Source: an uncultured Gemmatimonadales bacterium
Lineage (GTDB): Bacteria; Gemmatimonadota; Gemmatimonadetes; Gemmatimonadales; GWC2-71-9
DNA length: 64,000 nt
Direction: 5' to 3'
Assembly (NCBI GenBank): GCA_963821525.1
Contig: CAWGED010000005.1
Span: forward strand, 352,001 to 416,000
Part shown: piece by piece, positions 1 to 64,000 of the stretch
How positions within the stretch are numbered: the stretch's first letter is position 1
How the letters are laid out: each line of letters begins with the position of its first letter
The notes under the pieces: model-generated
Told to the model about the DNA's origin: nothing
The model's input: only the letters and a program-made list of their open reading frames with translations
Databases searched by the model: none
Translations under genes and position numbers: made by a program

Positions 1-2
1 GG

Positions 3-446
3 CTGACGGAGGACGCTCTCACCACCCTGCGGCTGGGCGCCTATCTGCACGACGTCGGGAAGGTGAAGGTGCCGCACGAGATTCTGAACAAGCCCGGCAA
101 ACTCACCGAAGCCGAGTTCGAAATCATCAAGCAGCACCCAGTCTGGGGTGTCGACCTGTTTTCCGCGATCGAGTTCCCCTGGGATATCAAGCCGATCATC
201 CGCTGGCACCACGAGAAGTACGATGGCACCGGATATCCCGACCGCCTTCGAGGCGACGAGATTCCGCTCGCGGCACAGATCATCTGCATCGTGGATGTCT
301 ACGATGCCCTCACCACGACTCGCAGCTACCGCCCGGCCTTGTCCCATGAGGAGGCATTGTCCGCCATGCGGGAGACCCCGCAGTGGTGGAGGCCTGACGT
401 GCTCGACGCCTTCATGCGCTCGGTGGGCATCGCCGCCGCGGCATGA
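3..446 (+). CDS. HD-GYP domain phosphodiesterase, 5'-partial
   Basis: Frame is open from the window start: LHDVGK...ILNKPGKLT...HHEKYDGTGYP...IVDVYDALTT.RSYR motifs. Confidence 0.9.
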   Translation: MTEDALTTLRLGAYLHDVGKVKVPHEILNKPGKLTEAEFEIIKQHPVWGVDLFSAIEFPWDIKPIIRWHHEKYDGTGYPDRLRGDEIPLAAQIICIVDVYDALTTTRSYRPALSHEEALSAMRETPQWWRPDVLDAFMRSVGIAAAA

Positions 447-1450
447 AACCCGAAGGACTCCCTTCCGAATGGGGTAGTGGCGATCTCGAATTGCTGAGCG
501 AACTCGCGCGGGCGGGACGATTTCGCGAGGCGCTGCGGGCGTTCGACGACCGCAGCAAGCGAGGATCGTCCACACCTCCCCCTGAGGCCGAGTATCTCGC
601 GGCACTCGCAGCGGCGCGACTCGGCGCCTATGAGCGCGCCTCACGGCTTGCCGAATCGGCATTGAGCCGGCTCAGCGCCCTGGCGGATGAGTCGGGCGCC
701 ATGCGGGCCGCCAATCTCCTGGGAGGAGTCGCTTTCGAGCAGGGCCGGCTGGATGACGCGGAGGCACGTTTCGAAGAGACGCTCCGCCGGGCGCATCTGC
801 TGAACGACGCCCAGATGGCGGCGCGAGCCTCCAACAACCTGGGCTCACTCGTTCACCTGCAGGGGAAGGATGCGCTGGCGGTGAATCTCTATTGCAGCGC
901 GTTGCACGTGTACCGAATGCAGGGGGATCGCCTCGGTACCGCGCAAACCTGCCACAATCTCGCCTTGGCGTATCGATTGGAAGGGCGGTTCGCCGAGGCG
1001 CTGGACGCCAACCACCAGGCGGTCGAGGCCGCGGAGCAAGCCGGCGATCAGGCGCTTCTTGCGCTCACCCGGATGGGGCGCGCCGAGACCTGGCTCGAAT
1101 GGGGTGAACCGGCGAAGGCAGAGACCGAGCTGCGGGGTGCCCTGGAACTCGCCGCGACCTCTGGCGACGAGGCCGGTGTTGGAGAGGCGGAACGACTGCT
1201 GGCCCTCGTCGCGATGCAGCGGCAACGGTACGACCTCGCCATGCGGCACGCCCACAGGGGACGGAAGATCGCGGGACGGCTGCGCTGCACTGAACTGCGT
1301 GGCCAGTGTGACGCCATTTCCGCCCTTGCGGCCAGAGCCATCCGCCAGCCTCGACTCGCAGATCGGTTCCGGCTCCGGGCGGTGCAGGCCTTCCGCTCCC
1401 TCGGTGCCAGCGGATTACTCCGCCGTTTCGAGCTCGATTGGGCCAGCTGA
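443..1450 (+). CDS. Tetratricopeptide-repeat protein
   Basis: Repeated Ala/Leu-rich helices (NLLGGVAFEQG, NNLGSLVHLQG, HNLALAYRLEG); ATGA overlap with upstream gene. Confidence 0.75.
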   Translation: MKPEGLPSEWGSGDLELLSELARAGRFREALRAFDDRSKRGSSTPPPEAEYLAALAAARLGAYERASRLAESALSRLSALADESGAMRAANLLGGVAFEQGRLDDAEARFEETLRRAHLLNDAQMAARASNNLGSLVHLQGKDALAVNLYCSALHVYRMQGDRLGTAQTCHNLALAYRLEGRFAEALDANHQAVEAAEQAGDQALLALTRMGRAETWLEWGEPAKAETELRGALELAATSGDEAGVGEAERLLALVAMQRQRYDLAMRHAHRGRKIAGRLRCTELRGQCDAISALAARAIRQPRLADRFRLRAVQAFRSLGASGLLRRFELDWAS

Positions 1451-1486
1451 CTCACTCCGCGGCCGGAGGCGGGATATCTTCCCGGC

Positions 1487-2518
1487 GTGCCAGAATTCAA
1501 TCAGATCGCCTGGACCGAGTCGGGGACGATTCGCATCCTCGATCAAACCAGGCTTCCCGGCGAAGAGACCTATCGCGAGCTGAGCCAGCCCGCGGACATG
1601 GCCGAGGCCATTCGCACTTTGAGGGTGCGGGGTGCACCGCTCATCGGCGTTGCCGCGGCGATGGGGGTGACGCTAGCGGCTCGGCGGCTCGGTGGCTCCG
1701 GGCCGCGGCTCGGCTAGAAGACGTTCTCGCTGCGTGTGACGTGCTGCAGGCGGACCCGGCCCACCGCGGTCAACCTTGCCTGGGCCCTCGAGCGCATGCG
1801 GAAGGTGGCACGGTCCGTCGCCGCGGGCGACGGTCTTCACGCTGCCCTCGTCGCCGAGGCAAATGCGATCTGGGAAGGGGACCGCGCCATGTGCCGCAGG
1901 ATCGGCGAAGCGGGACTCGCGCTTATCCCCGATGGCGCCGTTGTTCATACCCACTGCAACGCCGGCGCGCTCTGCTGCTCGGGGATCGGAACCGCCCTCG
2001 CCCCGGTCTACCTGGCACACGAGGCCGGACGGCGAGTCTCGGTAATCGCTGATGAAACGCGGCCGCTGCTCCAGGGAAGCCGGCTTACCGCATGGGAGCT
2101 GGGCAGGGCAGGGATCAGCTGCACCGTCATAGCCGACAACATGGCCGCGAGCCGGCTGCGCCGCGGCGGCATCACCTGTGTCATCGTCGGAGCCGATCGG
2201 ATCGCGGCGAACGGAGACGTCGCCAACAAGATCGGGACTTATGGAGTGGCCCTCGCCGCCCGGGAGCACGGCGTCCCCTTTTACGTCGCGGCGCCGACGT
2301 CGACGTTCGACTTCAACTCGGCGGACGGCAGCCGAATTCCCATCGAAGAGCGGGGAGCGGAGGAGATCCGAGCGGTAGGGGGTCAAGCCGTCGCCCCGGC
2401 AGGAGCCGCGGTATGGAATCCCGCGTTCGACGTTACCCCCGCGGAGCTGGTGGCGGGCTACATCACGGACAGGGGGATGAAAAGAAGGGATGAGTTGGAA
2501 GGACTGAGGACGGAGTAG
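1487..2518 (+). CDS. mtnA: S-methyl-5-thioribose-1-phosphate isomerase (apparent indels near 1700-1755)
   Basis: LDQTRLP, VRGAPLIG, TRPTAVNL, THCNAG, DETRPLLQGSRLTAWEL, GADRIAANGDVANKIGT, NPAFDVTP spread across adjacent frames. Confidence 0.9.
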
Positions 2519-2519
2519 A

Positions 2520-2582
2520 AGTACCGAGTACCTAGTACCGAGTACCGAGCAATTACCAATTACCAATTACCAATCAGCAATT
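2520..2582. repeat. Intergenic heptamer tandem repeats (AGTACCG/AGTACCT x4, then AATTACC x3)
   Basis: Read directly: agtaccg agtacct agtaccg agtaccg agc aattacc aattacc aattacc aatcagc. Confidence 0.9.
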
Positions 2583-4062
2583 GTCCTCCATCCTCGCCCT
2601 CGACCAGGGAACAACTGGCAGCACAGCCATGGTCGTGCACCAGGACGGCCGTGTGTTGGGACGTGGTTATCGGGAATTCACCCAATATTTCCCGCAGCCC
2701 GGTTGGGTGGAGCACGATCCGGAAGAAATCTTTCGCATCACCCTGGATGCGGCCCGGGAGGCTCTGAGACAGGCCGGGGAGACGCCCGCCGGGATTGGAA
2801 TCACCAATCAGCGGGAGACGGTCGCCCTGTGGGATCGGAAGACCCTCACCCCGGTTGCCCCGGCCATCGTCTGGCAGGACCGGCGCACCGCGGAGCGTTG
2901 CCGCGAGCTCAAGGCCGAGGGGAAGGAGAGCCTGATTCGGCAGAAGACCGGACTGGTGCTCGATCCCTATTTCTCCGGCACCAAGCTCGAGTGGTTGCTG
3001 CGCGACCCGGGGCTGCGGCGCCGGGCGGAGCGAGGAGAAATCGCCGCTGGCACCATCGACACCTGGCTCATCGCGAAGCTCACCGGTGGCCGGGTCCACG
3101 TCACCGATCACACCAACGCGTCGCGCACTCTGCTGTATGATCTCGCTGCGCGCGATTGGGACGACACCCTGCTGGCGCTCTTCGGAGTGCCGCGCGGCAT
3201 CCTTCCGGCGATTGCGCCCTCCTCTCAAGTCGTGGGTGAGACCGACCGCGACTTGTTGGGCGCCGCGCTGCCGATCGCCGGAATCGCCGGCGATCAGCAG
3301 TCCGCGTTGTTCGGCCAAGGCTGTGTGCACCCCGGTCTGGCGAAGAACACCTACGGCACCGGCGCCTTTCTCCTCGCCTTCACCGGACAAGCCAAACCGC
3401 TTTCTCAAAATGGTCTGCTGACCACCTCGGCTTGCGGACCCAGGGGTGAACCTGCCTATGCGCTCGAGGGCAGTGTCTTCATCGCCGGGGCCGCAATCCA
3501 GTGGCTCCGCGACGGCCTCGGCCTGATCGGGACCGCGGGAGAGACAGAGTCTCTGGCCCGGAGCGTCCCGGACACCGGTGGAGTGCACATGGTTCCCGCT
3601 TTCGTGGGATTGGGCTCTCCTCACTGGGAGGCCGAGGCCAGGGGGACGATCGTCGGACTGACCCGGGGCACCACCCGGGCGCACCTCGTAAGAGCTGCGC
3701 TCGAGGCCATGGCCTACAGCACAAGGGACCTCCTCGACGCAATGATTACCGACGCCCACCTCACCCTCGAGGCGCTTCGGGTAGATGGAGGTGCGGCCGC
3801 GAACGATTGGATGATGCAGTTCCAGGCAGACCTGCTGGGTGTACCAGTCGAGCGGCCCGACAATATCGAGACCACAGCGCTTGGAGCCGCGGCATTGGCG
3901 GGACTCGCATTGGGCACGTGGCGTACGGTGGACGATTTCCTTGCGGGTCGAAATTTCCGGCGTTTCGAACCAGCTATCAACGATGCCGAGAGGGAGCGGC
4001 TCGTGGCGGGCTGGCAGCGCGCGGTGCACGCCACGCTCGCATGGGCGCGCTGGGTGCCCTAG
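2581..4062 (+). CDS. glpK: Glycerol kinase
   Basis: ALDQGTT, GITNQRET, IVWQDRRT, DPYFSGTK, GDQQSALFGQ, KNTYGTG, RVDGGAAAN, ETTALGAA. Confidence 0.95.
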   Translation: MSSILALDQGTTGSTAMVVHQDGRVLGRGYREFTQYFPQPGWVEHDPEEIFRITLDAAREALRQAGETPAGIGITNQRETVALWDRKTLTPVAPAIVWQDRRTAERCRELKAEGKESLIRQKTGLVLDPYFSGTKLEWLLRDPGLRRRAERGEIAAGTIDTWLIAKLTGGRVHVTDHTNASRTLLYDLAARDWDDTLLALFGVPRGILPAIAPSSQVVGETDRDLLGAALPIAGIAGDQQSALFGQGCVHPGLAKNTYGTGAFLLAFTGQAKPLSQNGLLTTSACGPRGEPAYALEGSVFIAGAAIQWLRDGLGLIGTAGETESLARSVPDTGGVHMVPAFVGLGSPHWEAEARGTIVGLTRGTTRAHLVRAALEAMAYSTRDLLDAMITDAHLTLEALRVDGGAAANDWMMQFQADLLGVPVERPDNIETTALGAAALAGLALGTWRTVDDFLAGRNFRRFEPAINDAERERLVAGWQRAVHATLAWARWVP

Positions 4063-4072
4063 CCCCGCGGGG

Positions 4073-5629
4073 TTAGAACCTCCAGGTGAGCGAGCTGTAG
4101 AGCTGGTCGGTATGGTTGCCCGAGGCGTTTTCCCGACTTCCCGAGAGCAGCAGGTACCACGACCGCCCCAGCGAAATGTCCAGATCCGCACCCAGCCAGG
4201 AAATTGAGCGGTGGGTTGGAAACGCCAGCGGCTCATTTTCTTGTTGCACTCCCCCATTCAGCTCGAGATGCAGCGGTCCCGCAAGCTGGGCCCCAGCACT
4301 CAATGCATAGAGCCAGCCATCCAATCGCGGATTGGTGTAGCGGGTCACTCGGCCGTTTACTCCCAGACCGAAAGACGTGAGCTGATAGAGGCCACCCGTT
4401 GCGGTGATGGACGTCGCCGTGCCGGCCGGGCCGCCGAAGCTCGATCGCCCATCGGCACCGATTCGCCAGCGAGGACCGTTGAACGCGATCCCTCCCCAGG
4501 CTCCTTGTCGGTACTCGTCGTCGAACTGAGTCACCGGGTTCACCACATCCTCGTAGAGCCGCACATTGCGGCGTGTATCGTAGCCGCCGTAGAGAGAGAC
4601 GAGGCGATTCAATCGCAGGTTCGCGGTGAGGTAGGTACTGGTGAGAGATACAGACGCCTTCTCTCCGGCATCGACTTTCCAGGGCTGATAGTAGTCCAGC
4701 TCCTGGGATCCGAAGAGCGAGAGCCGCGGGTTATAAAACGAGGCCTGCACATACGCGAACTCCCGGTTCGCCTTGCCTTTGAAGTAGGAGCCGATCACGC
4801 CCGTCGTGACGGCCCATGCCTCGGTTGCTTCGCGGTGATGGACTCCCACGAAGCCACCAACCTGTTTCATGTCGGTGGAGAAGCCGAGGTCTGGGTCGGG
4901 CTGTGTCCCCGCGAAGACCCCAGCCCCCCAGCGCTGCTTATCCAGCTCGATTAACGCGCCATCGAAGAGACTGAGAGCCGAGAGGCTCTGAGAGAACTGC
5001 CGGCCGATGGTGGCCCGCCACGGCGAGGTGGTCCGCTGCCAGAAAAGGTTCGCCTCGTAGGCACGCGCCCGGTCGTCGACCAGGGTGGAGCCGTCGCTCA
5101 GGGTGCTCGTAGTCCGACGCGCCCGAAAATCCAGATCGATGCCCAGCCCGGAATCCCACAGGTTCTGACCCGCCAACCGTAGATCCGCCGCCGGCTGCCC
5201 GTATCCGACATTTCCTGCGCCATCCTTGACCACGAGATAGCGGGCTCCAACCCTGCCGTGGAGCAACCCCGCCTCCGGGCGGCCGCTCGCTGTGGTGCCC
5301 CGCACCGAGTCGTGAGTGACAGGCGCCGCCGCCACGGCAGGCGTGAACCTCACTTGATCTCCTACCTGGATGGCCGGATTGCCTTCGACCAGCTGGCAGA
5401 CGGACTGGTGGGACGAGAGGTACTGCACCCGAAGCTGTGCTACGGTGGAATCGCCGTGAAAGATGAAAACCTCGCTACCCTCCACCAGCCCATCCTGACG
5501 GCCCTTATTGATGTAGTAGGATCCCCCCACCACGTAGGTAACCCGCGCAGGACCGGTGCTCGCCGAATCCTGGGCGGCGAGAGTAGTGGCCCAGAGGGCC
5601 AAGAGCAGAACTCCGGAGACCCGTTGCAT
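4073..5629 (-). CDS. Putative outer-membrane beta-barrel (porin) with a small N-terminal domain
   Basis: Signal peptide MQRVSGVLLLALWATTLAA; many alternating amphipathic strands; C-terminal LYSSLTWRF; start overlaps the stop of the upstream cytochrome gene. Confidence 0.7.
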   Translation of the reverse strand: MQRVSGVLLLALWATTLAAQDSASTGPARVTYVVGGSYYINKGRQDGLVEGSEVFIFHGDSTVAQLRVQYLSSHQSVCQLVEGNPAIQVGDQVRFTPAVAAAPVTHDSVRGTTASGRPEAGLLHGRVGARYLVVKDGAGNVGYGQPAADLRLAGQNLWDSGLGIDLDFRARRTTSTLSDGSTLVDDRARAYEANLFWQRTTSPWRATIGRQFSQSLSALSLFDGALIELDKQRWGAGVFAGTQPDPDLGFSTDMKQVGGFVGVHHREATEAWAVTTGVIGSYFKGKANREFAYVQASFYNPRLSLFGSQELDYYQPWKVDAGEKASVSLTSTYLTANLRLNRLVSLYGGYDTRRNVRLYEDVVNPVTQFDDEYRQGAWGGIAFNGPRWRIGADGRSSFGGPAGTATSITATGGLYQLTSFGLGVNGRVTRYTNPRLDGWLYALSAGAQLAGPLHLELNGGVQQENEPLAFPTHRSISWLGADLDISLGRSWYLLLSGSRENASGNHTDQLYSSLTWRF

Positions 5630-6903
5630 CAATCGCCACCTCGGCCATTTGGATGGCAGCTGAGGCAGGCCGTGCTGACGTACGAATAGCCGGCCCGCCC
5701 GTGGTGTTTGCTGTCCATCGAGGCCTGATTGTGTTCGTGACACACGAGACAGGTGAACTGGCGGAAGTCGCTCGCCACCTGGTGGCAGGTGGAGCAACTG
5801 CTCCAGGTGCCACGGTGGCTCCCGCTGTAGATCGGGAAGAACGGTCCATCGTGTGCGAACACGGCGCCGGGCCACCGGGTCGTGTTGTGGCAGGAGGCGC
5901 AGTCGGTGGGGAAGCCGGCGCCCTGGTGAGCCGGATTGGTGGTCGCATTGTAGTCCGCGAGGTGGCAGCTCACGCACTGGTTGCTCTTGCCGATGTAGAC
6001 CCCATCGTTGTGACACTGCTGGCAGGTCGCTGCCTTATGCGCCCCCGTGAGCGGGAATTGAGTCCGCGAGTGATTAAACGGCGCGGTCCACGACGCGGTC
6101 GTGTGGCAGCTCACGCAGTCCGTGGGGAACGCGGCCTGGGCATGATTGGGTTGCGAGGTCTGGTTGTAGTCGTTCTGGTGACACGCGACGCATTGCGTCG
6201 ATGCGCCGGTGAAATTGTTTCCGACGTGACACTGGTCGCAGGGCACCGCACGGTGCGCGCCGGTAAGCGGGAAACCACTGCCGTCGTGATTGAACCGGGC
6301 CGGGTTCCACGCCACCGTGCCGTGGCACTGGTTGCAGGTCGTTGGGAATCCGCCGGCGAGGTGATTCGGATTGGACGCCGATTGGTAGGCGCTTTGATGG
6401 CAGCTCACGCAGTCGGTCGGGACCGCGAGGAACACCATCTGTCCCTGGGCCTGGGCCACGTGGCAAGACCGGCAATCGGTCACCAGATGGGCGCCATCCA
6501 GCGGGAACCGGGTGAGTTGGTGACCTCGGGTCATGGCCGCGCGATCGACGAAGCTTCTGGTCGTGTGGCAGCTGGAGCAGACGGTACCGAGCTCGCCGCG
6601 GTGGAGATCCTGGTGGCAGGACACGCAGGCCGGGTCCGCGTCACTGAAGGCCAGCGAAGCGTGGCAGGCCCGGCAGGTGGTCGAGGCGTGGGATCCGGTC
6701 AGGGCGAAGCCCTTCTTGGCATGGTCGAACGCACGGCTGATCCGCGCCGGTGTCCAGCCCTCCGGGGCATGGCAGGTGCTGCATTCTTCCTTAAGCGCGC
6801 CATGTGGGGAACGCGTCGCCTCCTGAGCCCACCCCTGACTGGCCAGGAGGCAGCCAAGCAACGCGAGTCCGACGGCTGGGCCGACACCCCGATCCCGAGT
6901 CAT
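5629..6903 (-). CDS. Multiheme cytochrome c, 16 CxxCH
   Basis: Signal peptide; 16 CxxCH by manual count; repeated FPLxGxH spacer. Confidence 0.9.
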   Translation of the reverse strand: MTRDRGVGPAVGLALLGCLLASQGWAQEATRSPHGALKEECSTCHAPEGWTPARISRAFDHAKKGFALTGSHASTTCRACHASLAFSDADPACVSCHQDLHRGELGTVCSSCHTTRSFVDRAAMTRGHQLTRFPLDGAHLVTDCRSCHVAQAQGQMVFLAVPTDCVSCHQSAYQSASNPNHLAGGFPTTCNQCHGTVAWNPARFNHDGSGFPLTGAHRAVPCDQCHVGNNFTGASTQCVACHQNDYNQTSQPNHAQAAFPTDCVSCHTTASWTAPFNHSRTQFPLTGAHKAATCQQCHNDGVYIGKSNQCVSCHLADYNATTNPAHQGAGFPTDCASCHNTTRWPGAVFAHDGPFFPIYSGSHRGTWSSCSTCHQVASDFRQFTCLVCHEHNQASMDSKHHGRAGYSYVSTACLSCHPNGRGGD

Positions 6904-8904
6904 GTGCCTCTCGGTTCGCCGTGGCAGCTTTCACACTTGGTCGAAACGGGCCGGTAGATCGTCGCTCCCGAGCGGTCCCTTGTGTGGCAGCCGCTGCATG
7001 GGACCGCCTCGTGCGCACCCTTCAGGGAGAAGTGTGTGTCACGGTTGTGGTCGAATCGGGAAGCCGGCGTGAATCCGTCGAGACCGTGACAGGCGTCGCA
7101 CTTGCCGCGATCCACGCGGGTGGCGAACTGATCGCCGTGCGGGCCTTGGTGACACTCTGCACACCCCGTCTTGGCCGCGAGCTTGAGCGGTGCGAACGCG
7201 GTGCCCGAGGCGGCCAGGCTGGAACCCGCCCGCCCCCTGTGCTGGAGGTCTCCATGACACGAGGCACAGGGGACTGCCCGGTGGGCACCTTGGAGCGGTA
7301 GCGCGAAGCGGTTGTGGGTATCGATGGTGATGGTCGAGGGGCGAAAGCTCTCCTGATCGTGACACGCGAGGCACCCTTCCGGCTGGGGTTGCTCACCACC
7401 CTGCGCAAATCGTCCTTGATGCGGATCCAGGTGACAGTCGGTGCAATTCGTTTCTGGGGGCCGGAACAGGAACCCGCCTTTGCCCAGTGCAACCGGGGCA
7501 CTCAGCACCCTGAGTCCGGGGCGCTTCGAACCATGGCAAGCCGAGCACGACACGGTGCCGTGTTTCCCCGCGAGAGTCACCCGCAGGTTCGCATGGTCTC
7601 GGAGGTCATACCGGCTGGGCTTCCAGCCGATCGCGATGTGGCAGGCACTGCACTCGCCCTTGTCGGGGCGGGTCGCCAGCTGGCCGCCGTGCTCGTCGGC
7701 GTGGCAGTCGAGGCACTTGGTGGCTGAGGGTCGGAGGATTACTCGGGCGCTGCCATAACGCGCGACCGGCGCCGTGAGGTCCTTGCGATGACACTGAGCG
7801 CAGGGTACGGCCTGGTGCTCTCCCTCGAGCGGGAACTTCGTCTTCGCGTGCTGCGCCACGCTCAACTGACCCGGACTGAAACCGGTAACGTCATGGCACG
7901 AGGCACAGTCCACCGCGATTCCCCCCAGTGTCGCGGTGCCACCGTGCGGATCGCTATGACACGCGGCGCAGGTGGCGAACGGCGGCCGCTTGCCTTGTTC
8001 GGTTCGGAAATCGTGGCACTTCGCGCAGGGGATGGACGCGTGCCGGCCGCGCAGGGGATACCGGGTGCGGTCGTGATCGAACGCCTGTTTCTCGATGGTT
8101 CCGAAACTCCGCGTGGAATGGCAGCCGGAGCAGGTGGCGCCCAGACGCCCGGCATGGGGATCCGCGTGGCACGCAGAGCATTGCCCGTGGGGAACCGGGC
8201 GGTATCTCGGTACGCGGTGACCCAGAGCGTCGTTCTTGAGGCCGAGTCTGGGGTCGAGGTGACATTGGCGACACGTCACCTCGGCATGCTTTCCGGTGAG
8301 TGGGTAGGCCGTCGAGTCGTGAGAGAATCCGGGGGTGACCTTCCATTTCCCTGCATCATGGCACCTGGCGCAGTCCTGTCCCAAGGCGCCTCGATGAACG
8401 TCCTCGTGGCACGACACGCACTCCCGAGACAATCCGGTCCAACTCTGGACGGTGCGCTGCACCGCGAGCTTCGCGGCCGGTGAGATCCGGAATTTCGTGG
8501 TGTGACAGTCGGCGCACTTCGCTCGTCGGTGACTTTGCTCCAGGGTCCAGCCCGCTCGCGCGTGATCAAAGCCTTCTGGAGTTCCATCCGGCCACTTGAT
8601 GAGGGCGAAGTCACGGCCTGCGTGGTCCGGGTGGCAGGACGCGCAGGTCTGCTCCCCGGAGAGCACCGTGGGGGCCTTCGCGCCGTGCGGCGAGCCAGCC
8701 GATGTCCTTGTGACAGTCCACGCAGAGCGTATCCATGGCTTCCTTCCGTCCTCCATGGCACCGGGTACAGTTCAGCGTCCCTTCGAGCTCCCGGTGTGCG
8801 CTGGCCAACGGGCCAGGTGAGATCTGGGCCTGCGATCGTGGAGCGCCTGCGATGAGAAGGCCGACCGCCAGAGCCGTGACTCGCACGGCTCGCGCGGTCT
8901 TCAC
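6900..8904 (-). CDS. Multiheme cytochrome c, ~23 CxxCH (indel near 8690)
   Basis: GTG start overlaps upstream TGA; signal peptide then QISPGPLASAH; 2 CxxCH before and 21 after the frame change. Confidence 0.85.
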
Positions 8905-9889
8905 CAGAACCACGTCGCCCCGAGCGCGACCACGACGCCCACATGGATCAGCACGGCCACGAGCGCTGTGATGGCAAACGGTCGGTGGGCCACATGCCAG
9001 TAGCGAAAGAGCCGTTGCGTCACCCCGAGCATCCGGGCTTGCTGAGTGAGAGCCATTTCCCGGTTGGCCAGGCGAAGCACGGTTCGAGAGTGCTCGTCGG
9101 TCCAGGCGCCGGGCAGTGCCGTTCCTTGCCTCCACTCTGTCGTCGCAGGACTCGGGCGGCTCGGCGACGGTCAAGGTCATCCTTCAGCATCAGGCCGACG
9201 CTGCGAACCAGGCCGATCCCTTCAGTCGGGCTGGGGTCAGAGCGGAGGGTGCCCTCGATTTCCTCCCTCGTCAGTCCGGTTTCGGTCGCGATCTGCAGGA
9301 TGAGTTCGTTGCGTTGCGCCGCCGTCTCCTCGGCGCTCAGCTCGAGCCCGCTCTGTCCCCGCGGAATCCGCACGTACAGGTATCGGCCCGCGATGCCGCT
9401 GGCGCAGACCACGATCATCGAGAGGTATCCCAGCCCGATCAGTCCATCGAACCGCCAGCTGGCATGGATGGCGGCGATCAGAGGGAGCGCCAGACGCCAC
9501 CAGGACGTGGGCATCCATCCAGCGCGACATCGATCCGGTCCACGCCAGCCAGCGGTATTTCTTGCGGAAGGGATAGAGCCAGAGAACAGGAAGATGAGCA
9601 ATGCCAGGATGCCGGCGGATTGCCCGATATAGCCCGAGGGCCGCAGCCACGGATGCCATGGCGAACGCACTCGCTCCGCAGGTGCGGCGAGATAGTACGG
9701 AGCCCCGATGAGAGAGATCGCGACCAGGACCGCGAGGACCGCCGCCAGCCCTCGCGGTGTGGCCGGCTTCGTCGCGGCCCGTGGAGGATTCGTCTCACCG
9801 CCGACCGGGGAGGGAGGCGCTACCTTGGTGGTCACGGGACGAGGGCGGGTTGCCAGCTTGAGCGCCCCGGGACGGACTGTTCGTTTCAT
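8901..9889 (-). CDS. Polytopic membrane protein with His in TM segments (ferric-reductase/cytochrome-b-like; several indels)
   Basis: Joined frames give hydrophobic helices containing MDAHV, AAIHA, YWHVAH and LIHV, ending ALGATWFW*. Confidence 0.6.
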
Positions 9890-10070
9890 GAAGGCTCGTT
9901 CAAAATGTTGGTCGGTACGCCGCGTGCATTACTGCAAAGGAGAAACCGTGGGGATGGAGCGAGGGTTGCTGGTGTAACAGATGATGCCACATAGAATTGC
10001 CGCGCAGCTCCAAGGCTGCTAACGGCTCCGCGAGTGCTACGCGTTGATCCACCTGTAACGAGTCGTTGCA

Positions 10071-11409
10071 ATGCTTGCTTATTTGACATTATTGGCGATC
10101 CTCGCTTTCACGATTGTCGCCCAGGTTCGGCGTATGCACCGTCGCGACCGCGAGGCTCGAGCTGCGGCATCCCGCGGCGGCCTGGTCACGGAAGGACCCC
10201 GGGCACAACATCCGCACATCGACGTGGATCACTGCATAGGCTGTGGTGCGTGCGTTGATGCTTGCCCGGAGGGAGACGTACTCGCCGTCATCGGCGGGAA
10301 AGCCGCGATCGCCAAAGGACACAAATGCATCGGTCACGGGCTCTGCGCCGAGGCTTGCCCGGTCGGCGCGATCGAGATCGTCATGGCCGCGGCGAGCATC
10401 AGCGCAGATCTGCCGCAACTCAGCGCCGACTATGAAACCAACGTTCCCGGGTCTCTTCATCGCCGGAGAGCTGGGCGGACTTGCCCTGATCAAGAACGCG
10501 ATCAATCAGGGTCGTGACTGCGTGGACACGATCGCCCGGCGGGTGGCCCAGACCCGCGGACCTCGCTCAGTCGAGGTTCACGACGTCTGCATTGTCGGAG
10601 CCGGTCCGGGAGGGATCAGCGCTTCGCTCCGCGCCATTGAGCGCAAGCTCTCGTATGTCACGCTGGAACAGGACGAATTGGGCGGGACGGTAGCCAAGTA
10701 CCCTCGACAGAAACTGGTCCTGACGAGCCCGGTCGAATTGCCGCTCTATGGGAAGTTCAAGAAACTCGAGATCTCGAAAGAGGACCTGCTGGAGGTGTGG
10801 GCGGAGCTCTCGGACAAGGTGGGGTTGGTCGTCAACACTCGGGAGCGGGTGGACCACCTGATTCGAGAGCCGGACGGCACCTTCCGCATCGAGACCTCGA
10901 ACGGACGCTATCGGGCCCGCCACGTGATCCTGGCCCTGGGTCGCCGGGGCACGCCCCGCAAACTTGGTGTTCCCGGCGAGGAACTCTCCCATGTCATGTA
11001 CAGCCTGATCGATGCGGAGGCGTATACCGACAAGAGGATTCTGGTGGTGGGTGGAGGTGACAGCGCGGTGGAGGCCGCTATGGGTCTGGCTCACCAGCGA
11101 GGAAACCGCGTCGTCGTCTCCTATCGGGCTGCGGAGTTCACGCGGCTCAAGGAGCGGAATGCGCGAGGCCTGCAGGAAGCCGTGAAATCAGGCCGACTCG
11201 AGGTAGTGCTGAATTCCCTGCCGACCGAGATCAGCAGCGAAGCGGTGCTGCTTCGGATCGGCGAGGGTACTCGCCGGATCTCAGCCGATTATGTATGGAT
11301 CTTCATAGGGGGCACGCCCCCCAATCACTTCCTGGAAAAGGCCGGGGTCATCCTTGGGGCACGGGACCTGACCGCCGAGGCGGCGGCAGAGGCATTGCGG
11401 GTCGCCTGA
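10071..11409 (+). CDS. Membrane-anchored 2x[4Fe-4S] ferredoxin fused to a thioredoxin-reductase-like FAD/NAD(P)-binding domain (indel near 10450)
   Basis: N-terminal TM; CIGCGACVDACP and CIGHGLCAEACP; IVGAGPGG; ILALGRRGTPRKLGVPGE; VVGGGDSA. Confidence 0.85.
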
Positions 11410-11465
11410 CGCGCTGCGAAGGCTCCGCTCGCGGAGTATATTGGACGCAGCAATCACGTGGAGTC

Positions 11466-11891
11466 ATGATGAAACCGGGACACAAATTCCTACTGGGCGC
11501 CGCCATCATCGTTGGCGCCGTTGCCTTGCTGATGATCGAAGGGGTCAAGGAGTTTGGTCAGTATTCCCTCACACCGACCGAACTTGCCGCCAAGACGGCC
11601 GCCGATTCCTCGTTCTACAACCTCGGCCTGAAGATGAACGCCAAAGTGGTTCCCGGAACGATCAAGCGGGACCCGGCGTCTCAGACCATCGATTTCGAGG
11701 TGACCGACGGCAGTCACACCTATCCTGTGAGTTATCACGGGCTGGCGCCCGACACCTTCACCGACCAGCAGGATATCGAAGTGGTCGTCGAGGGCCGGCT
11801 GGGGCGGGATGGGGTGTTCCGCGCCACGACACTGCTGGCCAAGTGCGGCTCGCGCTACTCCGGCAAGTACGCGGAGGGAAAGAAGGTGTAG
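11466..11891 (+). CDS. ccmE: Cytochrome c maturation heme chaperone CcmE (CxxxY type)
   Basis: N-terminal TM, V.Y.G..PDTF, VVVEGRL, LLAKCGSRY. Confidence 0.85.
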   Translation: MMKPGHKFLLGAAIIVGAVALLMIEGVKEFGQYSLTPTELAAKTAADSSFYNLGLKMNAKVVPGTIKRDPASQTIDFEVTDGSHTYPVSYHGLAPDTFTDQQDIEVVVEGRLGRDGVFRATTLLAKCGSRYSGKYAEGKKV

Positions 11892-11927
11892 CTGTCCCGG
11901 TAGGCTAGGCGGCGGTGGCTCGCGGGG

Positions 11928-11965
11928 GGGCCGGCTTCGGATTACGAAGCCGGCCCTTTGTTTTT
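11928..11965 (+). terminator. Rho-independent terminator after ccmE
   Basis: Perfect 12-bp stem GGGCCGGCTTCG-gatta-CGAAGCCGGCCC followed by TTTGTTTTT. Confidence 0.85.
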
Positions 11966-12277
11966 GGGGAGTGACTCTCGAGCCTGCCGAGCCCACGCGG
12001 CCACTGAGCCGCAGCCGCATGAGGAAAACTTCATCCCTCATTCCGGGTCCTTTTAGCGCCCGTCCCCCAACGTAGCCCAACCCCGTTGAGTTCGCGGGAT
12101 CACCCTCGGCCACGGCTGTCGTGACGTGTCAAACAGCTCCGCCGGTCATTGTCGGACCCCTTCGCAGAGGCACTCATGGTGCGAGAGTGCCAGGCTTGCT
12201 GGCTTCACGCCAGTCCCCCCACGGGCGGAGCCCACGGGCGCGCCGGGTCGCCAATCCTCTCTTACCCGCGACTACCT

Positions 12278-14623
12278 ATGAGACGGGTCGACCGTAGGAC
12301 GTTCCTCAAGAGGCTTGGGGTCGTTTCAGCGGCCACCGCCGCCGCTGGCGCCGTTCCCGGCATGGTGTTCCCCACGGGTGGTATCCTCCCGCACGGCGCC
12401 CAAACCGGCCCAGTCTGGAAGAAGACACCGTGCCGCCTTTGCGGCGTCGGCTGCGGATTACTGATAGCGATCGAGAACGGACGCGCAGTGGCCGTAAAGG
12501 GCGACCCTGACTCCCCGGTGAGCAAAGGGCTGGCCTGTGTGAAGGGCTATAACTCCGTGCAGGCGCTCTACGGGCGGGACCGGCTCGCGCACGCCATGGT
12601 CCGGCGCGACGGTGGGCTGGTGGAGGCTTCCCTCAACGAGACGTTCGACCTGGTGGCGCGCAGGCTCCGCGAGACCGTCGAGAAGCACGGCAAGAACAGC
12701 GTCGCCATCTACGGCTCGGCCCAGTGGACCATCCCGGATGCCTACATCGCGTCGAAGCTGTTCAAGGGAGCGCTGGGAACCAACAACGTGGAGACCAGCT
12801 CGCGCCTTTACGCCGGAAGCGCGATGGCCGGCCTCCAGAGCAGCTTCGGCCTCGACGGTGGGATCGGCTGCTACGAGGACATCGACCACGCCGACGTCTT
12901 CGTGTTGTGGGACGTCAATCTGGCGGAAACCGATCCGGTTCTCTTCTCTCGCATGCTGGACCGCCGGCGGGTGAACCCCGCCGTCCGGATCATCGAGGTC
13001 GCAACCCGCACCACGCGCACCAGTTACGCCGTCGACCAGTCTCTGCTGCACGCGCCGCATGCCGCGGCGGCGATCGCCAACGGCATCTGCAACGAAATCG
13101 TGGCCCGCAAATGGGTGCAGCAGGAGTTCGTCGCCCAGCACGTCGCCTTCAAACGGGGGAGGGCGAACATAGGTGACGGTCTGGCCGACGACCCTCTGGT
13201 TACGGAAGACGCCACCGACAGCACTTGGAGAGAGTACGTAGCGTTTCTCGCGGACTACGAGCCGGAGCGAGCCCAGGAATTGTCCGGCGTTTCGGCGGCG
13301 AGCATTCGCTGGCTGGCGTCCCTCTACGGCGACCCGCTGCGCAAGGTGATGTCGGTCTGGGGCCGAGAGGTGAACCAGGACGTGCGCGGCACCTGGATGA
13401 ACAACCTGCTCTACAACATCCATCTGCTGGTGGGGAAGGTCGCCTCGCCAGGGAATAGCCCCTTCGCCACCACGGGCCAGCCGAGCGGCGGGAGCGCGGT
13501 GAACGACGCGGGCAGCTTGACGCACACTCTGCCGCGCGGGGTGGTACAGAACGAAGAGGATCGCCGCCGGGCGTCGGAGATCTGGGGCGTCCCGGTGGAC
13601 AGGATCGATGCCCAGCCGACCGCCCCTTTGCTGGCAATGTTCCGCCAGCTGGAACGGGGCGACATCCGCTTTCTCTGGATCCTGGCCACCGATCCGATGG
13701 TCAGCCTGCCGAATTTGGACCGTTATCGTCAGGCGGCAACCAAGGGCGACCGCTTCATCGTGGTCTCGGAGGCGTATCCGACTCCTACGACGGATGTGGC
13801 GGACGTCGTCCTCCCCGCGGCGATGTGGCTTGAGCGCGAGGGGATCTACGCGAACGTCGAGCGCCGGGCGCAGCACTTCGAGCGGATGGTAGCGCCTCCC
13901 GGTGAGGCCACCGGCGACGCTTGGCAGATGATCGAGGTCGCCCGCCGTCTCGGCTTCGAGAAGCTGTTCCCCTACCAGCCGGGTGGCCACGTCGAGCAGA
14001 TCTGGGAGGAGTACCGCCGCTTTCATCAGGAACCGCAAGACGCGCTGCCCGCCACCTCCGAGCTCCGCGCGAACTCCGGCGTGATGTGGCCTTACGTGGG
14101 CGGCCGCGAGACGCGGTGGCGCTACAACTCCGCTTACGATCCGGCGGCCGATGGCACCCACGGCGCCTTCGATTTCTACGGCCATGCGGACCATCGTGCC
14201 TGGATCTGGCTCAGACCCTACGAGCCTCCGGCGGAGTTTCCAGGCGGCGAGTATCCATTCTGGCTCACGACGGGCGCCGTACTCGAGCATTGGGGTGCGG
14301 GCTCGATGACCCAACGCATTCCGACGTTGCATCACGCGCTCCCTCATGCCTACGTCGAGGTCAATCGCGAGGACGCAAGCGATCTGGGCATTCGGAACCG
14401 CGAGACCATCCGCCTGGTGAGCCGCCGCGGCTCGATCGAGCTCGAGGCCCGCATCGACTATCGTTCCCAACCGCCGCGTGGGCAGGTCTTTGTTCCGTCG
14501 TTCGACGAGGCGCGGCCGGTGAATCGGCTCACGCTCGATGCGTGCTGTCCGCTATCGGGCCAGCCCGATTCCAGCAAGTGTGCGGTTCGGGTGGAGCGAC
14601 TGACGCCGCGGAGCGGCACATGA
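12278..14623 (+). CDS. Tat-exported NapA-like (DMSO-reductase superfamily) subunit with a divergent active site
   Basis: DRRTFLK Tat motif; CRLCGVGC...CVKG FeS motif; GSAQWT, YNIHLLVGK, TGQPS, MWLEREG...NVERR, KCAV are colinear with NapA; the Mo-ligand position reads RLY. Confidence 0.85.
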   Translation: MRRVDRRTFLKRLGVVSAATAAAGAVPGMVFPTGGILPHGAQTGPVWKKTPCRLCGVGCGLLIAIENGRAVAVKGDPDSPVSKGLACVKGYNSVQALYGRDRLAHAMVRRDGGLVEASLNETFDLVARRLRETVEKHGKNSVAIYGSAQWTIPDAYIASKLFKGALGTNNVETSSRLYAGSAMAGLQSSFGLDGGIGCYEDIDHADVFVLWDVNLAETDPVLFSRMLDRRRVNPAVRIIEVATRTTRTSYAVDQSLLHAPHAAAAIANGICNEIVARKWVQQEFVAQHVAFKRGRANIGDGLADDPLVTEDATDSTWREYVAFLADYEPERAQELSGVSAASIRWLASLYGDPLRKVMSVWGREVNQDVRGTWMNNLLYNIHLLVGKVASPGNSPFATTGQPSGGSAVNDAGSLTHTLPRGVVQNEEDRRRASEIWGVPVDRIDAQPTAPLLAMFRQLERGDIRFLWILATDPMVSLPNLDRYRQAATKGDRFIVVSEAYPTPTTDVADVVLPAAMWLEREGIYANVERRAQHFERMVAPPGEATGDAWQMIEVARRLGFEKLFPYQPGGHVEQIWEEYRRFHQEPQDALPATSELRANSGVMWPYVGGRETRWRYNSAYDPAADGTHGAFDFYGHADHRAWIWLRPYEPPAEFPGGEYPFWLTTGAVLEHWGAGSMTQRIPTLHHALPHAYVEVNREDASDLGIRNRETIRLVSRRGSIELEARIDYRSQPPRGQVFVPSFDEARPVNRLTLDACCPLSGQPDSSKCAVRVERLTPRSGT

Positions 14624-15438
14624 GCTCCCCCGACCGGCACCCGGCCGCACTCGTCTTGGGCCTGTTCATGGTCGGCTCGGCCGTCACCGCCGCGGCCGCG
14701 TTGAGCGTCGCGGTGAAACGTGCTGCCGCCGGTCGGGAGCCGGTGCCCGCCCCCATCGCCGTCAAGATGGTGGCGCCACCCGATGAGCCGATCCGCGCCG
14801 AGGCGCAGGTGTTCCGCACAACTCCCGCCATCCTGGCGATCGAGCCCTCTGCCCGCCGGGAACGGTCGGCTCACCCGCGCACACTGAAGACGGTTCGCTT
14901 CCTGCGCGCCTTTCCGGGAGCCCCACCGCGGATTCCCCACGCCCTCACGCCTGAGGAATTCCGCACCGACGCCTGCAAGACCTGCCACGAGCGAGGTGGC
15001 TTCTCGCAGCGGTTTGACGCCTACGTGCCAGTGACGCCGCATCCCGAGCGGGGCATCTGTCTCCAGTGCCACGCGGGCGAGGACTCGCTCATGGGAGTGG
15101 CGATTCCCATCGCAAACCCGAACGCGAGGTGTCCGCAGTGCCACGGTCCGAGCGGTGGCCCCCCACGCGCAGATGCTACACTGACCTGGCCCACGACGGT
15201 TTGGCCGCAGGTGCCGCGGACAACGCCCGACCAAGATCCCCCCCCGATTCCGCACAGTCTGCAGTTCAGGGAGAATTGCCTCACCTGCCATTCCGGGCCT
15301 TCCGCCGTCGCTGAAATCCGGACCAAACACCCGGAGCGGGTCAACTGCCGTCAGTGCCATGTCGCGCTCGATCCGGAGGCGGAGCCGTTCGCCCGCCTGC
15401 CGCAGGACGTCGCTGCCGGGGACGGGAGTACGCCATGA
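14620..15438 (+). CDS. NapB-like cytochrome c with two PPxIPH modules, 5 CxxCH
   Basis: N-terminal hydrophobic segment; GAPPRIPH and DPPPIPH; CKTCH, CLQCH, CPQCH, CLTCH, CRQCH. Confidence 0.8.
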   Translation: MSSPDRHPAALVLGLFMVGSAVTAAAALSVAVKRAAAGREPVPAPIAVKMVAPPDEPIRAEAQVFRTTPAILAIEPSARRERSAHPRTLKTVRFLRAFPGAPPRIPHALTPEEFRTDACKTCHERGGFSQRFDAYVPVTPHPERGICLQCHAGEDSLMGVAIPIANPNARCPQCHGPSGGPPRADATLTWPTTVWPQVPRTTPDQDPPPIPHSLQFRENCLTCHSGPSAVAEIRTKHPERVNCRQCHVALDPEAEPFARLPQDVAAGDGSTP

Positions 15439-16157
15439 GCCGGACCCGGGTTGCGACCGCGGTCGGGTGCCTCGCGGCAGCATGGCTGACGTCTGCCTGT
15501 CGCGAACGAGCCCATGCGGTGTGGGACGTCCCACCGCCCGGGGCGGTCAGCCAGGTCGACTCTGCGACGGCCGCCCTGAACGCGACTCTGGAGCCCGGCG
15601 TACTGGCAACGGTGCAGGCGGTGCCGGTCCAACGCTGGAAGGGACCGGGCAACGAGCCATTCGAAGTCGCGCTCCGCAGCGCGACTCCGGAGGCGGGACA
15701 CTCCCGAATGTTCGGCTCCATCACGCTGCCGATCGCGCTGCGTAGCCGGGCGGCGGCCATGAGTCAGTACCCCTGCACGTCATGCCACCAGGGCCGGAAG
15801 GTGGTCATGGCCAACAAGCGCATCAGCGACGCTCACAACAACATCAAGCCGGTGCACCCGGACCAGACCGGCGCCGTCTGCTCCACCTGCCACTCGGCCG
15901 ACGACGTCGAGCTGCTCACGCTCAAGAGCGGCGAGCACGCCACCCTGGACGAGAGCTATCGGCTGTGTGCGCAGTGCCACTTCGAGCAGGCGAAGGCGTG
16001 GGCCGGCGGCGGGCATGGGAAACGACTCGACGGCTGGGAGGGACGGCGGGTGGTCATGGCCTGCGCCGATTGCCACGACCCACACAATCCCGCTGTCCAG
16101 ACCCGCATCCCCTTCCGCGCGCCGGAACTCGAGCGAACCAGGAGCGCCGGCCCATGA
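15435..16157 (+). CDS. Tetraheme cytochrome c, probable lipoprotein
   Basis: LTSAC lipobox-like motif; CTSCH, CSTCH, CAQCH, CADCH. Confidence 0.8.
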   Translation: MSRTRVATAVGCLAAAWLTSACRERAHAVWDVPPPGAVSQVDSATAALNATLEPGVLATVQAVPVQRWKGPGNEPFEVALRSATPEAGHSRMFGSITLPIALRSRAAAMSQYPCTSCHQGRKVVMANKRISDAHNNIKPVHPDQTGAVCSTCHSADDVELLTLKSGEHATLDESYRLCAQCHFEQAKAWAGGGHGKRLDGWEGRRVVMACADCHDPHNPAVQTRIPFRAPELERTRSAGP

Positions 16158-17128
16158 GCGATGACGGCACCCCCCAGATGCCGGAGCGCGCCGACGGCAC
16201 CGTGCTGCAGAAGCGGGTCGATCGGCGGGAAGCGCTGGGCCTCCTGGTTGGCGGCCTGGCCGCCGGCGCTGCCGCGGTGGGCGCGTGTACCCCGCTCACC
16301 GCGGCGACGCCCGAGGAGCGCGAGCTCAAGCTCTTAGCCTGGCGGGAGTACATCAAGGGCAATTACCACTTCATGACGGAGGAGGAGCGGGCGGAGACGA
16401 TCGCTCGTCTCGAGCGCCTCGCGAAGCTGCAGCGCGGCGTGGACGTGACTATCCAGTCCACCGGGGCACAGCCCGGCGTGATGTTCGGCTACGCCTTCAA
16501 TATTTCGAAGTGCAAGGGGTTCCGGAACTGCGTCGAGGCCTGCATCAACGAGAACAATCTCGATCGGCGGGCGGCGACGCAGTACATCCGCATCTTCGAG
16601 ATGGAGGACGGCGAAGTCGACCTCGACCTCGCCGATGCGACCTTCCAGCACGAGGTGCCGGCCGAGGGCCACTTCTATCTCGGGACCCAGTGCTTCCAGT
16701 GCGCCGATCCCCCGTGTGTGAAGGTCTGCCCGGTGGGCGCCACCTGGCAGGAACCGGATGGCATCACGGTCATCGACTACGACTGGTGCATTGGGTGCCG
16801 CTATTGCATGGCCGCCTGTCCCTACTGGGCGCGGCGCTTCAACTGGAGCCAGCCGGAGGTCCCCCAAGAGGAAGTGAACCCCAACCAGCACTACCTGGGC
16901 AACCGCGCGCGCAAGAAGGGCGTGGTCGAGAAGTGCACCTTCTGCATCCACCGGACCCGGCAGGGCCGGTTGCCGGCCTGCGCCGAGGCCTGTCCCACAG
17001 GGGCGCGGGTCTTCGGCAACCTGCTGGATCCCGACTCCGAGATCCGCTGGGTGCTGGCGAACAAGCGAATTTTCCGGCTGAAGGAAGAACTGAAGACGGA
17101 GCCGCGTTTCTGGTACTTCACCGACTGA
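16154..17128 (+). CDS. NrfC/PsrB/DsrO-like iron-sulfur subunit, copy 1
   Basis: DRREALG twin-arginine-like leader; CKGFRNCVEAC, CFQCADPPCVKVCP, CIGCRYCMAACPY, KCTFC...PACAEACP. Confidence 0.9.
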   Translation: MSDDGTPQMPERADGTVLQKRVDRREALGLLVGGLAAGAAAVGACTPLTAATPEERELKLLAWREYIKGNYHFMTEEERAETIARLERLAKLQRGVDVTIQSTGAQPGVMFGYAFNISKCKGFRNCVEACINENNLDRRAATQYIRIFEMEDGEVDLDLADATFQHEVPAEGHFYLGTQCFQCADPPCVKVCPVGATWQEPDGITVIDYDWCIGCRYCMAACPYWARRFNWSQPEVPQEEVNPNQHYLGNRARKKGVVEKCTFCIHRTRQGRLPACAEACPTGARVFGNLLDPDSEIRWVLANKRIFRLKEELKTEPRFWYFTD

Positions 17129-17135
17129 GGCGACC

Positions 17136-18430
17136 GTGCACCTGAAGCCATTCCTGCTCACAGCCCTAGACTCGGCGACCACCGGGGGCCGGCGCTACCA
17201 CCTCTGGATGGGGAGCCTGACGGCGATCATCCTCGTCGGGGCGTACGCGTATTCCCTCCAGCTGCGCTACGGACTCGGCGTCACGGGAATGAGCGATCAG
17301 GTGAGCTGGGGTCTTTACATCTCGAACTTCACCTTTCTCGTCGGCATGGCCGCGGCCGCCATGATGCTGGTGCTGCCGGCGTACATCCTGGACGACGTGG
17401 ACTTCGGCCGCGCGGTGCTGATGGCGGAAGGCGGTCGCCGTGGCGGCGCTGGTCATGTGCCCTCGGGTTCGTGGTGGTGGACATCGGCAACCCATTCGCC
17501 GGGTGGCACCTCGTGCCCGGCATCGGCTACCTGAACTGGCCGCGGTCGCTCCTGGCCTGGGACGTGATCGTGCTGAACGGGTACCTGGCGCTGAATCTGG
17601 CCATCCCGTTCTACATCCTCTACAGCCACTACTCCGGCCGTTCGCCGGCCAAGAACAAGTACCTCCCCTGGATGTACATCTCCGCCATGTGGGCGGTGAG
17701 CATTCACCTGGTCACGGCGTTCCTGCTGGCGGGCCTGCCCGCCCGGCCGTTCTGGAACACGGCGCTGCTGGGGCCCCGGTTCCTGGCCTCGGCCTTCACC
17801 GCGGGGCCGGCGTTCGTGCTCGCTGCTGCTCTGGTTCATCCGGCGGAAGACGAAGTACGCCATTGCCGATGGCGCCTTCTCGAAGCTCGCGCTGATCGCT
17901 GTCGCCGCGGCGCAGATCAACCTCGTGATGCTCATCTCCGAGCTGTTCTACGAGTTCTACTCGCCCACCCATCACGGCATCAACGCGCGGTATCTCTTCT
18001 TCGGCCTCGGCGGGCACCACGCCCTGGTGCCCTGGATCTGGACGGGGATCGGGCTGAATGTCCTGCGCGACCGTCGCCCTCATGATCCACCCGCTGCGGC
18101 GCAAATCCGCGCTGGCTGATGCCGGCCTGCGCCACGCTGTTCGTGGGCATCTGGATCGAGAAGGGGATCGGCCTGGTGATCCCCGGCTTCATTCCCTCGC
18201 CGCTGGGCGAGATCGTCGAGTACACGCCCACCTGGGTCGAGCTGTGCGTGACCGCCGGCATCTGGGCCCTGGGCCTGTTCGTGCTGACCGTCCTGGTGCG
18301 GGTGGCGCTGCCGATCGAGCTGGGGGATGTGCGCAGTCCGTACCTGGCGCAGGCGCCCGCCGCGCGGGCAGTCCGCCCGCGCGCGACCCGGGCGCGGCAC
18401 GAGGACGTCCGGCCAGTCCGGACCCGATGA
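17136..18430 (+). CDS. NrfD/PsrC/DsrP-like quinone-interacting membrane subunit, copy 1 (indels)
   Basis: GVTGMSDQVSWGLYISNFTFLVG, DIGNP, SLLAWDVIVL, HLVTAFL, EKGIGLVIPGF, EYTPTWVE. Confidence 0.85.
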
Positions 18431-18481
18431 TCCGACGCTGGGCACTCCGCCGGCCGACTTTACTTCCACGAGGTGATGGAC

Positions 18482-19361
18482 ATGACCAGACACTAGGCCA
18501 AACGACACCCGATACTCCTTCGCCGCGCTCGCCGCGGGGCTGGTCGGGGCGGCCGGGCTGGCCGGCGGGCTGTTCCTCGCGGGGGTCGCGCCGCCGCTGG
18601 CCGCGGTGGCGGGCCTGGGATTGGGGCTGCTCCTCGCCGCCTCGATCAAGTACACCGACCAGTGGGAGAAGGCGGTCCTCCTGCGGCTCGGCCGCTACCG
18701 GGGCCTGCGAGGTCCCGGGTACTTCGCCATCGTGCCGATCCTCGATCGGGTGGCCTACACCATCGACCAGCGGATCCGGACCACGGCGTTCGGCGCCGAA
18801 TCGTGCCTGACCCGCGACACGGTGCCGGTCAACGTCGACGCCATCGCCTTCTGGATCGTGCGCGACGCCGAGCGCGCCGCGCTGGAGGTGCAGGACTACG
18901 ACGAGGCGGTCATCCTCTCGGCGCAGACCGCGCTGCGGGACGCCATCGGGAAGCACGATCTCGCGGAGCTGATCCAGTCCCGGGTGGAACTGGGCCACGG
19001 ACTCAAGGTGGCGCTGGAGCAGAAGATGGCGAACTGGGGGATCCAGGTGCAGTCGGTGGAGATCCGGGACGTCATCATCCCGGCCGCGCTCGAGGACGCC
19101 ATGTCGCGCCAGGCCCAGGCCGAGCGGGAGCGCCAGGCCCGCATCATCCTGGGCACTGCGGAAACCGAGATCGCCCACAAGTTCGTCGAGGCCGCGGCCG
19201 CCTACCGCGACCACCCCGAAGCCATGAACCTGCGGGCCATGAACATGCTCTACGAGAGCATCGTCAAGCGCGGCTCGCTCATGGTGGTGCCCTCAGGCCT
19301 GGCCGACTCCCTGAACGTCCCATCCCTGATGGGCGTGTCAGGGGCACCGAAGAGCCTGTAA
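18482..19361 (+). CDS. SPFH/stomatin (slipin) family protein, copy 1 (5' indels, shorter C-terminus)
   Basis: QWEKAVLLRLG, LTRDTVPVNVDA, AQTALRDAIG, SVEIRDV, QAQAERERQARII. Confidence 0.85.
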
Positions 19362-19440
19362 CCCGGAAGGGAGGCGCAGGACCCCAGATGCACAACTGCC
19401 CCTTCCGCCCTGAACTGGAGCGTACCAGGAGCCACGGCCC

Positions 19441-20420
19441 ATGAGTGACAACCGCATCCCCGAGATGCCCGAGAGCGCCGACGACGGCACCGTGCTGCAG
19501 AAGCGGGTCGATCGCCGGGATGCGCTGGGCCTCCTGCTCGGCGGCCTGGCCGCCGGCGCTGCCGCGGTGGCCGCGTGTACCCCGCTCACCGCGGCGACGC
19601 CCGAGGAGCGCGAGCTCAAACTGCTCGAATGGGAACAGTTCACCCAGAAGCACTATCGCCGGATGACCGAGGAGGAGCGCGCAGAGACCATCCAGCGGCT
19701 CGAGCGCCTCGCCAAGCTGCTCCATAACCAGGACGTCACCATCGCCACTACCAATGCATTGCCGGGAGTCCTCTTCGGCTACGCCTTCAACATCTCGAAG
19801 TGCAAGGGCTACCGGCGCTGCGTCGAGGCCTGCATCAACGAGAACAACCTGGACCGCAAAGCGGACACGCAGTACATCCGGATCTTCGAGAACGGAACAC
19901 GGCGTGGTCAATCTCAACGATGCCGATGCGACCTATCCAACACGAGGTGCCGGCCGAGGGCCACTTCTACCTCGGGACCCAGTGCTTCCAGTGCGCCAAC
20001 CCGCCCTGCGTCCCGGTCTGCCCGGTGGGCGCCACCTGGCAGGAGCCCGATGGCATCGTGGTGATCGACTACAACTGGTGCGTCGGATGCCGGGCCTGCA
20101 TGGCCGCTTGCCCCTACTGGGCGCGGCGCTTCAACTGGGACGTGCCCGAGGTGCCCAACGAGGAAGTGAACCCCAATCAACACTACCTCGGGAATCGTGC
20201 CCGCAAACAGGGATGCGTCGAGAAGTGCACCTTCTGCATCCACCGGACCCGGCAGGGCCGGTTGCCGGCCTGCGTCGAGGCCTGTCCCACCGGGGCGCGG
20301 GTCTTCGGCAACCTGTTGGATCCCGATTCCGAGATTCGTTGGGTGCTCGCAAACAAGCAGGTCTTCCGTCTGAAGGAAGAGCTCGCGACGGAACCGCGCT
20401 TCTGGTACTTCATCGACTGA
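19441..20420 (+). CDS. NrfC/PsrB/DsrO-like iron-sulfur subunit, copy 2 (indels near 19890-19940)
   Basis: Same Cys motifs as copy 1 (CKGYRRCVEAC ... CVGCRACMAACPY). Confidence 0.85.
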
Positions 20421-20427
20421 GGCGACC

Positions 20428-21721
20428 GTGCATCTACGAGCCTTCCTGTTGAGCGCGCTGCGCTCCGTGACCTCCGGCGATCGCCGCTACCATCTCTGGA
20501 TGGGGAGCCTGACGGCGATCATGCTGGTCGGGGGCTATGCCTACCTCGTCCAGGCCACCCACGGGCTCGTCGTCACGGGGATGAACGACCATGTGAGTTG
20601 GGGACTGTACATCTCCAACATGGCGTTCCTCGTGGGGGTGGCGGCCGCGGCGGTGATCCTGGTGATGCCGGCGTATGTCCTGCAGGACGTCGACTTCAGC
20701 CAGGCCGTCCTCATCGCCGAGGGGGTCGCGGTGTCCGCCCTGGTCATGTGCCTCAGCTTCGTCACGGCCAACAGTCCGGGCTTTCCCTGGAAGTGGTGGC
20801 GCCTCACGCCGGTCATCGGACTGCTAAACTGGCCCAGCTCGATGCTGGCATGGGACGTCATTGCCCTGAACGGCTACCTGGTGCTCAACCTCACCATCCC
20901 GTTCTACATCCTCTACAGCCACTTCACCGGACGCGAGCCGGAGAAGAAGAAGTACGTGCCGTTCATTTACCTCTCGGTCGTCTGGGCGGTGAGCATTCAC
21001 CTGATTACCGCGTTTCTTTCGCGGCCCCACCGTCCCGCCCCCTGTGGAACTCGCCGCTGCTTGGGCCCCGCTTCCTGGCCTCGGCCTTCACGGCCGGCCC
21101 CGCGTTCATGATCCTGTTGCTCGGGTTTATCCGGTCGACCAGCCAAGTACCCCATTTCGGACATGGCCATCTCGAAACTGGCCACCGCCACCACCGTGGC
21201 GGCGCAGATCAATCTCGTGATGCTCTTTTCCGAGCTGGTTTACGAGTTCTACTTTCCCACGCATCACAGCATCAGCGCGCGATATCTCTTCTTCGGCCTC
21301 GGCGAGCATCATGCGCTGGTGCCGTGGATCAGGACCGCGGATCACCCTCAACGTCGTGGCGACGTGGTCGCTCATGATCCACCCGCTGCGGCGTAACCCG
21401 CGCTGGCTGATGCCGGCCTGCGCCACGCTGTTCGTCGGCATCTGGGTCGAGAAGGGGATCGGCCTGGTGATCCCGGGCTTCATTCCCTCGCCGCTGGGCG
21501 AGATCGTCGAGTACACCCCCACCTGGGTCGAGCTGTGCGTGACCGCCGGCATCTGGGCCTTGGGCCTGTTCGTCCTGACCGTCCTGGTGCGGGTGGCGCT
21601 TCCGATCGAGCTGGGGCATGTGCGCAGTCCCTATCTGGAGCAGGGGCCCGCCCCGCGGGCAGTCCGCCCGCGCGCGACCCGGGTGCGGCACGAGGACGTC
21701 CGGCCGGTCCGGACCCGATGA
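20428..21721 (+). CDS. NrfD/PsrC/DsrP-like membrane subunit, copy 2 (indels)
   Basis: VTGMNDHVSWGLYISNMAFLVG; C-terminal part almost identical to copy 1. Confidence 0.85.
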
Positions 21722-21763
21722 TACGACGCTGGGCACTCCGCCAGCCGACTTTACTTCCACGAG

Positions 21764-22753
21764 GTGATGGCCATGACCAGACATAGAGCAAACGACACCC
21801 GGTACTCCTTCGCCGCGCTCGCCGCGGGGCTGGTGGGGGCGGCCGGGCTGGCCGGCGGACTGTTCCTCGCGGGGATCGCGCCGCCGCTGGCCGCGGTGGC
21901 GGGCCTGGGACTGGGGGTGCTCCTCGCCGCCGCGATCAAGTACACCGACCAGTGGGAGAAGGCGGTCCTCCTGCGGCTGGGCCGCTATCGGGGCCTGCGA
22001 GGTCCCGGGTACTTCGCCGTCGTCCCGATCCTCGATCGGGTGGCGTACACCATCGACCAGCGGATCCGGACCACGGCGTTCGGCGCCGAATCCTGCCTGA
22101 CCCGCGACACGGTGCCGGTGAACGTCGACGCCATCGCGTTCTGGATCGTGCGCGACGCCGAGCGCGCCGCGCTGGAGGTGCAGGACTACGACGAGGCGGT
22201 CGTCCTCTCGGCGCAGACCGCGCTGCGGGACGCCATCGGGAAGCACGATCTCGCGGAGCTGATCCAGTCCCGGGTGGAGCTGGGCCACGGGCTCAAGGTG
22301 GCGCTGGAACAGAAGATGGCGAATTGGGGGATCCAGGTGCAGTCGGTCGAGATCCGCGACGTCATCATCCCGGCCGCGCTCGAGGATGCCATGTCGCGCC
22401 AGGCCCAGGCCGAACGGGAACGCCAGGCCCGCATCATCCTGGGCACGGCGGAAACCGAGATCGCCCACAAGTTCGTCGAGGCCGCGGACGCCTACCGCGA
22501 CCACCCCGCAGCCATGAACCTGCGCGCGATGAACATGCTCTACGAGAGCATCGTCAAGCGCGGCTCGCTCATGGTGGTGCCGTCAGGCCTGGCCGACTCG
22601 CTGAACGTCCCATCCCTGATGGGCGTGATGGGTGCCACCGGACTGCTGCCGCGGGATGGCGAGGCCAAGGCACCGGTGATGGGAGGTGGGGCGGCCACGG
22701 TCGCGCCTGGGGCGCCTGCCCCCAGCGCGGCGGAAACCGGGAAGGCGCACTAG
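21764..22753 (+). CDS. SPFH/stomatin (slipin) family protein, copy 2
   Basis: Intact ORF with the same SPFH motifs as copy 1. Confidence 0.9.
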   Translation: MMAMTRHRANDTRYSFAALAAGLVGAAGLAGGLFLAGIAPPLAAVAGLGLGVLLAAAIKYTDQWEKAVLLRLGRYRGLRGPGYFAVVPILDRVAYTIDQRIRTTAFGAESCLTRDTVPVNVDAIAFWIVRDAERAALEVQDYDEAVVLSAQTALRDAIGKHDLAELIQSRVELGHGLKVALEQKMANWGIQVQSVEIRDVIIPAALEDAMSRQAQAERERQARIILGTAETEIAHKFVEAADAYRDHPAAMNLRAMNMLYESIVKRGSLMVVPSGLADSLNVPSLMGVMGATGLLPRDGEAKAPVMGGGAATVAPGAPAPSAAETGKAH

Positions 22754-24193
22754 CAGATCCTCCCCTGCGTTTGACTGCTCCGGAATAGTATTCCCATGGC
22801 AGGCGGCGCAGGTCTGGGGGTTCTTGCGCTTCATCCGCTCGGCATCGAACCCCGGCCCGTGCGGATTGAAGCTGCGGCCGCTCTGGGCCGAGTGACACGC
22901 CAGGCAGTCCCGCTCGGAGTGGCAGGCGACGCAGGTCTCGATGTTCTGCCGTGCGGCGGTGCCGTGATTGAGGAGGAAGACACCGCTGGCGTCATGGTAT
23001 CCCGGCTGCAATTTGCCGGGCGACACCAGGCCGGCCTGCTGATGGCAGGTGACACAGAATGCGGCCTGATTGTGGCACTCCGCGCACTCGGCCTGCCGAT
23101 TGAAGGCGGCGGCGGGATGCCGGGTCAGGAATCCAGCCGGGTGGTAGTTGCCCGCTGCTCCTGCGTTCGGACGGTGGCATTCCAGGCACTCGGCGCGCTC
23201 GTGGCAGGCGCTGCAGGTGCCCGGCGATGAGCCGGCGAGCGGGCCATGCTTGTCCACGAAATCGGCCGAGTGGGATGCAGGCCGGCCCCGTTCGATGCGC
23301 GCACCGATCCCTCGTCCCGGTCCACTGGCCGGAAGCAGCAGGACCACGTTGGGCGGGGCGCGATGGCAGGCCATGCAGCTCTCCTGCGTGTGGCAAAAGG
23401 CGCAACTTCCCGGGTCCTTTTTGGCATTCCCCCCGTGCTGCGAGAGAAACCGGCCCTCCTGGTGGGAGGCCGGCGCCTCTAGCTCGGCCTTGATCGCCAG
23501 CGAGCGGGGATCAACTGCCAGAGCCTGGATCGCCTTGACTTCGGGCGCGTTGACGTGGCACTGAACGCAGAAGTCCCGCGCATGGCAGATGGAACAGCTC
23601 AGTGTGCTGCGCTCCGCCTGGTCGCCATGACCCTTGGAAGAGAGGAACGCCGTGTCATCGTGCGACGCGGGCTTCTCGAACTTCGCCACCCGCGCCTCCG
23701 GCAGGGCCGTTGCCTCAGCCAGCGGGAAATGGCAGGTGCCGCAAGCGGTGTCGGGGGCGGAGAAATGCGCCGTTCGGATCCCGTGGCAGTCGAGGCACTG
23801 GGCTGAAATGGTGCGCCGGACGGTCAACCAGCTAGCCCCCGAGGGGATGTGGCAGGCAGGGCAAGCGAGGGCGGAATCGGCCGGGAGCTTCTCGCCTGAC
23901 TCCCGCGCATGCTCGGCGTGGGTGAAGCGGAAGTTCGAGGGATGAGCCGGGGGTGGTGACCAGTCCACCTTCTTCTCGATCGAACCGTCATGGCAGACGG
24001 CGCAGGACTCCGGAGAGGGATAGACTGGGCGTCCAGTTTCGGTGATGCCGGCGTGACATCCCTGGCATTCCGGAAAGACCTTGCGGTGCTTCTCGTGGTC
24101 GAAGACGTCGCGGTCCTGGCGGAGCACTGCGCTGCCGAAGGCGCCGAGCAGGATCACGAGGCCCGCGGCAAGTGGGATGCTAGGGAGCCTCAT
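22583..24193 (-). CDS. Multiheme cytochrome c, 16 CxxCH (3' end uncertain)
   Basis: MRLPSIPLAAGLVILLGAFG signal; FDHEKH; 16 CxxCH with paired CxxCH-x4/5-CxxCH repeats; ORF runs into the convergent gene. Confidence 0.85.
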   Translation of the reverse strand: MRLPSIPLAAGLVILLGAFGSAVLRQDRDVFDHEKHRKVFPECQGCHAGITETGRPVYPSPESCAVCHDGSIEKKVDWSPPPAHPSNFRFTHAEHARESGEKLPADSALACPACHIPSGASWLTVRRTISAQCLDCHGIRTAHFSAPDTACGTCHFPLAEATALPEARVAKFEKPASHDDTAFLSSKGHGDQAERSTLSCSICHARDFCVQCHVNAPEVKAIQALAVDPRSLAIKAELEAPASHQEGRFLSQHGGNAKKDPGSCAFCHTQESCMACHRAPPNVVLLLPASGPGRGIGARIERGRPASHSADFVDKHGPLAGSSPGTCSACHERAECLECHRPNAGAAGNYHPAGFLTRHPAAAFNRQAECAECHNQAAFCVTCHQQAGLVSPGKLQPGYHDASGVFLLNHGTAARQNIETCVACHSERDCLACHSAQSGRSFNPHGPGFDAERMKRKNPQTCAACHGNTIPEQSNAGEDLLVRLPGFRRAGGRRPRRDRGRPTSHHRCLGLAIPRQQSGGTHHAHQGWDVQRVGQA

Positions 24194-25673
24194 CGCCGCC
24201 CTTCTCGCCGGACAGCGGGCGGGAGGGGCAGCCGGTCGGCGCTCGAGCCGAAGAGCCAAGAGAGGGTGGCGCTTACCCGAGTCTGGGACCAGTTGATGGT
24301 GGAGGCATCGGGCCGCTTGCGATCCTCGTCGTATCGGGTTGCCCCGAGGCCGAGGCGTAGGCGTTCGGTCGCTCGGAGATCGATGGAGAGACCATACCAG
24401 GTCAGCGCGGGGTCCTCTACCCGGTACTCGAGCGGTCGAACCAGGTGGCCTGCCTTGCGCCGTGAGAGTCATGGCGTGGGTCGGCCGCACGCTGAGGCTC
24501 CCATCCACGCCTTGGGAGGCAGCGCCGGGTCCGAATTCGGCCTGATAACCCCCGTCAATACTTACGGCTGAGGAGATGCTGTACCCCGCCCCCGCGTTCC
24601 AGCGCCAGCCTTCGGTTTCCTCTGTGAGCAGCGGTGTTTCCGCTTCGGCGTCCGCGTACCAGTAACGCTCCCCGCCACCGCGGAGCGTCAGGCCGCGCAC
24701 CGGTGACACCCACAGCGAGCCGTTTACGGCGGAGTACGGCACCGGACTGAACACGCCCCAGAGGCTCCAGAGGTCGAAGTAGGGACGGTAGCGCCTGATG
24801 CCTACTGCCCCGCCGAACCGCGTCTGGCTGTGGCGGAGGGTCAGGTCCGCGTTGCCCCACCAGCCCCAGGCGAGATCGTAGTCGGCGCCCCCGGTGAGGC
24901 TCCAGCCGGTGAGGGGACGAATGGTCGCCGAAAGGGCCATCCGCTCCGAAACGAAGTTCCGAGTGTCCCGGTCGACCTCGCGCTCATAGTCCAAGCCGCG
25001 CGTCCACCGTGCGGCTCTGCCATTCGACGGCGCCCCCGGCAAGGAGCTGCCGTGACGGGGGCTGGAAGTCGTCCAGGGGGTTCAGCGCGTCACTGGTCAC
25101 GGGGAGGGCGCTGCCCCTCGCCAATCCAAGACCCACATAGCCGATCGCGGTCAGCCCTTGCTTCGGGAAGCGATAGGCCAGGCGACCTCCGTCGTAACCG
25201 TAGTACCCGAGGCGCCCGCGCTCGATCTGCCGTCCGAGTCGTGCGGTGAAGCGATCCGCGGCGTACTCGCCGTACCCCTCCACCAACTGCACGGCGGGAT
25301 CGGTCCCCGGCCAGACGTCAGAGCTGCTGAGATCCGCGCCGACCCGGGCATTGGCATGCAGGCTGAGGCCGTGCACGCCGAAACCCCAGGCCGTGAGGTC
25401 GGCGCTGGTCATGAACGGGCCGCCATGGAGGATCGGGCCCGCGCGGAAGAAGTAGCAGTAGGTTAGCCCGGTGCAGCTGACAGCGTAGCCGTCCGGAGTC
25501 TCGGGGCCGCCGCTGGGGCCGGTCACGACCTGACCGGCCAGGATGCTGTCTTTTTGGACGCCCCGATACGAAACGCTTTGTACTCGCGAATCGAGCCGGA
25601 CCAGGTATTCTTGCGCCCTCCCTACGGCAGGGGCCGCGAGCAGCAGCAGGGCCCATCCCAGCCCGGCTTTCAT
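24190..25673 (-). CDS. Putative outer-membrane beta-barrel (porin; indels near 24990 and 24455)
   Basis: Signal MKAGLGWALLLLAAPAVGRA; ARLGRQ...YDGGRL and many amphipathic strands; ATGA overlaps with both flanking cytochrome genes. Confidence 0.7.
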
Positions 25674-27633
25674 CCCGCCTTCGCTGGCTTGAGGAGCCGT
25701 GACCGGTACTGACCGGGCTCGGCCTGCAGGTGACAGGTTGTGCACTCCCGCTCGGGATGGTGATCCACGTCGGCGTCGTGGCAGGCCAGGCAGAAGGACC
25801 GGGTGGGCGACAAGGGTGCGATGGCGGCGGTCGCATGGCAGGCGTCGCAGGCGATGTGCACGCGCACCGGCTGGGCGTGGGGCTCCCGGATCGTCGCGGT
25901 CCGGTGGCACCACGCACAGTCGCGCCCGCTCGGCATGGTGCTTGTCGTGGCAGCCCTCGCAGGTGGTGACCGAGTCTGCCGGATGGAGAGTGACTTGTTC
26001 GGAGTGGCAGTCGGTGCACTTGATATCAGAGTGCTTCTCGTGCGGGAAGCCCACAGGCCGATGACGCGCCGGCTTGCCGGCGGCCGCGATAGAGACATCC
26101 ACCTCGACGGTCGAAGGCATCTCGCCCGCCTCATGGCAGGACGTGCAGTCGCTACGCTGGGGGGCCTGGTGGTGGCAGATCTGGCAGCCACGCGGCGGTG
26201 CGAAGGTGAGCTTTTGCGCCGGACCTGCTGAGGTGGCAGGTGAGGCACGGCAGCTTCTGATGTATGGGATGTGAAAATGTATCGCTCTGCGAGGCGGGGA
26301 GGGCGTTGAGCGCCTTCCTCGGGGGATCATCCCCAGGCAGCGCGTCACCTTTCCCTTTGCTGGGTCGCTCTGGTTTGACTGCGGGGGACTCAGGGGCCAG
26401 CGAGTGTTGGAGCGCCTTCAGGGTATCGAAGGGAAGCGGCGGCTGAATCTTCCCGCCCGGGTTGCGGGCCCGCACGGCCTCATGGCAACCGGTACAGTCA
26501 CTGGCGTCCACCCGAGCCGCGTGCGGCTGGTGGCACAGGGTACACTGTTCGACCTTCGCGCGGTGCGCGGCCCCGGTGTGGAACGGATTCTTGCGCCAGT
26601 CGGCATGGCAGGCCGCGTCGGTACAGGATTTCTTCGTCTCACCCTTGTTGAGCTGACTATGCGGGTTGTGGCACATGCCGCAGGTGCCGCGGTGTGGATC
26701 CTCACCCACCGAGAAGTTCGGCAGCAGCCCCTCCATCTGGTGGCAAGACAAGCACTGCTTGATGTTGGGCCGAAGGGCACCTGCCGCGGAGTCGCGGGTC
26801 GCGAGGGCCGCTACTTGCGTGGTGAACTTGTGGCAGACGATGCAGTGGAGATCCGTCTGATCAGCCATCTTGCCGAGCTTGATCCTGCTGTCCTCGGTGA
26901 GGTGGCACCCCTTCTGCACGCAGGTGCTGTCGGCCGGCATGAACCGGTGTGCCGTCCGGGCGTGACAGGTGAGACACTCCACCTTTCCCTTGAGCGCCGA
27001 GGAGTCCGACTCGAGGTGGGTCCGATGCCCCGCCGTAGCCGCTATCGCCTGCCAGGTCTCCTTTGCTGCACCCTGCACGTGGCATGCTTCGCAGGTCGTC
27101 CGCGGTACCTTGGCGTGGGGCGGGATCTCCTTGCCGCGTATGCCCGACATCCAGAAGATGAGCTTGACGGCCTCCTTCGTCGGGTTGAGCGGGTGGCAGG
27201 TATGGCAGCTGATGCTATCGTGCTTGCCTTCCAGCTTGGGGACGATGCTATAGAAGCCGGTGTCGGGTGGGCGACCGTCTGACCGCTGGGCACGAAGATG
27301 TGACAACCGTTGCAGAACCGCTTGTCGGTTTCGACGAACTGGTAGCTCTGGTACCCCATGCCAGCCGCCACCATGAGCGCGACCACCGCGCCCCCTGCCA
27401 GGGCGAGCTTGATACCGCCACTCCGGGTCCGAAGCCAAGTGAAGAACGCGACCCGGCGGGGCCAGAACCAGCGCAGGAAAAGGAAGGCCAACCCGCCCGC
27501 CAGCACCACGCCCCCCCACATGACCCACGGCGAGCGCTGGAACAGCCATTGGATGATGGGCGTTAGTCGGTCGCTCGGACGGCGCGTGTTGGCTGTCGAC
27601 CGGGAAGGCAAGGAAGGAAAGGTTGTGGAGCAT
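25670..27633 (-). CDS. Membrane-anchored multiheme cytochrome c, ~20 hemes, NapC/NirT-like N-terminus (indels; start uncertain)
   Basis: Two TM segments, then ETDKRFCNGCH...H...CHTCH; 18 CxxCH plus 2 CX4CH after joining frames. Confidence 0.8.
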
Positions 27634-27714
27634 GTCGGTATAGAAAATACCCGCCCCGGCAAAAGGAACATCGCCGGGGCGGGTGAGACTCCGCGTCACC
27701 AAGGCGCGCCCCAA

Positions 27715-29406
27715 TCAGTGCGCGGATGCTCTCATGACGATCTTTTCAGTTGCCGGTGCCATCCGGAGCTGCCCACTTCGGATCGCACGCTGGATCTTCT
27801 CCTGCATCGCCGCTGGCGGCGCGGGCAGGAACCCTCCGTAGTTGGCTTCCAGGTCCGCAATCGATGACAACAGCAGTGCCCGGTACAGGAACGGATTGTG
27901 CACGCCGTGCGATCCGTCGGGATGGCCGGACAGCTCCTCACCGAGCATCTGAGCGTTGAACAGCGCACCCTTGGCCGGCGTGGGCCTTGCGGCGTTGGTC
28001 GGGTCGATCAGCGGTCGAAGATCGAGCTCTTCCGGCGCGTTGAGCTGTATCTTGGCCAGGTAGCCCAGTGTCCGCCGGGTAGGCATCCAGTTTCTCGTCG
28101 CCATTGAGGTCCACCCACAGTACATCGAGGTAGCCCTCCTTCTCGTCCCTGATGCTGTTCAGCAGCTGGACTGCGACGGGTTCACTATGGCACCCCGACG
28201 CCGCGCAGGCGGCCCACGATCTGACTGGGTTGGTCATAGGCGCACGAGTTGTCAAACGTCGTATCCACGACACCCGGGCTGCCGGGCATGAAACAGGGCA
28301 GCGGATGGAAGCTGTGGCCGCTGTACGAAACCGGGTTGCCGCCGGCGTCCACACCGGTAAGGGCGTTCACGTGGCAGCCGGCGCAGAGCCGCGGGTTCGT
28401 CTCCGACCCGTGGGTCGCGAGAATTGCAGTGGTGTCGTATACGGTCCCCGGCGGGAAATACCCTGCGGTCCCGAACAACACGGGCCCCTGCGTGGCGTGC
28501 GGCCCACGGGAATTGGTGGGGGTGGGATCAGGCGTCCGGTTGTGGCAGTGGGTGCAGAGGTTCACCTCAATGACCGGCGAGTTGATCGGGAAGCGTAGCT
28601 GCCCTTCCCAGGGTAGGTTCGTCGCCGGATCCCTGGCCGTGCCGTGTGGATCGTGGCAGACCGCACAGGTCTGCGGCAGGAGCGTAGTGGTCCCCAGCTC
28701 CTTGTAGACGGTATTGACTCCCCACGCAGCCAAGGCTCCCTTCGCCTCGTGGCACGGCTGGCACTCAGCTCGGGGGGCGGGGGTCGCGTTGAGGATCCCG
28801 TGCCGGGACGATTTCCATTCCTTCAGGTAATTGTGGTTCCGCGAGGGTCCGGCTCCCTGGTGGCAGCCCCCGCAACCCGAGTTGACGATGGCCGCAGTAT
28901 CCGCCGCGGTCGGGGGAGGGGTGTTGGGGGGTTCAGGAGGGAAGGCCATGATGCTCGGAATGGGACGGGTTGCCACGGTCGTCGGATTCTGAACGTGATC
29001 GTACCCGGCCCGTGACAACTCTCGCACTGAACGTCGTAATAGGCCGCGGTCCTTCACCGCGTCGTAACCCACGCTGGCGGCAGCCTGGTTCCCGCGGGAG
29101 TTCACGGTGTGGCAGCCTTCGCAGGAGGGGTCGGCCGCCGGGTTGGCCTGCAGGGTTGTCCCAAGCGGTCGCATGTAGGGTCTGGATCCAGTCGGCCTGC
29201 TGGCCCACGTGACAGTTGCCGCAGGTGGTTTGCTGCTCGGACGCTGTGAAGTAGCCGAGGAAGCCGCTGTTGGCATCGGGTGGCGGATTGAAAGGCGGTC
29301 GGTCCTTGTAGACCGTGTCGGTACACCCGACGGCCACAAACGCGAGTAGCCCCAGCAGGACACAAATCCGCTGCGGCGACCCAATGGGAGAGAAGAAGCC
29401 CGTCAT
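27715..29406 (-). CDS. Multiheme cytochrome c lipoprotein, ~9 hemes (indels)
   Basis: VAVGC lipobox; CGNCH...W..T.HA.A, CEGCH, VQCESCHGPG, CGGCH, CQPCH, CAVCHDPH, CTHCH, CAGCH, CAASGCH. Confidence 0.8.
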
Positions 29407-29588
29407 AGGGCCACCCCTTATGTAACGCGTTGTCCGTAGAAATACGGTGAGGCTAGTAGCGCTAAGATACGGATGCCGGGAGCGAGGGCAAGAGGGAGAG
29501 TGTAACCGTGAAGGAACTTTAAGCCGAAGTTTAAGCTGGACTCATGCCAAACCCTGGGTACCTGCGTACAGGAAATGCGACCAATCGT

Positions 29589-30239
29589 TCAGACTGATCC
29601 GGTTGGCAGCGCGGTCACCTTCCGCTTCTTTCGTTTGAGCCGGGCTAATCGGGCGTGTTCCTCCCGTTCCCGCTCCTCCAGCACCGCCCGGATACGGTTC
29701 ACATCGGTTCGCAGGGCCGGAGCCAGGCGGCGTTCCAGGGTATTCACCTGGCGCGAGGTCTGAGCCAGCGCCAGCCCCAGGCGTTGGAGCAGCAATTCGC
29801 GCGGAGCGGCGTCCAGCAGCAGGTCGGTCAGCCGCTCGAACCACTCGGCGGTTCGGATTGCCGATCCGGTACTGCTCCCGGGCCCGAGGCCACGGGCGCT
29901 TTGAGAGCGCGGAACCCTGGGACGATCGATGAGTTCCGATACCGCGATACCCCAGACCACACCCGGCCGGATGCCGACTCGAAGCTCCCGGGTGGGCCAG
30001 CCGAGGGCTCGCACCCCGTCGTATCCCTCTTCGCCGAGGACATCGAGAAGGGAAGGGTAGGCCCGGGCGGCGGCCTCCGCGATCAGGGCGCGGGCATCGG
30101 CGGCCGGTCGGGCCAGGCGGAACAGTTCGCTGACCAGCGCTTCCCGCTTGCGCCGCAGCAGGTCGCGTCCCCGGCCCAGCTGCTGGAGCCTTCGCTGGGT
30201 GTTCAGCAGGTTGAGGCGCGTCGCAGCGGTCGCGCTCAT
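29589..30239 (-). CDS. ntpD: V/A-type ATP synthase subunit D
   Basis: ATRLNLL, GRDLLRRKREALV, TSRQVNTLE, LEEREREEHARL. Confidence 0.9.
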   Translation of the reverse strand: MSATAATRLNLLNTQRRLQQLGRGRDLLRRKREALVSELFRLARPAADARALIAEAAARAYPSLLDVLGEEGYDGVRALGWPTRELRVGIRPGVVWGIAVSELIDRPRVPRSQSARGLGPGSSTGSAIRTAEWFERLTDLLLDAAPRELLLQRLGLALAQTSRQVNTLERRLAPALRTDVNRIRAVLEEREREEHARLARLKRKKRKVTALPTGSV

Positions 30240-31621
30240 GACTGGGTCGCCTCACCATGTCGGGCTGCCCAGGTCCGCTCCCGGATTCGGGTGAGATCCC
30301 CTCGCGGCAGAGTATCGAGCAGTTTCCATCCCACTTCGAGGGTCTCGGCGATGGTGCGCCGCGTCGTTCCCTGACCAACGAACTCCCGCTCGAAGGCGGT
30401 GGCAAACTCGAGCGCGCGACGGTCGGCCGGCCCCAGCCCTGCCTCGCCCACGATCGCCGCCAGCAGCCGGGCCTCGTTGCCCCGGGCGTAGACCGCGTAC
30501 AACTGATCGGCCCATTCCCGATGTTCCGCCGAGGTCCTCCCGGACCCGATTCCGGCGTTCATCAGCCGGGACAGGGAGGGAAGCACGTCTATCGGAGGCT
30601 GGATGCCGCGCCGGGCCAGCTCATGCCGCAGGACGATCTGTCCCTCGGTGATGTAGCCGGTGAGGTCGGGAATGGGATGGGTGATGTCGTTGTCCGGCAT
30701 CGTGACGATCGGAATCTGGGTGAGGGACCCAGGCCGGTCCTGGAGAATTCCGGCCCGCTCGAACAGGGCCGCCAAGTCGGTATACATGTAGCCCGGGTAC
30801 CCGCGCCGGCCGGAGATTTCCTCCCGGGCGGTGCCGATCTCGCGCAGTGCTTCACAGTAGTGGGTGATGTCCGCCATCACGACCAGGACGTGCAGTCCCG
30901 CGACGAAGGCGAGGAACTCGGCCTGGGCCAGCGCGACTCGCGGAGCCAGCAGACGTTCAATGGTGGGATCCCGAGCCTGATTGAGATAGAGCACGCTCCG
31001 TTCGATCGCTCCGCTGCGCTCCAGGCGATCGAGGAAGGTGCGCGTCTCCCGACTGGTGATCCCGATTCCGACGAAGATCACCGCGAAGGCCTCGCCACGG
31101 GGCGCGCGGGCCCCTTCCACGATTTGCATGGCCAGTTCCAGGCCCGGCAGGCCCGGGCCGGAGAAGACCGGTAGCTTTTGTCCGCGCACCAGCGTGTTCA
31201 TGCCATCGATGGCGGAGATGCCGGTTTCGATGAAGTCGGCCGGCCGGCTCCGGCGCACCGGGTTGATCGGGCTTCCCCAGATCGGCACTCGGGCTTCGCC
31301 CACCGGAGCGGGCAATCCATCGATGGGAACCCCGACTCCGGTGAACGCCCGCCCGAGCAGCTCGCGTCCCACAGTCGCAGAGGCAATCTCTCCCGTGAGG
31401 GTGACTTCGCTCGCCCGGGCCGAAAGGCCAAGGGTGTCCTCCAGAACCTGAATGACGGTCAATTCGGTTCCTGCATCGATGACCTGACCGCGGCGGGGCG
31501 GTTGATCGGGAAGCCGGATCGTGACCCATTCGCCCAGCGCCACCGCGGCAGTGCGCTCGAGAAACAGCAGCGGACCGGCGGCTCCAGCGGCACCGCGGTA
31601 GGTGCGAGAGATCGCGGTCAT
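30236..31621 (-). CDS. ntpB: V/A-type ATP synthase subunit B
   Basis: [53 protein letters not shown]. Confidence 0.95.
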
Positions 31622-33368
31622 GAGGCCACCGCTCCGGTTCCCAGTGCGGCGAGAGCGGTTTCCACCGCGGAAACCTGCGGTTCGAGCTGATTGGGCGCAC
31701 TGTCCCGCAGCGCGAAGAGTGCCTGGCGGGTGGGTTCGAAATCGAGTCCGACGGCGGTGGCGCCGCCTTCCAGGAGGGTCCCGGCTCTCCGGTGAAGTGC
31801 CACCAGCAACCGTATCAATTGATAGGTCTTCGGAATCGGCGAGCTGGCATCGTTCGGGTCGTAGGCGCTTTGACCCAGCACCGCCTCCCGGGCCAGTCGG
31901 GCGAGATCGAGCAGCACCCGATCCGAATCCTGAAGTGCTTCCGGCCCGACCAGCGCCGCGATCTCCCGCAACTCCTGTCCGCGCTGCAACAGGGTGAGCA
32001 GGGCCTGCCGCAGCTCGGCCCAATCCGCACCACCGTGCTCCGCGAACCAGGGCGCCGTGGCCTCGACGTAATGGCTGTAGCTCGTTTCCCAGTCGACGGC
32101 CGGGAACTGACGCTGATGCGCCAGAGCCGGATCCAGCGCCCAGAGCGCGCCGGTGATTCGCAGCGAGGCCTGGGTCACCGGTTCCGAGAGATCTCCTCCC
32201 GGTGGAGAAATCGCGCTGATCAGGGTCAAGGCACCCGAGCGTTCGGGGACGCCGAGTGCCCGGACATAACCGGCCCGTTCGTAGAATTGCCCCAGGCGAT
32301 TCGCGAGGTACGTCGGGTAGCCTTCCTCGCCGGGCATCTCCTCCAGTCGCGCACTGATTTCCCGCAACGCCTCCGCCCAGCGCGATAGGCTGTCCGCCAT
32401 CAGGGCCACCCGAAAGCCCATGTCCCGGTAATACTCCGCGATGGTGATGCCGAGATAGATCGATGCCTCCCGCGCCGCGACCGGCATGTTCGAGGTATTC
32501 ACTACCATGACGGTGCGATCCATGATGGAGCGCCCGGTCTGAGGATCGATGAGTTGGGGGAATTCGTGCAGGACCTCGGACATCTCATTGCCCCGCTCGC
32601 CGCATCCGATGTACACGACGATGTCCGCCTGGGCGTAACGGGCCAGGCTCTGCTCGATAACGGTCTTCCCGGTGCCAAAGCCACCCGGCACCGCGACCGT
32701 GCCGCCTTCGGCCACGGGATAGAGCAGGTCGAAGATCCGCTGGCCGGTGATCATGGGCCGCTGATCCGGCAACCGTTCCCTGACCGGTCGTGGAATGCGC
32801 ACCGGCCAGCGGTGGGCGAGGTGCAGTAGGGTTCCATCCTCCAATCGGCCCAGCGGCTCCGACAGCATGACCGGGCCACTCCGCAGTTCCTTCAAGGTGC
32901 CCTGCACGCCGGGTGGCACCAAGCACCCGATGGATGAGACCGGGTCGCTCCTCGATCTCACCCAGTACATCGCCTGAGGCTACTGCGGCTCCCGGGAGGA
33001 GCCGGGCCACGAAATTCCAGCTCCGGCTTGGGATCGAGAGTGGGACAGTCGATGCCCGGCGCGATGAAATCGCCGCTCAAGCCCGCCACAGTCCCGAGCG
33101 GCCGCCCCAGCCCATCGAGGACCGATCCCAGCAGTCCGGGTCCCAGGGTGATCGAGAGCGAGGTGCCGGTGAGAGTAACCGGCTCGCCGATCCGGAGCCC
33201 GGCCGTCTCTTCATAGACCTGTAGTGTCGCCGTGTCGTGTGAGAGGCGGATGACCTCCCCCAGTAGGCCGCGCTCACCGACCCGCGCGAGCTCATAGAGT
33301 CCGGCTGAACCCGCCGGGGAAACCTCGACCAGCGTGCCGGTGATCCGGCGAATCCGCGGGGTGTTCAC
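31618..33368 (-). CDS. ntpA: V/A-type ATP synthase subunit A (indels near 32950-33030)
   Basis: [18 protein letters not shown] (Walker A), [20 protein letters not shown]. Confidence 0.95.
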
Positions 33369-33694
33369 CGGAGCCTCACCCGGTAGCCGATCGCACGGCG
33401 CAGCAACTCCACGATGTACTGGTCGGATTCGACGCCGGCCGTCACCCAGGAGGGACCGGGAAAGGGCACAACCATCGGCAGCGGCCGTCGCGCCAGGTCG
33501 CGCCGGGTATCCTCGTTGAGCGACTGATGGATGCTGTCCTCCACGAGAACCAGTCCGACTTCCGGTCGCTCCGCCAATCGGGAGAGCAGAGCTGCGCCTT
33601 CCGCCGGACTTTCCACCTCCACCGGCCGCAAACCGGCGAGCATGAAGCCGGCTGCCACTTCGGGACGACAGAGCACCACCACGTTGTGTGTCAT
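33365..33694 (-). CDS. ntpF: V/A-type ATP synthase subunit F
   Basis: AAGFMLAG, LLRRAIGY; size and position in the operon. Confidence 0.85.
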   Translation of the reverse strand: MTHNVVVLCRPEVAAGFMLAGLRPVEVESPAEGAALLSRLAERPEVGLVLVEDSIHQSLNEDTRRDLARRPLPMVVPFPGPSWVTAGVESDQYIVELLRRAIGYRVRLR

Positions 33695-34703
33695 GCCACC
33701 TTCTCTCCGCTCCGGTCCGGGATCGGCGCTCCCATAGCACGACCCCAGATCAATCGCTGGAGCTGGACTAACTCGGCTCGAACCGAGAGGACGTACTGGA
33801 GAGTTGGCATCGGTCCCAGAGGGTCCAGGCGCGCGAGTCGGTGCGCCTCGCTCCGGCGCCACGAGAAAACGGCGCGGTCGAGCGCGGCAAGATCAGGGCC
33901 CTCGCGTTGGAGGATCGCGGCGAGCGGAGTGGGAGCGAGCACTTTGATCAAATACTCGATCCGGTCCTGCGGATTTGGCCGCCCGGTACTGGAGATGAAG
34001 TGCGCTCGACTCAGCGCCCGCCCACCCGGGATCCAGCAGTCCGTCGGGCGAAGCTCGCTCGAGTCGGTGAGTAACAGCGCCGAGCGCACGTTCTCGAGGT
34101 CGATCATCAGCTGGAGATCGGGCAGCAGTCGCGGCTCCGTGCGGGAGACCTGAGCGGTAGCTCGCTCGGCGAAGGCGCGCGCCAATCCCAGGTCGAGAGC
34201 CAGGAGATCGGGTCGTTCCTGTCCCACTACATCGCGGAACGGTGCCGCCAGTCCGTGACCCCAGATCGCGAGGGTGGTGCCGATGGCCCCGGGCGTGGAG
34301 AGTCGGGCCAGCTCTTCGAGCATTCGCGAGGGAAGGGCTCGGCGTGGGCAGCAGTCCCCGAAGGCGGGCCTCGGGAGCAGCGCCTTCTACCGCGCCGCGC
34401 GCCAGGGCTCGAAGACTGCGGCGATCTTCTGCCTCGTATACGACGGCCAGGGCGGCTACGCGGGGGCCTCCACACCAGCGGGCGAGCAGGGCAAGTCGGT
34501 TCCCCTCTACTCGACGTACTGCCGCTTCCAATTTCGCGGGAGTTGACGGGTCCGGATCCTGCTGGCACCCGAATACCTTTGGCCTCGAGTGCCGTTGCCA
34601 GTGCGGGAAGGTCGATGGCAGCGGCAAGCGCGGCCAACTCCACCGGCCCGAGCAAGTGCAGGCCGAGGCCCCGAACCCGTGCGTTCACATCGTCCCAATT
34701 CAT
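33691..34703 (-). CDS. ntpC: V/A-type ATP synthase subunit C/d (indels)
   Basis: VNARVRGL..HLL, IDLENVR, ELVQLQRLIWG; position in the operon. Confidence 0.75.
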
Positions 34704-35291
34704 GGGCTCTCCGGTCGCTCGAGCCAGGCGAGCAGCTTCATGCTCAGCTCGGGCCAGCTCTGCCTGAGCCGGGTGGCGAGGGTTGCATCGATGACCACCG
34801 AACCGTCCACCGTCGTGACCGTCATACCGCTGGTGATCGCAGGATCGGCCTGGACGGTAATGCCGGAACGCCCGTCCAGCGCGTCGCGCGCCCAGCCCAC
34901 GAGATCTGGCGGAGCGTGCACCACGGCCGGGAATCCCATTCACGTAGGTGAGGGCGCGATCCAGGTCGCGGCCCAGCCCGGAACGGTTCGCGGGATCCAG
35001 GGTTGCCGCAGGGAGTTTCGCTTCGACCGTGGCCAGCACCTGATCGAGCAACGTCTGGCGGCGACGGAGCATCTCGGCGCGGAGCCGGCGCCGCTCGACG
35101 AGCAGCACCCGCTCGATCTCCTCGCGGAGCCGTTTTTCCTGCGCCCGAAGTGTGCCGGCTCGCAAGGCATCGGCCTTGGCCCGGGCCGCGCTGCGCAGCC
35201 GGGTCGCCTCCGCTTCAGCGGCCTCCATGCGCTGCTCGGCGGTGCGAGCCGCATCGCGTTCCAGCGCGGCGAGGAGGTGGTCAAGCGCCAT
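34700..35291 (-). CDS. ntpE: V/A-type ATP synthase subunit E (indel near 34935)
   Basis: MALDHLLAALERDA coiled coil; C-terminal DGSVVIDATLATRL. Confidence 0.8.
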
Positions 35292-35297
35292 GAGGGC

Positions 35298-35518
35298 TCA
35301 GAGCCCGCCGCGGAGGATGATCAACACCGCCACCACAAAGCCCAGGATCGTCATCGTCTCGGGAATGGCGAGGAGGATGATGGCGGTCGTGCTCAGCTCC
35401 GGCTTTTCCGCAAGGCTGGCCGCCGCTGCGGGCCCGATCCGCGATTGCGCCCACGCAGTGGCCAAGCCGGAATACCCACCGCGATGGCGGCGCTCAAGGT
35501 GACCAGGACCGGGTTCAT
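35298..35518 (-). CDS. ntpK: V/A-type ATP synthase proteolipid (c/K), single hairpin (indel near 35465)
   Basis: Hand translation: MNPVLVTLSAAIAVGIP..ATAWAQSRIGPAAAASLAEKPELSTTAIILLAIPETMTILGFVVAVLI. Confidence 0.85.
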
Positions 35519-35521
35519 GAT

Positions 35522-37427
35522 TCAGCTCCTTTCTAGAGCCGGATGATCGGCCGGAGGACGCCAGTGGCCGAGGGGTTGGTAACGGACACCGCCGGGACTG
35601 TAGAAGCGCCCGAAAAACTCCACATAGTGCAACCGCAGGGCGTGAATGGTCGGGCTGAACAGACCCAGCGCGAAGTTCACGAGATGGAAGAGCAGTGCGA
35701 AGACCACGCCGACGGCGACGCTCCCGAGAGCGCCAGACATCTGGTTCGCCACGATGGCGAGCATTACCGACGCCGTCCCCAGTGCCATGATGCGGGCGTA
35801 GGAGAGAATGTTCCCCAGGGTCGAGACGAGTTCGACGGGTGCCACCAGTCCCTCGACCACGACCAGGATCGGAAATGCGATGACTAGAGCGGTGACTGTT
35901 GGGGTGAGGAGCTGGTGCGGGAGCACTTCGGTCACCGCCAGAAGCGAGATCACGATGAGGGAGATCATCACCGCCGAAAGGCCCTTCCCGATGGCCTGGC
36001 GCTTGTGCCCCTTGAATGCCCCGGCCACGCCAAGACAGAGACCGAGCAGGATGTGCACCACGCCCAGTGCCAGGACCAGGGCGAGGAATGGCACGATCGC
36101 CTCCGCCCGGTCGAACAGCAGAGGCCGCAGCCCGAACCAGCGACGGCCCAGGTCTCCGAAGAACTCGCCGAAGGCCAGGCCGAAGATGACGGTGAAGGCA
36201 GCACAGGCTCCGGCGATCTCCGACACGGCGCGCCGAGTGGTTCCTGGGCTCGAGCGATGCCTCAGGATCAGGCTCAGCGCTGCCAGCATGAGTCCGTATC
36301 CCAGGTCGCCGAGCATGAGGCCGAAGAACATGGGAAAGAAGACCGCCAGATAGGGAGTGGGGTCTATGGTCCCATACCGGGGCAGTGGCAATAGCTGGAT
36401 CAGTAGCTCGAACGGTCGAAACAGCCGGGGATTCCGGAGTACGACTGGTGCCGCCTCAGCGGCCCAGTCGGCGGCCTCGACCCGCTCTACGGCGATCAGG
36501 TCGCCGACCTCGCGAGCGAGCCGATCCTCAACTCGCGGCACCGCTGCAAGGGGGACCCAGCCCTCGAGCACGAAGGCTCGTTCGGTCACCGCCGACAGCG
36601 GGATCGCTTCCAGCCGCTGAGAGAGATCGTGGAAGACCGCCTGTGCCTTGAGTAATTCCGGGCTCGCCGCCCGAAGCAGCCGGCTGCGTTCCGCCGTGAG
36701 TGCAGCGACCTCGCCGGGATCGCCTCCAGACGCTCCAGCATCTGCGGCATCGCCTCGGTCAGGGTGGCTCCCTGGTAGCGGCTGGGAACCGGGATATCCT
36801 GAACCCTGCTCTCGGCCAGAAGACGGTCGACTCGCTCGGCGCTTTCAGCCGGGACCAGGATCAGCATTGCGCTCTCGCCACTGGGTAGGCGATGGGTGCG
36901 CAGCTCGAACTCGGTTCCGATCACCTTGGTGAGATGTTCGCGCAGCCGTCCGATGACCTCCTCCTGCCCTGCCTGGAGCAGCACGTGATAGGCGCGGCAC
37001 AGTTCCCAGCGCGCGGCCGGGGATGGCAAGATCCTGGAAGGTGGCGAACAAGCCACGATACTTGACGATGAGCGCCCGCTCTTCTTCCCCAGCCGCGATC
37101 CTCGCATCCAGCCGTTCGGCCTCCCGCCGGGTTCTCCGGGCCAGTCGGCACCAACGAGCGATCTGCCCGTTGCTGACGACTCTGGGACGCGGCCGTCGGG
37201 CGTTGCGGCTTTCCCAGCTTGGTCTGCAGCACCTCGATGTCATCCAGGCCGCGGCGAAGGTAACGGCGTAACCGCAGTTGCTTCGGAGTGGAGCCCACCG
37301 GAGCCAGGTGGGCGTCCGGTGTTACGGGGGCAACATGGAGCAGGCCCGTGTCTTGAACCACGTTCAGGACATCGGGCAGGAGCTGCCTCGGGCCCATGAT
37401 GCGAAGCTTCGCCATGGCCAGGATCAT
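35522..37427 (-). CDS. ntpI: V/A-type ATP synthase subunit I/a (several indels)
   Basis: MAKLRIMG, LEGWVP, PRYGTIDPT, FFGLMLGDLGYG, LSYARIMALG, LRLHYVEFFGRFY. Confidence 0.9.
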
Positions 37428-37775
37428 CGTGGCGCCTCGCGGTAAGCGAGCAGCTCGAGCACGAGGCGGTCGGCCAAGGCGTTGAGCTCCTCCGGCCCCA
37501 TCGTCCAATCCCTCCTGTCGGCTGCGGCCGCCAGGCGACGCAATGCGGCATCCCGCTCGTGGCGAGACCGCCTCCAGACGATCGACCTCGGCTTCCGCCT
37601 CCTGGGCGGCTTTCGCCTCGATATCGGCGGCGTCGGCTTTGGCCTTCTCAATCACCGACGCCGCGCGCACCGCGACGTCGCGCAGCATAGTGGTGAGCCG
37701 CGCCTCGGCTGAAATCAGCCGCTCCAGTTCCTTCGCCGGCGCCGGGGTTGCCTTCCCCGATTTGAACCCGAACAT
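37424..37775 (-). CDS. Probable V/A-type ATP synthase subunit G/H (indel)
   Basis: Short Ala/Glu-rich coiled coil at the head of the operon; stop overlaps the start of subunit I. Confidence 0.6.
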
Positions 37776-38019
37776 CGTGACCCTCCGTCACATGAGCCCC
37801 ATCCTGGAATCCCCGAGCTGCGGGCCGTTCCTCGGGGAGACCGCATGGAAAGGTCGCTTCCCCTTCCCCAACGAATCATTAACTCCGGGTTAAGACTCCC
37901 TTCATATGTCTATTGTGATACTTGCAATGGTTCGGCGAATTCCGTAGATCTGGGGCGCCACGCTATACCGATTTCCACCGACTGCTGTTCGCACCCACCT
38001 CGGGGTCGGAGGATTCTCC

Positions 38020-39168
38020 ATGCACGGACCACTCGCCCATCCATGGACCGAGGGAGATACCCTCGCCCAGCACTTGGAGCGCACCGGCATAACCCGCCGG
38101 GAATTCCTGGCTTTCTGCCGCGATCTCTCCATCGTGCTCGGGCTGGGCACCGTTGCGGGCAAGCAGGTGGCGGCCGCGCTGCAACAAGTGAAACGCCCCA
38201 GCGTGATCTGGCTGCAGCTCCAGGAATGCACCGGCTGCGTAGAAAGTGTGCTTCGGACAGCCGAGCCGACGATAGGAAACCTGCTCCTCGATCTGGTCTC
38301 GCTGGACTACAGTCATACCCTCATGGCCGCGGCGGGGCATGCGGTGGAATCCGCGAAGGAAGCGGCCATGAAGGCCAACTTTGGGCAATATCTCCTCGTC
38401 GTAACCGGCTCGATCCCTACCAAAGACGGGGGCATCTACACCGTGGTGGGCGGCCGAACCTGCCAGGATATCCTCGAAGAAGCCGCAAAGGGCGCGGCCG
38501 CCATCCTCGCTGTCGGGGCATGTGCCCACTGGGGCAGTGTCCAGGCGGCGCGGCCCAATCCGACCGGGGCAGTCGGCGTTCGGGACATTATCAAGAACAA
38601 GCCCGTGATCAACATCGCCGGGTGCCCGCCGATCGGTGACGTAGTGACCGCGACGGTAGTCCATTTCCTGACTTTCAATCGTCTGCCCGACATGGATGCG
38701 GAGGGCCGGCCGCTCTTCGCCTATGGGGCGCGGATTCATGATCAGTGCCCCCGCCGGGCCAACTTCGATGCCGGCCAGTTCGTCGAAGTGTTCGATGATG
38801 ACGCCGCGCGCCGGGGGTGGTGCCTCTACAAGGTCGGGTGCAAGGGACCCGCGACCTTCTCCCCCTGTCCGATCTTTCAGTGGAACACCCGCACCAGCTG
38901 GCCGATCGGCGCCGGCCATCCGTGCATCGGGTGCACCGAGCCCCATTTCTGGGACACGATGAGCCCGTTCTACGAGCGGCTGCCCGATGTGGGAGGATTC
39001 GGGGTGGAACAGCGGGTGGATCTCCTGGGAGCGGCCCTCGCGCTAGGAGCTACTGCGGGTGTCGTGGCGCATGCCGCCGCCACCGGCATCCATCAGGCGC
39101 GGGAGCGGAAACGCCAACTGCCAGTGGTTGAACCACCGCCCGGCGGATCCCCACCTTCGAACGCCTGA
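38020..39168 (+). CDS. hyaA: Group 1 [NiFe]-hydrogenase small subunit
   Basis: TRREFL Tat motif; ECTGC, GCPP, HDQCPRR, CLYKVGCKGP, HPCIGC; C-terminal TM. Confidence 0.95.
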   Translation: MHGPLAHPWTEGDTLAQHLERTGITRREFLAFCRDLSIVLGLGTVAGKQVAAALQQVKRPSVIWLQLQECTGCVESVLRTAEPTIGNLLLDLVSLDYSHTLMAAAGHAVESAKEAAMKANFGQYLLVVTGSIPTKDGGIYTVVGGRTCQDILEEAAKGAAAILAVGACAHWGSVQAARPNPTGAVGVRDIIKNKPVINIAGCPPIGDVVTATVVHFLTFNRLPDMDAEGRPLFAYGARIHDQCPRRANFDAGQFVEVFDDDAARRGWCLYKVGCKGPATFSPCPIFQWNTRTSWPIGAGHPCIGCTEPHFWDTMSPFYERLPDVGGFGVEQRVDLLGAALALGATAGVVAHAAATGIHQARERKRQLPVVEPPPGGSPPSNA

Positions 39169-39181
39169 CCGGAGGCCTCCC

Positions 39182-40897
39182 ATGGCCGTGACCAAAGTCG
39201 TCGTGGATCCCATTACCCGGATCGAAGGCCACCTGCGCATCGAGGTGGAGGCCGATAATGGCCGGATCGCCAAGTCCTGGGCCTCCTCGACGCAATTCCG
39301 GGGAATCGAGCTGGTCATGGAAGGCCGCGATCCCCGAGATGCCTGGGCCTTCACCCAGCGCATCTGCGGCGTCTGCACCGTGGTACACGCGGTGGCCTCG
39401 TGCCGCGCGGTCGAGGATGCTCTCGGAATCAAGATTCCTGCCAATGCCAATCTGATCCGGAATCTGATTCACGGGATGCAGTTCATCCACGACCATGTGA
39501 TCCACTTCTACCACCTGCACGCGCTCGACTGGGTGGACGTGGTAAGCGCGCTCAAGGCAAACCCCGATGGCACCGCCGGGATCGCGAAGAAGATCTCTCC
39601 CTGGCCCAACAATTCCGCGACCTATTTCGCCGAGATCCAGGAACGCCTCAAGAAGTTCGTCGGGAGCGGGCAACTGGGGATCTTCGCCAACGGCTATTGG
39701 GGGCATCCCGCCTACAAACTTCCTCCCGAGGTGAACCTGCTCGCCGTAGCGCACTATCTGGAGGCGCTCGACTGGCAGCGGGACGTGGTCCGGTTGCACA
39801 CCATCTTCGGCGGCAAGAATCCCCATCCCAACTTCCTGGTGGGAGGGATGGCATCGGCCATCAACCTCAACGACACCGCGACCATCAATGCCGAGCGACT
39901 GACCGACATCCGGGACATGATCACCCGGGCCCGCCGCTTCGTGGAGCAGGTCTACTGGCCGGATCTGGTCGCCATTGCGGGCTTCTATAAGGATTGGGCT
40001 GCCATCGGCGGCGGCGTGCCCCATTTCATGAGCTATGGCGAATTCCCCGAGGCCGACATCGGTGACCTCGACAAACTCTACTTCCCGCGCGGCATCGTCC
40101 TCGATATGGACCTCTCCCGGGTCCATCCCTTCGAGCCGGAGCGGGTTCAGGAATTCATCAACAGCTCGTGGTACGAATACCCCGGCGGCGACGAGCAGGG
40201 CCTGCACCCGTACGATGGAGAGACCAAGGCCAAATACACCGGCCCGAAACCGCCATGGGAATACCTGCAGGGGCTGCCGAAGTATTCCTGGATGAAATCA
40301 CCCCGGTATGACGGCCGGCCGATGCAGGTGGGACCTCTGGCCCGAGCGCTGGTGGGCTACGCCTCGGGCCATCAAGAGATACGGGAGATGGTCAAGCAGG
40401 TGCTGGATACCCTCCAGGTCGGTCCTGCCGCCCTCTTCTCGACCCTCGGGAGGACGGCGGCGCGGGGAATGGAGACCGTGCTCCTGGCTCGACAGATGGA
40501 TCGCTGGTACGCGGCACTGGTGGACCGGATCAAGAGCGGCGACACCCAGACTTTCTCCCGGGAAAAATGGGAACCGTCCACCTGGCCGGCGGAATCGAAA
40601 GGATTCGGTTGGCTGGATGCCCCCCGAGGGGCGCTGGGGCACTGGGTCCGGATCAAGGACGGGAAGATTTCCAAGTATCAGTGTGTTGTTCCCAGCACCT
40701 GGAACTGCTCACCGCGCGATGGGAAGGGACAGTTGGGACCCTATGAGGCGTCGCTGGTAGACAACCATCCTCTCGTCCGCCCCGACCAGCCGCTCGAGAT
40801 TCTGCGCACCATCCATTCATTCGATCCGTGTATGTCGTGCGGAGTCCACGTGCTGGATCCGCGCGGCGCCCTGCTCACCTCGGTGAAGGTGCAATGA
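39182..40897 (+). CDS. hyaB: Group 1 [NiFe]-hydrogenase large subunit
   Basis: DPITRIEGH; L1 QRICGVCTVVH; L2 SFDPCMSCGVH plus a cleavable tail. Confidence 0.95.
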   Translation: MAVTKVVVDPITRIEGHLRIEVEADNGRIAKSWASSTQFRGIELVMEGRDPRDAWAFTQRICGVCTVVHAVASCRAVEDALGIKIPANANLIRNLIHGMQFIHDHVIHFYHLHALDWVDVVSALKANPDGTAGIAKKISPWPNNSATYFAEIQERLKKFVGSGQLGIFANGYWGHPAYKLPPEVNLLAVAHYLEALDWQRDVVRLHTIFGGKNPHPNFLVGGMASAINLNDTATINAERLTDIRDMITRARRFVEQVYWPDLVAIAGFYKDWAAIGGGVPHFMSYGEFPEADIGDLDKLYFPRGIVLDMDLSRVHPFEPERVQEFINSSWYEYPGGDEQGLHPYDGETKAKYTGPKPPWEYLQGLPKYSWMKSPRYDGRPMQVGPLARALVGYASGHQEIREMVKQVLDTLQVGPAALFSTLGRTAARGMETVLLARQMDRWYAALVDRIKSGDTQTFSREKWEPSTWPAESKGFGWLDAPRGALGHWVRIKDGKISKYQCVVPSTWNCSPRDGKGQLGPYEASLVDNHPLVRPDQPLEILRTIHSFDPCMSCGVHVLDPRGALLTSVKVQ

Positions 40898-41671
40898 GCG
40901 AACTCCGCGACCCATCCGGCCGCGCCCACCACCGGAGGATTCGGCCTGGCCCGAAAGATCCCTCCGCGGAGCGGTCGCTATGTGTGGGTCTACCTCTGGG
41001 CCTGGCCGATCCGTGCCATGCACTGGATAGCCGCGGGCTGCATCCTGACTCTGGTCGTGACCGGACTCTTTATCGGAAGACCATACTTCGTCACGCAAGA
41101 AGGGAGTTCCGCCGCCCCCTTCCTGATGGGATGGATGCGTTTTCTGCACTTCGCGGCGGCGGCGACGCTGGTGGCAACCGGTATTGTCCGGGTCTATTGG
41201 CTGTTCGCAGGGAATAAATTCGAGCGCTTGCGGGCGCTTTTCCCGCTGCGGGGCCGCGACTGGGTGAACATGTGGAAGCAAGTCAAGTTCTACCTCATGG
41301 TGCATCCCGAAAGGGCCCCACATTATCTCGGGCACAATCCCCTCCAGCAGATCAGCTACACCGCGATCTACCTGATGACGCTAATCATGGTAGTGACCGG
41401 CTTCACCCTGTACGGCCAGTCCGATCCGAACGGCTTCTTTTACTGGGCGTTCAACTGGGTCGCCATCCTGTTGGGAGGAACGCCGGTAGTCCGGTTCGTG
41501 CACCATGTCATGACCTGGCTTTACCTGACGTTCATCCCAATCCACATCTACCTCGCGATCCGGGCGGATAATCTCGAACACACGGGGGTGATCTCGTCCA
41601 TCATCACCGGCGGCCGGTTCGTGAAAGCGGACGAGAAGTTCGTGGATACCGGTGATACCCAGGACAGCTGA
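40894..41671 (+). CDS. hyaC: Hydrogenase b-type cytochrome subunit (indel near 40975)
   Basis: WPIRAMHW, RFLHF, GHNPLQ, RFVHH, IHIYLA. Confidence 0.9.
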
Positions 41672-42168
41672 TCCGGACTCCACCCTGGTCCTCGGGCTGG
41701 GCAACCCCCTCATGGGCGATGATGGGGTAGGCCTGGCGGTACTTTCGCGCCTGCAGCAAGACTGGGAATGTGAAGGTGTCGACTTGGTGGACGGCGGAAC
41801 GTGGGGAATGAACCTCCTCCCGCTGATCGAGGATACCCGGCGTCTTCTCCTGCTGGATGCAATCCGGCTCGGCGTCGAGCCGGGGACGGTGCACCTGCTG
41901 ACCCGGGACCAGTTGCCGCGATATCTGAGTCACAAGCTCTCGCCCCATCAGATCGATCTGAAGGAGATTCTGGCCCTGGCCGAACTGCGCGGCACCTTGC
42001 CGGAGGTGGCGATGGCGCTCGGAGTCGAGCCGGCGAAGGTGGAGTTCTCCACCAACCTGAGTCCGCCGGTGGAAGCAGCGCCTCGAGGAGCTCACCGATT
42101 TGGCGCTGCGACAGCTGGGTCAGTGGGGTCATTCATGCCGCAGCAGGGCTCCTCGGGTCTATGCATGA
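41652..42168 (+). CDS. hyaD: Hydrogenase maturation endopeptidase (indel near 42080)
   Basis: LVLGLGNPLMGDDGVG, VDGGT, LLLLDA, SPHQ. Confidence 0.9.
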
Positions 42169-42418
42169 GATGAGCCTCGCCCTCGAGGTGGGACGAATGG
42201 TCGAGAAGAGGAATGGAGCGTATCCCGGGCGACTGGTCACCGTCGGAGTAGCGGTCGGTAACGACGCTGGGGTGGAGCCGGCGAGCCTCGAATTCTGCCT
42301 CGAGGCGGTGCTGGCTCACCCGCCGTTCGCGGGGGCGCGAGCGGTGCTCACCAAGGTTCCCGGCGATGCCCTGCGCCTGGACTACCTGGAGGTGGACGAT
42401 GGCCGTCCGGACAATTGA
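42161..42418 (+). CDS. hypA: HypA nickel metallochaperone lacking the zinc finger
   Basis: MHEMSLA, V.VG..AGVEP.SLEFC, LRLDYLEV; no CxxC pairs. Confidence 0.8.
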   Translation: MHEMSLALEVGRMVEKRNGAYPGRLVTVGVAVGNDAGVEPASLEFCLEAVLAHPPFAGARAVLTKVPGDALRLDYLEVDDGRPDN

Positions 42419-43071
42419 GGTTCGCGAGAAGGTGATGGCCATGAACAACGAGCTGGCCGCCGTGGTGCGCCAGCGCCTCGCCGAGGCCGGTGTCGTCGCG
42501 TTCAACCTGGTGTCTTCCCCCGGGTCGGGAAAGACGACGCTACTCGAGCGCACTCTGGATGAACTGGGAGAGGAACTCGGGATTGCGGTCGTTACTGGCG
42601 ACGTCCAGACCCAGAACGACGCCGACCGGTTGGCCCGTCGCACGACCCGATTGGTCCAGGCCGTCGTGACCGGTGGCGCCTGCCATCTGGACGCCAGGCA
42701 GGTACTCACCGCGCTGGACGCTATCGATCTCCAACGAACCCGACTGCTCTTCGTGGAGAACGTCGGCAACCTGGTTTGTCCCGCGAGCTGGGATTTGGGA
42801 GAAGAGGCGAAGATCGTCCTCTTCTCGGTCACCGAAGGCGAGGACAAGCCGCTCAAGTATCCCAAGATGTTCCGCGAGGCGCGCTACGCGGTGCTGAACA
42901 AGATGGACCTGCTGCCACACGTTCCGTTCGACCTTGATTCGGCGGTGGCCGCGGCTCGCAGCGTGAATCCGGACCTCACCTTCTTCTTCACCTCGGCGCT
43001 CCACGGCGAGGGGCTCGACGACATGGTTCGATTTCCTGCGGAGCCGGATCCGGCAAACCGCTCCGGTCTAA
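42399..43071 (+). CDS. hypB: HypB GTPase (indel near 43022)
   Basis: SSPGSGKTTLLE, CHLDA, ENVGNLVCPA, EGEDKPLKYP, NKMDL; the alternative frame ends WFDFLRSRIRQTAPV*. Confidence 0.9.
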
Positions 43072-43100
43072 CCGACCGCGCGGAGCCTCGCTCGGCGCTC

Positions 43101-45386
43101 GTGGTCAGGGTATCGGGCGTCGTGCAGGGAGTGGGCTTTCGCCCCTTCGTGCACCGGCTGGCGGAGCGCCATGCGCTCGCCGGCTGGGTCCGGAACGGCG
43201 CCGGCGACGTGCACATCGAAGTCGAGGGCCTGCCCGCGGAGCTGGATGCGTTCGTCCTGGAGCTGAGCGGGATGGCGCCGCCGCTCTCCCGCATCGACCG
43301 GGTATCAACCGTCCCAGCCCCGCCGCGCGGACGAGAAGGGTTTTCGATTCTCCGGAGCGAAGAGGCACCGGAGGGAGGACGCCGCCAGCCGGTTCCGCCC
43401 GATGTGGCGTTGTGTGCCGCATGTGAGTCAGAGCTACGCGCTCCTTCCAACCGGCGCCACGACTACCCGTTCATCACCTGTACCGACTGCGGGCCGCGTT
43501 TCACGGTTATTGAGGCGATGCCGTATGACCGGGAACGCACTAGCATGCGGGCATTCCCCCAATGCCCGGCGTGCCTCGCGGAATACCGAACTCCGGGCGA
43601 CCGAAGGCACCACTCCGAGAGCAATAGTTGCCCCGTATGCGGACCTGCGGTGTGGACGGAGCTCCCTGGCCAGACCGGCCCGGTCGTCGATGGCTCAGGG
43701 CCGGCGCTCGAGTGGGCCGCCGGGATGTTGCTGGAGGGTCGGATCCTCGGCCTGCGCGGGATGGGGGGATTTCATCTCGCGGCAGACGCGACCAGCGAGG
43801 CGGCGGTGGCGGAGCTGCGCCGCCGTAAGGCGCGCGCCCGCGAAACCCTTCGCGGTGATGGTATCGTCGCTCGATGAAGCGCGCGTTCTGGCCGAGATCG
43901 ATGCCGAGGAGGCACGTCTCCTCCTCTCCCGCGAACGGCCCGTGGTCCTGCTCCGCGCCCGATCCCCAAGCCAGCTTGCTCCGAGTGTGGCCCCCCATCT
44001 GGATACCATCGGGGTCATGCTGCCCTCGACTCCGCTCCATGTCCTGCTACTCGACCAGGTGCGCCGCCCACTGGTGATGACCAGCGGGAACCGCAGCGAG
44101 GAGCCGATAGCCGCCGCCAACGCCGAAGCGCGCGACCGTTTGGGGAGCATCGTCGACGGATTCCTGCTCCACGACCGGGAAATCGCCTTCCGCTGTGACG
44201 ACTCTGTGGTTCGGGTGAGCGAAGACCTGCCGGTCTTTCTCCGTCGGGCTCGAGGGTACGCGCCGCTTCCGATCGCGCTTCCGGTGCCCAGTCCCGTGCC
44301 GCTCCTCGCGGTGGGATCGCATCTGAAGAACACCTTCACCCTGGCGCATGGTGGGCAGGCATTCGTGAGTCCCCACGTCGGCGATCTCGAGGGGCTCGAG
44401 ACGCTGGAGCAGTTCCACCGTTCCCTGGACCACCTGTCCCGGCTCTTTCAGATCGTGCCGCGTCGCGGTGGCTCGTGATCTCCATCCGGGATATCTCTCC
44501 ACCCGGATTGCCGAAGAGATGGGCCTCCCCCGCGTCATCCCGGTCCAGCACCATCACGCCCACATCGCGGCAGTACTCGCCGAGAACGGAGAAGTGGGCC
44601 CGGTGCTTGGTGTGGCCTTCGACGGGACGGGCTACGGGGACGATGGCGCAGTATGGGGCGGTGAGCTGCTTCTGGCAGACTTGCTTGGCTATCGTCGCAT
44701 GGGCCATCTCCGCTACGTCCCCTTGCCCGGCGGCGACCGGGCGGCCCGGGCGCCGTGGCGTGTTGCAGCCGGCTATGCCGCGCTCGACCCTCATCTGATG
44801 CCGGCATTCGAGTGCGCCTTCGAGGGATTGGACCCTCGTGAGCGAGCAGCGGCCGAGTGGCAAATCGCGGCGGGTGTCAACACGCCTCACGCGTCCTCGA
44901 TGGGCCGCCTGTTCGATGCAGCGGCGGCCATACTTGGCGTGCGGCGGGTGGCGGACTACGAAGGACAGGCGGCGATGGAGCTCGAAGCGCTCGCCGGGAA
45001 ACGGATCGCCTCGGAGTACCGCTTTGGCCTGGAGGAAGGGCCCGACGGACTACTCATCCTCGACCCGGTCCCACTCCTCGTGCGTCTCGGGTTGAGCAAG
45101 CTGCGCGGTGAGAATGCCGCCGACCTGGCCGCCGATTTCCATGCCAGCATTGCCTGGATGACGACACACTGGGTCCGCCGGGCCGCCGAACGGGCGGGAG
45201 TCGATACCGTCGCTCTCGGTGGGGGCACCTTCCAGAATGCGCGTCTCTTCGCCTCGCTTCGGCATCGGCTTGCAGGCGGCCGGACTTCGGGTGCTCACGC
45301 CCCGGGTCCTCAGTCCCAATGACGGTGCGGTGAGTTACGGCCAAGCCGCGGTGGCCGCAGCTCGTCTCGCTCGCGAAGCAACTTGA
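43101..45386 (+). CDS. hypF: HypF carbamoyltransferase (indels; start approximate)
   Basis: GVVQGVGFRPF, CTDCGPRF, GGFHLA, KPFAVM, MTSGN, QHHHAH, FDGTGYG, SSMGRLFD, PNDG. Confidence 0.9.
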
Positions 45387-45402
45387 TCAGGAGTTAACGC
45401 CC

Positions 45403-45699
45403 ATGTGCCTCGGGATTCCCGGACGGATCGTCGAGATTCATCAAGACGAGGGGCTTGCGATGGGCCTGGTGGACTTTGGGGGCGTTCGGCGCGAAGTCTG
45501 TCTGGCGTATGTCGAAGACCAGGTGCAGCCCGGCGACTACGCGTTGGTGCACGTCGGCTTCGCCATCGCCAAGGTGGATGAGGACGAGGCGCGCCGGACC
45601 TTCGAGGCGCTGCGGCAGATGAGCCAGCTCGAGGAGCTCGACTGGATGCGCGAGGTGGCGGACCGCAGCCTGGATGCAATGACTGGAGGGCAGGCATGA
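45403..45699 (+). CDS. hypC: HypC chaperone
   Basis: [15 protein letters not shown]. Confidence 0.95.
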
Positions 45700-46805
45700 A
45701 GTACTTGAGTGAATACCGCGATCCCGCCCTCGCCCGCGCGCTGATCGGCCAGATCCGGCAGACGGCCAGTCGTCGCTGGACATTGATGGAGGTATGCGGC
45801 GGCCAGACCCATACAATCGTCAAGCAGGGGCTCGATGAGCTGTTGGGCGAGTCGGTAGAGATGATTCACGGTCCCGGCTGTCCGGTGTGTGTCACGCCGC
45901 TCGAGCAGATAGACCGAGCTCTCGCGCTCGCCGCCATGCCGAATGTCATCTTCACAAGTTTCGGAGACATGCTTCGGGTGCCGGGAAGCGAGTGCGATCT
46001 GCTCCAGGTCCGGGCCCGAGGCGGACAGGTCCGTGTAGTGTATTCGCCGCTGGATGCTGTCGCCCTCGCCCGAAAGAACCCTGAGCGTGAAGTGGTCTTT
46101 TTCGCGGTGGGCTTCGAGACGACGGCCCCAGCTAACGCCATGGCCGTCTGGCGTGCTGCGCAGCTCGGACTCCGAAATTTCAGCATGCTGGTCTCCCACG
46201 TGACGGTGCCACCCGCCATGACGGCCATCCTCGACGCGCCGGACAATCGGGTCCAGGGCTTCCTCGCGGCGGGCCACGTCTGCACGGTGATGGGGTGGAC
46301 CGAATACGAGCCGATCGCGGCGCGTTACCGGGTGCCGATCATCGTGACCGGATTCGAGCCGCTCGACATCCTGGAGGGGATTTACCTGGGGATACGACAG
46401 CTGGAAGCGGGACGGTACGAGGTCGAGAACCAATACGTGCGCTCGGTGCGACGAGAGGGAACCGTTCCGGCGCGAACCCTCGTCGAGCGGGTCTTCCACC
46501 TGGTGGATCGGCAGTGGCGCGGCCTCGGCACCATCCCCATGAGTGGATTGGCCCTGCGCGAAGAGTTCGCGGACTTCGATGCCGAGCTTCGCTTCGGGCT
46601 CAGTGAAATCAGAGCATCGGAGCCGACCGAGTGCCGGGCGGGCGAGGTGCTTCGCGGGCTCCTGAAGCCGCCCGATTGTCCGATGTTTGGCAATCGTTGC
46701 ACACCGGAGCACCCACTCGGCGCACCCATGGTTTCTTCCGAGGGCGCCTGCGCCGCGTATTTCAACTACGGTCGCATCCGCCAGCCCCAGCACGCTGAGG
46801 TCTGA
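45696..46805 (+). CDS. hypD: HypD
   Basis: [31 protein letters not shown]. Confidence 0.95.
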
Positions 46806-46808
46806 GAG

Positions 46809-47871
46809 GTGGCTACTACTCCACTGATCGACGGCTTGACCTGCCCGGTCCCGTTGACCTCGACCGACCGGGTCCAGCTGGGCCATGGCTCCGGTGGGAA
46901 AATGAGCGCCAGCCTGTTTCGGGAGCGGATTCTGCCTCACTTCGACAATCCTGCGCTCGCCGTGTTGGGTGACGCGGCGGTATTCCGGGTTCCGTCAAGC
47001 GAATTGGCCATCTCCACCGACAGCTTTGTGGTAAGCCCGCTCGAGTTCCCGGGCGGGAACATCGGATCGCTGGCGGTCCATGGTACCCTGAATGACTTGG
47101 CTATGATGGGCGCCCGGCCATTTTGTCTCACGGTGGGATTCGTGCTCGAGGAGGGGTTGCCGTTCGATCAGTTGGATCGGATCGTTGCGGCGATGGCTGC
47201 AGCGGCTCGGCGGGCGGACGTTCCGATCGTGGCCGGAGACACAAAAGTCGTCGAGCGGGGCAAGGCCGATGGGCTCTACATCAATACGACTGGCGTCGGG
47301 GTTCTCCACGTCGGGGCGAGGCCGGGACCCCGCGGGGCCCGTGCGGGGGACGCCATACTGGTGAGTGGTCCGATCGGCCGCCATGGCATGGCAATCATGG
47401 CCACTCGAGAGGGTATCGGGTTCGAGACCGGAATCGAAAGCGATAGCGCCTCGCTGTGGCCGGTGGTGGCGCCGCTCCTTCACCGGTTCGGCCCAGCGAT
47501 TCACGTCCTGCGTGACCCCACCCGCGGCGGTCTTGCAAGTGCGCTGAACGAGATTGCGCAGGCCTCCGGGTGTAGGGATCGAGTTGGAAGAATCGAGCCT
47601 GCCAATCCCGGGGGCGGTGCAGGCCGGTTGTGAGATGCTCGGTCTCGATCCGATCTACGTGGCCAATGAAGGGATCCTGGTGGCGATGGTTCCCGAGGCC
47701 AGCGCGACCGCTGCGCTCGAGTGCATGAGGGCCGATCCGCTTGGTGCCGAAGCAGCAGTCATCGGCCGGGTGGTGGCCGCCCACCCGGGCTTCGTCGTAC
47801 TCCACACGGCCTTGGGCGGCACCCGGATCGTCGACTTGCTCCCGGGCGACCAATTGCCCCGAATCTGCTAG
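46809..47871 (+). CDS. hypE: HypE (indel near 47570)
   Basis: HGSGG, STDSFVV.P, GDTKVV, RDPTRGG, ANEG, C-terminal LPRIC. Confidence 0.95.
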
Positions 47872-47921
47872 ATTCCCTCTCGAGTCGGCCCCCTCCATTC
47901 CTCTTGAGATCACACCATCCA

Positions 47922-48702
47922 ATGCCTGGGGTTGCAACCAACGTCTGTCCCGCCTGCGGCGCTCCTGCCTCGGGAAAGTTCTGCGGCGCTTGCGGGGCGA
48001 GTCTCGTCGCCCGCCCTGCGCCGGCTGTGGTGCCCCTCTTGGGGCCGGCGCCCAGTTCTGCTCGAGCTGTGGCCGGACCACGGGAGCGGTGAACAAGCCG
48101 AGCCGGAGACCGAGTGCGCTGGGTGCTCACCGGCGCCGTGGGGAGCGCCCTCATTGCGGGCCTGCTGATTTTCCTCACCCGTGGGGCTCCGGCCCCTGCG
48201 GCTGAGGTGGCGGCGAGCGCGCCATTTGCCGGCGGTGCCGCCGCCGGCGGCGGGCCGCCACCCGACATCAGCAACATGTCTCCCCGCGAGAGGTTCGATC
48301 GTCTGTACAACCGGATCATGACGGCCGCCGAGAACGGGGATGAGGCGACGGTGACCAATTTCTCGCCCATGGCGCTCTCGGCGTATGGCATGCTTGATAC
48401 GGTCGATGCCGACGCGCGCTATCATGCCGCACTGATCAGGCTCCATACCGGGTGACATCGACGGTGCCACCGCGCTGGGCGATACCATCCTCGCCAACAA
48501 CCCGGGCCATCTCTTCGGCTATATCGTGCTCGGCACGGTTGCCCGATTCCGGAAGGACGACGCGGGACTGAGCAAGGCGTACTCCGGGTTCCTCAGTCAT
48601 TACGGCGCCGAAATGAAGGCCGGCCGCGCGGAGTACAGCGATCACGCACGTTCAATTACCGACTTCAAGAAGGCCGCGGAAGCAGCGAGGTCACCCGCAT
48701 GA
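47922..48702 (+). CDS. Double zinc-ribbon membrane protein with a helical C-terminal domain (indels)
   Basis: CPACG...FCGACG...CAGCG...FCSSCG, one TM; stop overlaps the ccmF start. Confidence 0.65.
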
Positions 48703-50733
48703 CATTGCTCGGTCAATTCTGCCTCTGGATCGCGATCCTGGTTGGGACATGGGGAGCGGTCGTTGGCTTCTCGGGCCGCTGGCAGGGCAGGCCCGCCTTG
48801 GCCGAGGCGGTGATCCGCTCGGTGTATGCCGTGTTCGGGCTGATGGTGGTCGCGACGATTTGTCTCTGGCAGGGTTTGATCAGCCACGACTTCAACATCG
48901 AGTACGTGGCGGGATATACCTCCCGCAATCTGCCGACCTATTTCATCGTCTCGGCGCTGTGGGCGGGTCAGAAGGGTTCGCTGCTCTTCTGGGCGGTGGT
49001 GCTCTCCCTCTTCTCCAGCCTGGCGCAGTGGCTCACCTCGGCGCGCTACCGCGCGATGATGCCTTACGTGGCGGCCACCACCCTGAGTGTGGTGACTTTC
49101 TTCGTCACGGTGATGGTCTTCGCCGCCAACCCGTTCGAACGACTTCGCCTTCACGCCTCCCGACGGGCGGGGATTCAATCCCCAGCTGCAGAACATCGGC
49201 ATGGTGATCCACCCGCCGATGCTCTACCTGGGCTACATCAGCATCGCCATTCCGTTCGCCTTTGCCATTGCGGCCCTGCTGTCCAACCGGCTGGATACCG
49301 GCTGGATTCACGCCATCCGCAAATGGACCCTGATGAGCTGGCTGTTCCTCTCGATCGGCATCACCCTCGGCATGTGGTGGGCCTACGTCGAGCTGGGCTG
49401 GGGCGGCTACTGGGCGTGGGATCCGGTGGAGAACGCGAGCCTGCTCCCCTGGCTCACGATGTCGGCGTTCCTGCACTCGGTGATGATCCAGGAAAAGCGG
49501 GGGATGCTGAAACGCTGGAACATGATGCTGATCGTGGGCTCGTTCCTGCTCAGCATCTTCGGCACCTTCATCACCAGGTCCGGGGTGATCGCCAGCGTAC
49601 ACAGCTTCACCCAGTCGAACGTCGGCTACTTCTTCCTGGCGTTCCTGGTAGGTGCGGCGGTGCTTTCGTTCACCCTGCTCTATACCCGGTGGGACCGGCT
49701 GGAAGCGGAAGTGAACCTGGAATCCATGGTGAGCCGGGAAGCGGCGTTCCTCTTCAATAATCTGCTGTTCGTCGGAGTCGCCTTCTCGGTGCTGTGGGGA
49801 ACGCTGTTCCCCATCCTGTCCGAAGCGGTGCGGGGCACCAAGATCACCGTGGGGCCGCCGTTCTTTAATAAGGTCAACGTCCCGATGGGCTTGTTGCTGC
49901 TCGCCCTGACGGGAATCGGGCCGCTCATCGCCTGGCGCAAGGCCTCGACCGCGAATCTCAAGCGCCAGTTCACCTGGCCCGTCGTCACCGGCGTCGTCGT
50001 GCTGGGAATCGCACTCGCCTCCGGCATGCGGCACTTCTATTCCATCATGGCGCTCTCGCTGGGCGGTTTCGTCGCGGGAACGCTGGTCCAGGAGTTTGCC
50101 CGCGGCACCCGCGCTCGCCATCGCATGTACAACGAGAGCTATCCGCGTGCGCTCGCGCATCTGGTCGCGCGTAACCGGCGGCGGTACGGCGGCTACCTGG
50201 TGCACGCCGGCATGCTGATCTATTTCGTCGCCTTCACCGGGATGGCCTTCAAGCGCGACATGGAGGCTACTCTCAAGCCGGGCGACTCGATCACCATGAT
50301 GAGTCCATTCGGTCACCAGTACCAGTTCACCCACGTGGGCGTCTCGCAATACGAATCGCTCAACCGGGTGGTCACCGCCGCGTCGGTCGAGGTCAAGAAG
50401 GACGGCAAAGCGGTGGGCATCATGACCTCGGAGAAGCGCCAGCACGTGGACAGCTTCGGCCGGCCAACCTTCGAGCCTTCTACCGAGGTCGCCATCCGGA
50501 GCAATCTCCAGGAAGACCTCTACATCGTGTACGCCGGCTCGGTGCAGGGCAGTGAGGAGGCGGTGTACCGCTTCACTATCAATCCCCTGGTGCTCTGGGT
50601 GTGGCTGGGCGGCATGGTGCTGGTGGCCGGCGGGTTGATCACGATGTGGCCGGGCGGACCCACCGCCCATGGTGCGCCGCGTCGCGCGCAGGCGGGATAC
50701 GGGGTGCAGCTCACTACCGCGGCTAGCCAATGA
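48699..50733 (+). CDS. ccmF: Heme lyase CcmF (indel near 49150)
   Basis: WAGQKGSLLFW, IHPPMLYLGY, WAYVELGWGGYWAWDPVENASLLPW, SVHSF. Confidence 0.95.
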
Positions 50734-51329
50734 GCGTTGTGACTCGACGGGCTTTTCTCGCGGGTCTCTCGGTGGCGCTTGGCGGCTTGGCTGCTCCAGG
50801 CCGCCCGGTCCGCTCTCAGCAGCAGCCGCAGGCGGGCCAGGGAGAGGTGGGGACGCTTCGGGATCCCGCCGCGGCCGGTCCTCCCAAGGCACCAGCCACC
50901 GCGCGAGACAACGAGCCGTTCATCCAGTCGGTCGAGCATCGAATCCGCTGCACCTGCGGCTGCAACCTCGATGTCTACACCTGCCGTACGACCGACTTCA
51001 CCTGCAGTACGTCGCCCCGGATGCACCGCGAGGTCCTGGCGCTCCAGGATCAAGGGAAGAACGCCGACGAGATCGTCGCCGCGTTCGTGACGCAGTATGG
51101 GGAGCAGGTCCTGATGGCGCCCAAGCCGGAAGGCTTCAACCTGGCCGGCTATCTGGTTCCCGGAACCCTGCTGCTGATGGGCGGTGCCGTGCTGACTGTT
51201 CTCTTGCGGCGCCGGATGCGGGTCGCTGCCGCCGAACGGGTGACCGTGCCGGCGGACTCGACGCCCGTTGCCACGCCGGAGGAACTGGCTCGGCTCAACC
51301 GTGAGCTGGCCGACTCGGAGCGCGAATGA
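50730..51329 (+). CDS. ccmH: CcmH/CycL-like maturation protein
   Basis: IRCTCGC..., EIVAAFVTQYGEQVLMAP, C-terminal TM; directly follows ccmF. Confidence 0.75.
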   Translation: MSVVTRRAFLAGLSVALGGLAAPGRPVRSQQQPQAGQGEVGTLRDPAAAGPPKAPATARDNEPFIQSVEHRIRCTCGCNLDVYTCRTTDFTCSTSPRMHREVLALQDQGKNADEIVAAFVTQYGEQVLMAPKPEGFNLAGYLVPGTLLLMGGAVLTVLLRRRMRVAAAERVTVPADSTPVATPEELARLNRELADSERE

Positions 51330-51835
51330 CCCTCGAAGTCATCGCAGCAATTCTGGTCGGGCTCGCGGTGCTCGCAGTTGTACTGGATCCGCTTCTCCGT
51401 AACGCGGCACCCCCGGCCCAACCCGTGATCGAACCCGAGGATCTGGAGGAGACTCCCAAGGGCATTGCGCTCGCTGCTCTCAGGGAAATCGAGTTCGACC
51501 GCGCGACCGGCAAACTCTCCGATGAGGACTACGCCGCATTGAAGGCGAAGTACTCGGAGGAGGCATTGGCGTTGATCCGGGCCGAAGAGAATGCGCAGGC
51601 CAGTGAGGCGGCTCCGGACCGAATCGAAGCGATGGTCGAGGCGCGTCTCCAGGTACTTCGCGGGGAGGGACCGTTAGCTTGTCCCCGATGCGGTCCTCGC
51701 CCCGAGGCGGACGCGATTTTCTGCTCGAACTGCGGCGACCGCTTGGGTGGAGGCGGCCGGTGTGTGGCCTGCGGCGCGGCACTCCACCCCGACGGCCGGT
51801 TCTGCGAATCCTGTGGTGCGGCCGTGGCGGCCTGA
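51326..51835 (+). CDS. Membrane-anchored CcmI-N-like segment plus double zinc ribbon
   Basis: ALREIEFDRATGKLSDEDY; CPRCG, FCSNCG, CVACG, FCESCG. Confidence 0.7.
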   Translation: MTLEVIAAILVGLAVLAVVLDPLLRNAAPPAQPVIEPEDLEETPKGIALAALREIEFDRATGKLSDEDYAALKAKYSEEALALIRAEENAQASEAAPDRIEAMVEARLQVLRGEGPLACPRCGPRPEADAIFCSNCGDRLGGGGRCVACGAALHPDGRFCESCGAAVAA

Positions 51836-51853
51836 TTCACCGCCGGGGTCTGG

Positions 51854-52273
51854 CTATGGGTTGACCACGACGGTCCCGGTGAAGCCCGGATACAACGAGG
51901 GCGGGTGAAGCGAGCAGTGATAGCCGTACGTGCCTGCGGTGTGGAACGTCATCGAGTATGTCCCGCCCGGCATGCCTCCCCCTCCGCCGTAACCCCCTCC
52001 GCCACCAACTGGCGGGGTGAGTTGGCTGCTGGCCCAGATGGACTGGTCGCTGGTGGTCGTATGGGCCGATGGGCCCTGATTGGTCCACCGCACCGTGCCA
52101 CCGACCTTGATGCTGAGGTTGGCCGGGGAGAAGGAAAAATTCTCAATGGTCACATTGGAGGTAGCGGGCCCTCCTGGATTGCCAGGACCGGTCGGATTTG
52201 ACCCACTGCTGCTGCTGCTGCAGCTCAGCGAGCCGGCCAAGGCCGCGATACCCAAGAGTTGGATGAGTTTCAT
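51854..52273 (-). CDS. Cupredoxin (plastocyanin/amicyanin-like) lipoprotein
   Basis: LSC lipobox; F.FSP..L.IKVG.TV.WTN....H; YHCSLHP. Confidence 0.85.
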   Translation of the reverse strand: MKLIQLLGIAALAGSLSCSSSSSGSNPTGPGNPGGPATSNVTIENFSFSPANLSIKVGGTVRWTNQGPSAHTTTSDQSIWASSQLTPPVGGGGGYGGGGGMPGGTYSMTFHTAGTYGYHCSLHPPSLYPGFTGTVVVNP

Positions 52274-52440
52274 ACGTCCTCCCTACGAGTTGGACCGCTC
52301 TCGCGCAGAGCAGTCCGGCAATGCAATAACCTAAGGCGACGGCGCTTGGGGACGCCAAGGCACACGCCACCTTTCATGTAAGGAAACGGCTCGCAAGGTT
52401 GTAAGCGGTGCGCTGAGCTGGAGCTTTCCCGCAGACTGAC

Positions 52441-53056
52441 TCAGAGCGGAAGGCGGAGCCCGGCACCAACCGTGAAGGTGGTGAACGTCTTCATCCTGGC
52501 TCCGGCAGGAATATCGTTCTCGCTGAAGGGGCTGGACGATATCCCGAAGCTCAGCGTTGTTCTCCAGAATCATCCCGCCCAAGGGCATCAGCAGGCTCAA
52601 TCCGAACCGGCCGCCCACGCTCCCGCGCTCGCTGAGCGTCTCGGTGTCCCAGTAGTCGAATGTCGGGCCGGCTTCGAGCTGGAGCCGGCTCCCTTCGAAG
52701 CTGACGATCCGGCGGGCAATCGTGAATGCGGCGCGCAACCGTTGGCTGTGCGTCGTCTTGTCTTTGATCGCCGCATCGTTGGTCTCCCCATAGAGACTCC
52801 CCTTCGCGTAGCCGAGATCCACCCTTCCTTCCCAGGCGTCCCAGCGGCGCGCCAGACCCAGCTCGAACCCGATGCTGTTGCTGGGCCGGACCTCGATGTT
52901 GACCGAGGTCGTGGTGTCTTCCGCGCCACCACTGAAATCTTGCCATCCCGCGGCGAACCGCAGTTGCCAGGGGCGATCCACGGAGCTCTGCACCTGTGCC
53001 TGGGCAGTGGTCGAGACGAGGCCGAGAGTCAGGGCAAGGATGGGTGCGGCGCGCAT
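52441..53056 (-). CDS. Small outer-membrane beta-barrel protein (indel near 52550)
   Basis: Signal peptide; amphipathic strands; the alternative frame ends FTVGAGLRLPL*. Confidence 0.55.
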
Positions 53057-53120
53057 TCGCGTCTCCTTCCGGTCGGGGTCTCGAGGCCAGCCGGGGATCC
53101 CGGCTGGCCTCGTGCGGGCT

Positions 53121-54329
53121 TCACTTCATTTGGAGTAGGAGCCAACCCTTGCTGCTGCTGCCGTCCTTGAGCACCCAGTTGTACGGCGCCAGGGTCTGGA
53201 GGGCGACCTTGTCCTCGATGGCATTACCGACCAGGTCGTCATTGCTCTTGATCCAGCTGGCGACCGCGGCCAGCAGGTTGTAGAGACTCCTCGCCGCCTT
53301 GATCTTCTTTGCCACCGTGCCGCTGTCGATGGCGCCGGTGAAGTCCTGATATGTCGTGGTGAACCCGGCGATCATGGTGTTCCAGCGGCTCTGGTCGATC
53401 TTGATCTGGCAGGCCGTATCGTCGTCCTCGAGCGCCACGAGCCTCAACGCCGCGCCGGGATGGGCGGCCTTGTAACTGTTGATCTGCAACTGGCTGAAGA
53501 GGAGCACGTTCCCGTTCCACACAGTTCCGTTCTGGTCGTAGGCGTAGGGGTCGCCGGCATGCTCTCCCGCACACTGGTAGTCGGTGAGCGAGTCGGAGGT
53601 ACCCAGCTGGCCCATCACATGGACCTCATATTCGGGATCGCCCTTCAACCAACCCTCAAAATCACCCGGTATCCAAGCCTGAGTCATGTACAATCCGGGC
53701 GGGGTCAGGACCGATCCGCCGCCCCCGCCGCTGCCGCAGGAAGGCGGCACGCAGGTAGCCCCTGCCGGACCGGGCGGATGGTCGAAGTCGGTCTCCACCG
53801 GAACGACCGCGAGGACCGGTGTCACCGGCGGCTTCCCGGGATCGAGGAAGTGGCGGCCGCCGTTCAGGTCGAAGGCGACCGGGATCTCGCCATCCCGGGC
53901 CTGGGTGGCGACGAGAAGATGGGCGTCTCCATTCCAGCGGCGGCGGTGGTCTGGCACCGGCAGGTAGACTTCGAGTTGCCGGGTGGCCCGGGCGACCGAA
54001 TCGGTGCGTTCCTCGCTCTCGCCGTTCTCCCGGGCCACAATCCTGGTCGCCGCTCGGCTCTTTTCCGAGAGAAAGCGCTGGAGATGGATTTTCCCTTCAG
54101 GGTAGGGCGAGGCATCGAGCCTGGCTTTGACCTCCGCGCGGAAACCAGGATTCCTGAGCGCGAGTGCGAACCGGCGGGCGAGACCCTCCAGCTGGCGGGT
54201 GTCCGGCGAGATGTCGGCCGCCGCGGAGACGGTGGGCTCCGGTGGTGCGGTGGGCGGAGACTCACGATCGTTACAGGCGGCGGAGCAGAGTACCGTGAGC
54301 AGCACGGCCGTTTGAGGGACGCGGGACAT
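53121..54329 (-). CDS. Hypothetical lipoprotein
   Basis: SAAC lipobox, Pro-rich linker, 402-aa ORF preceded by GGAGG. Confidence 0.65.
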   Translation of the reverse strand: MSRVPQTAVLLTVLCSAACNDRESPPTAPPEPTVSAAADISPDTRQLEGLARRFALALRNPGFRAEVKARLDASPYPEGKIHLQRFLSEKSRAATRIVARENGESEERTDSVARATRQLEVYLPVPDHRRRWNGDAHLLVATQARDGEIPVAFDLNGGRHFLDPGKPPVTPVLAVVPVETDFDHPPGPAGATCVPPSCGSGGGGGSVLTPPGLYMTQAWIPGDFEGWLKGDPEYEVHVMGQLGTSDSLTDYQCAGEHAGDPYAYDQNGTVWNGNVLLFSQLQINSYKAAHPGAALRLVALEDDDTACQIKIDQSRWNTMIAGFTTTYQDFTGAIDSGTVAKKIKAARSLYNLLAAVASWIKSNDDLVGNAIEDKVALQTLAPYNWVLKDGSSSKGWLLLQMK

Positions 54330-54468
54330 GGCCGACCTCCATCGTTGGGGTAACGCCGACTCGGCGGAATGCCGGCGGCGTGGCCAACGTAGGAAGCGGC
54401 TCTACTGAGCCCGGGATCCGGGAAACGCGGTGGGTGTTGGAACTACGCGATGTGGGAGGAACACGGAA

Positions 54469-55065
54469 ATGATGGAAGCGAAACGCGACGACTACGCCAT
54501 CTCGACCGACCCGGCCCGGTTCGACCTCGATGTGATACACGGATACCTCACGCGCTCCTACTGGGCCGAAGGGATCTCGCGGGAGCTGGTCGCACGGTCC
54601 ATCGCCAACTCGCTCTGCTTCGGCATTTACCACGGTGAGAAACAGGTCGGCTTCGCCCGGATGATCACCGACAAGACCACCTTCGGCTATCTGGCCGACG
54701 TGTTCGTGCTGGAGGAATACCGGGGCAGGGGACTATCCAAGTGGCTCATGGAGGTCATCATGGCTCACCCTGAGCTGCAAGGCTTTCGCCGTTGGCTACT
54801 GGCCACCCGCAGCGCGCACGGCCTCTACAAACAATTCGGCTTTGATCTCCTGGCGCATCCCGAGAACATGATGGAGATCGTGCGGGCGGGACTGTATGCG
54901 GACGGGCGGACGAGAAGCGGCGGACGAAAAGCGGCGGACGAAAAGCGGCGGACCGGCGGACGGGAGAGCGGCGGACGAAGCGGCGGACGAAAGGCGGCGG
55001 ACCGGCGGACGGTTGACGGTTGGTTGAAGATGTGGTGGAATCTTCCGCGGTATGATGCCTTATGA
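54469..55065 (+). CDS. GNAT N-acetyltransferase; 3' end reads through a repeat array
   Basis: GGAGGA RBS; SYWA, QVGFAR, YLADVFVLEEYRGRGLSK, AHGLYKQFGF. Confidence 0.85.
   Translation: MMEAKRDDYAISTDPARFDLDVIHGYLTRSYWAEGISRELVARSIANSLCFGIYHGEKQVGFARMITDKTTFGYLADVFVLEEYRGRGLSKWLMEVIMAHPELQGFRRWLLATRSAHGLYKQFGFDLLAHPENMMEIVRAGLYADGRTRSGGRKAADEKRRTGGRESGGRSGGRKAADRRTVDGWLKMWWNLPRYDAL
54898..55013 (+). repeat. Left array of GGCGGAC-core repeats
   Basis: About ten (C)GGCGGAC units with short purine-rich spacers. Confidence 0.9.
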
Positions 55066-55417
55066 GAAGCGGGATGCCTGGAAGCGTTGCCACGAACTGG
55101 TCCTTGCCGTGTATGCCGCGACCCAGGCTTGGCCGCGCTCCGAGTTGTACGGTCTCACCTCGCAAGTGCGGCGGGCGGCAGTATCCGCGGCGACCAACAT
55201 TGCCGAGGGTGCTGCCAAACGAGGACCCCGTGAGTTCCGCCGATATCTGGACATTTCGCTGGGATCTCTCTCAGAGGTCAGCTATCTGCTCCGTCTGGCC
55301 AGGGAACTGGGGTACTCAAGTGACGAGGCTGCCACGAAGCTTGAGATTACCCGAACGAGAGCCAGCAGAGTGACATGGCAGCTGTATTCATCGATGAAAC
55401 CATCCGGCGCACCCTAG
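55052..55417 (+). CDS. Four-helix-bundle protein (23S rRNA intervening-sequence protein / Avd-like fold)
   Basis: AW...L...VY..T..WP..ELYGLTSQVRRAAVS...NIAEG, F.R.L.IS.GSL.E. Confidence 0.9.
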   Translation: MMPYEKRDAWKRCHELVLAVYAATQAWPRSELYGLTSQVRRAAVSAATNIAEGAAKRGPREFRRYLDISLGSLSEVSYLLRLARELGYSSDEAATKLEITRTRASRVTWQLYSSMKPSGAP

Positions 55418-55422
55418 AAACC

Positions 55423-55579
55423 ACCGTCCGCCGGTCCGCCGTTCGTCCGCCGTTCTTGTCCGCCGTTGTCCGCCGTCTTGTCCGCCGGTCCGTCGTTTGT
55501 CCGCCGTCTTGTCCGCCGTTGTCTCGTCCGCCGTTGTTGTCCGCCCGTCCGCCGCGTTTCGTCCGCCGGTCCGTCGTCC
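55423..55579 (-). repeat. Right array of GTCCGCC-core repeats (inverted relative to the left array)
   Basis: More than ten GTCCGCC(G) units with T-rich spacers. Confidence 0.9.
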
Positions 55580-56380
55580 TCACTGCGCCGCAAGCACCGC
55601 CACGATCCTGAGCGGGCCACCGCTGCCTCCCTTGATCTTCATCGGCAGCGCGATCACGAATGCCCCGGTGTCCGGCACCTGATCCAGGTGCGCGACATTC
55701 TCGAAGCCGGGGATGTTTGCGGCAAAGAGAATCTGGTGGGTGTCGAAGGTCTTCGACTGGCCGTAGTCGATACTCGGCGTGTCGATTCCAACCGCATCAA
55801 CCTTGCGTTCCACCAAGAGCCGTGCCGCCTCCGGATCGATTCCCGGGAAATGCAGCTCGGGAACAGCCTCGGGTCCGGTCTTGGTCGTACCCAGGTACTT
55901 GAGCCGGTCTGGCCAGCGGGATCCCCACCCGGTCCGCACCAGCACGATGGTTCCAGCCGGAATCCGTCCGTGCTCCTTCTCCCATTCGGTGATATCCGCC
56001 GGCTCAAACCGGTAATCGGGCGACGCTGCCGCCTTGGTCGAGACGTCGATCACCACTGCGGGACCGACCAGCTGATCCAGGGGGATCTGGTCGGTGGTAT
56101 GGTGTCCCGCCGCGAAATGAATCGGGGCATCGAGATGAGTGCCGCCATGTTCCGCGGCCGAGAAGTTGTTCGCCGCGTAGTAGTAGCCGCCTGGGGTTAC
56201 CTGGTCGGAGACCACTTCCAGGGTAAAGGGCTTCGCGGTGGGCCAGTAGATCGTCTCACTGGAGAAATCCCAGCTCAAGTCCACCCAGCGGCCAGTCGTG
56301 AGCCGGTCTGGGGTCGGCCGGGTTTGACAGGCGAGAATCCCCAGTCCGAGAACTGAGAGGCATAGAATCGGCGAGCGCAT
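55580..56380 (-). CDS. Cyclase/kynurenine-formamidase-family metal hydrolase, probable lipoprotein
   Basis: ILAC lipobox; EHGGTHLDAP.HF, VGIDTPSID, ALPMKIKGGSGGPLR. Confidence 0.85.
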   Translation of the reverse strand: MRSPILCLSVLGLGILACQTRPTPDRLTTGRWVDLSWDFSSETIYWPTAKPFTLEVVSDQVTPGGYYYAANNFSAAEHGGTHLDAPIHFAAGHHTTDQIPLDQLVGPAVVIDVSTKAAASPDYRFEPADITEWEKEHGRIPAGTIVLVRTGWGSRWPDRLKYLGTTKTGPEAVPELHFPGIDPEAARLLVERKVDAVGIDTPSIDYGQSKTFDTHQILFAANIPGFENVAHLDQVPDTGAFVIALPMKIKGGSGGPLRIVAVLAAQ

Positions 56381-56423
56381 GGGATCTCCTGCAGGCGAGA
56401 GGGCGGCAGTAGATTGCCTCCCT

Positions 56424-57407
56424 ATGACGCTCTCCACAAGCGGACTCTCCCGAACCGACCTCGAGTCGGCCGCGCGACTGGTTCGCGCCACCCTGGTGCC
56501 GACGCCGCAGATCTGCTGGCCGCTCCTCTCCGAGCGGGTCGGCGCCGAGGTGTGGGTCAAGCACGAGAACCATCTCCCCACGGGGGCATTCAAGGTTCGG
56601 GGAGGGGTGGTCTACCTCGATCACCTGCGAAGAAACCATCCCCATGTGCGCGGCGTGATCGGGGCGACGCGTGGCAATCACGGCCAAAGTATTGGCTTTG
56701 CCGCCAGGCGATCAGGTCTGGAGGCCACGATCGTGGTCCCCCACGGCAATGGCAGGGAGAAGAACATCGCGATGCGCGCACTCGGCGTCACCCTGATCGA
56801 ACACGGTGATGACTTCCAGGCGGCGCGGGAGCACTCGATCGAACTGGCCGAACGGAGCGGCCTTCACCTGGTCCCGGCCTGGGATCCCCTTCTGGTGCGC
56901 GGTGTCGCGAGCTATGCGCTGGAATGGTTCCGCGCGGTCGCCGATCTGGACACGGTGTATGTGCCGATCGGGATGGGATCAGGTATCTGCGGCGTGATCG
57001 CGGCGCGTGATGCCTTGGGACTGGGCACCACGGTCGTTGGAGTAGTGGCCGAGCTGGCGCCTGCGTATGCCCTGTCCTTCGCAAAGCGATCTGTGGTGAG
57101 CACGGAGACCTGCAACACGCTCGCCGATGGAATCGCCACACGGGTGCCACACCCGGATGCCCTCGCCATCATTCTCGAGGGCGCCGATCGGATCGTGACG
57201 GTGTCGGAAGAGGAGATCATGGACGCGATGCGCTGGTATTTCAGCGACACGCACAATATCGCGGAAGGTGCCGGCGCAGCCGGCCTCGCGGCTCTCATGC
57301 AAGAGCGTGAGGCCATGAAGGGAAAGCGGGTGGGTCTCGTACTTTCCGGCGGTAACGTTGACTCGGAGGCCTACATAGCGATTCTGGGAGCTAAACCGGA
57401 AGCTTAG
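56424..57407 (+). CDS. PLP-dependent threonine/serine dehydratase family protein
   Basis: KHENHLPTGAFKVRG, TRGNHG, VPIGMGSG, EGAGAAGLA, LSGGN. Confidence 0.9.
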   Translation: MTLSTSGLSRTDLESAARLVRATLVPTPQICWPLLSERVGAEVWVKHENHLPTGAFKVRGGVVYLDHLRRNHPHVRGVIGATRGNHGQSIGFAARRSGLEATIVVPHGNGREKNIAMRALGVTLIEHGDDFQAAREHSIELAERSGLHLVPAWDPLLVRGVASYALEWFRAVADLDTVYVPIGMGSGICGVIAARDALGLGTTVVGVVAELAPAYALSFAKRSVVSTETCNTLADGIATRVPHPDALAIILEGADRIVTVSEEEIMDAMRWYFSDTHNIAEGAGAAGLAALMQEREAMKGKRVGLVLSGGNVDSEAYIAILGAKPEA

Positions 57408-57561
57408 GAGGGCGGCTGAAGCTCGCTGCGGGATGCGTCGGCAGAATGATCCGTTCCGCGGTTTCCTGGTTACCACTGCCGCGCGAATCGGAACGATGTT
57501 CTTTAATCGGGGGGGGACCCCCGGCGGGGGCCTCACCGAAGATCCCCACTGCAGCCTCCGG

Positions 57562-58149
57562 TTAGTGCAGCGTAATTCCCAGGCCGAGCTGAATGACGTT
57601 GAAGCTGGCGCCGTCGGCGGTCTTGACCCCGTCGGCGGTCAGGTCGCCGAGGCTGCCGTAGTTGAAGTTGAGCACCGGAGTCAGAGAAATCGTCGCCGCG
57701 ACCGGAAAGTCATATCCCACGCCGATGGTTGCTCCGACGCCGTAGCCTTCCACCGTTGGGAGCGGGCCTGAAGTCCGGAGCCCTGCCGCACCGATCCCGC
57801 CCCGGATGAAGAACCCTTCCTTCTTGGGATACCAGTAGAGCGCCACCGAGAGATTGCCCAACGCCTCGTCGGTATCGAGGTTGCTGTCGTGTTTGAACCA
57901 GCTGGTCCCTTCGACGCCGAGCAGCAGGTCCGGCCGCAGAACCCCGCCCAGCTTGAAGTAGCCGGAGAAGGCGCCTTCCCGGTCGTTGGAACCGCAGCCG
58001 TCACAGCTCACGTCCGCCGAGCCGTAGCCGCCGCCAAATCCGAACCAGAATCCCTTGTGGCGAGTCTCCTCTTCCTGCGCGAGGGTGATCCGGCTCGCCG
58101 CAAGCGCGAGCAGGAGCGTGAGGCAGAGAATCCGTGGCAGCGACCGCAT
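57562..58149 (-). CDS. Small outer-membrane beta-barrel, paralog 1 (CxxC)
   Basis: Signal peptide; GFWFGFGGGYG, SCDGC, final strand IQLGLGITLH. Confidence 0.7.
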   Translation of the reverse strand: MRSLPRILCLTLLLALAASRITLAQEEETRHKGFWFGFGGGYGSADVSCDGCGSNDREGAFSGYFKLGGVLRPDLLLGVEGTSWFKHDSNLDTDEALGNLSVALYWYPKKEGFFIRGGIGAAGLRTSGPLPTVEGYGVGATIGVGYDFPVAATISLTPVLNFNYGSLGDLTADGVKTADGASFNVIQLGLGITLH

Positions 58150-58288
58150 ATGATCTCCGGGTCAATGGAGTTGAGATCGGGGCAGGCTCAAACCAATAGT
58201 AATTGACTCCGAGAATCGGGGACCGAGTGCCACACGGATGCCACCCGCTCGCCGCCAGAGTACTGCGCGGGAGCGGGTACATTGTGAG

Positions 58289-58879
58289 CTAGTATGCGCA
58301 AATGCTGAGCGCGAACTGAACCAGAGTCTGCTTCCATTTAGCCGGGAAGCTTTGGTTCTCGAAGCTCAGGTCGCCGACATCGCCGTAGGTGAGCGTCACC
58401 ACTGGGGTGATTGCGGTGTGGCTCCCAATCGGAATGTCATATCCCGCGCCGCCCATGAGGCCTAATCCGTACCCTTCCAGTTTGTCACTCCCATCAGAGG
58501 CCTCATATCCGGCGAAACCGACACCTCCCTTGAGGAACACCCCCGTCTTCCGGCTGGGATAGACGTAGATCGCCGCGGAGAGATTGCCGACGGTGTTGTC
58601 GACGCCGTCCATATTCTTGAACCAGCCGTTTGACTCGACACCGAGCAGCACTTGTTCACTCAGGGTCCCGCCCAGTCGAAGGAGGCCACTGACGCCACCT
58701 TCGGAGCTTGTACTTCCGCAGCCGTCGCAGCTCGGATGTACCGAGCCATAACCCAGGCCCCCGCCGATCCAGAAACCCTGGTGCACCCGGTGTTCCTCTG
58801 GGGCCTGGGCTTCGTCCTGGGCCCAGCCCCCCGTTGCACTGGCGAAGAGCGCAGCCAGCGCGAGATACGTGATACGCAT
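58289..58879 (-). CDS. Small outer-membrane beta-barrel, paralog 2 (CxxC)
   Basis: GGAGG RBS; GFWIGGGLGYG, SCDGC, FLKGGVG, GYDIP. Confidence 0.7.
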   Translation of the reverse strand: MRITYLALAALFASATGGWAQDEAQAPEEHRVHQGFWIGGGLGYGSVHPSCDGCGSTSSEGGVSGLLRLGGTLSEQVLLGVESNGWFKNMDGVDNTVGNLSAAIYVYPSRKTGVFLKGGVGFAGYEASDGSDKLEGYGLGLMGGAGYDIPIGSHTAITPVVTLTYGDVGDLSFENQSFPAKWKQTLVQFALSICAY

Positions 58880-58996
58880 GGTTCGTCCTCCCTGACGGCC
58901 ACTGGTATTCGGGGGCCTGCTGCCCGGGCCGCGGGACAGCGAGGCGACCGAACCATGCCGGGGGAGGGTCAAGCAAGGATCAAGCGGGGTAGTGCC

Positions 58997-59081
58997 AGTA
59001 CCGAGTACCTAGTACAGAGTACCTAGACCGAGTACCGAGTACCCCTCTGTGCTAGGTACTCGTTACTAGGTACTAGGTACT
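58997..59081. repeat. Inverted heptamer arrays (AGTACCN)n / (AGGTACT)n
   Basis: Seven AGTACCG/T-like units, a short spacer, then four AGGTACT-like units, which are the reverse complement. Confidence 0.9.
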
Positions 59082-59085
59082 GTAT

Positions 59086-59652
59086 TCAGTAGAACGTCAG
59101 TGCGAGCCCCAACTCGACCACCGTGTAGTTGAGGCCACTCGCCGGCGCTACACCGCCGGCTCCCGATGTCACCTTGAGCTGGCCGGGAGCGCCCCACCAC
59201 ACACCAGCCATCGGTGCGAGCGCGGTTCGTTTGCCCACCATCAAGTCATAGCCCACTGCGCCGGCGAGCCCTGGGCCGGCGCCCTTGAGGGTGGTTCCAC
59301 TCTGCCGGTACTGGTAGATCGAAAACCCGACGCCGCCCTTGAGAAACAGTCCCTTGCGATAGAGCGGGAACCAGCGTGCGGTGAGCGACCCGTTCCCGAT
59401 CAGCGTCTTAATGCCCTCGGCATCACGGAACCAGGCGCCAAACTCTCCGCCCACGAGGAGCTTCTGGTTGACGGTCCCTCCTACCGCCAGTGTGAGGGAA
59501 GGGCCCCAGGTGTCGATCGGGAGGCTGCATTGGTCGCAGGTGCGATGGGCCTGGGCGTACGCTCCCGACACGCCGAACCAGGTTCCTTCATGAACCCGGA
59601 CGGGTGCATACTGCTGGGCCAATGCCAGCGCGGGCAACAGGAGAAGTACCAC
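59086..59652 (-). CDS. Small outer-membrane beta-barrel, paralog 3 (CxxC; start uncertain)
   Basis: GTWFGVSGAY, TCDQC, FLKGGVG, VGYD, final strand VELGLALTFY. Confidence 0.7.
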   Translation of the reverse strand: MVLLLLPALALAQQYAPVRVHEGTWFGVSGAYAQAHRTCDQCSLPIDTWGPSLTLAVGGTVNQKLLVGGEFGAWFRDAEGIKTLIGNGSLTARWFPLYRKGLFLKGGVGFSIYQYRQSGTTLKGAGPGLAGAVGYDLMVGKRTALAPMAGVWWGAPGQLKVTSGAGGVAPASGLNYTVVELGLALTFY

Positions 59653-59685
59653 GGCGAGACCGCATCGGAGGGCGATTCTCAGGAG

Positions 59686-61411
59686 TTAGAACTCCATCTG
59701 TTCCATCTTCCGCAGCCCCACCCGGAGCGGAACCAGGGTGGTGACGATGCAGATGACCGCCACCGCGCCCAGGGCGCCCACCATCGTCGGTGTGATGGCA
59801 ACCGGCTCTCCCGCGAGTTGTGCCCGCAGGTAGGTCATCACCGGCACCGCCTCGATCACGATCACGACGCCCAGCAGGACAATCGCGGACATCATGAAGA
59901 CCAGTCCGCCGAATCCGGTCGGGATCTGGGCCGCATTCTCGGTATCGAACTTGGGATAGAGCGCGCCGAGGCCCAGGGCGAGCGAGCTGATAGCGAGAGT
60001 GAGGAGCACCATGGTCCCCAGGCTAACCATCATCATGAACGGCGAAGCCTGGAGCAGCAGGTTGGTGGTGAACGTGATCGCGATGGCGAGGACGAGAAGG
60101 GGCACAGTCCCCGTCCAGTACTTGCTCCACAGCAGCGCGGACAGATCGAGCGGGCTCGAGCGCAAGAGCCACATCTGTTTCCCTTCCAGGGACACCGCGG
60201 GAAATACGAATCGCGCCGCAACCGCGGCGAGCACGAAGCCCGCGAGGCCCAGGTTGAGGAAAACCACCAGGCTCACCAGGAAGAATGACACTCGCTCGCC
60301 GGAGAAGAGCGGCAGCGATTTGATATTGAAGATGTAGACGACGAGGAGCACGCCAAGGAGAATCAGCTGGCTCCACTGAGTCGTATCCCGGAAAAAGACC
60401 CTGACATCCTTCAGAATGAATTCCCGGCGGGCCGGCGGCATCGCTCCTGCGATCGTATACAACACACTCGGCCACCGTCGGCCGCGCACGAACCGCTCCG
60501 GACTCTCCTGCGCCTTCGAGAAACCGTTGGAATACAGTTTCCAGTGCAGGATGGCTCCGAGCACCACGAACGCCGGCGCCGTGGTCCACAGCAGGACGAC
60601 CGGAAGCGGGTCGGCCACCCGGGTGAGCCAGTTCATGATGGTCGCCGTTGCCCATTCGCTCGGGAGAAACGGACTGGTCGGGGTGCGAAGGGCGCCCAGG
60701 TAGTCGAGCAGGTTGTTCATTCCCTCGGGACGCGCCAGCTGCTCCGGCCGGACCAGCCGGAGGAGCAGCACGAGTCCCCCTGCGGCGCCGATCGCGACCA
60801 GGCTCAGCAGATCGCGCGCGCGGCGAGCGGGGAAGACGTTGACGAGGATGAGTGTCACCGCCGGTTCCAACCACGCAGGGCAGCAGGAAGTACGGTACCA
60901 GCGCCGCCAGTACCACGATTGGGAATAGCGGTCCACCCCGGTAGACGATCCCATAGGCGGTGAAGATCGGCACCGCCATCAGCACCACCATCCAGGAAGA
61001 GTGCACCAGGGTCTCGCCCAGCTTGGCCAGATAGAGGCGCAGCCAATCCACGGGTGCCGCCACCAGCATGTCGAGATCCCGCGCCAGGAAATAGCTGGAC
61101 AGCGCGGTGATGAGATTGGACAGCAGCAACAGCGACGCGAAGGCGAGAAGGGTGACGCCGAGCAGTTTGGCGGCCAGGATGGTGCCGATTTCCTGCTCGG
61201 AGTGGATGTAGCGTAGCACTCGATAGAACACCCCGAAGACAGCGCTCCAGAAGCCGAGTCCGAGCAGGACCAGGAGCACGACCTTGCCGGTCCCCTCCGA
61301 CTTCTGTTCCCTGAGCCGCGCGAAGGTGGCCTGCCACTTCGGGCGGAGCACCGTCCGGAGCGTCGGCTGCACCGGTGCCGGTTTCGTCGTGCTACTGATC
61401 GAGGATGACAT
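59686..61411 (-). CDS. Putative ABC exporter permease (indel near 60880)
   Basis: Many TM segments; DLDMLVAAPV, KDVRVFFRD, VSLEGKQMWLLRSSP; lies downstream of an ABC ATPase. Confidence 0.8.
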
Positions 61412-62150
61412 CCAGCTCCCGCTCGTGAATTCCGCCGGTGAGCTTCAAGAACAGCTCCTCGAGACTCATGTCTCCCGAGGCGGTTTGCTGGCGAAGCTCC
61501 GCCATCGTTCCGCAGGCGACAATCTTGCCCTGCTGGATGATCCCGATGCGGTCGCACATCGCCTCGGCGACCTCCAGCGTGTGGGTGCTCATCAGCACGG
61601 TTCCGCCCCGATCGACGAACGCGCGGAAGAGATCCTTGAGGAAGCGAGCGCCTTTGGGATCGAGACCGACCATCGGTTCATCCACCACGATGGCCTCGGG
61701 GCGATGCAGCAGGGCGCTCGAGATGATCAGCTTCTGCCGCATGCCGTGGCTGTAGGACTCGACCAGCTCGTCCTTCCAATCGGATAGCTCGAAGAGCGCG
61801 AGCAATTCGTCCATCCGCCGCTCGATGGTCTCTCCGCTCTGCCCGTACAGCGCCGCTACGAAGCGGAGGAACTCGGCCCCGGTGAGTTTCTCATAGACAT
61901 AGGGACGGTCGGGGATGAAGCCGAGCCGGTGCTTGGCCTTGATCGGATGCTGGGCGAGATCGTCGCCGCCGATTTCGATTTTCCCCTCGGAGGGCTGGAG
62001 GATCCCGGCGATCATCCGCATGGTCGTGGTCTTCCCCGCGCCGTTGGGTCCGAGGAAACCGAAGAGTTCGCCGCGGGACACTTCGAGCGTCACGTCGTCC
62101 ACCGCGGTGAACGAGCCATAACGTTTGGTCAGGTTGGTGAGTCGAATCAT
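61392..62150 (-). CDS. ABC transporter ATP-binding protein
   Basis: GPNGAGKTT, YSHGMRQK, VVDEP, STH. Confidence 0.95.
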   Translation of the reverse strand: MIRLTNLTKRYGSFTAVDDVTLEVSRGELFGFLGPNGAGKTTTMRMIAGILQPSEGKIEIGGDDLAQHPIKAKHRLGFIPDRPYVYEKLTGAEFLRFVAALYGQSGETIERRMDELLALFELSDWKDELVESYSHGMRQKLIISSALLHRPEAIVVDEPMVGLDPKGARFLKDLFRAFVDRGGTVLMSTHTLEVAEAMCDRIGIIQQGKIVACGTMAELRQQTASGDMSLEELFLKLTGGIHERELDVILDQ

Positions 62151-62166
62151 CCGCCCTAAGTCGGGT

Positions 62167-63697
62167 TCAAGGTTGTACCGCGGCCGTGTCCAGAACGGTC
62201 AGCTCGGTACGCCCGGCCAGGAGCATGAGGTCGAGGGGCCGGGCTGGGCGCTCGATGAGCAGTCGGAGCCGAGAAGCGTCTGCAGGCACTGTGCCGTTTT
62301 CGGGGTCGACCGGGATCCAGTCCCCGGCGAAGTACTCCACCCAGCCATTCGGGTAGAAACGACCCGATTCTTCCCTCAGGCCGGCCGCCAGCCTGGCCGG
62401 AACGCCCTGTGCCCGGAGCATGGAGACCAGCAGGATGAGTCGGTCGTTGCGGGTGCCGGTTCGCCGACCCAGAGTGCGCACCGCGCTCTGGCAACCGGGA
62501 CGACGCTCGATTCGCACGGCACGACTCACCCACTGTCCCAGCAGGCGTGCTTTCCGGGCGGAGGTCGGCGCATTCCGGACAATGTCCGCGGCACGCTGTT
62601 GTACTCTGGGATCATCGGAGCGAATCAGCGGAGTTGCCCGAAGCCACGGAGCCAGGGCTGCCGAATCTCCGACCTGAGCGCGGTTGGCAGTGTCGGCCCG
62701 AATCACGGTGATCGTATCCGCTTCCCGCTCCTGGGTCCCGCCGTCAACCCCAGGGGCGAATCCGGACAGATCGGCTCCCAGCAGCGCGATGCGCATCCGA
62801 TTGGTTCGGGTGTTCGTCGCGACAGGCGCAGTCTCGCTGATTCTGACGGCGCCAGTCGTGTCCCACCCTGGAGTTCCGCCATCGGCGCGGTAATTCGTAC
62901 TCACGACTTCAAATGCGGACTGTTCGACGAGCAGCCCGATCGGCCGCTCGATGCGCACTGTGATCCCGTGGGCATCCACCCAGCGTCGCGAGGGTAACCC
63001 GCCTTCCAGGCCGTCGAGTCGCCATGCCGGATGTCGTGTCTGCGTGTACCGTGACCCAGCGCGACGTGGTCGAATCGAACTCCGCGCTGTCCGGCACGAT
63101 GAAGGTTGATTCCGCCGCGACCCGGAACCGGGTGGAAGAAATCTCGGTCGTGGCTGGGTCGAACACGGTGGGAGTCAGGATCCGGCCGATCTTGCGGTTG
63201 TCCGCGTTGGCGAGCAGGAAGGGCACCGCCCCCGGCAACAGCAACGGCTCCGCGGGAGAAGCGACCGTGAGCGTCTCTACCGCGCCTCCAAGACCGTTGT
63301 AGATGGTGATGACACCCTCCTCGCCCAGGACGCCCGAGACCACACTCCTGCCGTCATCGGTGAGAAGATTGGTCTCCCAGCGCAACAGCCGCAGCGATTT
63401 CGAGTAGAGTGCTTCGGTCCGCAGGGTAGACCGGCGCACTGAACGGGTCGGTTGCGGCAGGTCGAGGGTGACGAGCTCATCGGTGCGGAGCCCTTCAACA
63501 AGCGTATCGATGGAGAGCGTGGCGAGTCCGACTTGCCGATCGCCGCGATACACTCCGAAGAACGCGGCACCCGGAGACATCGGCCAGGTGCGGATGATGA
63601 CGCCGGAGTGGATTCCAACCGTCCGGCGCTGAGCCAGCCACCCGAGCGCGCCGAACCAGACCAGCAGGATCAGTATCGCGACTGCTTTTCGACTCAT
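62167..63697 (-). CDS. Membrane-anchored transglutaminase-like domain protein (indel near 63020)
   Basis: N-terminal TM; LRAQGVPARLAAGL, GWVEYF, WIPVDP. Confidence 0.7.
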
Positions 63698-64000
63698 GAG
63701 GCCTTTCCTACGACTGCCTCGACTACGGGAACCTCGTCGGCCCGCTCGACGACGATCTGAAGCTCCGCCGGATAGAGCGGAGCCGCCGGCCGGTCCCGGA
63801 AAGTTTCGGCGAGGAGGGCCGCTGCCTCTTCGATCGTCAGCGCTCCCGCGCTCGCGCCCACGAGGGGAGTGGCCACTCGGCCCAGCTGCCAGTCGCCCGC
63901 CCGCTGCCAGGCGGACACCAGCGCGCGTCGCACCGTGTCCCGTTCCACCGCGCGCTCCTCGCTCTGAATCACCACGTGGAGTACGAATTCGGCGGCAAGG
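63694..64000 (-). CDS. Hypothetical protein, 5'-partial
   Basis: Frame is open at the window edge; stop overlaps the downstream ATG. Confidence 0.5.
   Translation of the reverse strand, partial: LAAEFVLHVVIQSEERAVERDTVRRALVSAWQRAGDWQLGRVATPLVGASAGALTIEEAAALLAETFRDRPAAPLYPAELQIVVERADEVPVVEAVVGKAS

Follow-up and report, generated by a model that had tools for sequence, protein, structure and literature searches.

Five adjoining genes of an uncultured bacterium of the Gemmatimonadales, a soil-type bacterium, are co-inherited, often fused, and likely encode one trans-envelope electron conduit, as judged from sequence. The genes lie in a contig stretch of 64,000 nt (GCA_963821525.1 CAWGED010000005.1:352001-416000), here called the window, and specify a membrane-anchored iron-sulfur (FeS) flavoprotein, an inner-membrane protein, two multihaem cytochromes c and an outer-membrane barrel. 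Our preferred reading, to which we assign a probability of roughly 0.55, is that electrons pass from NAD(P)H via FAD, FeS clusters and two b haems to a 23-haem cytochrome and on to a 16-haem cytochrome and its barrel, so that a split NOX/MsrQ-like input would feed a conduit resembling the porin-cytochrome c cluster PCC3. A sequence-only reading of the same DNA had already proposed an NAD(P)H-fed conduit; its gene calls stood up to the analysis, and its interpretation was supported in part.

Gene organization and assembly state

When the coordinates were re-derived from the sequence, the five gene positions of the sequence-only reading were recovered, as was its divergent gap of about 180 bp (Table 1). 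The translational coupling it had described is seen as an overlap at all three junctions, with GTGA at 8904-8901 between the 23-haem and membrane-protein genes, ATGA at 6903-6900 between the 16-haem and 23-haem genes, and TGATG at 5631-5627 between the barrel and 16-haem genes. A stretch of 3.1 kb has 39 CxxCH motifs, all on one strand, and the gene set is found again in other phyla, which argues against a chance arrangement.

Table 1 Features of the putative conduit locus (positions counted from the first nucleotide of the window)
Feature	Position	Strand	Length and remarks
Outer-membrane beta-barrel gene	5629-4073	-	518 aa
16-haem cytochrome c gene	6903-5629	-	424 aa, 16 CxxCH
23-haem cytochrome c gene	8904-6900	-	21+2 CxxCH, split by one frameshift near 8650; 670 aa ORF in G003
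Inner-membrane protein gene	9889-8901	-	328 aa when intact; four assembly indels
Divergent intergenic region	9890-10070	.	181 bp
Membrane-anchored FeS flavoprotein gene	10071-11409	+	445 aa when intact; one frameshift near 10449

Frameshifts, which had gone unmentioned in the earlier reading, break three of the five genes in the window assembly. Relative to G003, a 94%-identical genome, there are six 1-bp indels (near 8650, 9087, 9136, 9493, 9584 and 10449), each missing from the short-read contigs of at least one of four public runs; these contigs stem from close relatives, aligned at 88% likeness, not from the window's own reads. The genomes G001 and G003 encode intact versions of the frameshifted proteins, the 23-haem cytochrome included. 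The indels are thus most likely assembly errors, and a pseudogene reading was rejected because they are absent from short-read contigs and the near relatives are intact. The intergenic region has 94% column identity among four congeneric genomes and is too alike to reveal motifs. RNA contigs from one sediment run matched all 30 bins; such contigs cannot show transcription.

Linkage and gene fusions

The flavoprotein gene lies near the membrane-protein gene in 66 of 69 Gemmatimonadota loci, counted within the fetched locus span, and the three loci without it all end at contig ends. The 66 loci come from four orders and comprise 40 divergent arrangements, 14 with the flavoprotein gene directly after the membrane-protein gene, 9 with it after the barrel gene and 3 with it directly before the membrane-protein gene. 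Among 301 Gemmatimonadota genomes, which are related and hence not independent samples, 65 encode the full-length membrane protein; all 65 also encode the flavoprotein (conversely, 65 of 69), 64 have kept the barrel, and all three marker genes occur together in 64 genomes. Bacteroidota show the same linkage, the flavoprotein gene being located directly 3′ of the membrane-protein gene in 80 of 80 loci, and the membrane protein was matched at E below 1e-60 in 32 of 301 genomes of this phylum. Eight of the 80 loci lack a cytochrome of at least five haems in the fetched DNA, four of them with 8-10 kb downstream. In a third clade, represented by metagenome loci, the flavoprotein is found in 32 of 33 loci flanked on either side by 2 kb or more and in 65 of 80 overall. 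On its plasmid pEMTOL02, a cultured bacterium, Emticicia oligotrophica DSM 17448, has a single row of genes made up of these five and ccsA.

Gene fusions point in the same direction. Among 120 long flavoprotein homologues listed, 37 are fused to the membrane protein (32 of these with both WX3HX13H motifs) and 41 others are joined via a hydrophobic segment to a cytochrome of 16-37 haems; a fusion in the opposite order exists too. A further 37 of the 120 are fused to neither partner, some having TPR tails, so the flavoprotein is not exclusive to the conduit setting. The co-occurrence of the flavoprotein with the cluster, on which the sequence-only reading depended, is thus upheld by locus counts, genome counts and fusions.

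The flavoprotein

The flavoprotein begins with a transmembrane helix, followed by a two-cluster ferredoxin domain whose second motif reads CxxHxxCxxxCP and by a YpdA/TrxR-like FAD and NAD(P) domain without CxxC, which to judge from the sequence is probably circularly permuted; its Pfam matches are Fer4 and Pyr_redox_3. The closest solved relative is YpdA/Bdr (7A7B, E 7.5e-51), and ferredoxin-NADP reductases of the TrxR fold are also among the solved relatives, with the YpdA model TIGR04018 scoring 151 bits against a cut-off of 340. The CxxC after the FAD motif is missing in 189 of 189 homologues, which argues against disulfide reduction, and the same 189 have no Cys after GxGP, the place of the YpdA-type GGGPC cysteine. 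Function as a thioredoxin reductase or bacillithiol reductase was therefore rejected, the requisite cysteines being missing. A conserved Tyr-Arg after the second Rossmann strand aligns with YpdA, which suggests a preference for NADPH. The protein is likely the NAD(P)H entry enzyme of the conduit. A literature search, for which subscription journals were mostly out of reach, returned no paper on a link between this flavoprotein and such a conduit.

The inner-membrane protein

Hydropathy, charge bias and a structure model (pLDDT 89) agree on five transmembrane helices, with two WX3HX13H motifs (H128/H142 on TM3, H301/H315 on TM5), SGxxG on TM4 and a cytoplasmic helical insert of about 125 residues. 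Both WX3HX13H motifs are kept in 155 of 156 full-length homologues, and the four histidines are invariant across 116 aligned homologues. The label "His-rich" given in the sequence-only reading was overstated, as 7 of the 328 residues of the intact orthologue are His, 4 of them invariant; its proposal that the protein could bind haem fared better, since alignment and model place the two invariant bis-His pairs for two predicted b haems. The protein is accordingly predicted to be a di-haem cytochrome b, in which each side of the membrane would have one haem held by a His pair. Structural matches to real cytochromes b are weak and in the range of generic helical bundles (CybB, Z 8.7, rmsd 3.7, 134 aligned; FdnI, Z 7.9; STEAP4, Z 7.7, rmsd 6.8, 153 aligned), and the Pfam model Ferric_reduct (PF01794) is matched below cut-off (E 0.18). 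At an E limit of 0.001 the protein had no Foldseek match, and PDB sequence searches with this protein and with the 23-haem protein returned 0 matches, results that do not establish a new fold.

These features bear on an alternative, modelled for PCC3, by which the membrane protein trades electrons with the quinone pool and the locus amounts to a porin-cytochrome system of the usual kind that has a quinol oxidase of its own, the flavoprotein being a co-regulated NAD(P)H:quinone input or side branch. CybB and FdnI, the nearest natural cytochrome b folds, are quinone-active. Quinone activity has been proposed for such membrane proteins (He et al. 2017, PMC5566968), Sideroxydans PCC3 clusters are described there as having four genes and no flavoprotein, and MsrQ takes ubiquinone as a side acceptor (PMC12525009). 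We nevertheless regard a quinone-linked conduit as unlikely. A cytoplasmic partner would be superfluous for a quinol oxidase, but the flavoprotein accompanies the membrane protein in 65 of 65 genomes and is joined to it in 37 of the 120 long homologues listed; moreover, the His pairs on parallel helices of the model would put one haem on the cytoplasmic side, beside the large insert. By our preferred reading, the flavoprotein would dock on this insert and a quinone would not be needed, so that the quinone pool would be bypassed.

Multihaem cytochromes and outer-membrane barrel

Both cytochromes are densely packed with haem motifs, at 24.9 aa per haem and 34 His in the 16-haem protein and 27.9 aa per haem and 50 His in the 23-haem protein; the decahaem (MtrA-type) model scores 34-42 bits against a cut-off of 192. 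Homologues of the 23-haem cytochrome have 20 or 23 haems in 127 of 136 ORFs and thus form a fixed-length type, in contrast to the barrel-adjacent cytochrome, which has 16 haems in the window and 12-87 in relatives. Such a pattern is expected if the width of the periplasm limits just one of the two. On this sequence evidence, the 23-haem cytochrome likely spans the periplasm and the 16-haem cytochrome is the likely barrel-crossing or surface wire. The 16-haem leader is of the signal-peptidase-I type and the 23-haem leader of a cleavable type, and neither carries a conserved lipobox when leaders are compared among relatives, for which reason the surface location stays putative. The window's 16-haem leader contains LLGC, but its Cys is not conserved, and the reading as a lipoprotein was rejected.

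The barrel protein consists of a signal peptide, a small N-terminal beta domain (about residues 26-95), a flexible linker and a region ending in a C-terminal Phe. Its AlphaFold2 model (pLDDT 86) has 22 strands from residue 123 to 517, in agreement with the barrel assignment made earlier for this gene. All fold matches are outer-membrane barrels, the top Foldseek rows being usher and substrate porins and MtrB appearing at rank 40 (Z 12.5, rmsd 5.4, 335 aligned); MtrB has 26 strands. Searches of Pfam and NCBIfam returned no family match. The N-terminal domain is aligned to the region that forms the plug in TonB-dependent receptors, and the pore could consequently be blocked.

It is conceivable, then, that no wire reaches the surface and that the electrons of NAD(P)H end in a pool of periplasmic haems, which would act as a capacitor or supply reductant to enzymes or repair in the periplasm, much as MsrQ supplies MsrP, with a barrel that exports or anchors the cytochrome or admits a soluble acceptor. 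The missing lipoboxes, the usher and substrate porins among the best barrel matches and the possible plug would suit such a pool, as would the respiratory-type periplasmic genes adjoining the locus and the porin-less relatives of the membrane-protein module (the Methylophaga plasmid and He et al. Table S6, PMC5566968). We consider it quite unlikely, given that 64 of 65 genomes have retained the barrel, whose gene is coupled in translation to that of the cytochrome, and given the contrast between one cytochrome of 12-87 haems and another fixed at 20 or 23.

Comparison with described systems

The sequence-only reading had compared the locus with MtrCAB and Geobacter Pcc; the nearest described system is instead PCC3, which already includes such a membrane protein and was predicted in 2017 (He et al., PMC5566968; Gallionellaceae survey, PMC9900912). 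The protein that PCC3 and PCC4 have in the inner membrane is given in PMC5566968 as about 300 aa with five helices, SGXXG on TM4 and WX3HX13H on TM3 and TM5, and the window protein has this full di-haem-b signature. Shared as well are a porin with two very large, low-complexity multihaem cytochromes at about 25-28 aa per haem, the adjacency of barrel and cytochrome genes, the haem number of the periplasmic cytochrome (21-27 in the PCC3 clusters described there, 23 here) and a porin given as 22 strands in Leptothrix cholodnii, as the window barrel is modelled. The PCC3 of the same source has four genes, occurs in Alpha-, Beta- and Gammaproteobacteria and includes a membrane protein regarded as quinone-active, whereas here there is a fifth gene, for the FeS flavoprotein, which in nearly all cases adjoins or is fused, and the hosts belong to Gemmatimonadota, Bacteroidota and other phyla. 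We call the cluster PCC3-like by description, the likeness being one of gene content and motifs, not of sequence homology to the Sideroxydans ES-1 or Leptothrix SP-6 proteins. The conserved flavoprotein, likely the NAD(P)H entry, is what the locus has beyond PCC3, the other four parts resembling PCC3.

Table S6 of He et al. 2017 (PMC5566968), in the part available, contains mostly porin-less clusters of a multihaem cytochrome (7-18 haems), an HX13H membrane protein and an "other redox protein", and that part proposes no NAD(P)H mechanism for them. Like the window locus, these clusters place a cytochrome c and a redox protein next to a membrane protein with two HX13H motifs; they differ in their lower haem numbers and, mostly, in lacking a porin. 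A module on a Methylophaga plasmid (612, 252 and 254 aa) fits the sizes listed there. Its membrane protein is a distant homologue of the window's (hhalign probability 99.6), and it adjoins a 7-haem cytochrome and an FNR-type FAD/NAD/2Fe-2S protein unrelated to our flavoprotein, which indicates that the membrane-protein family acquired two different NAD(P)H modules. Plasmid searches found no full cluster in Proteobacteria.

By analogy, the input side may resemble MsrQ-Fre, NOX and STEAP, in which a cytosolic NAD(P)H flavoprotein reduces a transmembrane bis-His haem protein and this a periplasmic acceptor; in the case of MsrQ, a separate reductase in the cytosol, Fre, supplies the electrons from NADH, and ubiquinone does not serve as donor (PMC12525009). 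The ferric reductase domain of NOX, MsrQ and STEAP likewise has a bis-His pair with 13-residue spacing on each of TM3 and TM5, with six helices instead of the five plus large cytoplasmic insert seen here. The reductase also differs, having a TrxR/YpdA fold with a ferredoxin domain, as would the acceptor, a 39-haem wire with a porin. From YpdA/Bdr, which together with the TrxR-fold ferredoxin-NADP reductases is closest to its FAD domain, the flavoprotein is set apart by the missing GGGPC cysteine, the membrane anchor, the ferredoxin domain and the apparent circular permutation. MtrCAB of Shewanella and OmbB-OmaB-OmcB of Geobacter share with the locus a porin gene beside multihaem cytochromes, and the wire-in-barrel design is modelled on them. 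Unlike those systems, the locus has a 22-strand barrel with no MtrB family match, cytochromes of 16 and 23 haems instead of decahaem ones, no lipoprotein leader and no CymA, ImcH or CbcL gene among the five.

Mechanism and direction of electron flow

In the proposed mechanism, cytoplasmic NAD(P)H would donate hydride to the anchored flavoprotein, and single electrons would move on from FAD via the two FeS clusters of this protein to the two predicted b haems of the membrane protein. The 23-haem cytochrome would then carry them across the periplasm and the 16-haem cytochrome would lead them out by way of the 22-strand barrel to an acceptor outside the cell, possibly Fe(III), humics or partner cells.

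According to the sequence-only reading, direction could not be told from sequence; membrane and redox potentials nevertheless favor electron flow that is probably outward. NAD(P)H has a potential of -0.32 V and the membrane potential is near -0.15 V, so that inward flow against the latter would take a donor whose potential is under about -0.47 V. Flow in the outward direction would spend membrane potential, and the conduit is probably not energy-conserving; its likely use would be dumping surplus reductant or reducing outside acceptors, not respiration. The reverse arrangement, in which NAD(P)+ would receive electrons from Fe(II), minerals or partner cells and the flavoprotein would serve as a ferredoxin-NADP reductase, would accord with the TrxR-fold ferredoxin-NADP reductases among its solved relatives and with the occurrence of PCC3 in iron oxidizers (He et al. 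2017, PMC5566968). It is very improbable, because the donor needed lies far below Fe(II) or humic quinols and no proton-driven coupling unit is encoded among the five genes.

Implications

To our knowledge, the characterized Gram-negative porin-cytochrome conduits draw electrons from quinol. We suggest, tentatively, that the locus represents a widespread, mobile module, a quinone-independent NAD(P)H-to-surface wire of Gemmatimonadota, Bacteroidota and other heterotrophs, which would be a third diderm route of extracellular electron transfer and act as a redox valve rather than in respiration. If so, a split NOX-like input would be hard-wired to a porin-cytochrome conduit whose outer cytochrome ranges from 12 to 87 haems, and fermenting or aerobic heterotrophs could unload reductant onto minerals, humics, electrodes or partner cells with no need for a respiratory link. 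The predicted PCC3 idea becomes testable with the cultured E. oligotrophica DSM 17448, which carries the full gene set. The marker genes of the module are annotated as "hypothetical" or "thioredoxin reductase" and the barrel matches neither a Pfam nor an NCBIfam family, so that the module would likely escape surveys based on families.

A conserved five-gene module

The sequence-only reading had proposed a conduit of five genes, all of which were found where it had placed them. Among the four minus-strand genes, stop and start codons overlap at every junction, and the flavoprotein gene diverges from them across 181 bp. The window covers positions 352001-416000 of contig C5; the source genome measures 4.33 Mb and is 81% complete, and the named homologues nearest to the membrane protein of the window belong to Gemmatimonadales. 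Comparison with G003, a relative genome 94% identical to the window, revealed six single-base indels that break three of the five genes. Since every indel is lacking in short-read contigs from one or more of four public runs, and the genes are intact in G003 and in a second relative (G001), we read the indels as assembly errors and based the protein analyses of the broken genes on intact orthologues.

Features of the window, with position, strand and remarks
Feature	Position (nt)	Strand	Remarks
Barrel	5629-4073	-	ORF
16-haem cytochrome	6903-5629	-	ORF, CxxCH count
23-haem cytochrome	8904-6900	-	ORF, CxxCH count
Membrane protein	9889-8901	-	ORF
Flavoprotein	10071-11409	+	ORF
ccmE (haem chaperone)	11468-11891	+	directly 3' of flavoprotein gene
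NapA-like molybdopterin protein with 5- and 4-haem cytochromes, then NrfC-like FeS/NrfD/SPFH block	12149-21400	+	block occurs twice
Second, unrelated porin-cytochrome-like row	22583-29384	-	~39 CxxCH, frameshifted ORFs
V/A-type ATP synthase subunits A and B	29589-32970	-	adjoins second cytochrome row

The module is real and conserved. A search of 301 Gemmatimonadota genomes gave matches to the membrane protein in 66, of which 65 are full-length and one is partial and weak; 69 genomes matched the flavoprotein and 67 the barrel. The co-occurrence search suggested by the sequence-only reading bore out the pairing: all 65 genomes with a full-length membrane protein encode the flavoprotein, and 64 of them the barrel. 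Four genomes are flavoprotein-only: three of these carry the barrel too, and in two the gene sits at the end of a contig; the fourth holds a different paralogue. Counted by locus, 66 of 69 loci (drawn from 68 genomes) include the flavoprotein, in four gene orders. The flavoprotein gene directly follows the membrane gene in 80/80 of the best Bacteroidota loci, which also contain a cytochrome with at least five haems (72) or a barrel (43); the 10-kb flank often caps these counts. Metagenome loci form a third clade, ordered cytochrome, cytochrome, barrel, membrane protein, flavoprotein, the last being present in 32 of 33 well-flanked loci. The whole set also stands in a single row (ccsA, membrane protein, flavoprotein, 23-haem, 40-haem, barrel, GW-domain protein) on plasmid pEMTOL02 of the cultured Emticicia oligotrophica DSM 17448 (L161:10899-23483).

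Judged by its anatomy, we call the module PCC3-like: it shares anatomical features with this four-gene proteobacterial porin-cytochrome c cluster, predicted by He et al. 2017 (PMC5566968), but differs by its fifth gene and its other hosts. PCC3 is still without a functional test according to the accessible text of bioRxiv 2025.02.27.639646 and PMC9900912. The flavoprotein link is not described in the accessible parts of PMC7399161 or PMC11475568, and no paper describing it was found in the literature searched.

Components and predicted electron path

The membrane protein has five helices (model and hydropathy) and, by charge bias, a cytoplasmic N-terminus. TM3 and TM5 each bear a WX3HX13H motif and TM4 an SGxxG motif, together the inner-membrane protein signature in He et al. 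2017 (PMC5566968). The four motif histidines are invariant in 116 sequences, and both WX3HX13H motifs are kept in 155/156 full-length homologues; the predicted topology puts H128 and H301 on the cytoplasmic and H142 and H315 on the periplasmic side. Similarity to cytochrome b is weak, both in sequence (Pfam E 0.016-0.18, G003 protein) and in fold (Z 7.7-9.7 to 4D2, CybB, FdnI and STEAP4). The membrane-protein patterns are estimated to match ~1,800 of the stretches stored in the genome collection.

The flavoprotein begins with a single helix, followed by a ferredoxin domain with two clusters and an FAD/NAD(P) domain whose nearest relative is YpdA/Bdr. In the second FeS motif, His replaces the second Cys in 188/189 homologues, and in the first the second Cys is missing in 87/189, which suggests 3Fe-4S or His-ligated clusters of raised potential. 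The CxxC and the YpdA cysteine were found in none of the 189. The stretch that precedes the FAD motif shows a weak alignment (0-2 bits) to the C-terminus of two YpdA structures, which hints at a circular permutation. YpdA uses NADPH, and a conserved Tyr-Arg suggests that the flavoprotein does so as well. A conduit linked to quinone instead appears unlikely.

Both cytochromes have leaders of the cleavable type, in which no conserved lipobox was found. With one haem per 25-28 residues and His residues sufficient to give every haem two axial His ligands, they are probably wires rather than enzymes. The 23-haem type has 20 or 23 haems in 127 of 136 ORFs sharing its N-terminal motif (the other nine include contig-cut or frameshifted pieces), whereas the 16-haem type ranges from 12 to 87 haems across relatives, often in steps of three; we infer that the fixed-size protein spans the periplasm and the variable one is free to extend outward.

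The barrel has no family match in Pfam or NCBIfam. In its AlphaFold2 model (47 orthologues, pLDDT 86), a small beta domain at the N-terminus is followed by a disordered linker and 22 strands. Fold searches returned outer-membrane barrels only, with no stand-out match (MtrB ranked 40 among the 50 listed), and several rows align the N-terminal domain, which may block the pore, to the plug region of TonB-dependent receptors. Look-alikes in the structure atlas come from Gemmatimonadota, Acidobacteriota and Bacteroidota, all in unnamed clusters. That the electron sink is limited to the periplasm seems quite unlikely. In three genomes (G252:C11, G092:C4, G096:C22), one cluster holds two barrel copies and extra barrel N-terminal domains.

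The simplest reading, to which we give a probability of roughly 0.55, is that NAD(P)H would reduce the FAD and then the FeS clusters of the flavoprotein, from which electrons would pass through two predicted b haems in series in the membrane protein to the 23-haem cytochrome, and on through the 16-haem cytochrome inside the barrel to an outside acceptor. The proposed chain would operate as MsrQ does with Fre (accessible part of PMC12525009), coupled to a porin-cytochrome wire. Outward flow would cost membrane potential; it is likelier than inward flow, which we consider very improbable because its donor would have to lie below about -0.47 V (calculated from textbook values).

Fusions, related modules and neighbouring genes

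Among the 120 listed long flavoprotein homologues (P0280-P0399, at least 803 aa), 37 are fused to the membrane protein, one of them named (Planctomycetes Pla163), 41 are joined to a 16-37-haem cytochrome via a retained hydrophobic leader, five bear small cytochromes at the N-terminus, and the remaining 37 lack both a membrane-protein and a cytochrome fusion. The 120 also include fusions to FHA plus small cytochrome domains and to long TPR tails, some from Myxococcota.

On a Methylophaga plasmid (L162:5974-9328), a distant membrane-protein homologue lies between an FNR-type FAD/NAD/2Fe-2S protein and a 7-haem cytochrome, next to ccm and heavy-metal genes; the protein sizes agree with the porin-less clusters in Table S6 of He et al. 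2017 (PMC5566968). Small cytochromes similar to that of this module occur on >25 sphingomonad plasmids (plasmid matches H6-H34). A related flavin domain is part of a 785-aa protein on a Pseudoalteromonas plasmid (L170:6932-9286), inside a glycosyltransferase cluster with no cytochromes annotated nearby. In the window itself, the ORFs of the second porin-cytochrome-like row carry 16, 4, 4, 9 and 6 haems and are separated by barrel-like sequence; the row also has a weak N-terminal NrfH-like match.

Follow-up and report, generated by a model that had tools for sequence, protein, structure and literature searches.

The napA′ locus and its gene cassette

The window, that is, the whole stretch of 64,000 nucleotides from an uncultured Gemmatimonadales bacterium that was analysed, carries on its forward strand the gene napA′ (12278–14623), which encodes a NapA-derived protein of 781 amino acids with a dismantled Mo site and no internal stop. 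A Tat (twin-arginine) signal peptide with an RR motif (12278–12400, end approximate) is followed by the 4Fe-4S motif C52/C55/C59/C87, which spans 12431–12550 together with K89 and Y91 and is retained with them. Tyr178 (codon TAC, 12809–12811) aligns with the Mo-ligating Cys of solved NapA proteins (E. coli C179), Asp212 (12911–12913) replaces the conserved Gly213 of pterin patch 1, and in pterin patch 2 (14276–14296) Arg720 and His726 are replaced by Ala667 and Gly673, respectively. The initial annotation had reported an open frame with a Tyr codon, intact Tat signal and Fe-S motif, and five altered motifs; all were found as described, except that the His before the ligand Cys is not part of the change, the preceding residue in sister NapA proteins being Leu and not His.

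A terminator-like hairpin (11925–11959, forward strand) lies between ccmE and napA′, with no napD upstream, and no sigma-70 promoter match was found upstream of napA′. Downstream, on the same strand, follow the genes for a membrane-anchored NapB-like pentahaem cytochrome c (14620–15438; five CxxCH motifs, Pfam NapB E 1.6e-4, below the cut-off), a tetrahaem cytochrome c that is a probable lipoprotein (15435–16157; four CxxCH motifs, the lipoprotein signal judged by eye), an NrfC/DsrO-like Fe-S protein (16154–17128; 193 bits for DsrO with a cut-off of 200, 154 bits for QrcC), an NrfD/DsrP-like quinone-reacting membrane protein (17136–18430; assigned by profile matches and frameshifted in the assembly), whose intact orthologue at locus L002 passes the DsrP cut-off (371 vs 350), and an SPFH/stomatin-type protein (18495–19361, start approximate; Band_7 E 1.3e-36). 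Then come a second forward-strand NrfC-NrfD-SPFH copy (19441–22753; 85.6% identical to the first at the nucleotide level over 3.2 kb, with frameshifts in NrfC and NrfD) and, on the reverse strand, a putative porin-cytochrome cluster (22781–29400; three genes frameshifted) of 16-haem, probable beta-barrel, up to 18-haem, and 7–9-haem products, where the barrel assignment rests on a weak Pfam match (E 0.0017).

The six genes from napA′ to the stomatin-type gene form one cassette of unremarkable GC content (0.67 vs 0.65–0.66), which usually adjoins the porin-cytochrome cluster; napA′ is co-inherited with the pentahaem, tetrahaem, NrfC, and NrfD genes, while napD is gone. Among 301 sampled Gemmatimonadota genomes a NapA-like gene was present in 30, being Cys-less in 15 of these, and in five congeneric genomes all six genes are missing between ccmE and the 16-haem gene. 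Of the 301 genomes, 132 have the barrel gene, mostly without the cassette, and thus the porin-cytochrome conduit does not need it. Genome G000 contains a single NapA′ copy and, besides the cassette, a separate ACIII-like locus.

The ligand site and the pterin pocket

The earlier proposals that the Tyr is no single base error and that a clade of homologues might share it were borne out, and the close homologues are not canonical. In the 121 rows formed by the query and its 120 closest clusters (73–94% identity) the ligand residue is Tyr in 111 and Cys in none, and the RR motif is present in 102, the remaining 19 being gapped at those columns. The change is clade-wide: the ligand column of 158 Cys-less rows holds Y142, H6, F5, S2, R2, and T1, without a single Cys, and among 38 genome-derived rows Tyr is encoded by TAC in 27 and by TAT in 5. 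No sequencing run contained half of the sampled words, and among the best-supported rows listed relatives' contigs show no change at 12809–12811. In RNA run X20 a relative's contigs span 12577–12857 and 13280–14723, which is not proof of transcription.

The damage extends beyond the ligand. Eight conserved pterin contacts in patches 212–219 and 718–729 have been described (G213, N215, E218, R720, V721, H724, W725, and H726; PMC13223375), of which the Cys-less clade no longer has G213, R720, or H726, allows H or Q at H724, and keeps N215, E218, V721, and W725. The Gly213 column is Asp in 149 of 158 clade rows and Gly in 46/46 sisters and 99/99 diverse Cys-bearing enzymes, Arg720 is retained in 0/158, and the His726 column is Gly in 156/158. 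The pterin contacts D264 and K819 (E. coli numbering) are gone as well; among the 99 Cys-bearing Nap/Nas/Fdh representatives G213 is found in 99, D264 as D or N in 98, R720 in 96, and K819 in 97, and all four are lost in the clade, three of them with variable replacements. The clade retains 187 of the 255 positions that are near-invariant in Cys-bearing NapA and has lost 34, mostly in or near pocket motifs; of 8 positions in the Mo/substrate core 1 is kept. Together with the trees described below, these results show that NapA′ descends from a Cys-bearing NapA and has lost the Mo ligand, the substrate pocket, and key pterin contacts. The initial interpretation, which left the choice between a molybdoenzyme acting on a new substrate and a scaffold devoid of cofactor, is supported, and the evidence favours the scaffold.

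The new-substrate alternative would make NapA′ a terminal reductase fed by NrfD, NrfC, and the cytochromes, with Mo/W-bisPGD held without a protein ligand or via Tyr, or with a new His/Asp site. The electron chain still ends at an Fe-S cluster with K89 and Y91 kept, near-fixed new polar residues (D212, D219, H258, H261, D368, H409, and D410) line the old pocket, and Moco synthesis is present; these pocket changes, as read from the alignment, could be a new active site and count against the scaffold. Moreover, the C176D variant of CjNapA retains some activity (PMC12769810), and AioA and IdrA have no amino-acid ligand to Mo (PMC10100899, Table 1). The arsenite oxidase comparison made at the outset holds on this last point; nevertheless, it is weaker than suggested, since NapA′ has lost pterin residues too, relative to the 99 Cys-bearing Nap/Nas/Fdh proteins described above. 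In AioA and IdrA the bis-pterin cofactor is retained and the cluster is of the 3Fe-4S type (PMC10100899), with a Rieske partner, whereas NapA′ has a four-Cys motif and cytochrome partners, and the AioA profile gives it 98 bits against a cut-off of 359. Further, R720, D264, M372, F794, and K819 are each replaced by mixtures of residues, which look like released constraint; Tyr is not invariant, being exchanged in 16 of 158 rows, unlike what is expected of a metal ligand; the pocket of sub-lineages L130–L132 is eroded further while the operon is kept; and napD is lost. A retained enzyme of this kind is therefore considered unlikely.

Slightly more doubtful is the bolder version, in which the pocket was rebuilt and the near-fixed Tyr178, Asp212, Asp219, His258, His261, Asp368, His409, and Asp410, together with the half-retained nucleotide site by the live 4Fe-4S cluster, would constitute a cofactor state new to DMSO reductase-type proteins, with either a single pterin nucleotide or a metal other than Mo, that catalyses a novel periplasmic redox reaction. 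If true, soil bacteria that are abundant would carry out a catalysis connected both to the quinone pool and to a porin-cytochrome conduit.

A further point against the scaffold is that half of the cofactor site looks usable, because K83, Q150, Q410, S508, D558, and N802 are kept and the substitutions D509E and N482D are also found in Cys-bearing proteins (18/99 and 8/99). In the Fe-S-proximal half-site (domain III) 10 of 16 positions are kept, whereas the opposite half keeps 6 of 17. A subunit that senses nucleotides or redox state, whose half-site would bind GTP/GDP or one pterin nucleotide and tune the complex, has a parallel in the M. smegmatis NuoG, where a GTP-like ligand lies about 10 Å from the equivalent cluster (PMC10068793). 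However, cofactor-less NuoG/NDUFS1 match the same domain III stretch, which makes the motif partly structural, both altered patches contact the proximal pterin (PMC13223375), and any nucleotide bound there may have no more than a structural role, which is the scaffold reading preferred below; a sensing role accordingly appears improbable.

Descent from Cys-bearing NapA and the loss of napD

The Cys-less Gemmatimonadota clade nests inside Cys-bearing NapA with support 100/99, and its Cys-bearing sisters (55–67% identity to NapA′) are canonical. Locus L079 is joined to the Cys-less clade in the quick tree (SH-aLRT 99) and placed with the Cys-bearing L032 in the careful tree (94/98); a single clade is compatible with the AU test (p 0.32), and L079 is a possible second independent loss of Cys. 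Eight partial or frameshifted loci (L007, L021, L024, L029, L031, L043, L072, and L073) were excluded from the trees and the dN/dS estimates. A literature search retrieved no paper describing a Cys-less Gemmatimonadota NapA clade.

Simple decay, named at the outset as a refuting outcome, is not what was observed: dN/dS is 0.10–0.18 in seven unsaturated pairs, indicating purifying selection. This is about twice the value of close Cys pairs (0.06–0.08), L130–L132 lie on long branches, and the cassette is patchy (15/301 genomes), which would suit a slowly decaying relic kept only as the first gene of a useful operon. On the other hand, frames stay open across 54–96% identity, and the broken ones are frameshifts in a few assemblies (L001, L006, L024, and L043) of the same kind that breaks other genes of the window. 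The pentahaem gene occurs only alongside module-type NapA (20/301 genomes plus one weak match), and in none of the 301 genomes without a NapA-type gene. The predicted partner interface is more conserved than the rest of the protein (0.91 vs 0.84), with 35 of 40 interface positions at the sister consensus in comparison with 532 of 731 overall. A relic is hence judged about as improbable as the sensing subunit.

Purifying selection has preserved the Fe-S ligands, the Tat signal, and the surface that faces the cytochrome: the Fe-S cysteines are found in 100% of filled clade rows, the K89 column holds K in 155 of 158 and the Y91 column Y in 149 and F in 9; in E. coli numbering, Lys83 and Tyr85 are kept. 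The AlphaFold model of NapA′ (pLDDT 78; below 50 in the ligand loop) matched NapA structures in Foldseek with TM 0.87–0.90, 3o5a being the best at 0.90. The model of NapA′ with the pentahaem protein scored 0.69, the best of three controls being 0.00, where the mark applied is reached by 116 of 157 solved pairs and 2 of 215 mismatched pairs; its runs share at least 0% of their contacts, the pLDDT of the partner is at least 62, and likeness to solved NapAB may account for the predicted complex passing.

NapD is tied to Mo-cofactor insertion (PMC4159696). At the locus napD accompanies 40/44 Cys-bearing and 0/35 Cys-less genes, and a clade-specific profile, built because Pfam NapD is too weak for this lineage (E 8e-5), found it genome-wide in 8/11 close Cys genomes and 0/43 Cys-less ones; Pfam NapD likewise gave 0/43, where G000 is 81% complete. 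Against the scaffold reading, napD is also absent from 3 of the 11 close Cys genomes, including the 99%-complete G072, and the clade-specific profile found none in 10/10 distant Cys genomes. Loss of Moco synthesis was considered as a proof of a Mo-free protein and is uninformative, since MoaC is present in 40/43 Cys-less and 11/11 Cys genomes; MobA gave only a sub-cut-off match in G000.

A heterodimer with a true NapA was rejected: none of 35 Cys-less genomes has a second full-length NapA (E<=1e-50), the other matches being Fdh-like with 29–32% identity, and G021 holds two overlapping partial NapA pieces (69–72% identity), one without the ligand region. A selenocysteine NapA, suggested by "1 TGA" flags, was also discarded, as the stops seen were terminal.

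Despite the NapA fold and Nap-type operon, an ordinary nitrate reductase is practically excluded by the 0/158 Cys count, by the altered M180, E195, R418, and GQP-following motif, and by the NCBIfam NapA profile (NF010055, cut-off 904), which NapA′ fails with 744 bits (another clade score is 730) and 4/4 Cys-bearing sisters pass with 933–984, and a sequencing error is already contradicted by the homologue rows, the pocket alignment, and the use of both TAC and TAT. The expected mislabelling as nitrate reductase was found in JGI, where 61 of the 120 listed homologues (hand count) are so named, but the NCBIfam cut-off excludes the clade.

A probable Mo-free scaffold and its relatives

The reading preferred here, with a probability of roughly 0.65, is that NapA′ has become a scaffold without Mo, which belongs to a quinone-cytochrome conduit, resembles QrcB/ActB by convergence, and perhaps holds a leftover guanine nucleotide. 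NapA′ would be exported folded by Tat and would serve as a 4Fe-4S-containing structural subunit of a periplasmic electron-transfer complex, docking on the NapB-like pentahaem protein and stabilising it. The tetrahaem and pentahaem proteins would carry electrons between the quinone pool, reached through NrfD/NrfC, and multihaem cytochromes of the periplasm, with the flow most likely directed outward, to the adjacent porin-cytochrome conduit. In such a complex the Fe-S cluster would have a structural role or lie off the main path, as N7 does in complex I, and GTP/GDP may still occupy one of the nucleotide half-sites. The set of components would have come by convergence to match that of Qrc and alternative complex III.

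The direct ancestor is NapA (PDB 3ML1/3O5A, 2NYA, 1OGY, and 2NAP), with which NapA′ shares the fold, Tat signal, 4Fe-4S site, Lys83, Tyr85, and a NapB-like partner, while the Cys ligand, G213, D264, M372, R418, R720, H726, F794, and K819 are lost and the locus has no napD, NapC, or NapGH. A system of similar composition and working is that of QrcB in QrcABCD, a molybdoenzyme-fold subunit that lacks a cofactor and has as partners a multihaem cytochrome, an Fe-S protein with four clusters, and a membrane protein of the NrfD family (PMC6303296, PMC13059093); as for QrcB and ActB, napA′ is encoded with multihaem cytochrome, NrfC-like, and NrfD-like genes. PMC6303296 also states that ten-helix NrfD proteins (QrcD, DsrP, and ActC) accompany the cofactor-less partners QrcB and ActB, and Mo/W-pterin would be absent from NapA′ too, judging from its lost contacts. 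QrcB is nevertheless separate in origin (NF041783, 68 bits vs cut-off 440), as NapA′ nests in NapA; the 4Fe-4S ligands are kept in NapA′, while QrcB, by its description, carries no redox cofactor at all; and NapA′ has a DsrP-like membrane partner and, unlike ActB, is not fused to an Fe-S subunit.

NuoG/Nqo3 of complex I and FhcB have the same fold without Mo-bisPGD, and NuoG/Nqo3 offers precedents for a retained off-pathway 4Fe-4S cluster (N7) and for a nucleotide in one half-site (M. smegmatis NuoG, PDB 8E9G); these proteins are cytoplasmic and Fdh/Fwd-derived, whereas NapA′ is periplasmic, NapA-derived, and much younger, with living Cys-bearing sisters. The DsrOhPh-tetrahaem locus of cable bacteria, as described, has a similar module of DsrO-like, DsrP-like, and tetrahaem proteins, for which electron transfer from quinone to cytochromes of the periplasm has been proposed, but no NapA-like or pentahaem gene is described there (PMC13047784).

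In summary, many soil Gemmatimonadota carry a conserved NapA descendant with a dismantled Mo pocket, which probably acts as an Fe-S scaffold in an electron-transfer complex. In nitrogen-cycle surveys the Cys-less form is often miscounted as nitrate respiration, and the 7 of 43 Cys-less genomes with full-length nrfA (compared with 6/11 Cys genomes, a weak difference between non-independent genomes) would be scored as nitrate ammonifiers. Cofactor-less molybdoenzyme folds such as QrcB, ActB, Nqo3, and FhcB are old and their ancestors remote, whereas the probable conversion of an enzyme into a scaffold seen here took place recently, Cys-bearing sisters survive at about 62–65% identity, and steps are on hand, namely, the Cys-bearing intermediate G072 without napD, the possible second loss at L079, and the eroded L130–L132. 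Thus, the origin of Qrc- and ACIII-like complexes becomes directly testable, and the finding points, for a phylum of major importance in soil, to an unstudied quinone-to-cytochrome route encoded beside putative genes for extracellular electron transfer.

NapA' and its molybdenum pocket

The napA' gene (12278-14623, plus strand) is an unbroken frame of 781 residues, whose translation contains a twin-arginine signal, a four-cysteine FeS motif and every one of the motif changes listed in the initial annotation. The product, NapA', matched NapA best in the family profile search (744 bits) and among solved sequences (3ML1, a NapA; E 1e-185), and its predicted structure (pLDDT 78, pTM 0.83) was closest to the NapA fold in a structure search (TM 0.87-0.90). 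The Mo-ligand codon (12809-12811, plus strand) is TAC, which places Tyr178 opposite C179 of E. coli NapA.

The pocket was compared at 255 positions where 55 NapAs with the Cys ligand show at least 95% conservation; in 158 Cys-less rows, that is, NapA-like sequences without this Cys, 187 were kept, 34 relaxed and 34 lost. The lost positions include, in E. coli numbering, N175, C179, M180, E195, G213, H220, D264, M372, G373, H377, A413-G415, R418, E419, R720, H726, F794, and K819. The conserved residues of two pterin-binding patches are, according to a 2026 review (PMC13223375), G213, N215, E218, R720, V721, H724, W725, and H726; G213 is replaced by Asp in 149 and H726 by Gly in 156 of the 158 Cys-less rows, and R720 is retained in none. 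As an independent yardstick 99 diverse Cys-bearing Nap/Nas/Fdh representatives were used (106 of 150 matches being of alignable length), where G213 was conserved in 99/99, D264 as D/N in 98/99, R720 in 96/99, and K819 in 97/99, while D509E and N482D changes occurred in Cys-bearing proteins too. The remaining cofactor-contact positions follow the UniProt/HAMAP annotation.

The Cys-less rows keep the four FeS cysteines, K83 (the lysine bridging FeS cluster and pterin; PMC12769810), Y85 (the tyrosine that faces the NapB haem; PMC13223375), Q150, Q410, S508, D558, and mostly N802. Of the two nucleotide half-sites one keeps 6/17 positions and the other 10/16. Together with the residue losses, these counts indicate that the Mo centre has been dismantled along with one nucleotide half, whereas the second half partly survives; leftover GTP/GDP in this second half-site is plausible, M. 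smegmatis NuoG (PMC10068793) providing the analogy.

With a probability of about 65% NapA' is a Mo-free, FeS-bearing scaffold docked on the pentahaem cytochrome in a quinone-cytochrome electron-transfer complex. Residue losses and retentions, co-inheritance of the genes and the mode of selection are observed, whereas the lack of Mo, the function as scaffold and the direction of electron flow are inferred. A new catalytic site is unlikely, and a nucleotide sensor is distinctly less probable still. Two cytoplasmic Fdh-alpha-family proteins above the TIGR01591 cut-off (P0253 and P0226) are also without the ligand Cys (Tyr, Ser) and carry Thr/Ser and Gly at the positions equivalent to Arg720 and His726; these are the same changes as in the napA' clade in an unrelated lineage.

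The Cys-less clade and selection

Across the query plus the 120 clusters nearest to it (73-94% identity) the ligand column contains Tyr in 111, Phe in 5, His in 4, Thr in 1, and Cys in none; the Cys-less site marks a clade and is not a sequencing error. The 79 genome loci taken from the best 80 of 490 matches comprise 34 of napA' type, 44 with canonical Cys NapA (55-67% identity) and one Ser form. In a quick tree of 93 rows, with pocket columns removed, the Cys-less rows were nested within Gemmatimonadota Cys NapA, and the main Cys-less clade was supported at 100/99 when 41 rows were analysed in a more careful tree.

The Ser form, a Longimicrobiales protein (L079:10001-12304), has Gly213 changed to Asp and both Arg720 and His726 gone; its placement differs between the two trees, a single clade is not rejected by the AU test (p 0.32), and it is possibly a second, independent ligand loss with parallel changes. 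Three more eroded Cys-less proteins on long branches (L130, L131, L132; 53-55% identity) still retain the operon and the FeS cysteines. Three short contigs assigned to Chloroflexota, Actinomycetota, and Acidobacteriota also carry Cys-less genes (L012, L016, L042), which may reflect either transfer or mis-binning.

The Nei-Gojobori dN/dS was 0.10-0.18 across seven Cys-less pairs restricted to dS under 0.45 (for the window napA', 0.135 versus L001 and 0.176 versus L002, two related loci) and in Cys pairs 0.06-0.08 (three close pairs) and 0.34 (one distant pair). Selection on Cys-less napA' is clearly purifying, though relaxed about twofold; slow decay of the gene is as improbable as the sensor.

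Cassette, docking, and porin-cytochrome neighbours

The cassette begins with napA' and continues with NapB-like pentahaem, tetrahaem, NrfC/DsrO-like, NrfD/DsrP-like, and SPFH genes; the first five are common to the Cys sisters, so the wiring was inherited from a Nap. These genes are co-inherited: among 301 Gemmatimonadota genomes a NapA-like gene (E<=1e-100) was found in 30 (15 Cys-less, 13 Cys, 2 with ligand unread), and the pentahaem gene in exactly the 20 with NapA encoded beside such partners, plus one weak match. The whole cassette is absent from the same site in five genomes of one genus, and no second NapA was found in the 35 Cys-less genomes.

A gene for NapD, which is linked to Mo-cofactor insertion (PMC4159696, PMC10609526), lies in napD-like form upstream of 40/44 Cys loci versus 0/35 Cys-less loci. 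Genome-wide, the profile search detected napD in 8/11 close Cys genomes versus 0/43 Cys-less genomes, where one 24-bit match within a 679-residue frame was discounted; the profile also gave no match in 10/10 distant Cys genomes. The 99%-complete genome G072, in which this search found no napD, encodes a close Cys sister (L123) with porin cluster and SPFH gene, a possible intermediate between Cys NapA and Cys-less forms. Some genomes encode a pair of Cys NapA modules, both accompanied by napD: L117 and L118 (genome G292), and L038 and L061.

In the window, NrfC-NrfD-SPFH form a tandem duplicate (16154-22753; 85.6% nucleotide identity across 3.2 kb), also present in L001, L011, L015, L043, and L059 and absent from L002. 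Single-base frameshifts are numerous at 17136-29400 and are probably assembly errors, because contigs of relatives show indels in the NrfD gene and the L002 orthologue is intact.

The predicted complex of NapA' and pentahaem scored 0.69 (best control 0.00), a level attained by 116/157 solved pairs versus 2/215 mismatched pairs, with contact agreement between the three runs of at least 0% and partner pLDDT of at least 62; similarity to solved NapAB may account for this result. The predicted interface takes in Y91 (NapA' numbering) and the FeS domain, retains the sister consensus at 35/40 positions versus 532/731 overall, and shows higher conservation within the clade (0.91 versus 0.84 for the whole protein). 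In the scaffold reading the complex would link quinone, through NrfD/NrfC, to periplasmic cytochromes by electron transfer, the probable direction being outward into the adjoining porin-cytochrome conduit.

This conduit is a putative four-gene porin-multihaem cluster (22781-29400, minus strand), whose barrel gene has a weak Pfam match only. Where each flank of the locus spans at least 7 kb, it adjoins 19/20 Cys-less versus 3/15 Cys loci, a contrast inflated by kinship. The barrel gene occurs in 132/301 Gemmatimonadota genomes (88/125 within the window's family), much more commonly than the cassette, and no pentahaem, tetrahaem, or NrfD gene was found in 20 barrel regions from 19 genomes; thus the cassette is an optional add-on. 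The barrel gene distribution suggests that extracellular electron transfer is widespread in Gemmatimonadota. A second cluster (4073-11891), which is conserved in close relatives whether or not they have the cassette, comprises a probable barrel that lacks annotation, large multihaem cytochromes (two or three), ferredoxin-FAD oxidoreductase, and ccmE. Judged by eye from the ORF list, a V/A-type ATPase operon (29542-37775, minus strand) and genes for a membrane-bound [NiFe] hydrogenase and its maturation (38020-47633, plus strand) also appear to be present.

Comparison with known systems

The proposed complex has the same parts list as Qrc and ACIII, whose large subunits are without cofactor and whose literature associates ten-helix NrfD proteins with cofactor-less partners (PMC6303296, PMC13059093); the intact NrfD orthologue showed 8 helices in a crude hydropathy scan and lies above the DsrP cut-off. 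Elsewhere the same genome encodes a distinct ACIII-like locus and a formate dehydrogenase whose ligand site has an in-frame TGA, probably for selenocysteine (C19:167343-171193 and C19:312902-314836). In its proposed mode of working NapA' is like QrcB, ActB, and Nqo3, yet belongs to none of them. It also differs from NapA in the features by which the latter is defined, and an ordinary NapA, its best fold match notwithstanding, can practically be dismissed.

In the portion available of one family survey NapA is given as Cys-ligated, only FhcB, Nqo3, and ActB are named as cofactor-less, and sequences were checked for the correct ligand, for which reason the Cys-less clade may be missing there (PMC10100899). 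Of the four Nap operon types in the consulted text of the 2026 review none contains NrfCD (PMC13223375). Gemmatimonadota ecogenomics mentions napAB or dissimilatory nitrate reduction, with nothing said of the active site in the passages seen (PMC10581226, PMC11651109); a similar DsrO/DsrP/tetrahaem module is reported, its function not assigned in the relevant section (PMC13047784), and the accessible parts of PMC13264449 and PMC6295460 hold nothing specific to the clade. No description of a Cys-less NapA clade was found in the full text of mainly non-subscription journals; supplements could list such sequences. The Cys-less NapA clade is real and conserved and apparently undescribed in searchable literature, and NapA' would represent a new variant, derived from NapA, of the subunits that have the molybdoenzyme fold without its cofactor.

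Follow-up and report, generated by a model that had tools for sequence, protein, structure and literature searches.

Gene content and layout of the operon

The window analyzed here is a 64,000-nucleotide stretch of an uncultured Gemmatimonadales bacterium (GCA_963821525.1, contig CAWGED010000005.1, positions 352,001 to 416,000). On its plus strand lies an operon whose first gene (12278..14623) encodes a NapA-derived MopB-fold protein of 781 amino acids, here named NapX, with a Tat signal (RRTFL) and no frameshift. This is followed by a pentahaem c cytochrome with five CxxCH motifs and a hydrophobic N-terminal segment (14620..15438), a tetrahaem c lipoprotein with four CxxCH motifs and a lipobox Cys (15435..16157), a Tat-lipoprotein FeS subunit with 15 cluster Cys, DsrO/NrfC-like by profile search (16154..17128), an NrfD/DsrP-like membrane subunit of type 1 (17136..18430), and an SPFH/band-7 protein (18473..19361). 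A sequence-only reading had listed these parts and called the genes coupled; all were found in place on the plus strand, and ATGA overlaps join the first four genes. The same order was found again in dozens of other loci, and is therefore not due to chance.

A second FeS-NrfD-SPFH unit of 3.2 kb (19399..22627, plus strand) shows 86% nucleotide identity to the first (16109-19337). It is a tandem duplication that begins with a remnant of the 3' end of the tetrahaem gene, and its genes, also on the plus strand, are FeS copy 2 (19441..20420), an NrfD-like subunit of type 2 (20428..21721), and SPFH copy 2 (21764..22753). The tandem was also present in L033, L074, L087, and L122, and the two sets are old paralogous copies. 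Type 1 NrfD keeps the quinol-site Asp and His, type 2 has Asn and Arg at these positions, and each has its own FeS gene; type 2 was the sole match in four genomes (G106, G043, G025, and G295). The tetrahaem-FeS-NrfD set is an autonomous module, since it was found without napA in L175, L176, and L179.

Frameshifts were observed in both NrfD copies (at least three frame changes in type 1), FeS copy 2 (one), SPFH copy 1 (one, near 18493), and the majority of flanking genes. These are most likely assembly errors, because the indels at 17433, 18065, 18105, 18493, and 21017 are missing from the contigs of relatives, where the corresponding genes are intact. The host genome assembly is 81% complete.

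The pentahaem cytochrome is made of two NapB-like repeats and a middle haem; it matched R. sphaeroides NapB twice, each time weakly (E 7e-5), and the NapB match of a same-genus orthologue fell below the cut-off (E 4e-4). The tetrahaem lipobox Cys was invariant in 15/15 aligned sequences, and the FeS subunit lipobox, which had been noted before as VGAC, has its Cys in 51 of 61 rows, with seven rows gapped. Phe or Tyr replaces one cluster Cys of the FeS subunit in 54/61 rows, and its Cys motif points to three [4Fe-4S] and one [3Fe-4S] as the probable clusters. The FeS and NrfD subunits scored best as DsrO/DsrP-like, not as QrcC/D: FeS copy 1 reached 193 bits against a DsrO cut-off of 200, and intact NrfD relatives (L033, L058) passed the DsrP cut-off (362-394 vs 350), the window copies being frameshifted.

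Loss of molybdenum-site residues in NapX

The best PDB and NCBIfam matches of NapX are NapA, and it nests inside NapA in trees; on sequence grounds, the operon is a nap operon by descent. NapX has the same fold, Tat signal, [4Fe-4S] motif, Lys, and NapB-like partner as NapAB (C. necator 3ML1, E. coli 2NYA, C. jejuni 9PXT). It keeps Cys52/55/59/87 (CX2CX3CX27C) and Lys89, and the Tat motif is present in 93 of 99 full-length homologues. Unlike NapA, NapX lacks the Mo ligand, the catalytic Met and Arg, and several cofactor-binding residues, and its operon has no napD. The ligand Cys (Cys176 in C. jejuni) is replaced by Tyr178, and a Cys was found at this position in 0/120 close homologues and 0/153 Cys-less rows, where the four FeS Cys are invariant wherever aligned. 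Further substitutions are Met to Ala179, Gly to Asp212, Arg to Asn409, Arg to Ala667, His to Gly673, and Lys to Ser766. Of 187 positions that never vary among 34 canonical NapA, the NapX family has lost 31, and these losses fall in 19/67 positions of the cofactor and active-site motif windows, picked from NapA alignments and background knowledge, versus 12/120 elsewhere (Fisher p 0.002). NapA, NasA, FdhF, and ligand-free AioA (one aligned sequence, from T. thermophilus) all have the equivalents of Gly212, Gly364, Arg667, and Lys766, which NapX has lost. Of the substrate-channel residues of CjNapA (R174, D191, E192, R463, R471, and H715; PMC12769810), Arg176 and Asp193 are kept and 4/6 are changed (Gly194, Asn409, Thr417, and Asp588), Thr417 and Asp588 being at positions that also vary among canonical relatives. 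NapX scored below the NapA cut-offs (744 vs 904 for PRK13532; 727 vs 930.6 for TIGR01706), whereas Cys-bearing relatives scored 942-983 and 924-947, respectively. From these residues, NapX is predicted to lack Mo. Selenocysteine was considered as the Mo ligand and rejected: the TGA flags sat at gene ends where checked, and those genes have Cys. Single-sequence AlphaFold gave no usable model (pLDDT 34).

In other Gemmatimonadota, as well as in Bacteroidota, Verrucomicrobiota, and Myxococcota, the genes of this operon are found together with an intact NapA, and the Cys-bearing napD-napA-cyt-cyt-FeS-nrfD arrangement of Flammeovirga kamogawensis (NZ_CP076130) and Flagellimonas spp. has the same gene order and represents the direct ancestor. 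Among 301 genomes sampled, 15 of the 30 with a NapA-family gene carry Cys-less forms, and all Cys-less loci but one form one clade. The number of marker residues kept, of 31, was 31 in L102, 20 in L103, 12 in L107, and 0-5 in the rest. L103 at first grouped beside the main Cys-less clade, and after the motif columns were left out it joined canonical L102 (94/98), so a single origin of the loss was discarded; the alignments make it more likely that the Cys was lost at least twice, two losses being favored over one. A search of 1.84 billion proteins returned 136 covered matches, 13 of them without the Cys; seven of these belong to the NapX family and the other six are distant (23-31% identity). 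Our literature search found no description of this Cys-less NapA system, no phenotype paper for any Cys-bearing strain of the operon, and no paper proving a nitrate-respiration module for the operon with canonical NapA.

The earlier reading had also envisaged that the operon might be a proven nitrate-respiration module when it carries canonical NapA, and silent in this copy. The same operon does exist with canonical NapA, but the Cys-less copy shows no decay: purifying selection acts across several families on an intact, full-length NapX, with dN/dS of 0.13-0.20 in 13 of 14 Cys-less pairs and 0.41 in one basal pair. In addition, a conserved 45-bp element lies at 12018..12062 (plus strand), 260 bp before the NapX start, and is a probable operator or promoter. 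The matrix, trained on nine other loci, gave 49.8 in the window, with the next best site in the genome at 18.4. Upstream scores ranged from 19 to 54 at 11 core Cys-less loci left out of the training (the window among them), did not exceed 6.1 at any Cys-bearing locus, and were low at the 10 Cys-less loci beyond the core clade that could be scored. No second copy of the element was found in the host genome, and co-regulation of the operon and the conduits described below therefore lacks support. Upstream of the operon, sigma-54, FNR, and Rex consensus patterns gave no consistent site.

The searches agreed with the earlier reading in placing no napC, napD, or napGH in the window. No NapC-family match was obtained in the 81%-complete host genome, and NapG and NapH matches were below the cut-off, the single notable one, NapG/MauM-like, falling outside the window. 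Neither Pfam nor a relative's NapD detected NapD in the host genome or in 14 Cys-less relatives, with an insensitive search that overlooked NapD in most genomes carrying other canonical NapA as well. By position, a napD-like gene sits immediately ahead of napA at 11 of 13 Cys-bearing loci in Gemmatimonadota (of the two exceptions, one begins at a contig edge) versus 1 of 35 Cys-less loci. The Moco part of the genome search proposed earlier was uninformative as a test of Mo independence: almost every NapA-family genome examined has Moco genes (moaC 28/29, moeA 28/29), explained in the host by its Sec-type formate dehydrogenase, so genome content gives no proof of cofactor absence. NrfA was looked for and none was found, and AioA was found in 0/151 genomes.

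Known complexes and putative flanking conduits

The operon had been likened to a hybrid of Nap, alternative complex III (ACIII), and Qrc. The parts list is indeed similar, but NapX nests in NapA, the FeS and NrfD subunits are DsrO/DsrP-like, and the genome has a separate, better Qrc-like cluster (on C19). With ACIII (ActABCDEF of R. marinus; PMC5928083), the operon shares a MopB domain predicted to be cofactor-free, a wire of one probable [3Fe-4S] and three [4Fe-4S] clusters, pentahaem and lipoprotein cytochromes, and NrfD-family subunits, and in some loci a second NrfD, its quinol site altered, recalls ActF. However, ACIII fuses the MopB-like and FeS parts as ActB, whereas here each part has its own gene and two cytochrome genes lie in between. 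The MopB part here is of NapA origin, with a [4Fe-4S] of its own retained, whereas a MopB survey relates ActB to ArrA (PMC10100899); moreover, the operon has no ActD, ActE, or ActC/ActF pair, and no oxidase operon after it. QrcABCD of Desulfovibrio likewise combines multihaem, MopB-like, [3Fe-4S]-containing FeS, and NrfD subunits in four separate genes (PMC8076601), but scores were far under the cut-offs (QrcB 68/440, QrcC 154/400, QrcD at most 55/570). The likeness to DsrJOP/NrfBCD lies in the FeS and NrfD subunits; dsrM, dsrK, and the trihaem dsrJ are missing from the operon in all loci examined, and true dsr clusters of other Gemmatimonadota are only about 37-44% identical to the operon counterparts. 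The quinol module is tetrahaem-FeS-NrfD, not NapC, NapGH, or the Rieske/cytochrome b arrangement reported for Caldithrix (PMC5317091). By sequence comparison, the resemblance to ACIII and Qrc is convergence from a nap operon.

Two minus-strand clusters flank the operon. Cluster A (4073..9922) encodes a 5-TM protein, 23-haem and 16-haem cytochromes, and a predicted beta-barrel, and cluster B (22778..29406) an 8-haem lipoprotein, a membrane-anchored 18-haem cytochrome, a beta-barrel, and a 16-haem cytochrome. In both, a predicted beta-barrel adjoins cytochromes with 16-23 haems, against a threshold of 10 haems for such clusters, and both are putative porin-cytochrome conduits. The cluster A barrel has porin look-alikes at 0.85-0.86, which we treat as a lead, and the cluster B barrel has porin-family look-alikes at 0.92-0.93 and a weak Pfam match. 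Cluster B is frameshifted in the window and intact in L049 and L058. A relative of its 18-haem cytochrome showed a weak NapC/NirT-like N-terminus (E 2.4e-4, below the cut-off), and this subunit may carry its own NapC-like anchor. A ferredoxin-thioredoxin-reductase-like fusion (frameshifted) and ccmE (10071..11891, plus strand) lie directly upstream of the operon, and ccm, hydrogenase, and V/A-ATPase genes are grouped in the window as well.

In the neighborhood survey, 13 of 14 Cys-less relatives had the conduit-B porin within 16 kb of the NapX gene; in the remaining one, cluster A is adjacent. The linkage was also seen with intact NapA (G037, G237, L102, L105, and L111); together with the grouping of all Cys-less loci but one in a single clade, this means that the co-location goes back to a single inheritance and does not count as a statistical association. 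The conduit-B porin is present in 132/301 genomes, mostly without the operon, whose NrfD occurs in about 21; the conduit can therefore do without the operon.

Competing explanations and significance

We consider it about an even bet (probability near 0.5) that NapX serves, without Mo, as a scaffold within a quinone:cytochrome module connected to the adjacent porin-cytochrome conduits. The quinone:cytochrome oxidoreductase linked to conduits, as first proposed, stays the most likely reading, with the link to the conduits suggested by gene neighborhood. The operon product would be a periplasm-facing, membrane-anchored oxidoreductase derived from a nitrate-respiration operon. By homology, electrons in the ancestral path would have passed from quinol to NrfD, the FeS wire, the tetrahaem, the NapB-like pentahaem, the NapA [4Fe-4S], Mo, and finally nitrate. 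In the Cys-less clade the Mo site would be gone, with the NapA fold and its [4Fe-4S] still exported by Tat, and NapX would cap the haem wire structurally or buffer its electrons, like the cofactor-free B1 domain of ActB. The haems would be the exit (or entry) for electrons, with the neighboring multihaem-porin conduits as the most likely route. We infer the assembly of the complex, its partners, and the direction of electron flow.

A Mo-free hub could also serve other periplasmic sinks (NosZ, haem-copper oxidases/NO reductase, soluble cytochromes) or redox balancing, with the conduits adjacent because the region is a cytochrome c gene island. NosZ about 80 kb away, several COX1-family genes in the genome, the clustered ccm, hydrogenase, and V/A-ATPase genes, and the lack of the operon in most conduit-bearing genomes agree with this; nevertheless, conduit B adjoins the operon in upstream divergent, downstream convergent, and co-directional (L071, L096) arrangements, which suggests selection for linkage, and we regard such a hub as unlikely. 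It is rather improbable that NapX has been converted into an enzyme or sensor acting on some other substrate, in which newly fixed Tyr, His, and Asp form a site for a new metal or ligand, or for a single pterin. In the Cys-less family, 41 positions are newly fixed at 93% or more; Y178 is high in the core clade, where the polar newcomers D212, D219, H258, H261, D368, H409, and D410 are 88-98% fixed, Lys89 is kept, and AioA and IdrA function without a protein ligand (PMC10100899). Yet the new residues are never invariant (the window copy has Asn409, and seven basal Cys-less rows vary freely), residues kept by AioA are gone, and with four FeS Cys there is no AioA-type [3Fe-4S] N-terminus in NapX, nor a Rieske gene in the operon.

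That NapX is still a poor nitrate reductase is very unlikely: its top matches are NapA, 61 of 120 homologues bear a JGI nitrate-reductase name, and CjNapA C176D retains some activity (PMC12769810), but Tyr, Phe, His, or Arg occupies the ligand position, the Met, Arg, and cofactor motifs are lost, and both NapA cut-offs are missed. We give just as little credence to a decaying or silent nap operon; the frameshifts in the NrfD, FeS, and SPFH genes and the basal dN/dS of 0.41 would fit it, but frameshifts strike most nearby genes and are missing in relatives, NapX is conserved as described, and so is the operon-specific upstream element.

Beyond the scaffold reading, it is possible, though doubtful, that an ACIII/Qrc-like complex is being re-invented in common soil Gemmatimonadota, a conduit-linked nap operon having undergone stepwise loss of its Mo site to become a cofactor-free scaffold in a new quinone-to-cell-surface electron pathway; in that case the two NrfD paralogues, with their different quinol sites, may set quinone type or flow direction. 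The MopB survey, which screened sequences for the correct ligand, counts three independent losses of Mo/W-bisPGD (FhcB, Nqo3, and ActB; PMC10100899); if true, the loss in a NapA descendant would add another case, a recent one whose intermediates are still alive, and the NapX family would make the origin and purpose of cofactor-free subunits (ActB-B1, QrcB) directly testable. Gene surveys probably miscount the operon as nitrate respiration, and the nitrate-reduction potential of Gemmatimonadota may be overcounted, because half of the NapA-family genomes in this sample of the phylum carry the disarmed form and so many homologues are named nitrate reductase. The operon also points to a candidate route for extracellular electron transfer in Gemmatimonadota.

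Operon layout and descent from nap

The sequence-only reading had listed the parts of the operon, and all were present when gene coordinates and order were read in the window (G000:C5:352001-416000; the genome is 81% complete in 19 contigs). The gene for the NapA-like protein, NapX (12278-14623), is followed by those for a pentahaem cytochrome (14620-15438), a tetrahaem lipoprotein (15435-16157), an FeS subunit (16154-17128), a type-1 NrfD and the band-7 protein SPFH; ATGA overlaps couple genes 1-4, and the named homologues came from Gemmatimonadales. A second FeS-NrfD-SPFH copy, with 86% identity, was observed at 19399-22627. The tandem also occurred in four relatives' loci (L033, L074, L087 and L122), and a single copy was found in a genome of the same genus and in a nearly identical contig from a metagenome. 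Frameshifts were detected in both NrfD copies, the second FeS gene, the first SPFH gene and the majority of flanking genes; these are probably assembly errors, because several were absent from the relatives' contigs.

Among the matches listed, the operon with canonical, Cys-bearing NapA was found in Gemmatimonadota, Flavobacteriaceae, Ignavibacteria and Flammeovirga, and a rearranged version in Verrucomicrobiota and Myxococcota. In a 68-row tree, 33 of the 34 Cys-less rows formed a single clade (SH-aLRT 99) nested among canonical-NapA operon rows. When motif columns were removed from a 27-row subset, this clade held (95/99; 14 of 15 Cys-less rows) and locus L103 grouped with canonical L102, suggesting that Cys was lost a second time, more recently. 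In L103, Tyr replaced Cys, probably independently and recently, and napD and 20 of 31 marker residues were still present. Once four duplicates and the loci lacking the motif had been dropped, napD lay directly 5' of napA in 11/13 Cys-bearing versus 1/35 Cys-less Gemmatimonadota loci; genome-wide NapD searches were insensitive, with matches in just 3/29 and 3/30. Among 301 phylum genomes, 15 carried the Cys-less form, five the same operon with Cys and ten another NapA type, and no second canonical NapA was found in the 15 Cys-less genomes with three candidates scored per genome. One homologue, P0098 (1050 aa), has an extra cytochrome domain and may be a fusion of NapX with the pentahaem or an artefact of gene calling. 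A second Gemmatimonadota layout (L078-L084; e.g., L078:11062-17332) reads Rieske-cytochrome b-octahaem-canonical napA-tetrahaem, and resembles the Caldithrix cluster as outlined in PMC5317091. Full-text searches of literature outside the subscription journals returned no account of the operon or of any NapA lacking the Cys.

The NapX active site

The operon descended from Nap, and all best solved relatives of NapX were NapA, yet NapX scored below both NapA profile cut-offs. The Mo-ligand motif R-H/L-C-M is R-L-Y-A in NapX, and none of its 120 best homologues (73-94% identity) had Cys at the ligand position. All four Cys of the [4Fe-4S] cluster were retained in the NapX family, as was the Lys that lies between cluster and pterin (PMC12769810). 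The 34 canonical NapA share 187 invariant positions; 137 of these were conserved in 90% or more of the 153 Cys-less rows, 31 were lost and 19 were intermediate. Losses were concentrated in motif windows for the cofactor and active site (19/67 versus 12/120 elsewhere, p 0.002), which were defined from NapA alignments and known motifs and not from structure coordinates. Loss of Cys alone proves little, since AioA binds Mo-bisPGD without a protein ligand (PMC10100899). NapX was therefore aligned with two FdhF, one NasA and one AioA. Gly212, Gly364, Arg667 and Lys766, which we take to contact the cofactor, were kept in all four and lost in NapX. NapX thus probably lacks Mo.

That NapX is a residual nitrate reductase seems highly improbable. 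It could instead be a re-purposed enzyme with newly fixed His, Asp or Tyr residues, but none of these was invariant, and we consider this rather unlikely. Pairwise dN/dS (Nei-Gojobori, high-GC bias uncorrected) was 0.13-0.20 in 13 of 14 Cys-less pairs and 0.41 in one basal pair; 12 scorable canonical pairs gave 0.02-0.24. Moreover, a 45-bp upstream element (12018-12062) was conserved in the core Cys-less clade, occurred once in the genome and was absent 5' of canonical napA; this operon-specific element has a TGA-N8-TCA-like core. The dN/dS values and this element indicate that the NapX gene is not a pseudogene, and a decaying operon is scarcely credible.

Partner subunits

The pentahaem cytochrome contains two NapB-like repeats, both weak matches. 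In the FeS subunit, a Tat lipoprotein, the 15 cluster Cys fit [3Fe-4S] plus three [4Fe-4S], the set given for QrcC and ActB (PMC8076601, PMC5928083). By profile scores, FeS and NrfD were DsrO/DsrP-like over QrcC/D, and they are distinct from the phylum's true dsr clusters. The likeness of the operon to ACIII and Qrc would lie in how it works; by membership it belongs to neither. Tetrahaem-FeS-NrfD was found also without napA: L175, L176 and L179 are stand-alone sets with no napA or pentahaem match within the fetched stretch. Other Gemmatimonadota loci (L174, L177, L181, L182) carry dsrMKJOP-like clusters, judged by gene order with DsrO/DsrP profiled in L177 only; three adjoin dsrAB-like ORFs. 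Contig C19 of the genome that holds the window (G000) carries a separate, frameshifted Qrc/ACIII-like cluster (167000-171500; QrcB-like, QrcC-like, NrfD, cytochrome c) and a NapG/MauM-like ferredoxin (802500-803024), below cut-off and unlinked to the operon.

The NrfD paralogues (type 1, 17136-18430; type 2, 20428-21721) differed at the predicted quinol site, with Asp and His in 44/44 type-1 rows and Asn and Arg in 12/12 type-2 rows. PMC8076601 describes TMH2 Asp/His as required family-wide for quinol (de)protonation, and by motif position the type-1 Asp would be this residue. Genomes carried type 1, type 2 or the tandem pair. In four (G106, G043, G025, G295), type 2 was the sole copy found, and this speaks against a function that is purely ActF-like.

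Putative flanking conduits and proposed role

Cytochromes with 16-23 haems and predicted beta-barrels, as putative conduits, flank the operon on both sides. Between the upstream cluster and the operon, a membrane-anchored ferredoxin-thioredoxin-reductase-like fusion (10071-11409) and a 5-TM protein are conserved, possibly as a cytoplasmic redox link. Beside the conduits (30236-51835) lie genes for a V/A-type ATPase, an [NiFe] hydrogenase with cytochrome b, hyp and ccm; L061 and L063 also have flanking ATPase or hydrogenase genes. Elsewhere in the genome (C19:313000-315000), a formate dehydrogenase has an in-frame TGA at the ligand position, probably selenocysteine; genes resembling NuoF and NuoG come next.

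The downstream-conduit porin lay within 16 kb of the NapX gene in 13/14 relatives, which are kin and not independent, and occurred in 132/301 genomes versus about 21 for the operon. Conduit linkage with intact NapA was seen in 2/5 genomes, two being undecidable at contig edges and one unlinked; the pattern would fit conduit linkage that preceded Mo-site loss. Porin frequency, linkage with intact NapA and kinship weigh against a dedicated NapX-conduit link, and the same Mo-free module could serve other electron sinks, a reading we hold as possible but doubtful. The most likely reading, to which we give a probability of about one half, is a quinone:cytochrome module that is free of Mo and coupled to the conduits, through which electrons could flow either way; the uptake-type hydrogenase with cytochrome b could feed quinol to it.

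Follow-up and report, generated by a model that had tools for sequence, protein, structure and literature searches.

How might a Gemmatimonadales bacterium pass electrons from its quinol pool to acceptors outside the cell? The question is raised by a four-gene cluster lying entirely on the minus strand, at positions 22778–29406 of the window (the whole stretch of DNA that was analyzed, 64,000 nucleotides long). Its three cytochromes carry 45 heme-binding motifs (9 + 20 + 16), and a six-frame count over open stretches of at least 60 codons in the whole genome places 42 of 233 CxxCH motifs in the cluster stretch, making it the largest CxxCH cluster of the genome. A first-pass annotation had described a lipoprotein of about 9 hemes, a membrane-anchored cytochrome of about 20, a beta-barrel, and a 16-heme exported cytochrome, all of which are confirmed by motif counts and a barrel model; its ATGA joins are likewise present, between genes 2 and 3 and between genes 3 and 4, but its lower end at 22750 is replaced by a true end at 22778 (Table 1). 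No description of the four-gene cassette was found in the literature searched.

The four genes are likely to form a trans-envelope electron conduit from quinol to the cell surface. The membrane-anchored 20-heme product of gene 2 would oxidize quinol, electrons would pass by contact to the product of gene 4, which would thread the barrel and carry them through the outer membrane, and gene 1's OcwA-fold lipoprotein would hand them to acceptors outside the cell. This scheme is built on the observed anatomy of the genes, their heme counts and conserved order, their co-occurrence, and fold relationships, together with a predicted barrel and a predicted barrel–gene 4 complex.

Table 1. Coordinates of the cluster features in the window, with the basis of each assignment.
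Feature	Positions	Strand	Description and basis
Gene 1	27715..29406	-	Nonaheme lipoprotein cytochrome c, OcwA/OmhA (NrfA-family) fold; motifs, lipobox, profile and fold matches
Gene 2	25670..27633	-	20-heme cytochrome, two N-terminal membrane helices, NrfH/NapC-like head, c3/c7-like tail
Gene 3	24190..25673	-	Predicted 22-strand plug-less outer-membrane beta-barrel; AlphaFold2 of intact twin, fold matches
Gene 4	22778..24193	-	16-heme exported cytochrome c; motifs, conserved ligands, complex score
ATGA overlap of the gene 2 stop and gene 3 start	25670..25673	-	Read directly
ATGA overlap of the gene 3 stop and gene 4 start	24190..24193	-	Read directly

An intact twin of the cluster (genome G001, locus L013; 91.5% DNA identity to the window cluster) encodes four unbroken ORFs of 560, 653, 493, and 471 aa with heme counts equal to those of the window, and structure modeling was done on this twin rather than on the window's broken copy. 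Relative to G001, genes 1, 2, and 3 of the window are broken by 7, 4, and 2 single-base indels, respectively (13 in total), those of gene 3 lying near 24995 and 24454, and the TAG stop of gene 4 reads GAG at 22780–22778, with the frame overrunning to 22583 and entering an SPFH gene on the opposite strand. The first-pass annotation mentioned neither the broken frames nor the lost stop. Such damage could reflect real decay into a pseudo-operon instead of errors in assembling an intact operon. However, neighboring genes are broken too (for example, the stretch 42157–44665 shows 13 gap openings over 2,515 bases relative to G001), assemblies of the same type (L036, L039, and L052) carry different scattered indels, all 45 heme motifs are preserved, and seven of the indels are absent from the relatives' short-read contigs among the 12 matches listed. 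Decay is a very remote prospect on this evidence and would leave the family-level reading unaffected, while the 13 indels and the lost stop are likely assembly errors. Frameshifted or partial ORFs were excluded from alignments A1–A4, and L033, which has the same DNA as L013, was left out of the counts.

The anchored and the lipoprotein cytochromes

Gene 2 combines 18 CxxCH and two CX4CH motifs, and in the intact twin two hydrophobic helices precede heme 1. As in NapC, NirT, NrfH, and ImcH, a membrane helix is followed by FCxxCH and the second heme is preceded by H, and the head profile matches NrfH (2J7A_C) at E 5e-7. The methionine of CxxCHxM, an NrfH trait, is retained in 37 of 53 gene 2 heads and is absent from the window's gene 2; against PF03264, the N-terminal part of one homologue reaches 24.9 bits (cut-off 24.1) and the window's gene 2, like its intact twin, stays below the cut-off. 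Unlike NapC, NirT, and NrfH, the protein is extended to 20 hemes, for which 22 conserved non-motif His and two Met residues are found, and unlike ImcH, described in the available text of PMC6295460 as having three helices and a CX3CH first motif, it has one or two helices. Judged from its sequence, gene 2 likely unites a quinol dehydrogenase with a periplasmic wire; oxidation of quinol by the protein is probable, and the NrfH-like head supplies a candidate for the quinol interface that the first-pass annotation had placed inside the system.

Gene 1 encodes eight CxxCH motifs and one CX4CH motif behind an AVG-C lipobox, the Cys of which is invariant in 30 of 30 homologues; nine heme motifs occur in 120 of 120. 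Single-sequence PDB searches with genes 1 and 4 gave no match at E 0.01, and profile searches matched gene 1 to OmhA (6QVM, E 1e-17) and OcwA (6I5B, E 1e-16), which PMC6703420 describes as cell-surface Fe(III) reductases from Fe(III) respirers. The gene 1 model is weak (mean pLDDT 61; Foldseek E-values only 0.02–0.06), with OcwA as its best fold match (Z 9.8, rmsd 4.3, 230 aligned). Shared with OcwA of Thermincola potens and OmhA of Carboxydothermus ferrireducens are nine hemes in the same order, six conserved distal His residues matching bis-His hemes, and a C-terminal three-helix bundle (helices 406–427, 474–485, and 502–520 in the model) with a GxHN ligand. In contrast to both, gene 1 belongs to a diderm host, encodes a lipoprotein adjoining a porin, and has His rather than Met as the heme 9 ligand, the heme 9 segment holding His and no Met in all 120 homologues.

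The surroundings of two hemes also differ. In the OcwA family, the non-bonding H282 and H381 lie over two five-coordinate hemes and are conserved in all, according to the available part of PMC9250108. In gene 1, the second His of the heme-5 dyad is absent, the position matching H381 being Ala in 101 and Gly in 17 of 120 homologues (two unscored), and the second His of the heme-2 dyad, at the position matching H282, is present in 39 of 120. On this mapping, which uses HMMER alignments that are local and a numbering offset inferred to be +29, hemes 2 and 5 likely have no fixed sixth ligand. Gene 1 is likely the outer terminal component, and its exposure at the surface is probable. A lipobox alone does not prove such exposure.

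The resemblance of the gene 2 head to NrfH, together with the NrfA-family fold of gene 1, also raises the reading that the products of genes 1 and 2 make up an NrfHA-like enzyme in the periplasm, acting on nitrite, NO, or hydroxylamine at the open hemes of gene 1, with the barrel and gene 4 as a separate or subsidiary module. OcwA slowly reduces nitrite (PMC6703420), and the two hemes of gene 1 likely to lack a fixed sixth ligand fit this reading. However, all nine gene 1 motifs end in His, with no conserved Lys and no CxxCK heme, unlike the NrfA and ONR nitrite reductases with their CxxCK catalytic heme and Arg/Tyr/His triad, and at the position matching OcwA H381 each of the 118 scored homologues has Ala or Gly in place of His. 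Gene 1 also tracks the barrel rather than gene 2, which is entirely missing in 14 of 69 loci and reduced to its tail in 7, and loci L031, L054, L085, and L086 read gene 1–gene 1–barrel–gene 4. An NrfHA-like enzyme is thus improbable, and the conduit remains the preferred reading.

The barrel and its predicted wire

Gene 3 contains no heme motif, and the AlphaFold2 model of its intact twin has 22 strands (pLDDT 83.6) and matches barrel folds at Z 17–18, in agreement with the beta-barrel, as opposed to a non-barrel fold, of the first-pass annotation. Assignment to a family by fold was abandoned, as TonB-dependent and other barrels stand level with MtrB (Z 16–18, Foldseek and VIA-align). No Pfam or NCBIfam family scores above cut-off for gene 3, sequence searches with barrel profiles turned up no solved relative, and the cytochromes gave only generic multiheme matches in Pfam and NCBIfam, with no NCBIfam match for gene 4.

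Gene 4 carries 16 CxxCH motifs in a single frame, at 29 aa per heme, with 15 conserved His and one Met for its 16 hemes; no plasmid match was found for it. Genes 2 and 4 both have roughly one conserved distal ligand for each heme, at 29–33 aa per heme, as in wires, and the ratio for MtrA is about 33 aa per heme as given in PMC5566968. Multimer modeling of the intact twin, a check proposed by the first-pass annotation, predicts that the barrel holds the 16-heme cytochrome, with a score of 0.78 against 0.00 for the best of three controls; the mark applied to such scores is reached by 116 of 157 solved pairs and 2 of 215 mismatched pairs. At least 74% of contacts are shared among the runs, with partner pLDDT of at least 73, and of 99 confident barrel contacts, 71 fall in extracellular loops and the others mostly at alternating strand positions, while periplasmic turns have none. 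Gene 4 is accordingly modeled as threading the barrel, with its C-terminal hemes predicted at the outer rim. Likeness to the solved MtrAB may underlie the passing score.

Distribution and direction of electron flow

The barrel gene is present in 134 of 301 sampled genomes of Gemmatimonadota, nearly half of the sample of this mostly uncultured phylum, and barrel and gene 1 occur together in 131 of the 135 genomes carrying either. MtrB (PF11854) scores above cut-off in only 12 of 251 phylum genomes and has no match in G000, yet it is the far commoner barrel that Pfam and NCBIfam models do not recognize; a published MtrCAB survey gives one Gemmatimonadetes case in the available text (PMC8805035). 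Gene 4 lies directly 3' of the barrel in 40 of 40 loci chosen by barrel alone (L054–L093), with 16 hemes in most loci and 9–14 in a few. All four genes occur in 44 of the 69 loci with at least 5 kb upstream (11 of 80 barrel loci with less are omitted from the gene-order count), so the "self-contained" system of the first-pass annotation holds for most loci, not for all. The gene 2 slot is swappable: in L089 it is filled by a cytochrome b, by a 21-heme protein with a NapC head, and by a b561-type cytochrome, in a genome stretch that carries ccmF and a NiFe hydrogenase as well, and the 9/21/11-heme pattern of this locus is repeated in six others. Identity of these genes with those of conduit 1 of the first-pass annotation was ruled out, as the 21-heme protein is NapC-headed and conduit 1 has 16 + 23 hemes.

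Outward flow is rather likely to be the main direction. The same hardware could instead carry electrons inward, with Fe(II), reduced humics, or partner cells feeding the quinone pool in an O2- or N2O-respiring cell, as CymA-type and Mtr-type parts operate in both directions (PMC6295460) and variant loci hold a cytochrome b6/petB-like gene, a trait of PCC4-like systems (PMC13264449). Set against this, the solved relatives of gene 1 are reductases of Fe(III) respirers, the outer cytochrome that is often missing in oxidizer conduits according to PMC4245776 nearly always co-occurs here, and a Rex-like box, present upstream in 7 of 29 loci against a shuffle mean of 1.5 and maximum of 4, hints at induction in over-reduced cells; four of the seven come from a single family, and the window has no such box. 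Inward flow is therefore unlikely as the main mode. FNR and Fur boxes upstream were at chance level, and no sigma-70 promoter was found.

With outward flow as the preferred direction, Fe(III) or Mn oxides are a tentative choice of acceptor, and humic or quinone-like matter, or some other acceptor, are each a doubtful one. A claim of expression was dropped, as a control stretch and the cluster were covered equally evenly in a single RNA run (27 and 29 of 30 bins), and as the sequencing runs hold at most 0.18 of words, the strain is not assigned to a habitat. Atlas look-alikes are unnamed clusters, commonest in Gemmatimonadota, Myxococcota, and Ignavibacteriota, and serve as leads only.

A functional conduit would give a phylum common in soil and sediment a capacity for extracellular electron transfer far beyond what screens suggest. 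It would also make the OcwA fold, characterized in the literature found only on Gram-positive cell walls, the terminus of a porin-based conduit, and extend the OmbB-like Pcc lineage. A wider reading, speculative at present, is that of a phylum-wide, shuttle-free 45-heme wire ending in an NrfA-fold outer enzyme with two open hemes, a single operon serving both soil mineral or humic respiration and surface catalysis. Were it true, Gemmatimonadota would be a large overlooked electroactive group, invisible to standard Mtr/Omc screens. Intact four-gene copies make the conduit directly testable.

Comparison with known conduits

The porin–cytochrome architecture named by the first-pass annotation is borne out by the barrel and the multiheme cytochromes, and the conduit would work like MtrCAB with CymA or like the Geobacter Pcc systems. 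The predicted layout of a quinol dehydrogenase, a threaded barrel, and an outer lipoprotein cytochrome is shared with MtrCAB and CymA of Shewanella (PDB 6R2Q) and with MtoAB/PioAB, and the barrel-threading cytochrome is predicted to point its C-terminal hemes outward, as in MtrCAB. In contrast to these systems, the two cytochromes have 16 and 9 hemes rather than 10 and 10, and, unlike in MtrCAB, no soluble shuttle seems to be needed. Neither the pieces of gene 3 nor its intact twin match MtrB_PioB (PF11854), the barrel profile reaches 62% against MtrB over 69 columns only, and gene 1 scores 27 bits against TIGR03508 in NCBIfam (cut-off 192) with no match to TIGR03507, so that the contrast with decaheme MtrA/MtrC drawn by the first-pass annotation stands, as does its separation from conduit 1 (barrel profiles at 71%, E 4e-5, the background level for barrels). 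PCC3 and PCC4 have a five-helix inner-membrane protein with two HX13H motifs (He et al. 2017), of which none is found in the four-gene cluster, gene 2 having two helices. The conduit is not MtrCAB, PCC3, or PCC4.

Closer relatives are found in Ignavibacteria. The barrel profile matches Ignavibacteria porins end to end (98.5%, E 4e-15, 392 columns), and gene 4 matches their 14-heme neighbors of about 400 aa (99.9%, E 4e-34, 311 columns), at an identity of about 18% and with controls at 0.2% (reversed), 62% (MtrB), and 71% (conduit-1 barrel). The pair fits IALB_1839/1838 on class, length, heme count, and order rather than by sequence match. These genes of Ignavibacterium album, with IALB_1837, form the nearest Geobacter-like Pcc branch in the texts available (PMC4245776; PMC7399161), and IALB_1839 and IALB_1838 share 19% and 24% identity with OmbB and OmaB, respectively. 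Through this pair, sequence comparison suggests that the core formed by the barrel and gene 4 probably represents a distant branch within the OmbB-like Pcc lineage. A gene 1 orthologue is found in none of the 12 Ignavibacteria loci (best 50 bits), and a search for short, OmaB-sized gene 4 relatives returned mostly fragments. The "unnamed family" of the first-pass annotation thus survives for the operon but not for the barrel and 16-heme pair, with its remote Ignavibacteria homologues, or for the lipoprotein, with its OcwA/OmhA fold. A point against the conduit reading is that I. album, a carrier of the related Pcc cluster, showed no growth with Fe(III) or Mn(IV) oxides according to PMC4245776.

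Geobacter-like Pcc systems, as outlined in Shi et al. 2014 (PMC4245776), have a porin of 18–22 strands and a periplasmic cytochrome of 5–14 hemes. As with OmbB–OmaB–OmcB, the cluster described here has a predicted porin in the 18–22-strand range, next to it a periplasmic multiheme cytochrome, and in addition a lipoprotein cytochrome. Unlike in those systems, its gene 4 carries 16 hemes, an OcwA-fold lipoprotein is encoded upstream, and a 20-heme NrfH-headed protein lies inside the operon.

Cassette anatomy, conservation and setting

The layout proposed by the first-pass annotation, with 9, 20 and 16 hemes, a barrel and ATGA joins, is borne out by the motif counts, by the structure model of gene 3 and by the window DNA, in which ATGA overlaps join genes 2, 3, and 4 (see table). 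With 42 of the genome's 233 CxxCH motifs, the cassette is their largest cluster. The window copy is disrupted relative to that of G001, a congeneric genome with four intact ORFs and 91.5% identity across 6.7 kb: 13 single-base indels break genes 1–3, and the stop of gene 4 is absent. A dead copy in the window strain could account for such breaks and is very improbable; the genes neighbouring the cassette show the same kind of breakage, which points to assembly error as the likely source. Since the window genes are broken, probably by this error, models were built on the G001 proteins, which are 89–96% identical to the window pieces.

Features of the window and of one related locus (L089)
Feature	Position	Strand	Content
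Four-gene cassette	22778-29406	minus	nine-heme-motif lipoprotein (gene 1), 20-motif protein (gene 2), heme-free protein (gene 3, the barrel), 16-motif protein (gene 4)
Alternative upstream module replacing gene 2	L089:1528-8219		petB-like cytochrome b, 9-heme, NapC-headed 21-heme, 11-heme, b561-type cytochrome
Conduit 1	4073-9889	minus	16- and 23-heme repeat cytochromes, barrel, membrane protein
Flavoprotein gene adjoining conduit 1	10243-11409		
Region beside cassette	12149-22753	plus	NapA-like protein (under NapA cut-off), multiheme genes, duplicated NrfC/NrfD-like + SPFH block
V/A-type ATP synthase operon	29589-37775	minus	
NiFe hydrogenase large subunit	39059-40897	plus	
ccmF	48699-50733	plus	

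The cassette is real and conserved in the phylum. Among 301 genomes drawn evenly from the phylum, 134 have the barrel and 132 have gene 1; both are present in 131, the barrel alone in three and gene 1 alone in one. Because related genomes are not independent, these counts do not amount to a statistical test. Of 41 near relatives, 28 gave a match to gene 4, which directly follows the barrel in 40 of 40 loci chosen through the barrel alone. Upstream of the barrel, in 69 loci with at least 5 kb of sequence there (29 originally found via gene 4), gene 1 is present in 63, whole gene 2 in 47, and all four genes in 44; gene 2 is reduced to a 9-heme tail in seven, and neither form occurs in 14. The barrel, gene 4, and gene 1 form a fixed core, and gene 2 is an exchangeable part.

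Gene 1 is tandemly duplicated in six loci (L031, L046, L050, L054, L085, and L086), much as MtrC and OmcA are paralogues, and its matches reach four in a single genome (G125). Rex-like operators, sought with a consensus sequence, lie 100–190 bases upstream of gene 1 in seven of 29 upstream regions (L019–L021, L029, L041, L013, and L037; shuffle mean 1.5), and none was found in the window.

An energy-metabolism island surrounds both conduits. The NrfC/NrfD-like and SPFH block adjoins the cassette in G001 too, and 4- and 5-heme genes of similar pattern lie beside several other cassette loci. The conduit 1 barrel, matched in 18 of 101 genomes of the order, resembles gene 3 at background level, in keeping with the annotated distinctness of the two conduits.

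The predicted barrel, its predicted cytochrome partner and the lipoprotein

The AlphaFold2 model of gene 3 is a barrel (mean pLDDT 83.6, G001 protein) of 22 membrane strands that lacks a plug; its loops are long at one end, and at the other the strands are joined by short turns. In fold searches it matches a wide variety of barrels (TonB-dependent, Z 17–18), MtrB aligns with Z 16.1 (rmsd 4.7, 362 aligned), and no sequence family was assigned in Pfam, NCBIfam or PDB. The gene 4 protein carries a signal peptide and 16 hemes at 29 residues per heme, with 15 further conserved His and one Met, and on its sequence would be a wire with no obvious open site. Multimer modelling, a check proposed in the annotation, predicted a barrel–gene 4 complex with a score of 0.78 against 0.00 for the best control, a score that may be inflated by resemblance to the solved MtrAB; the score mark was attained by 116 of 157 solved pairs and 2 of 215 mismatched pairs. 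Contact agreement between runs was at least 74% and partner pLDDT at least 73. In the model, residues 337–465 of gene 4 (hemes 11–16) would contact the barrel at its outer loops and at alternating positions along its strands, and 71 of 99 predicted barrel contacts fall in extracellular loops and none in periplasmic turns. These predicted contacts suggest that gene 4 threads the barrel from the periplasm, with its C-terminus outward.

Against solved structures, the gene 1 profile matches OmhA first (E 1e-17) and OcwA next (E 1e-16); its weak model (pLDDT 61) is closest to OcwA (Z 9.8) and OmhA (9.3), followed by NrfA-family enzymes (7–8), and its nine heme motifs match those of OcwA in order. 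In OcwA, six hemes have bis-His ligation, one is His/Met-ligated, and two are open beneath His–His dyads; the protein reduces Fe(III) oxides in assays and, slowly, nitrite (PMC6703420). Six invariant His of gene 1 correspond to the bis-His set. In contrast, the position of the Met ligand is His in 120 of 120 homologues, the heme-5 dyad retains its first His but never the second, and the heme-2 dyad is variable. As H381 is conserved throughout OcwA/OmhA (PMC9250108) and absent in gene 1, gene 1 is, as judged from its residues, a relative of that clade and not a member. Gene 1 has no CxxCK heme. Two Cys that belong to no heme motif (residues 369 and 386 in L013:7087-8766) are invariant across gene 1, in 30 of 30 sequences, and possibly form a disulfide.

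The proposed quinone interface and the probable direction of electron flow

Gene 2 begins with one or two hydrophobic helices followed by an FCxxCH motif; at the profile level its head resembles NrfH, a quinol dehydrogenase (E 5e-7), its tail resembles wires of the c7/c3 type, and its ligands are enough for all 20 hemes. The Met after heme 1, a ligand in NrfH, is retained in 37 of 53 gene 2 heads and absent in the window's clade. At L089, the gene 2 slot is filled by cytochrome b, NapC-headed, and b561-type proteins along with 9- and 11-heme cytochromes, a content that supports reading the slot as the quinone interface. Similar modules occur in L016–L018, L055, L064, and L070.

Quinol would be oxidised at the gene 2 head, and electrons would travel along the gene 2 hemes to gene 4, which would carry them through the barrel to gene 1 at the cell surface; this outward conduit is the probable arrangement. 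Electron flow inward would use the same conduit and is unlikely. A periplasmic NrfHA-like enzyme, which would suit the NrfH-like head and the NrfA-family matches, is more improbable still. A plain iron-respiration reading is weakened by I. album, which failed to grow with Fe(III) or Mn(IV) oxides (PMC4245776). In one RNA run, a control stretch was covered as evenly as the cassette (27 and 29 of 30 bins). As a predicted conduit, the cassette is probably functional in the phylum.

Descent and comparison with known systems

A distant match in Bacteroidota (L053) combines a porin with two cytochromes, one with 14 hemes and the other a lipoprotein that has an atypical motif. Within the class of L053, 96 of 151 genomes gave a match to this porin, whose named homologues include Ignavibacteriales. 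The barrel profile aligns end to end with these Ignavibacteria porins (98.5%, E 4e-15, 392 columns), against 0.2% for the reversed control, 62% across 69 columns for MtrB, and 71% for the conduit 1 barrel. Between the profiles of gene 4 and the 14-heme proteins, the alignment reaches 99.9% (E 4e-34, 311 columns; heme-motif background E 1e-8 to 1e-16). The neighbours of the Ignavibacteria pair are very varied (L094–L123, L168–L179) and include a lipoprotein with as many as 29 hemes.

Shi et al. 2014 (PMC4245776) count IALB_1839 of I. album, together with IALB_1838 (400 aa, 14 hemes), as a distant Pcc member, and Ignavibacteria clusters have been termed OmbB-like (PMC7399161, PMC6137239); the Ignavibacteria loci agree with the published IALB account in length, heme count, and order, and by that description may be the same cluster. 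The suggestion of an unnamed family holds in part: no description of the cassette was found in the portions of the literature searched (including PMC8805035, PMC6295460, and PMC13055281, with subscription journals thinly covered), but the barrel–gene 4 core is probably Pcc-related, through its profile alignment with the Ignavibacteria pair. Unnamed porin–cytochrome clusters from cave MAGs, grouped in PMC13264449, may include such a cassette. The layout of conduit 1 recalls PCC3. The membrane protein that defines PCC3/PCC4 (PMC5566968) is absent from the cassette. The cassette is of the porin–cytochrome kind: its core is probably related to Pcc, its putative outer cytochrome has the OcwA fold, and its wire is fused to a putative quinol interface.
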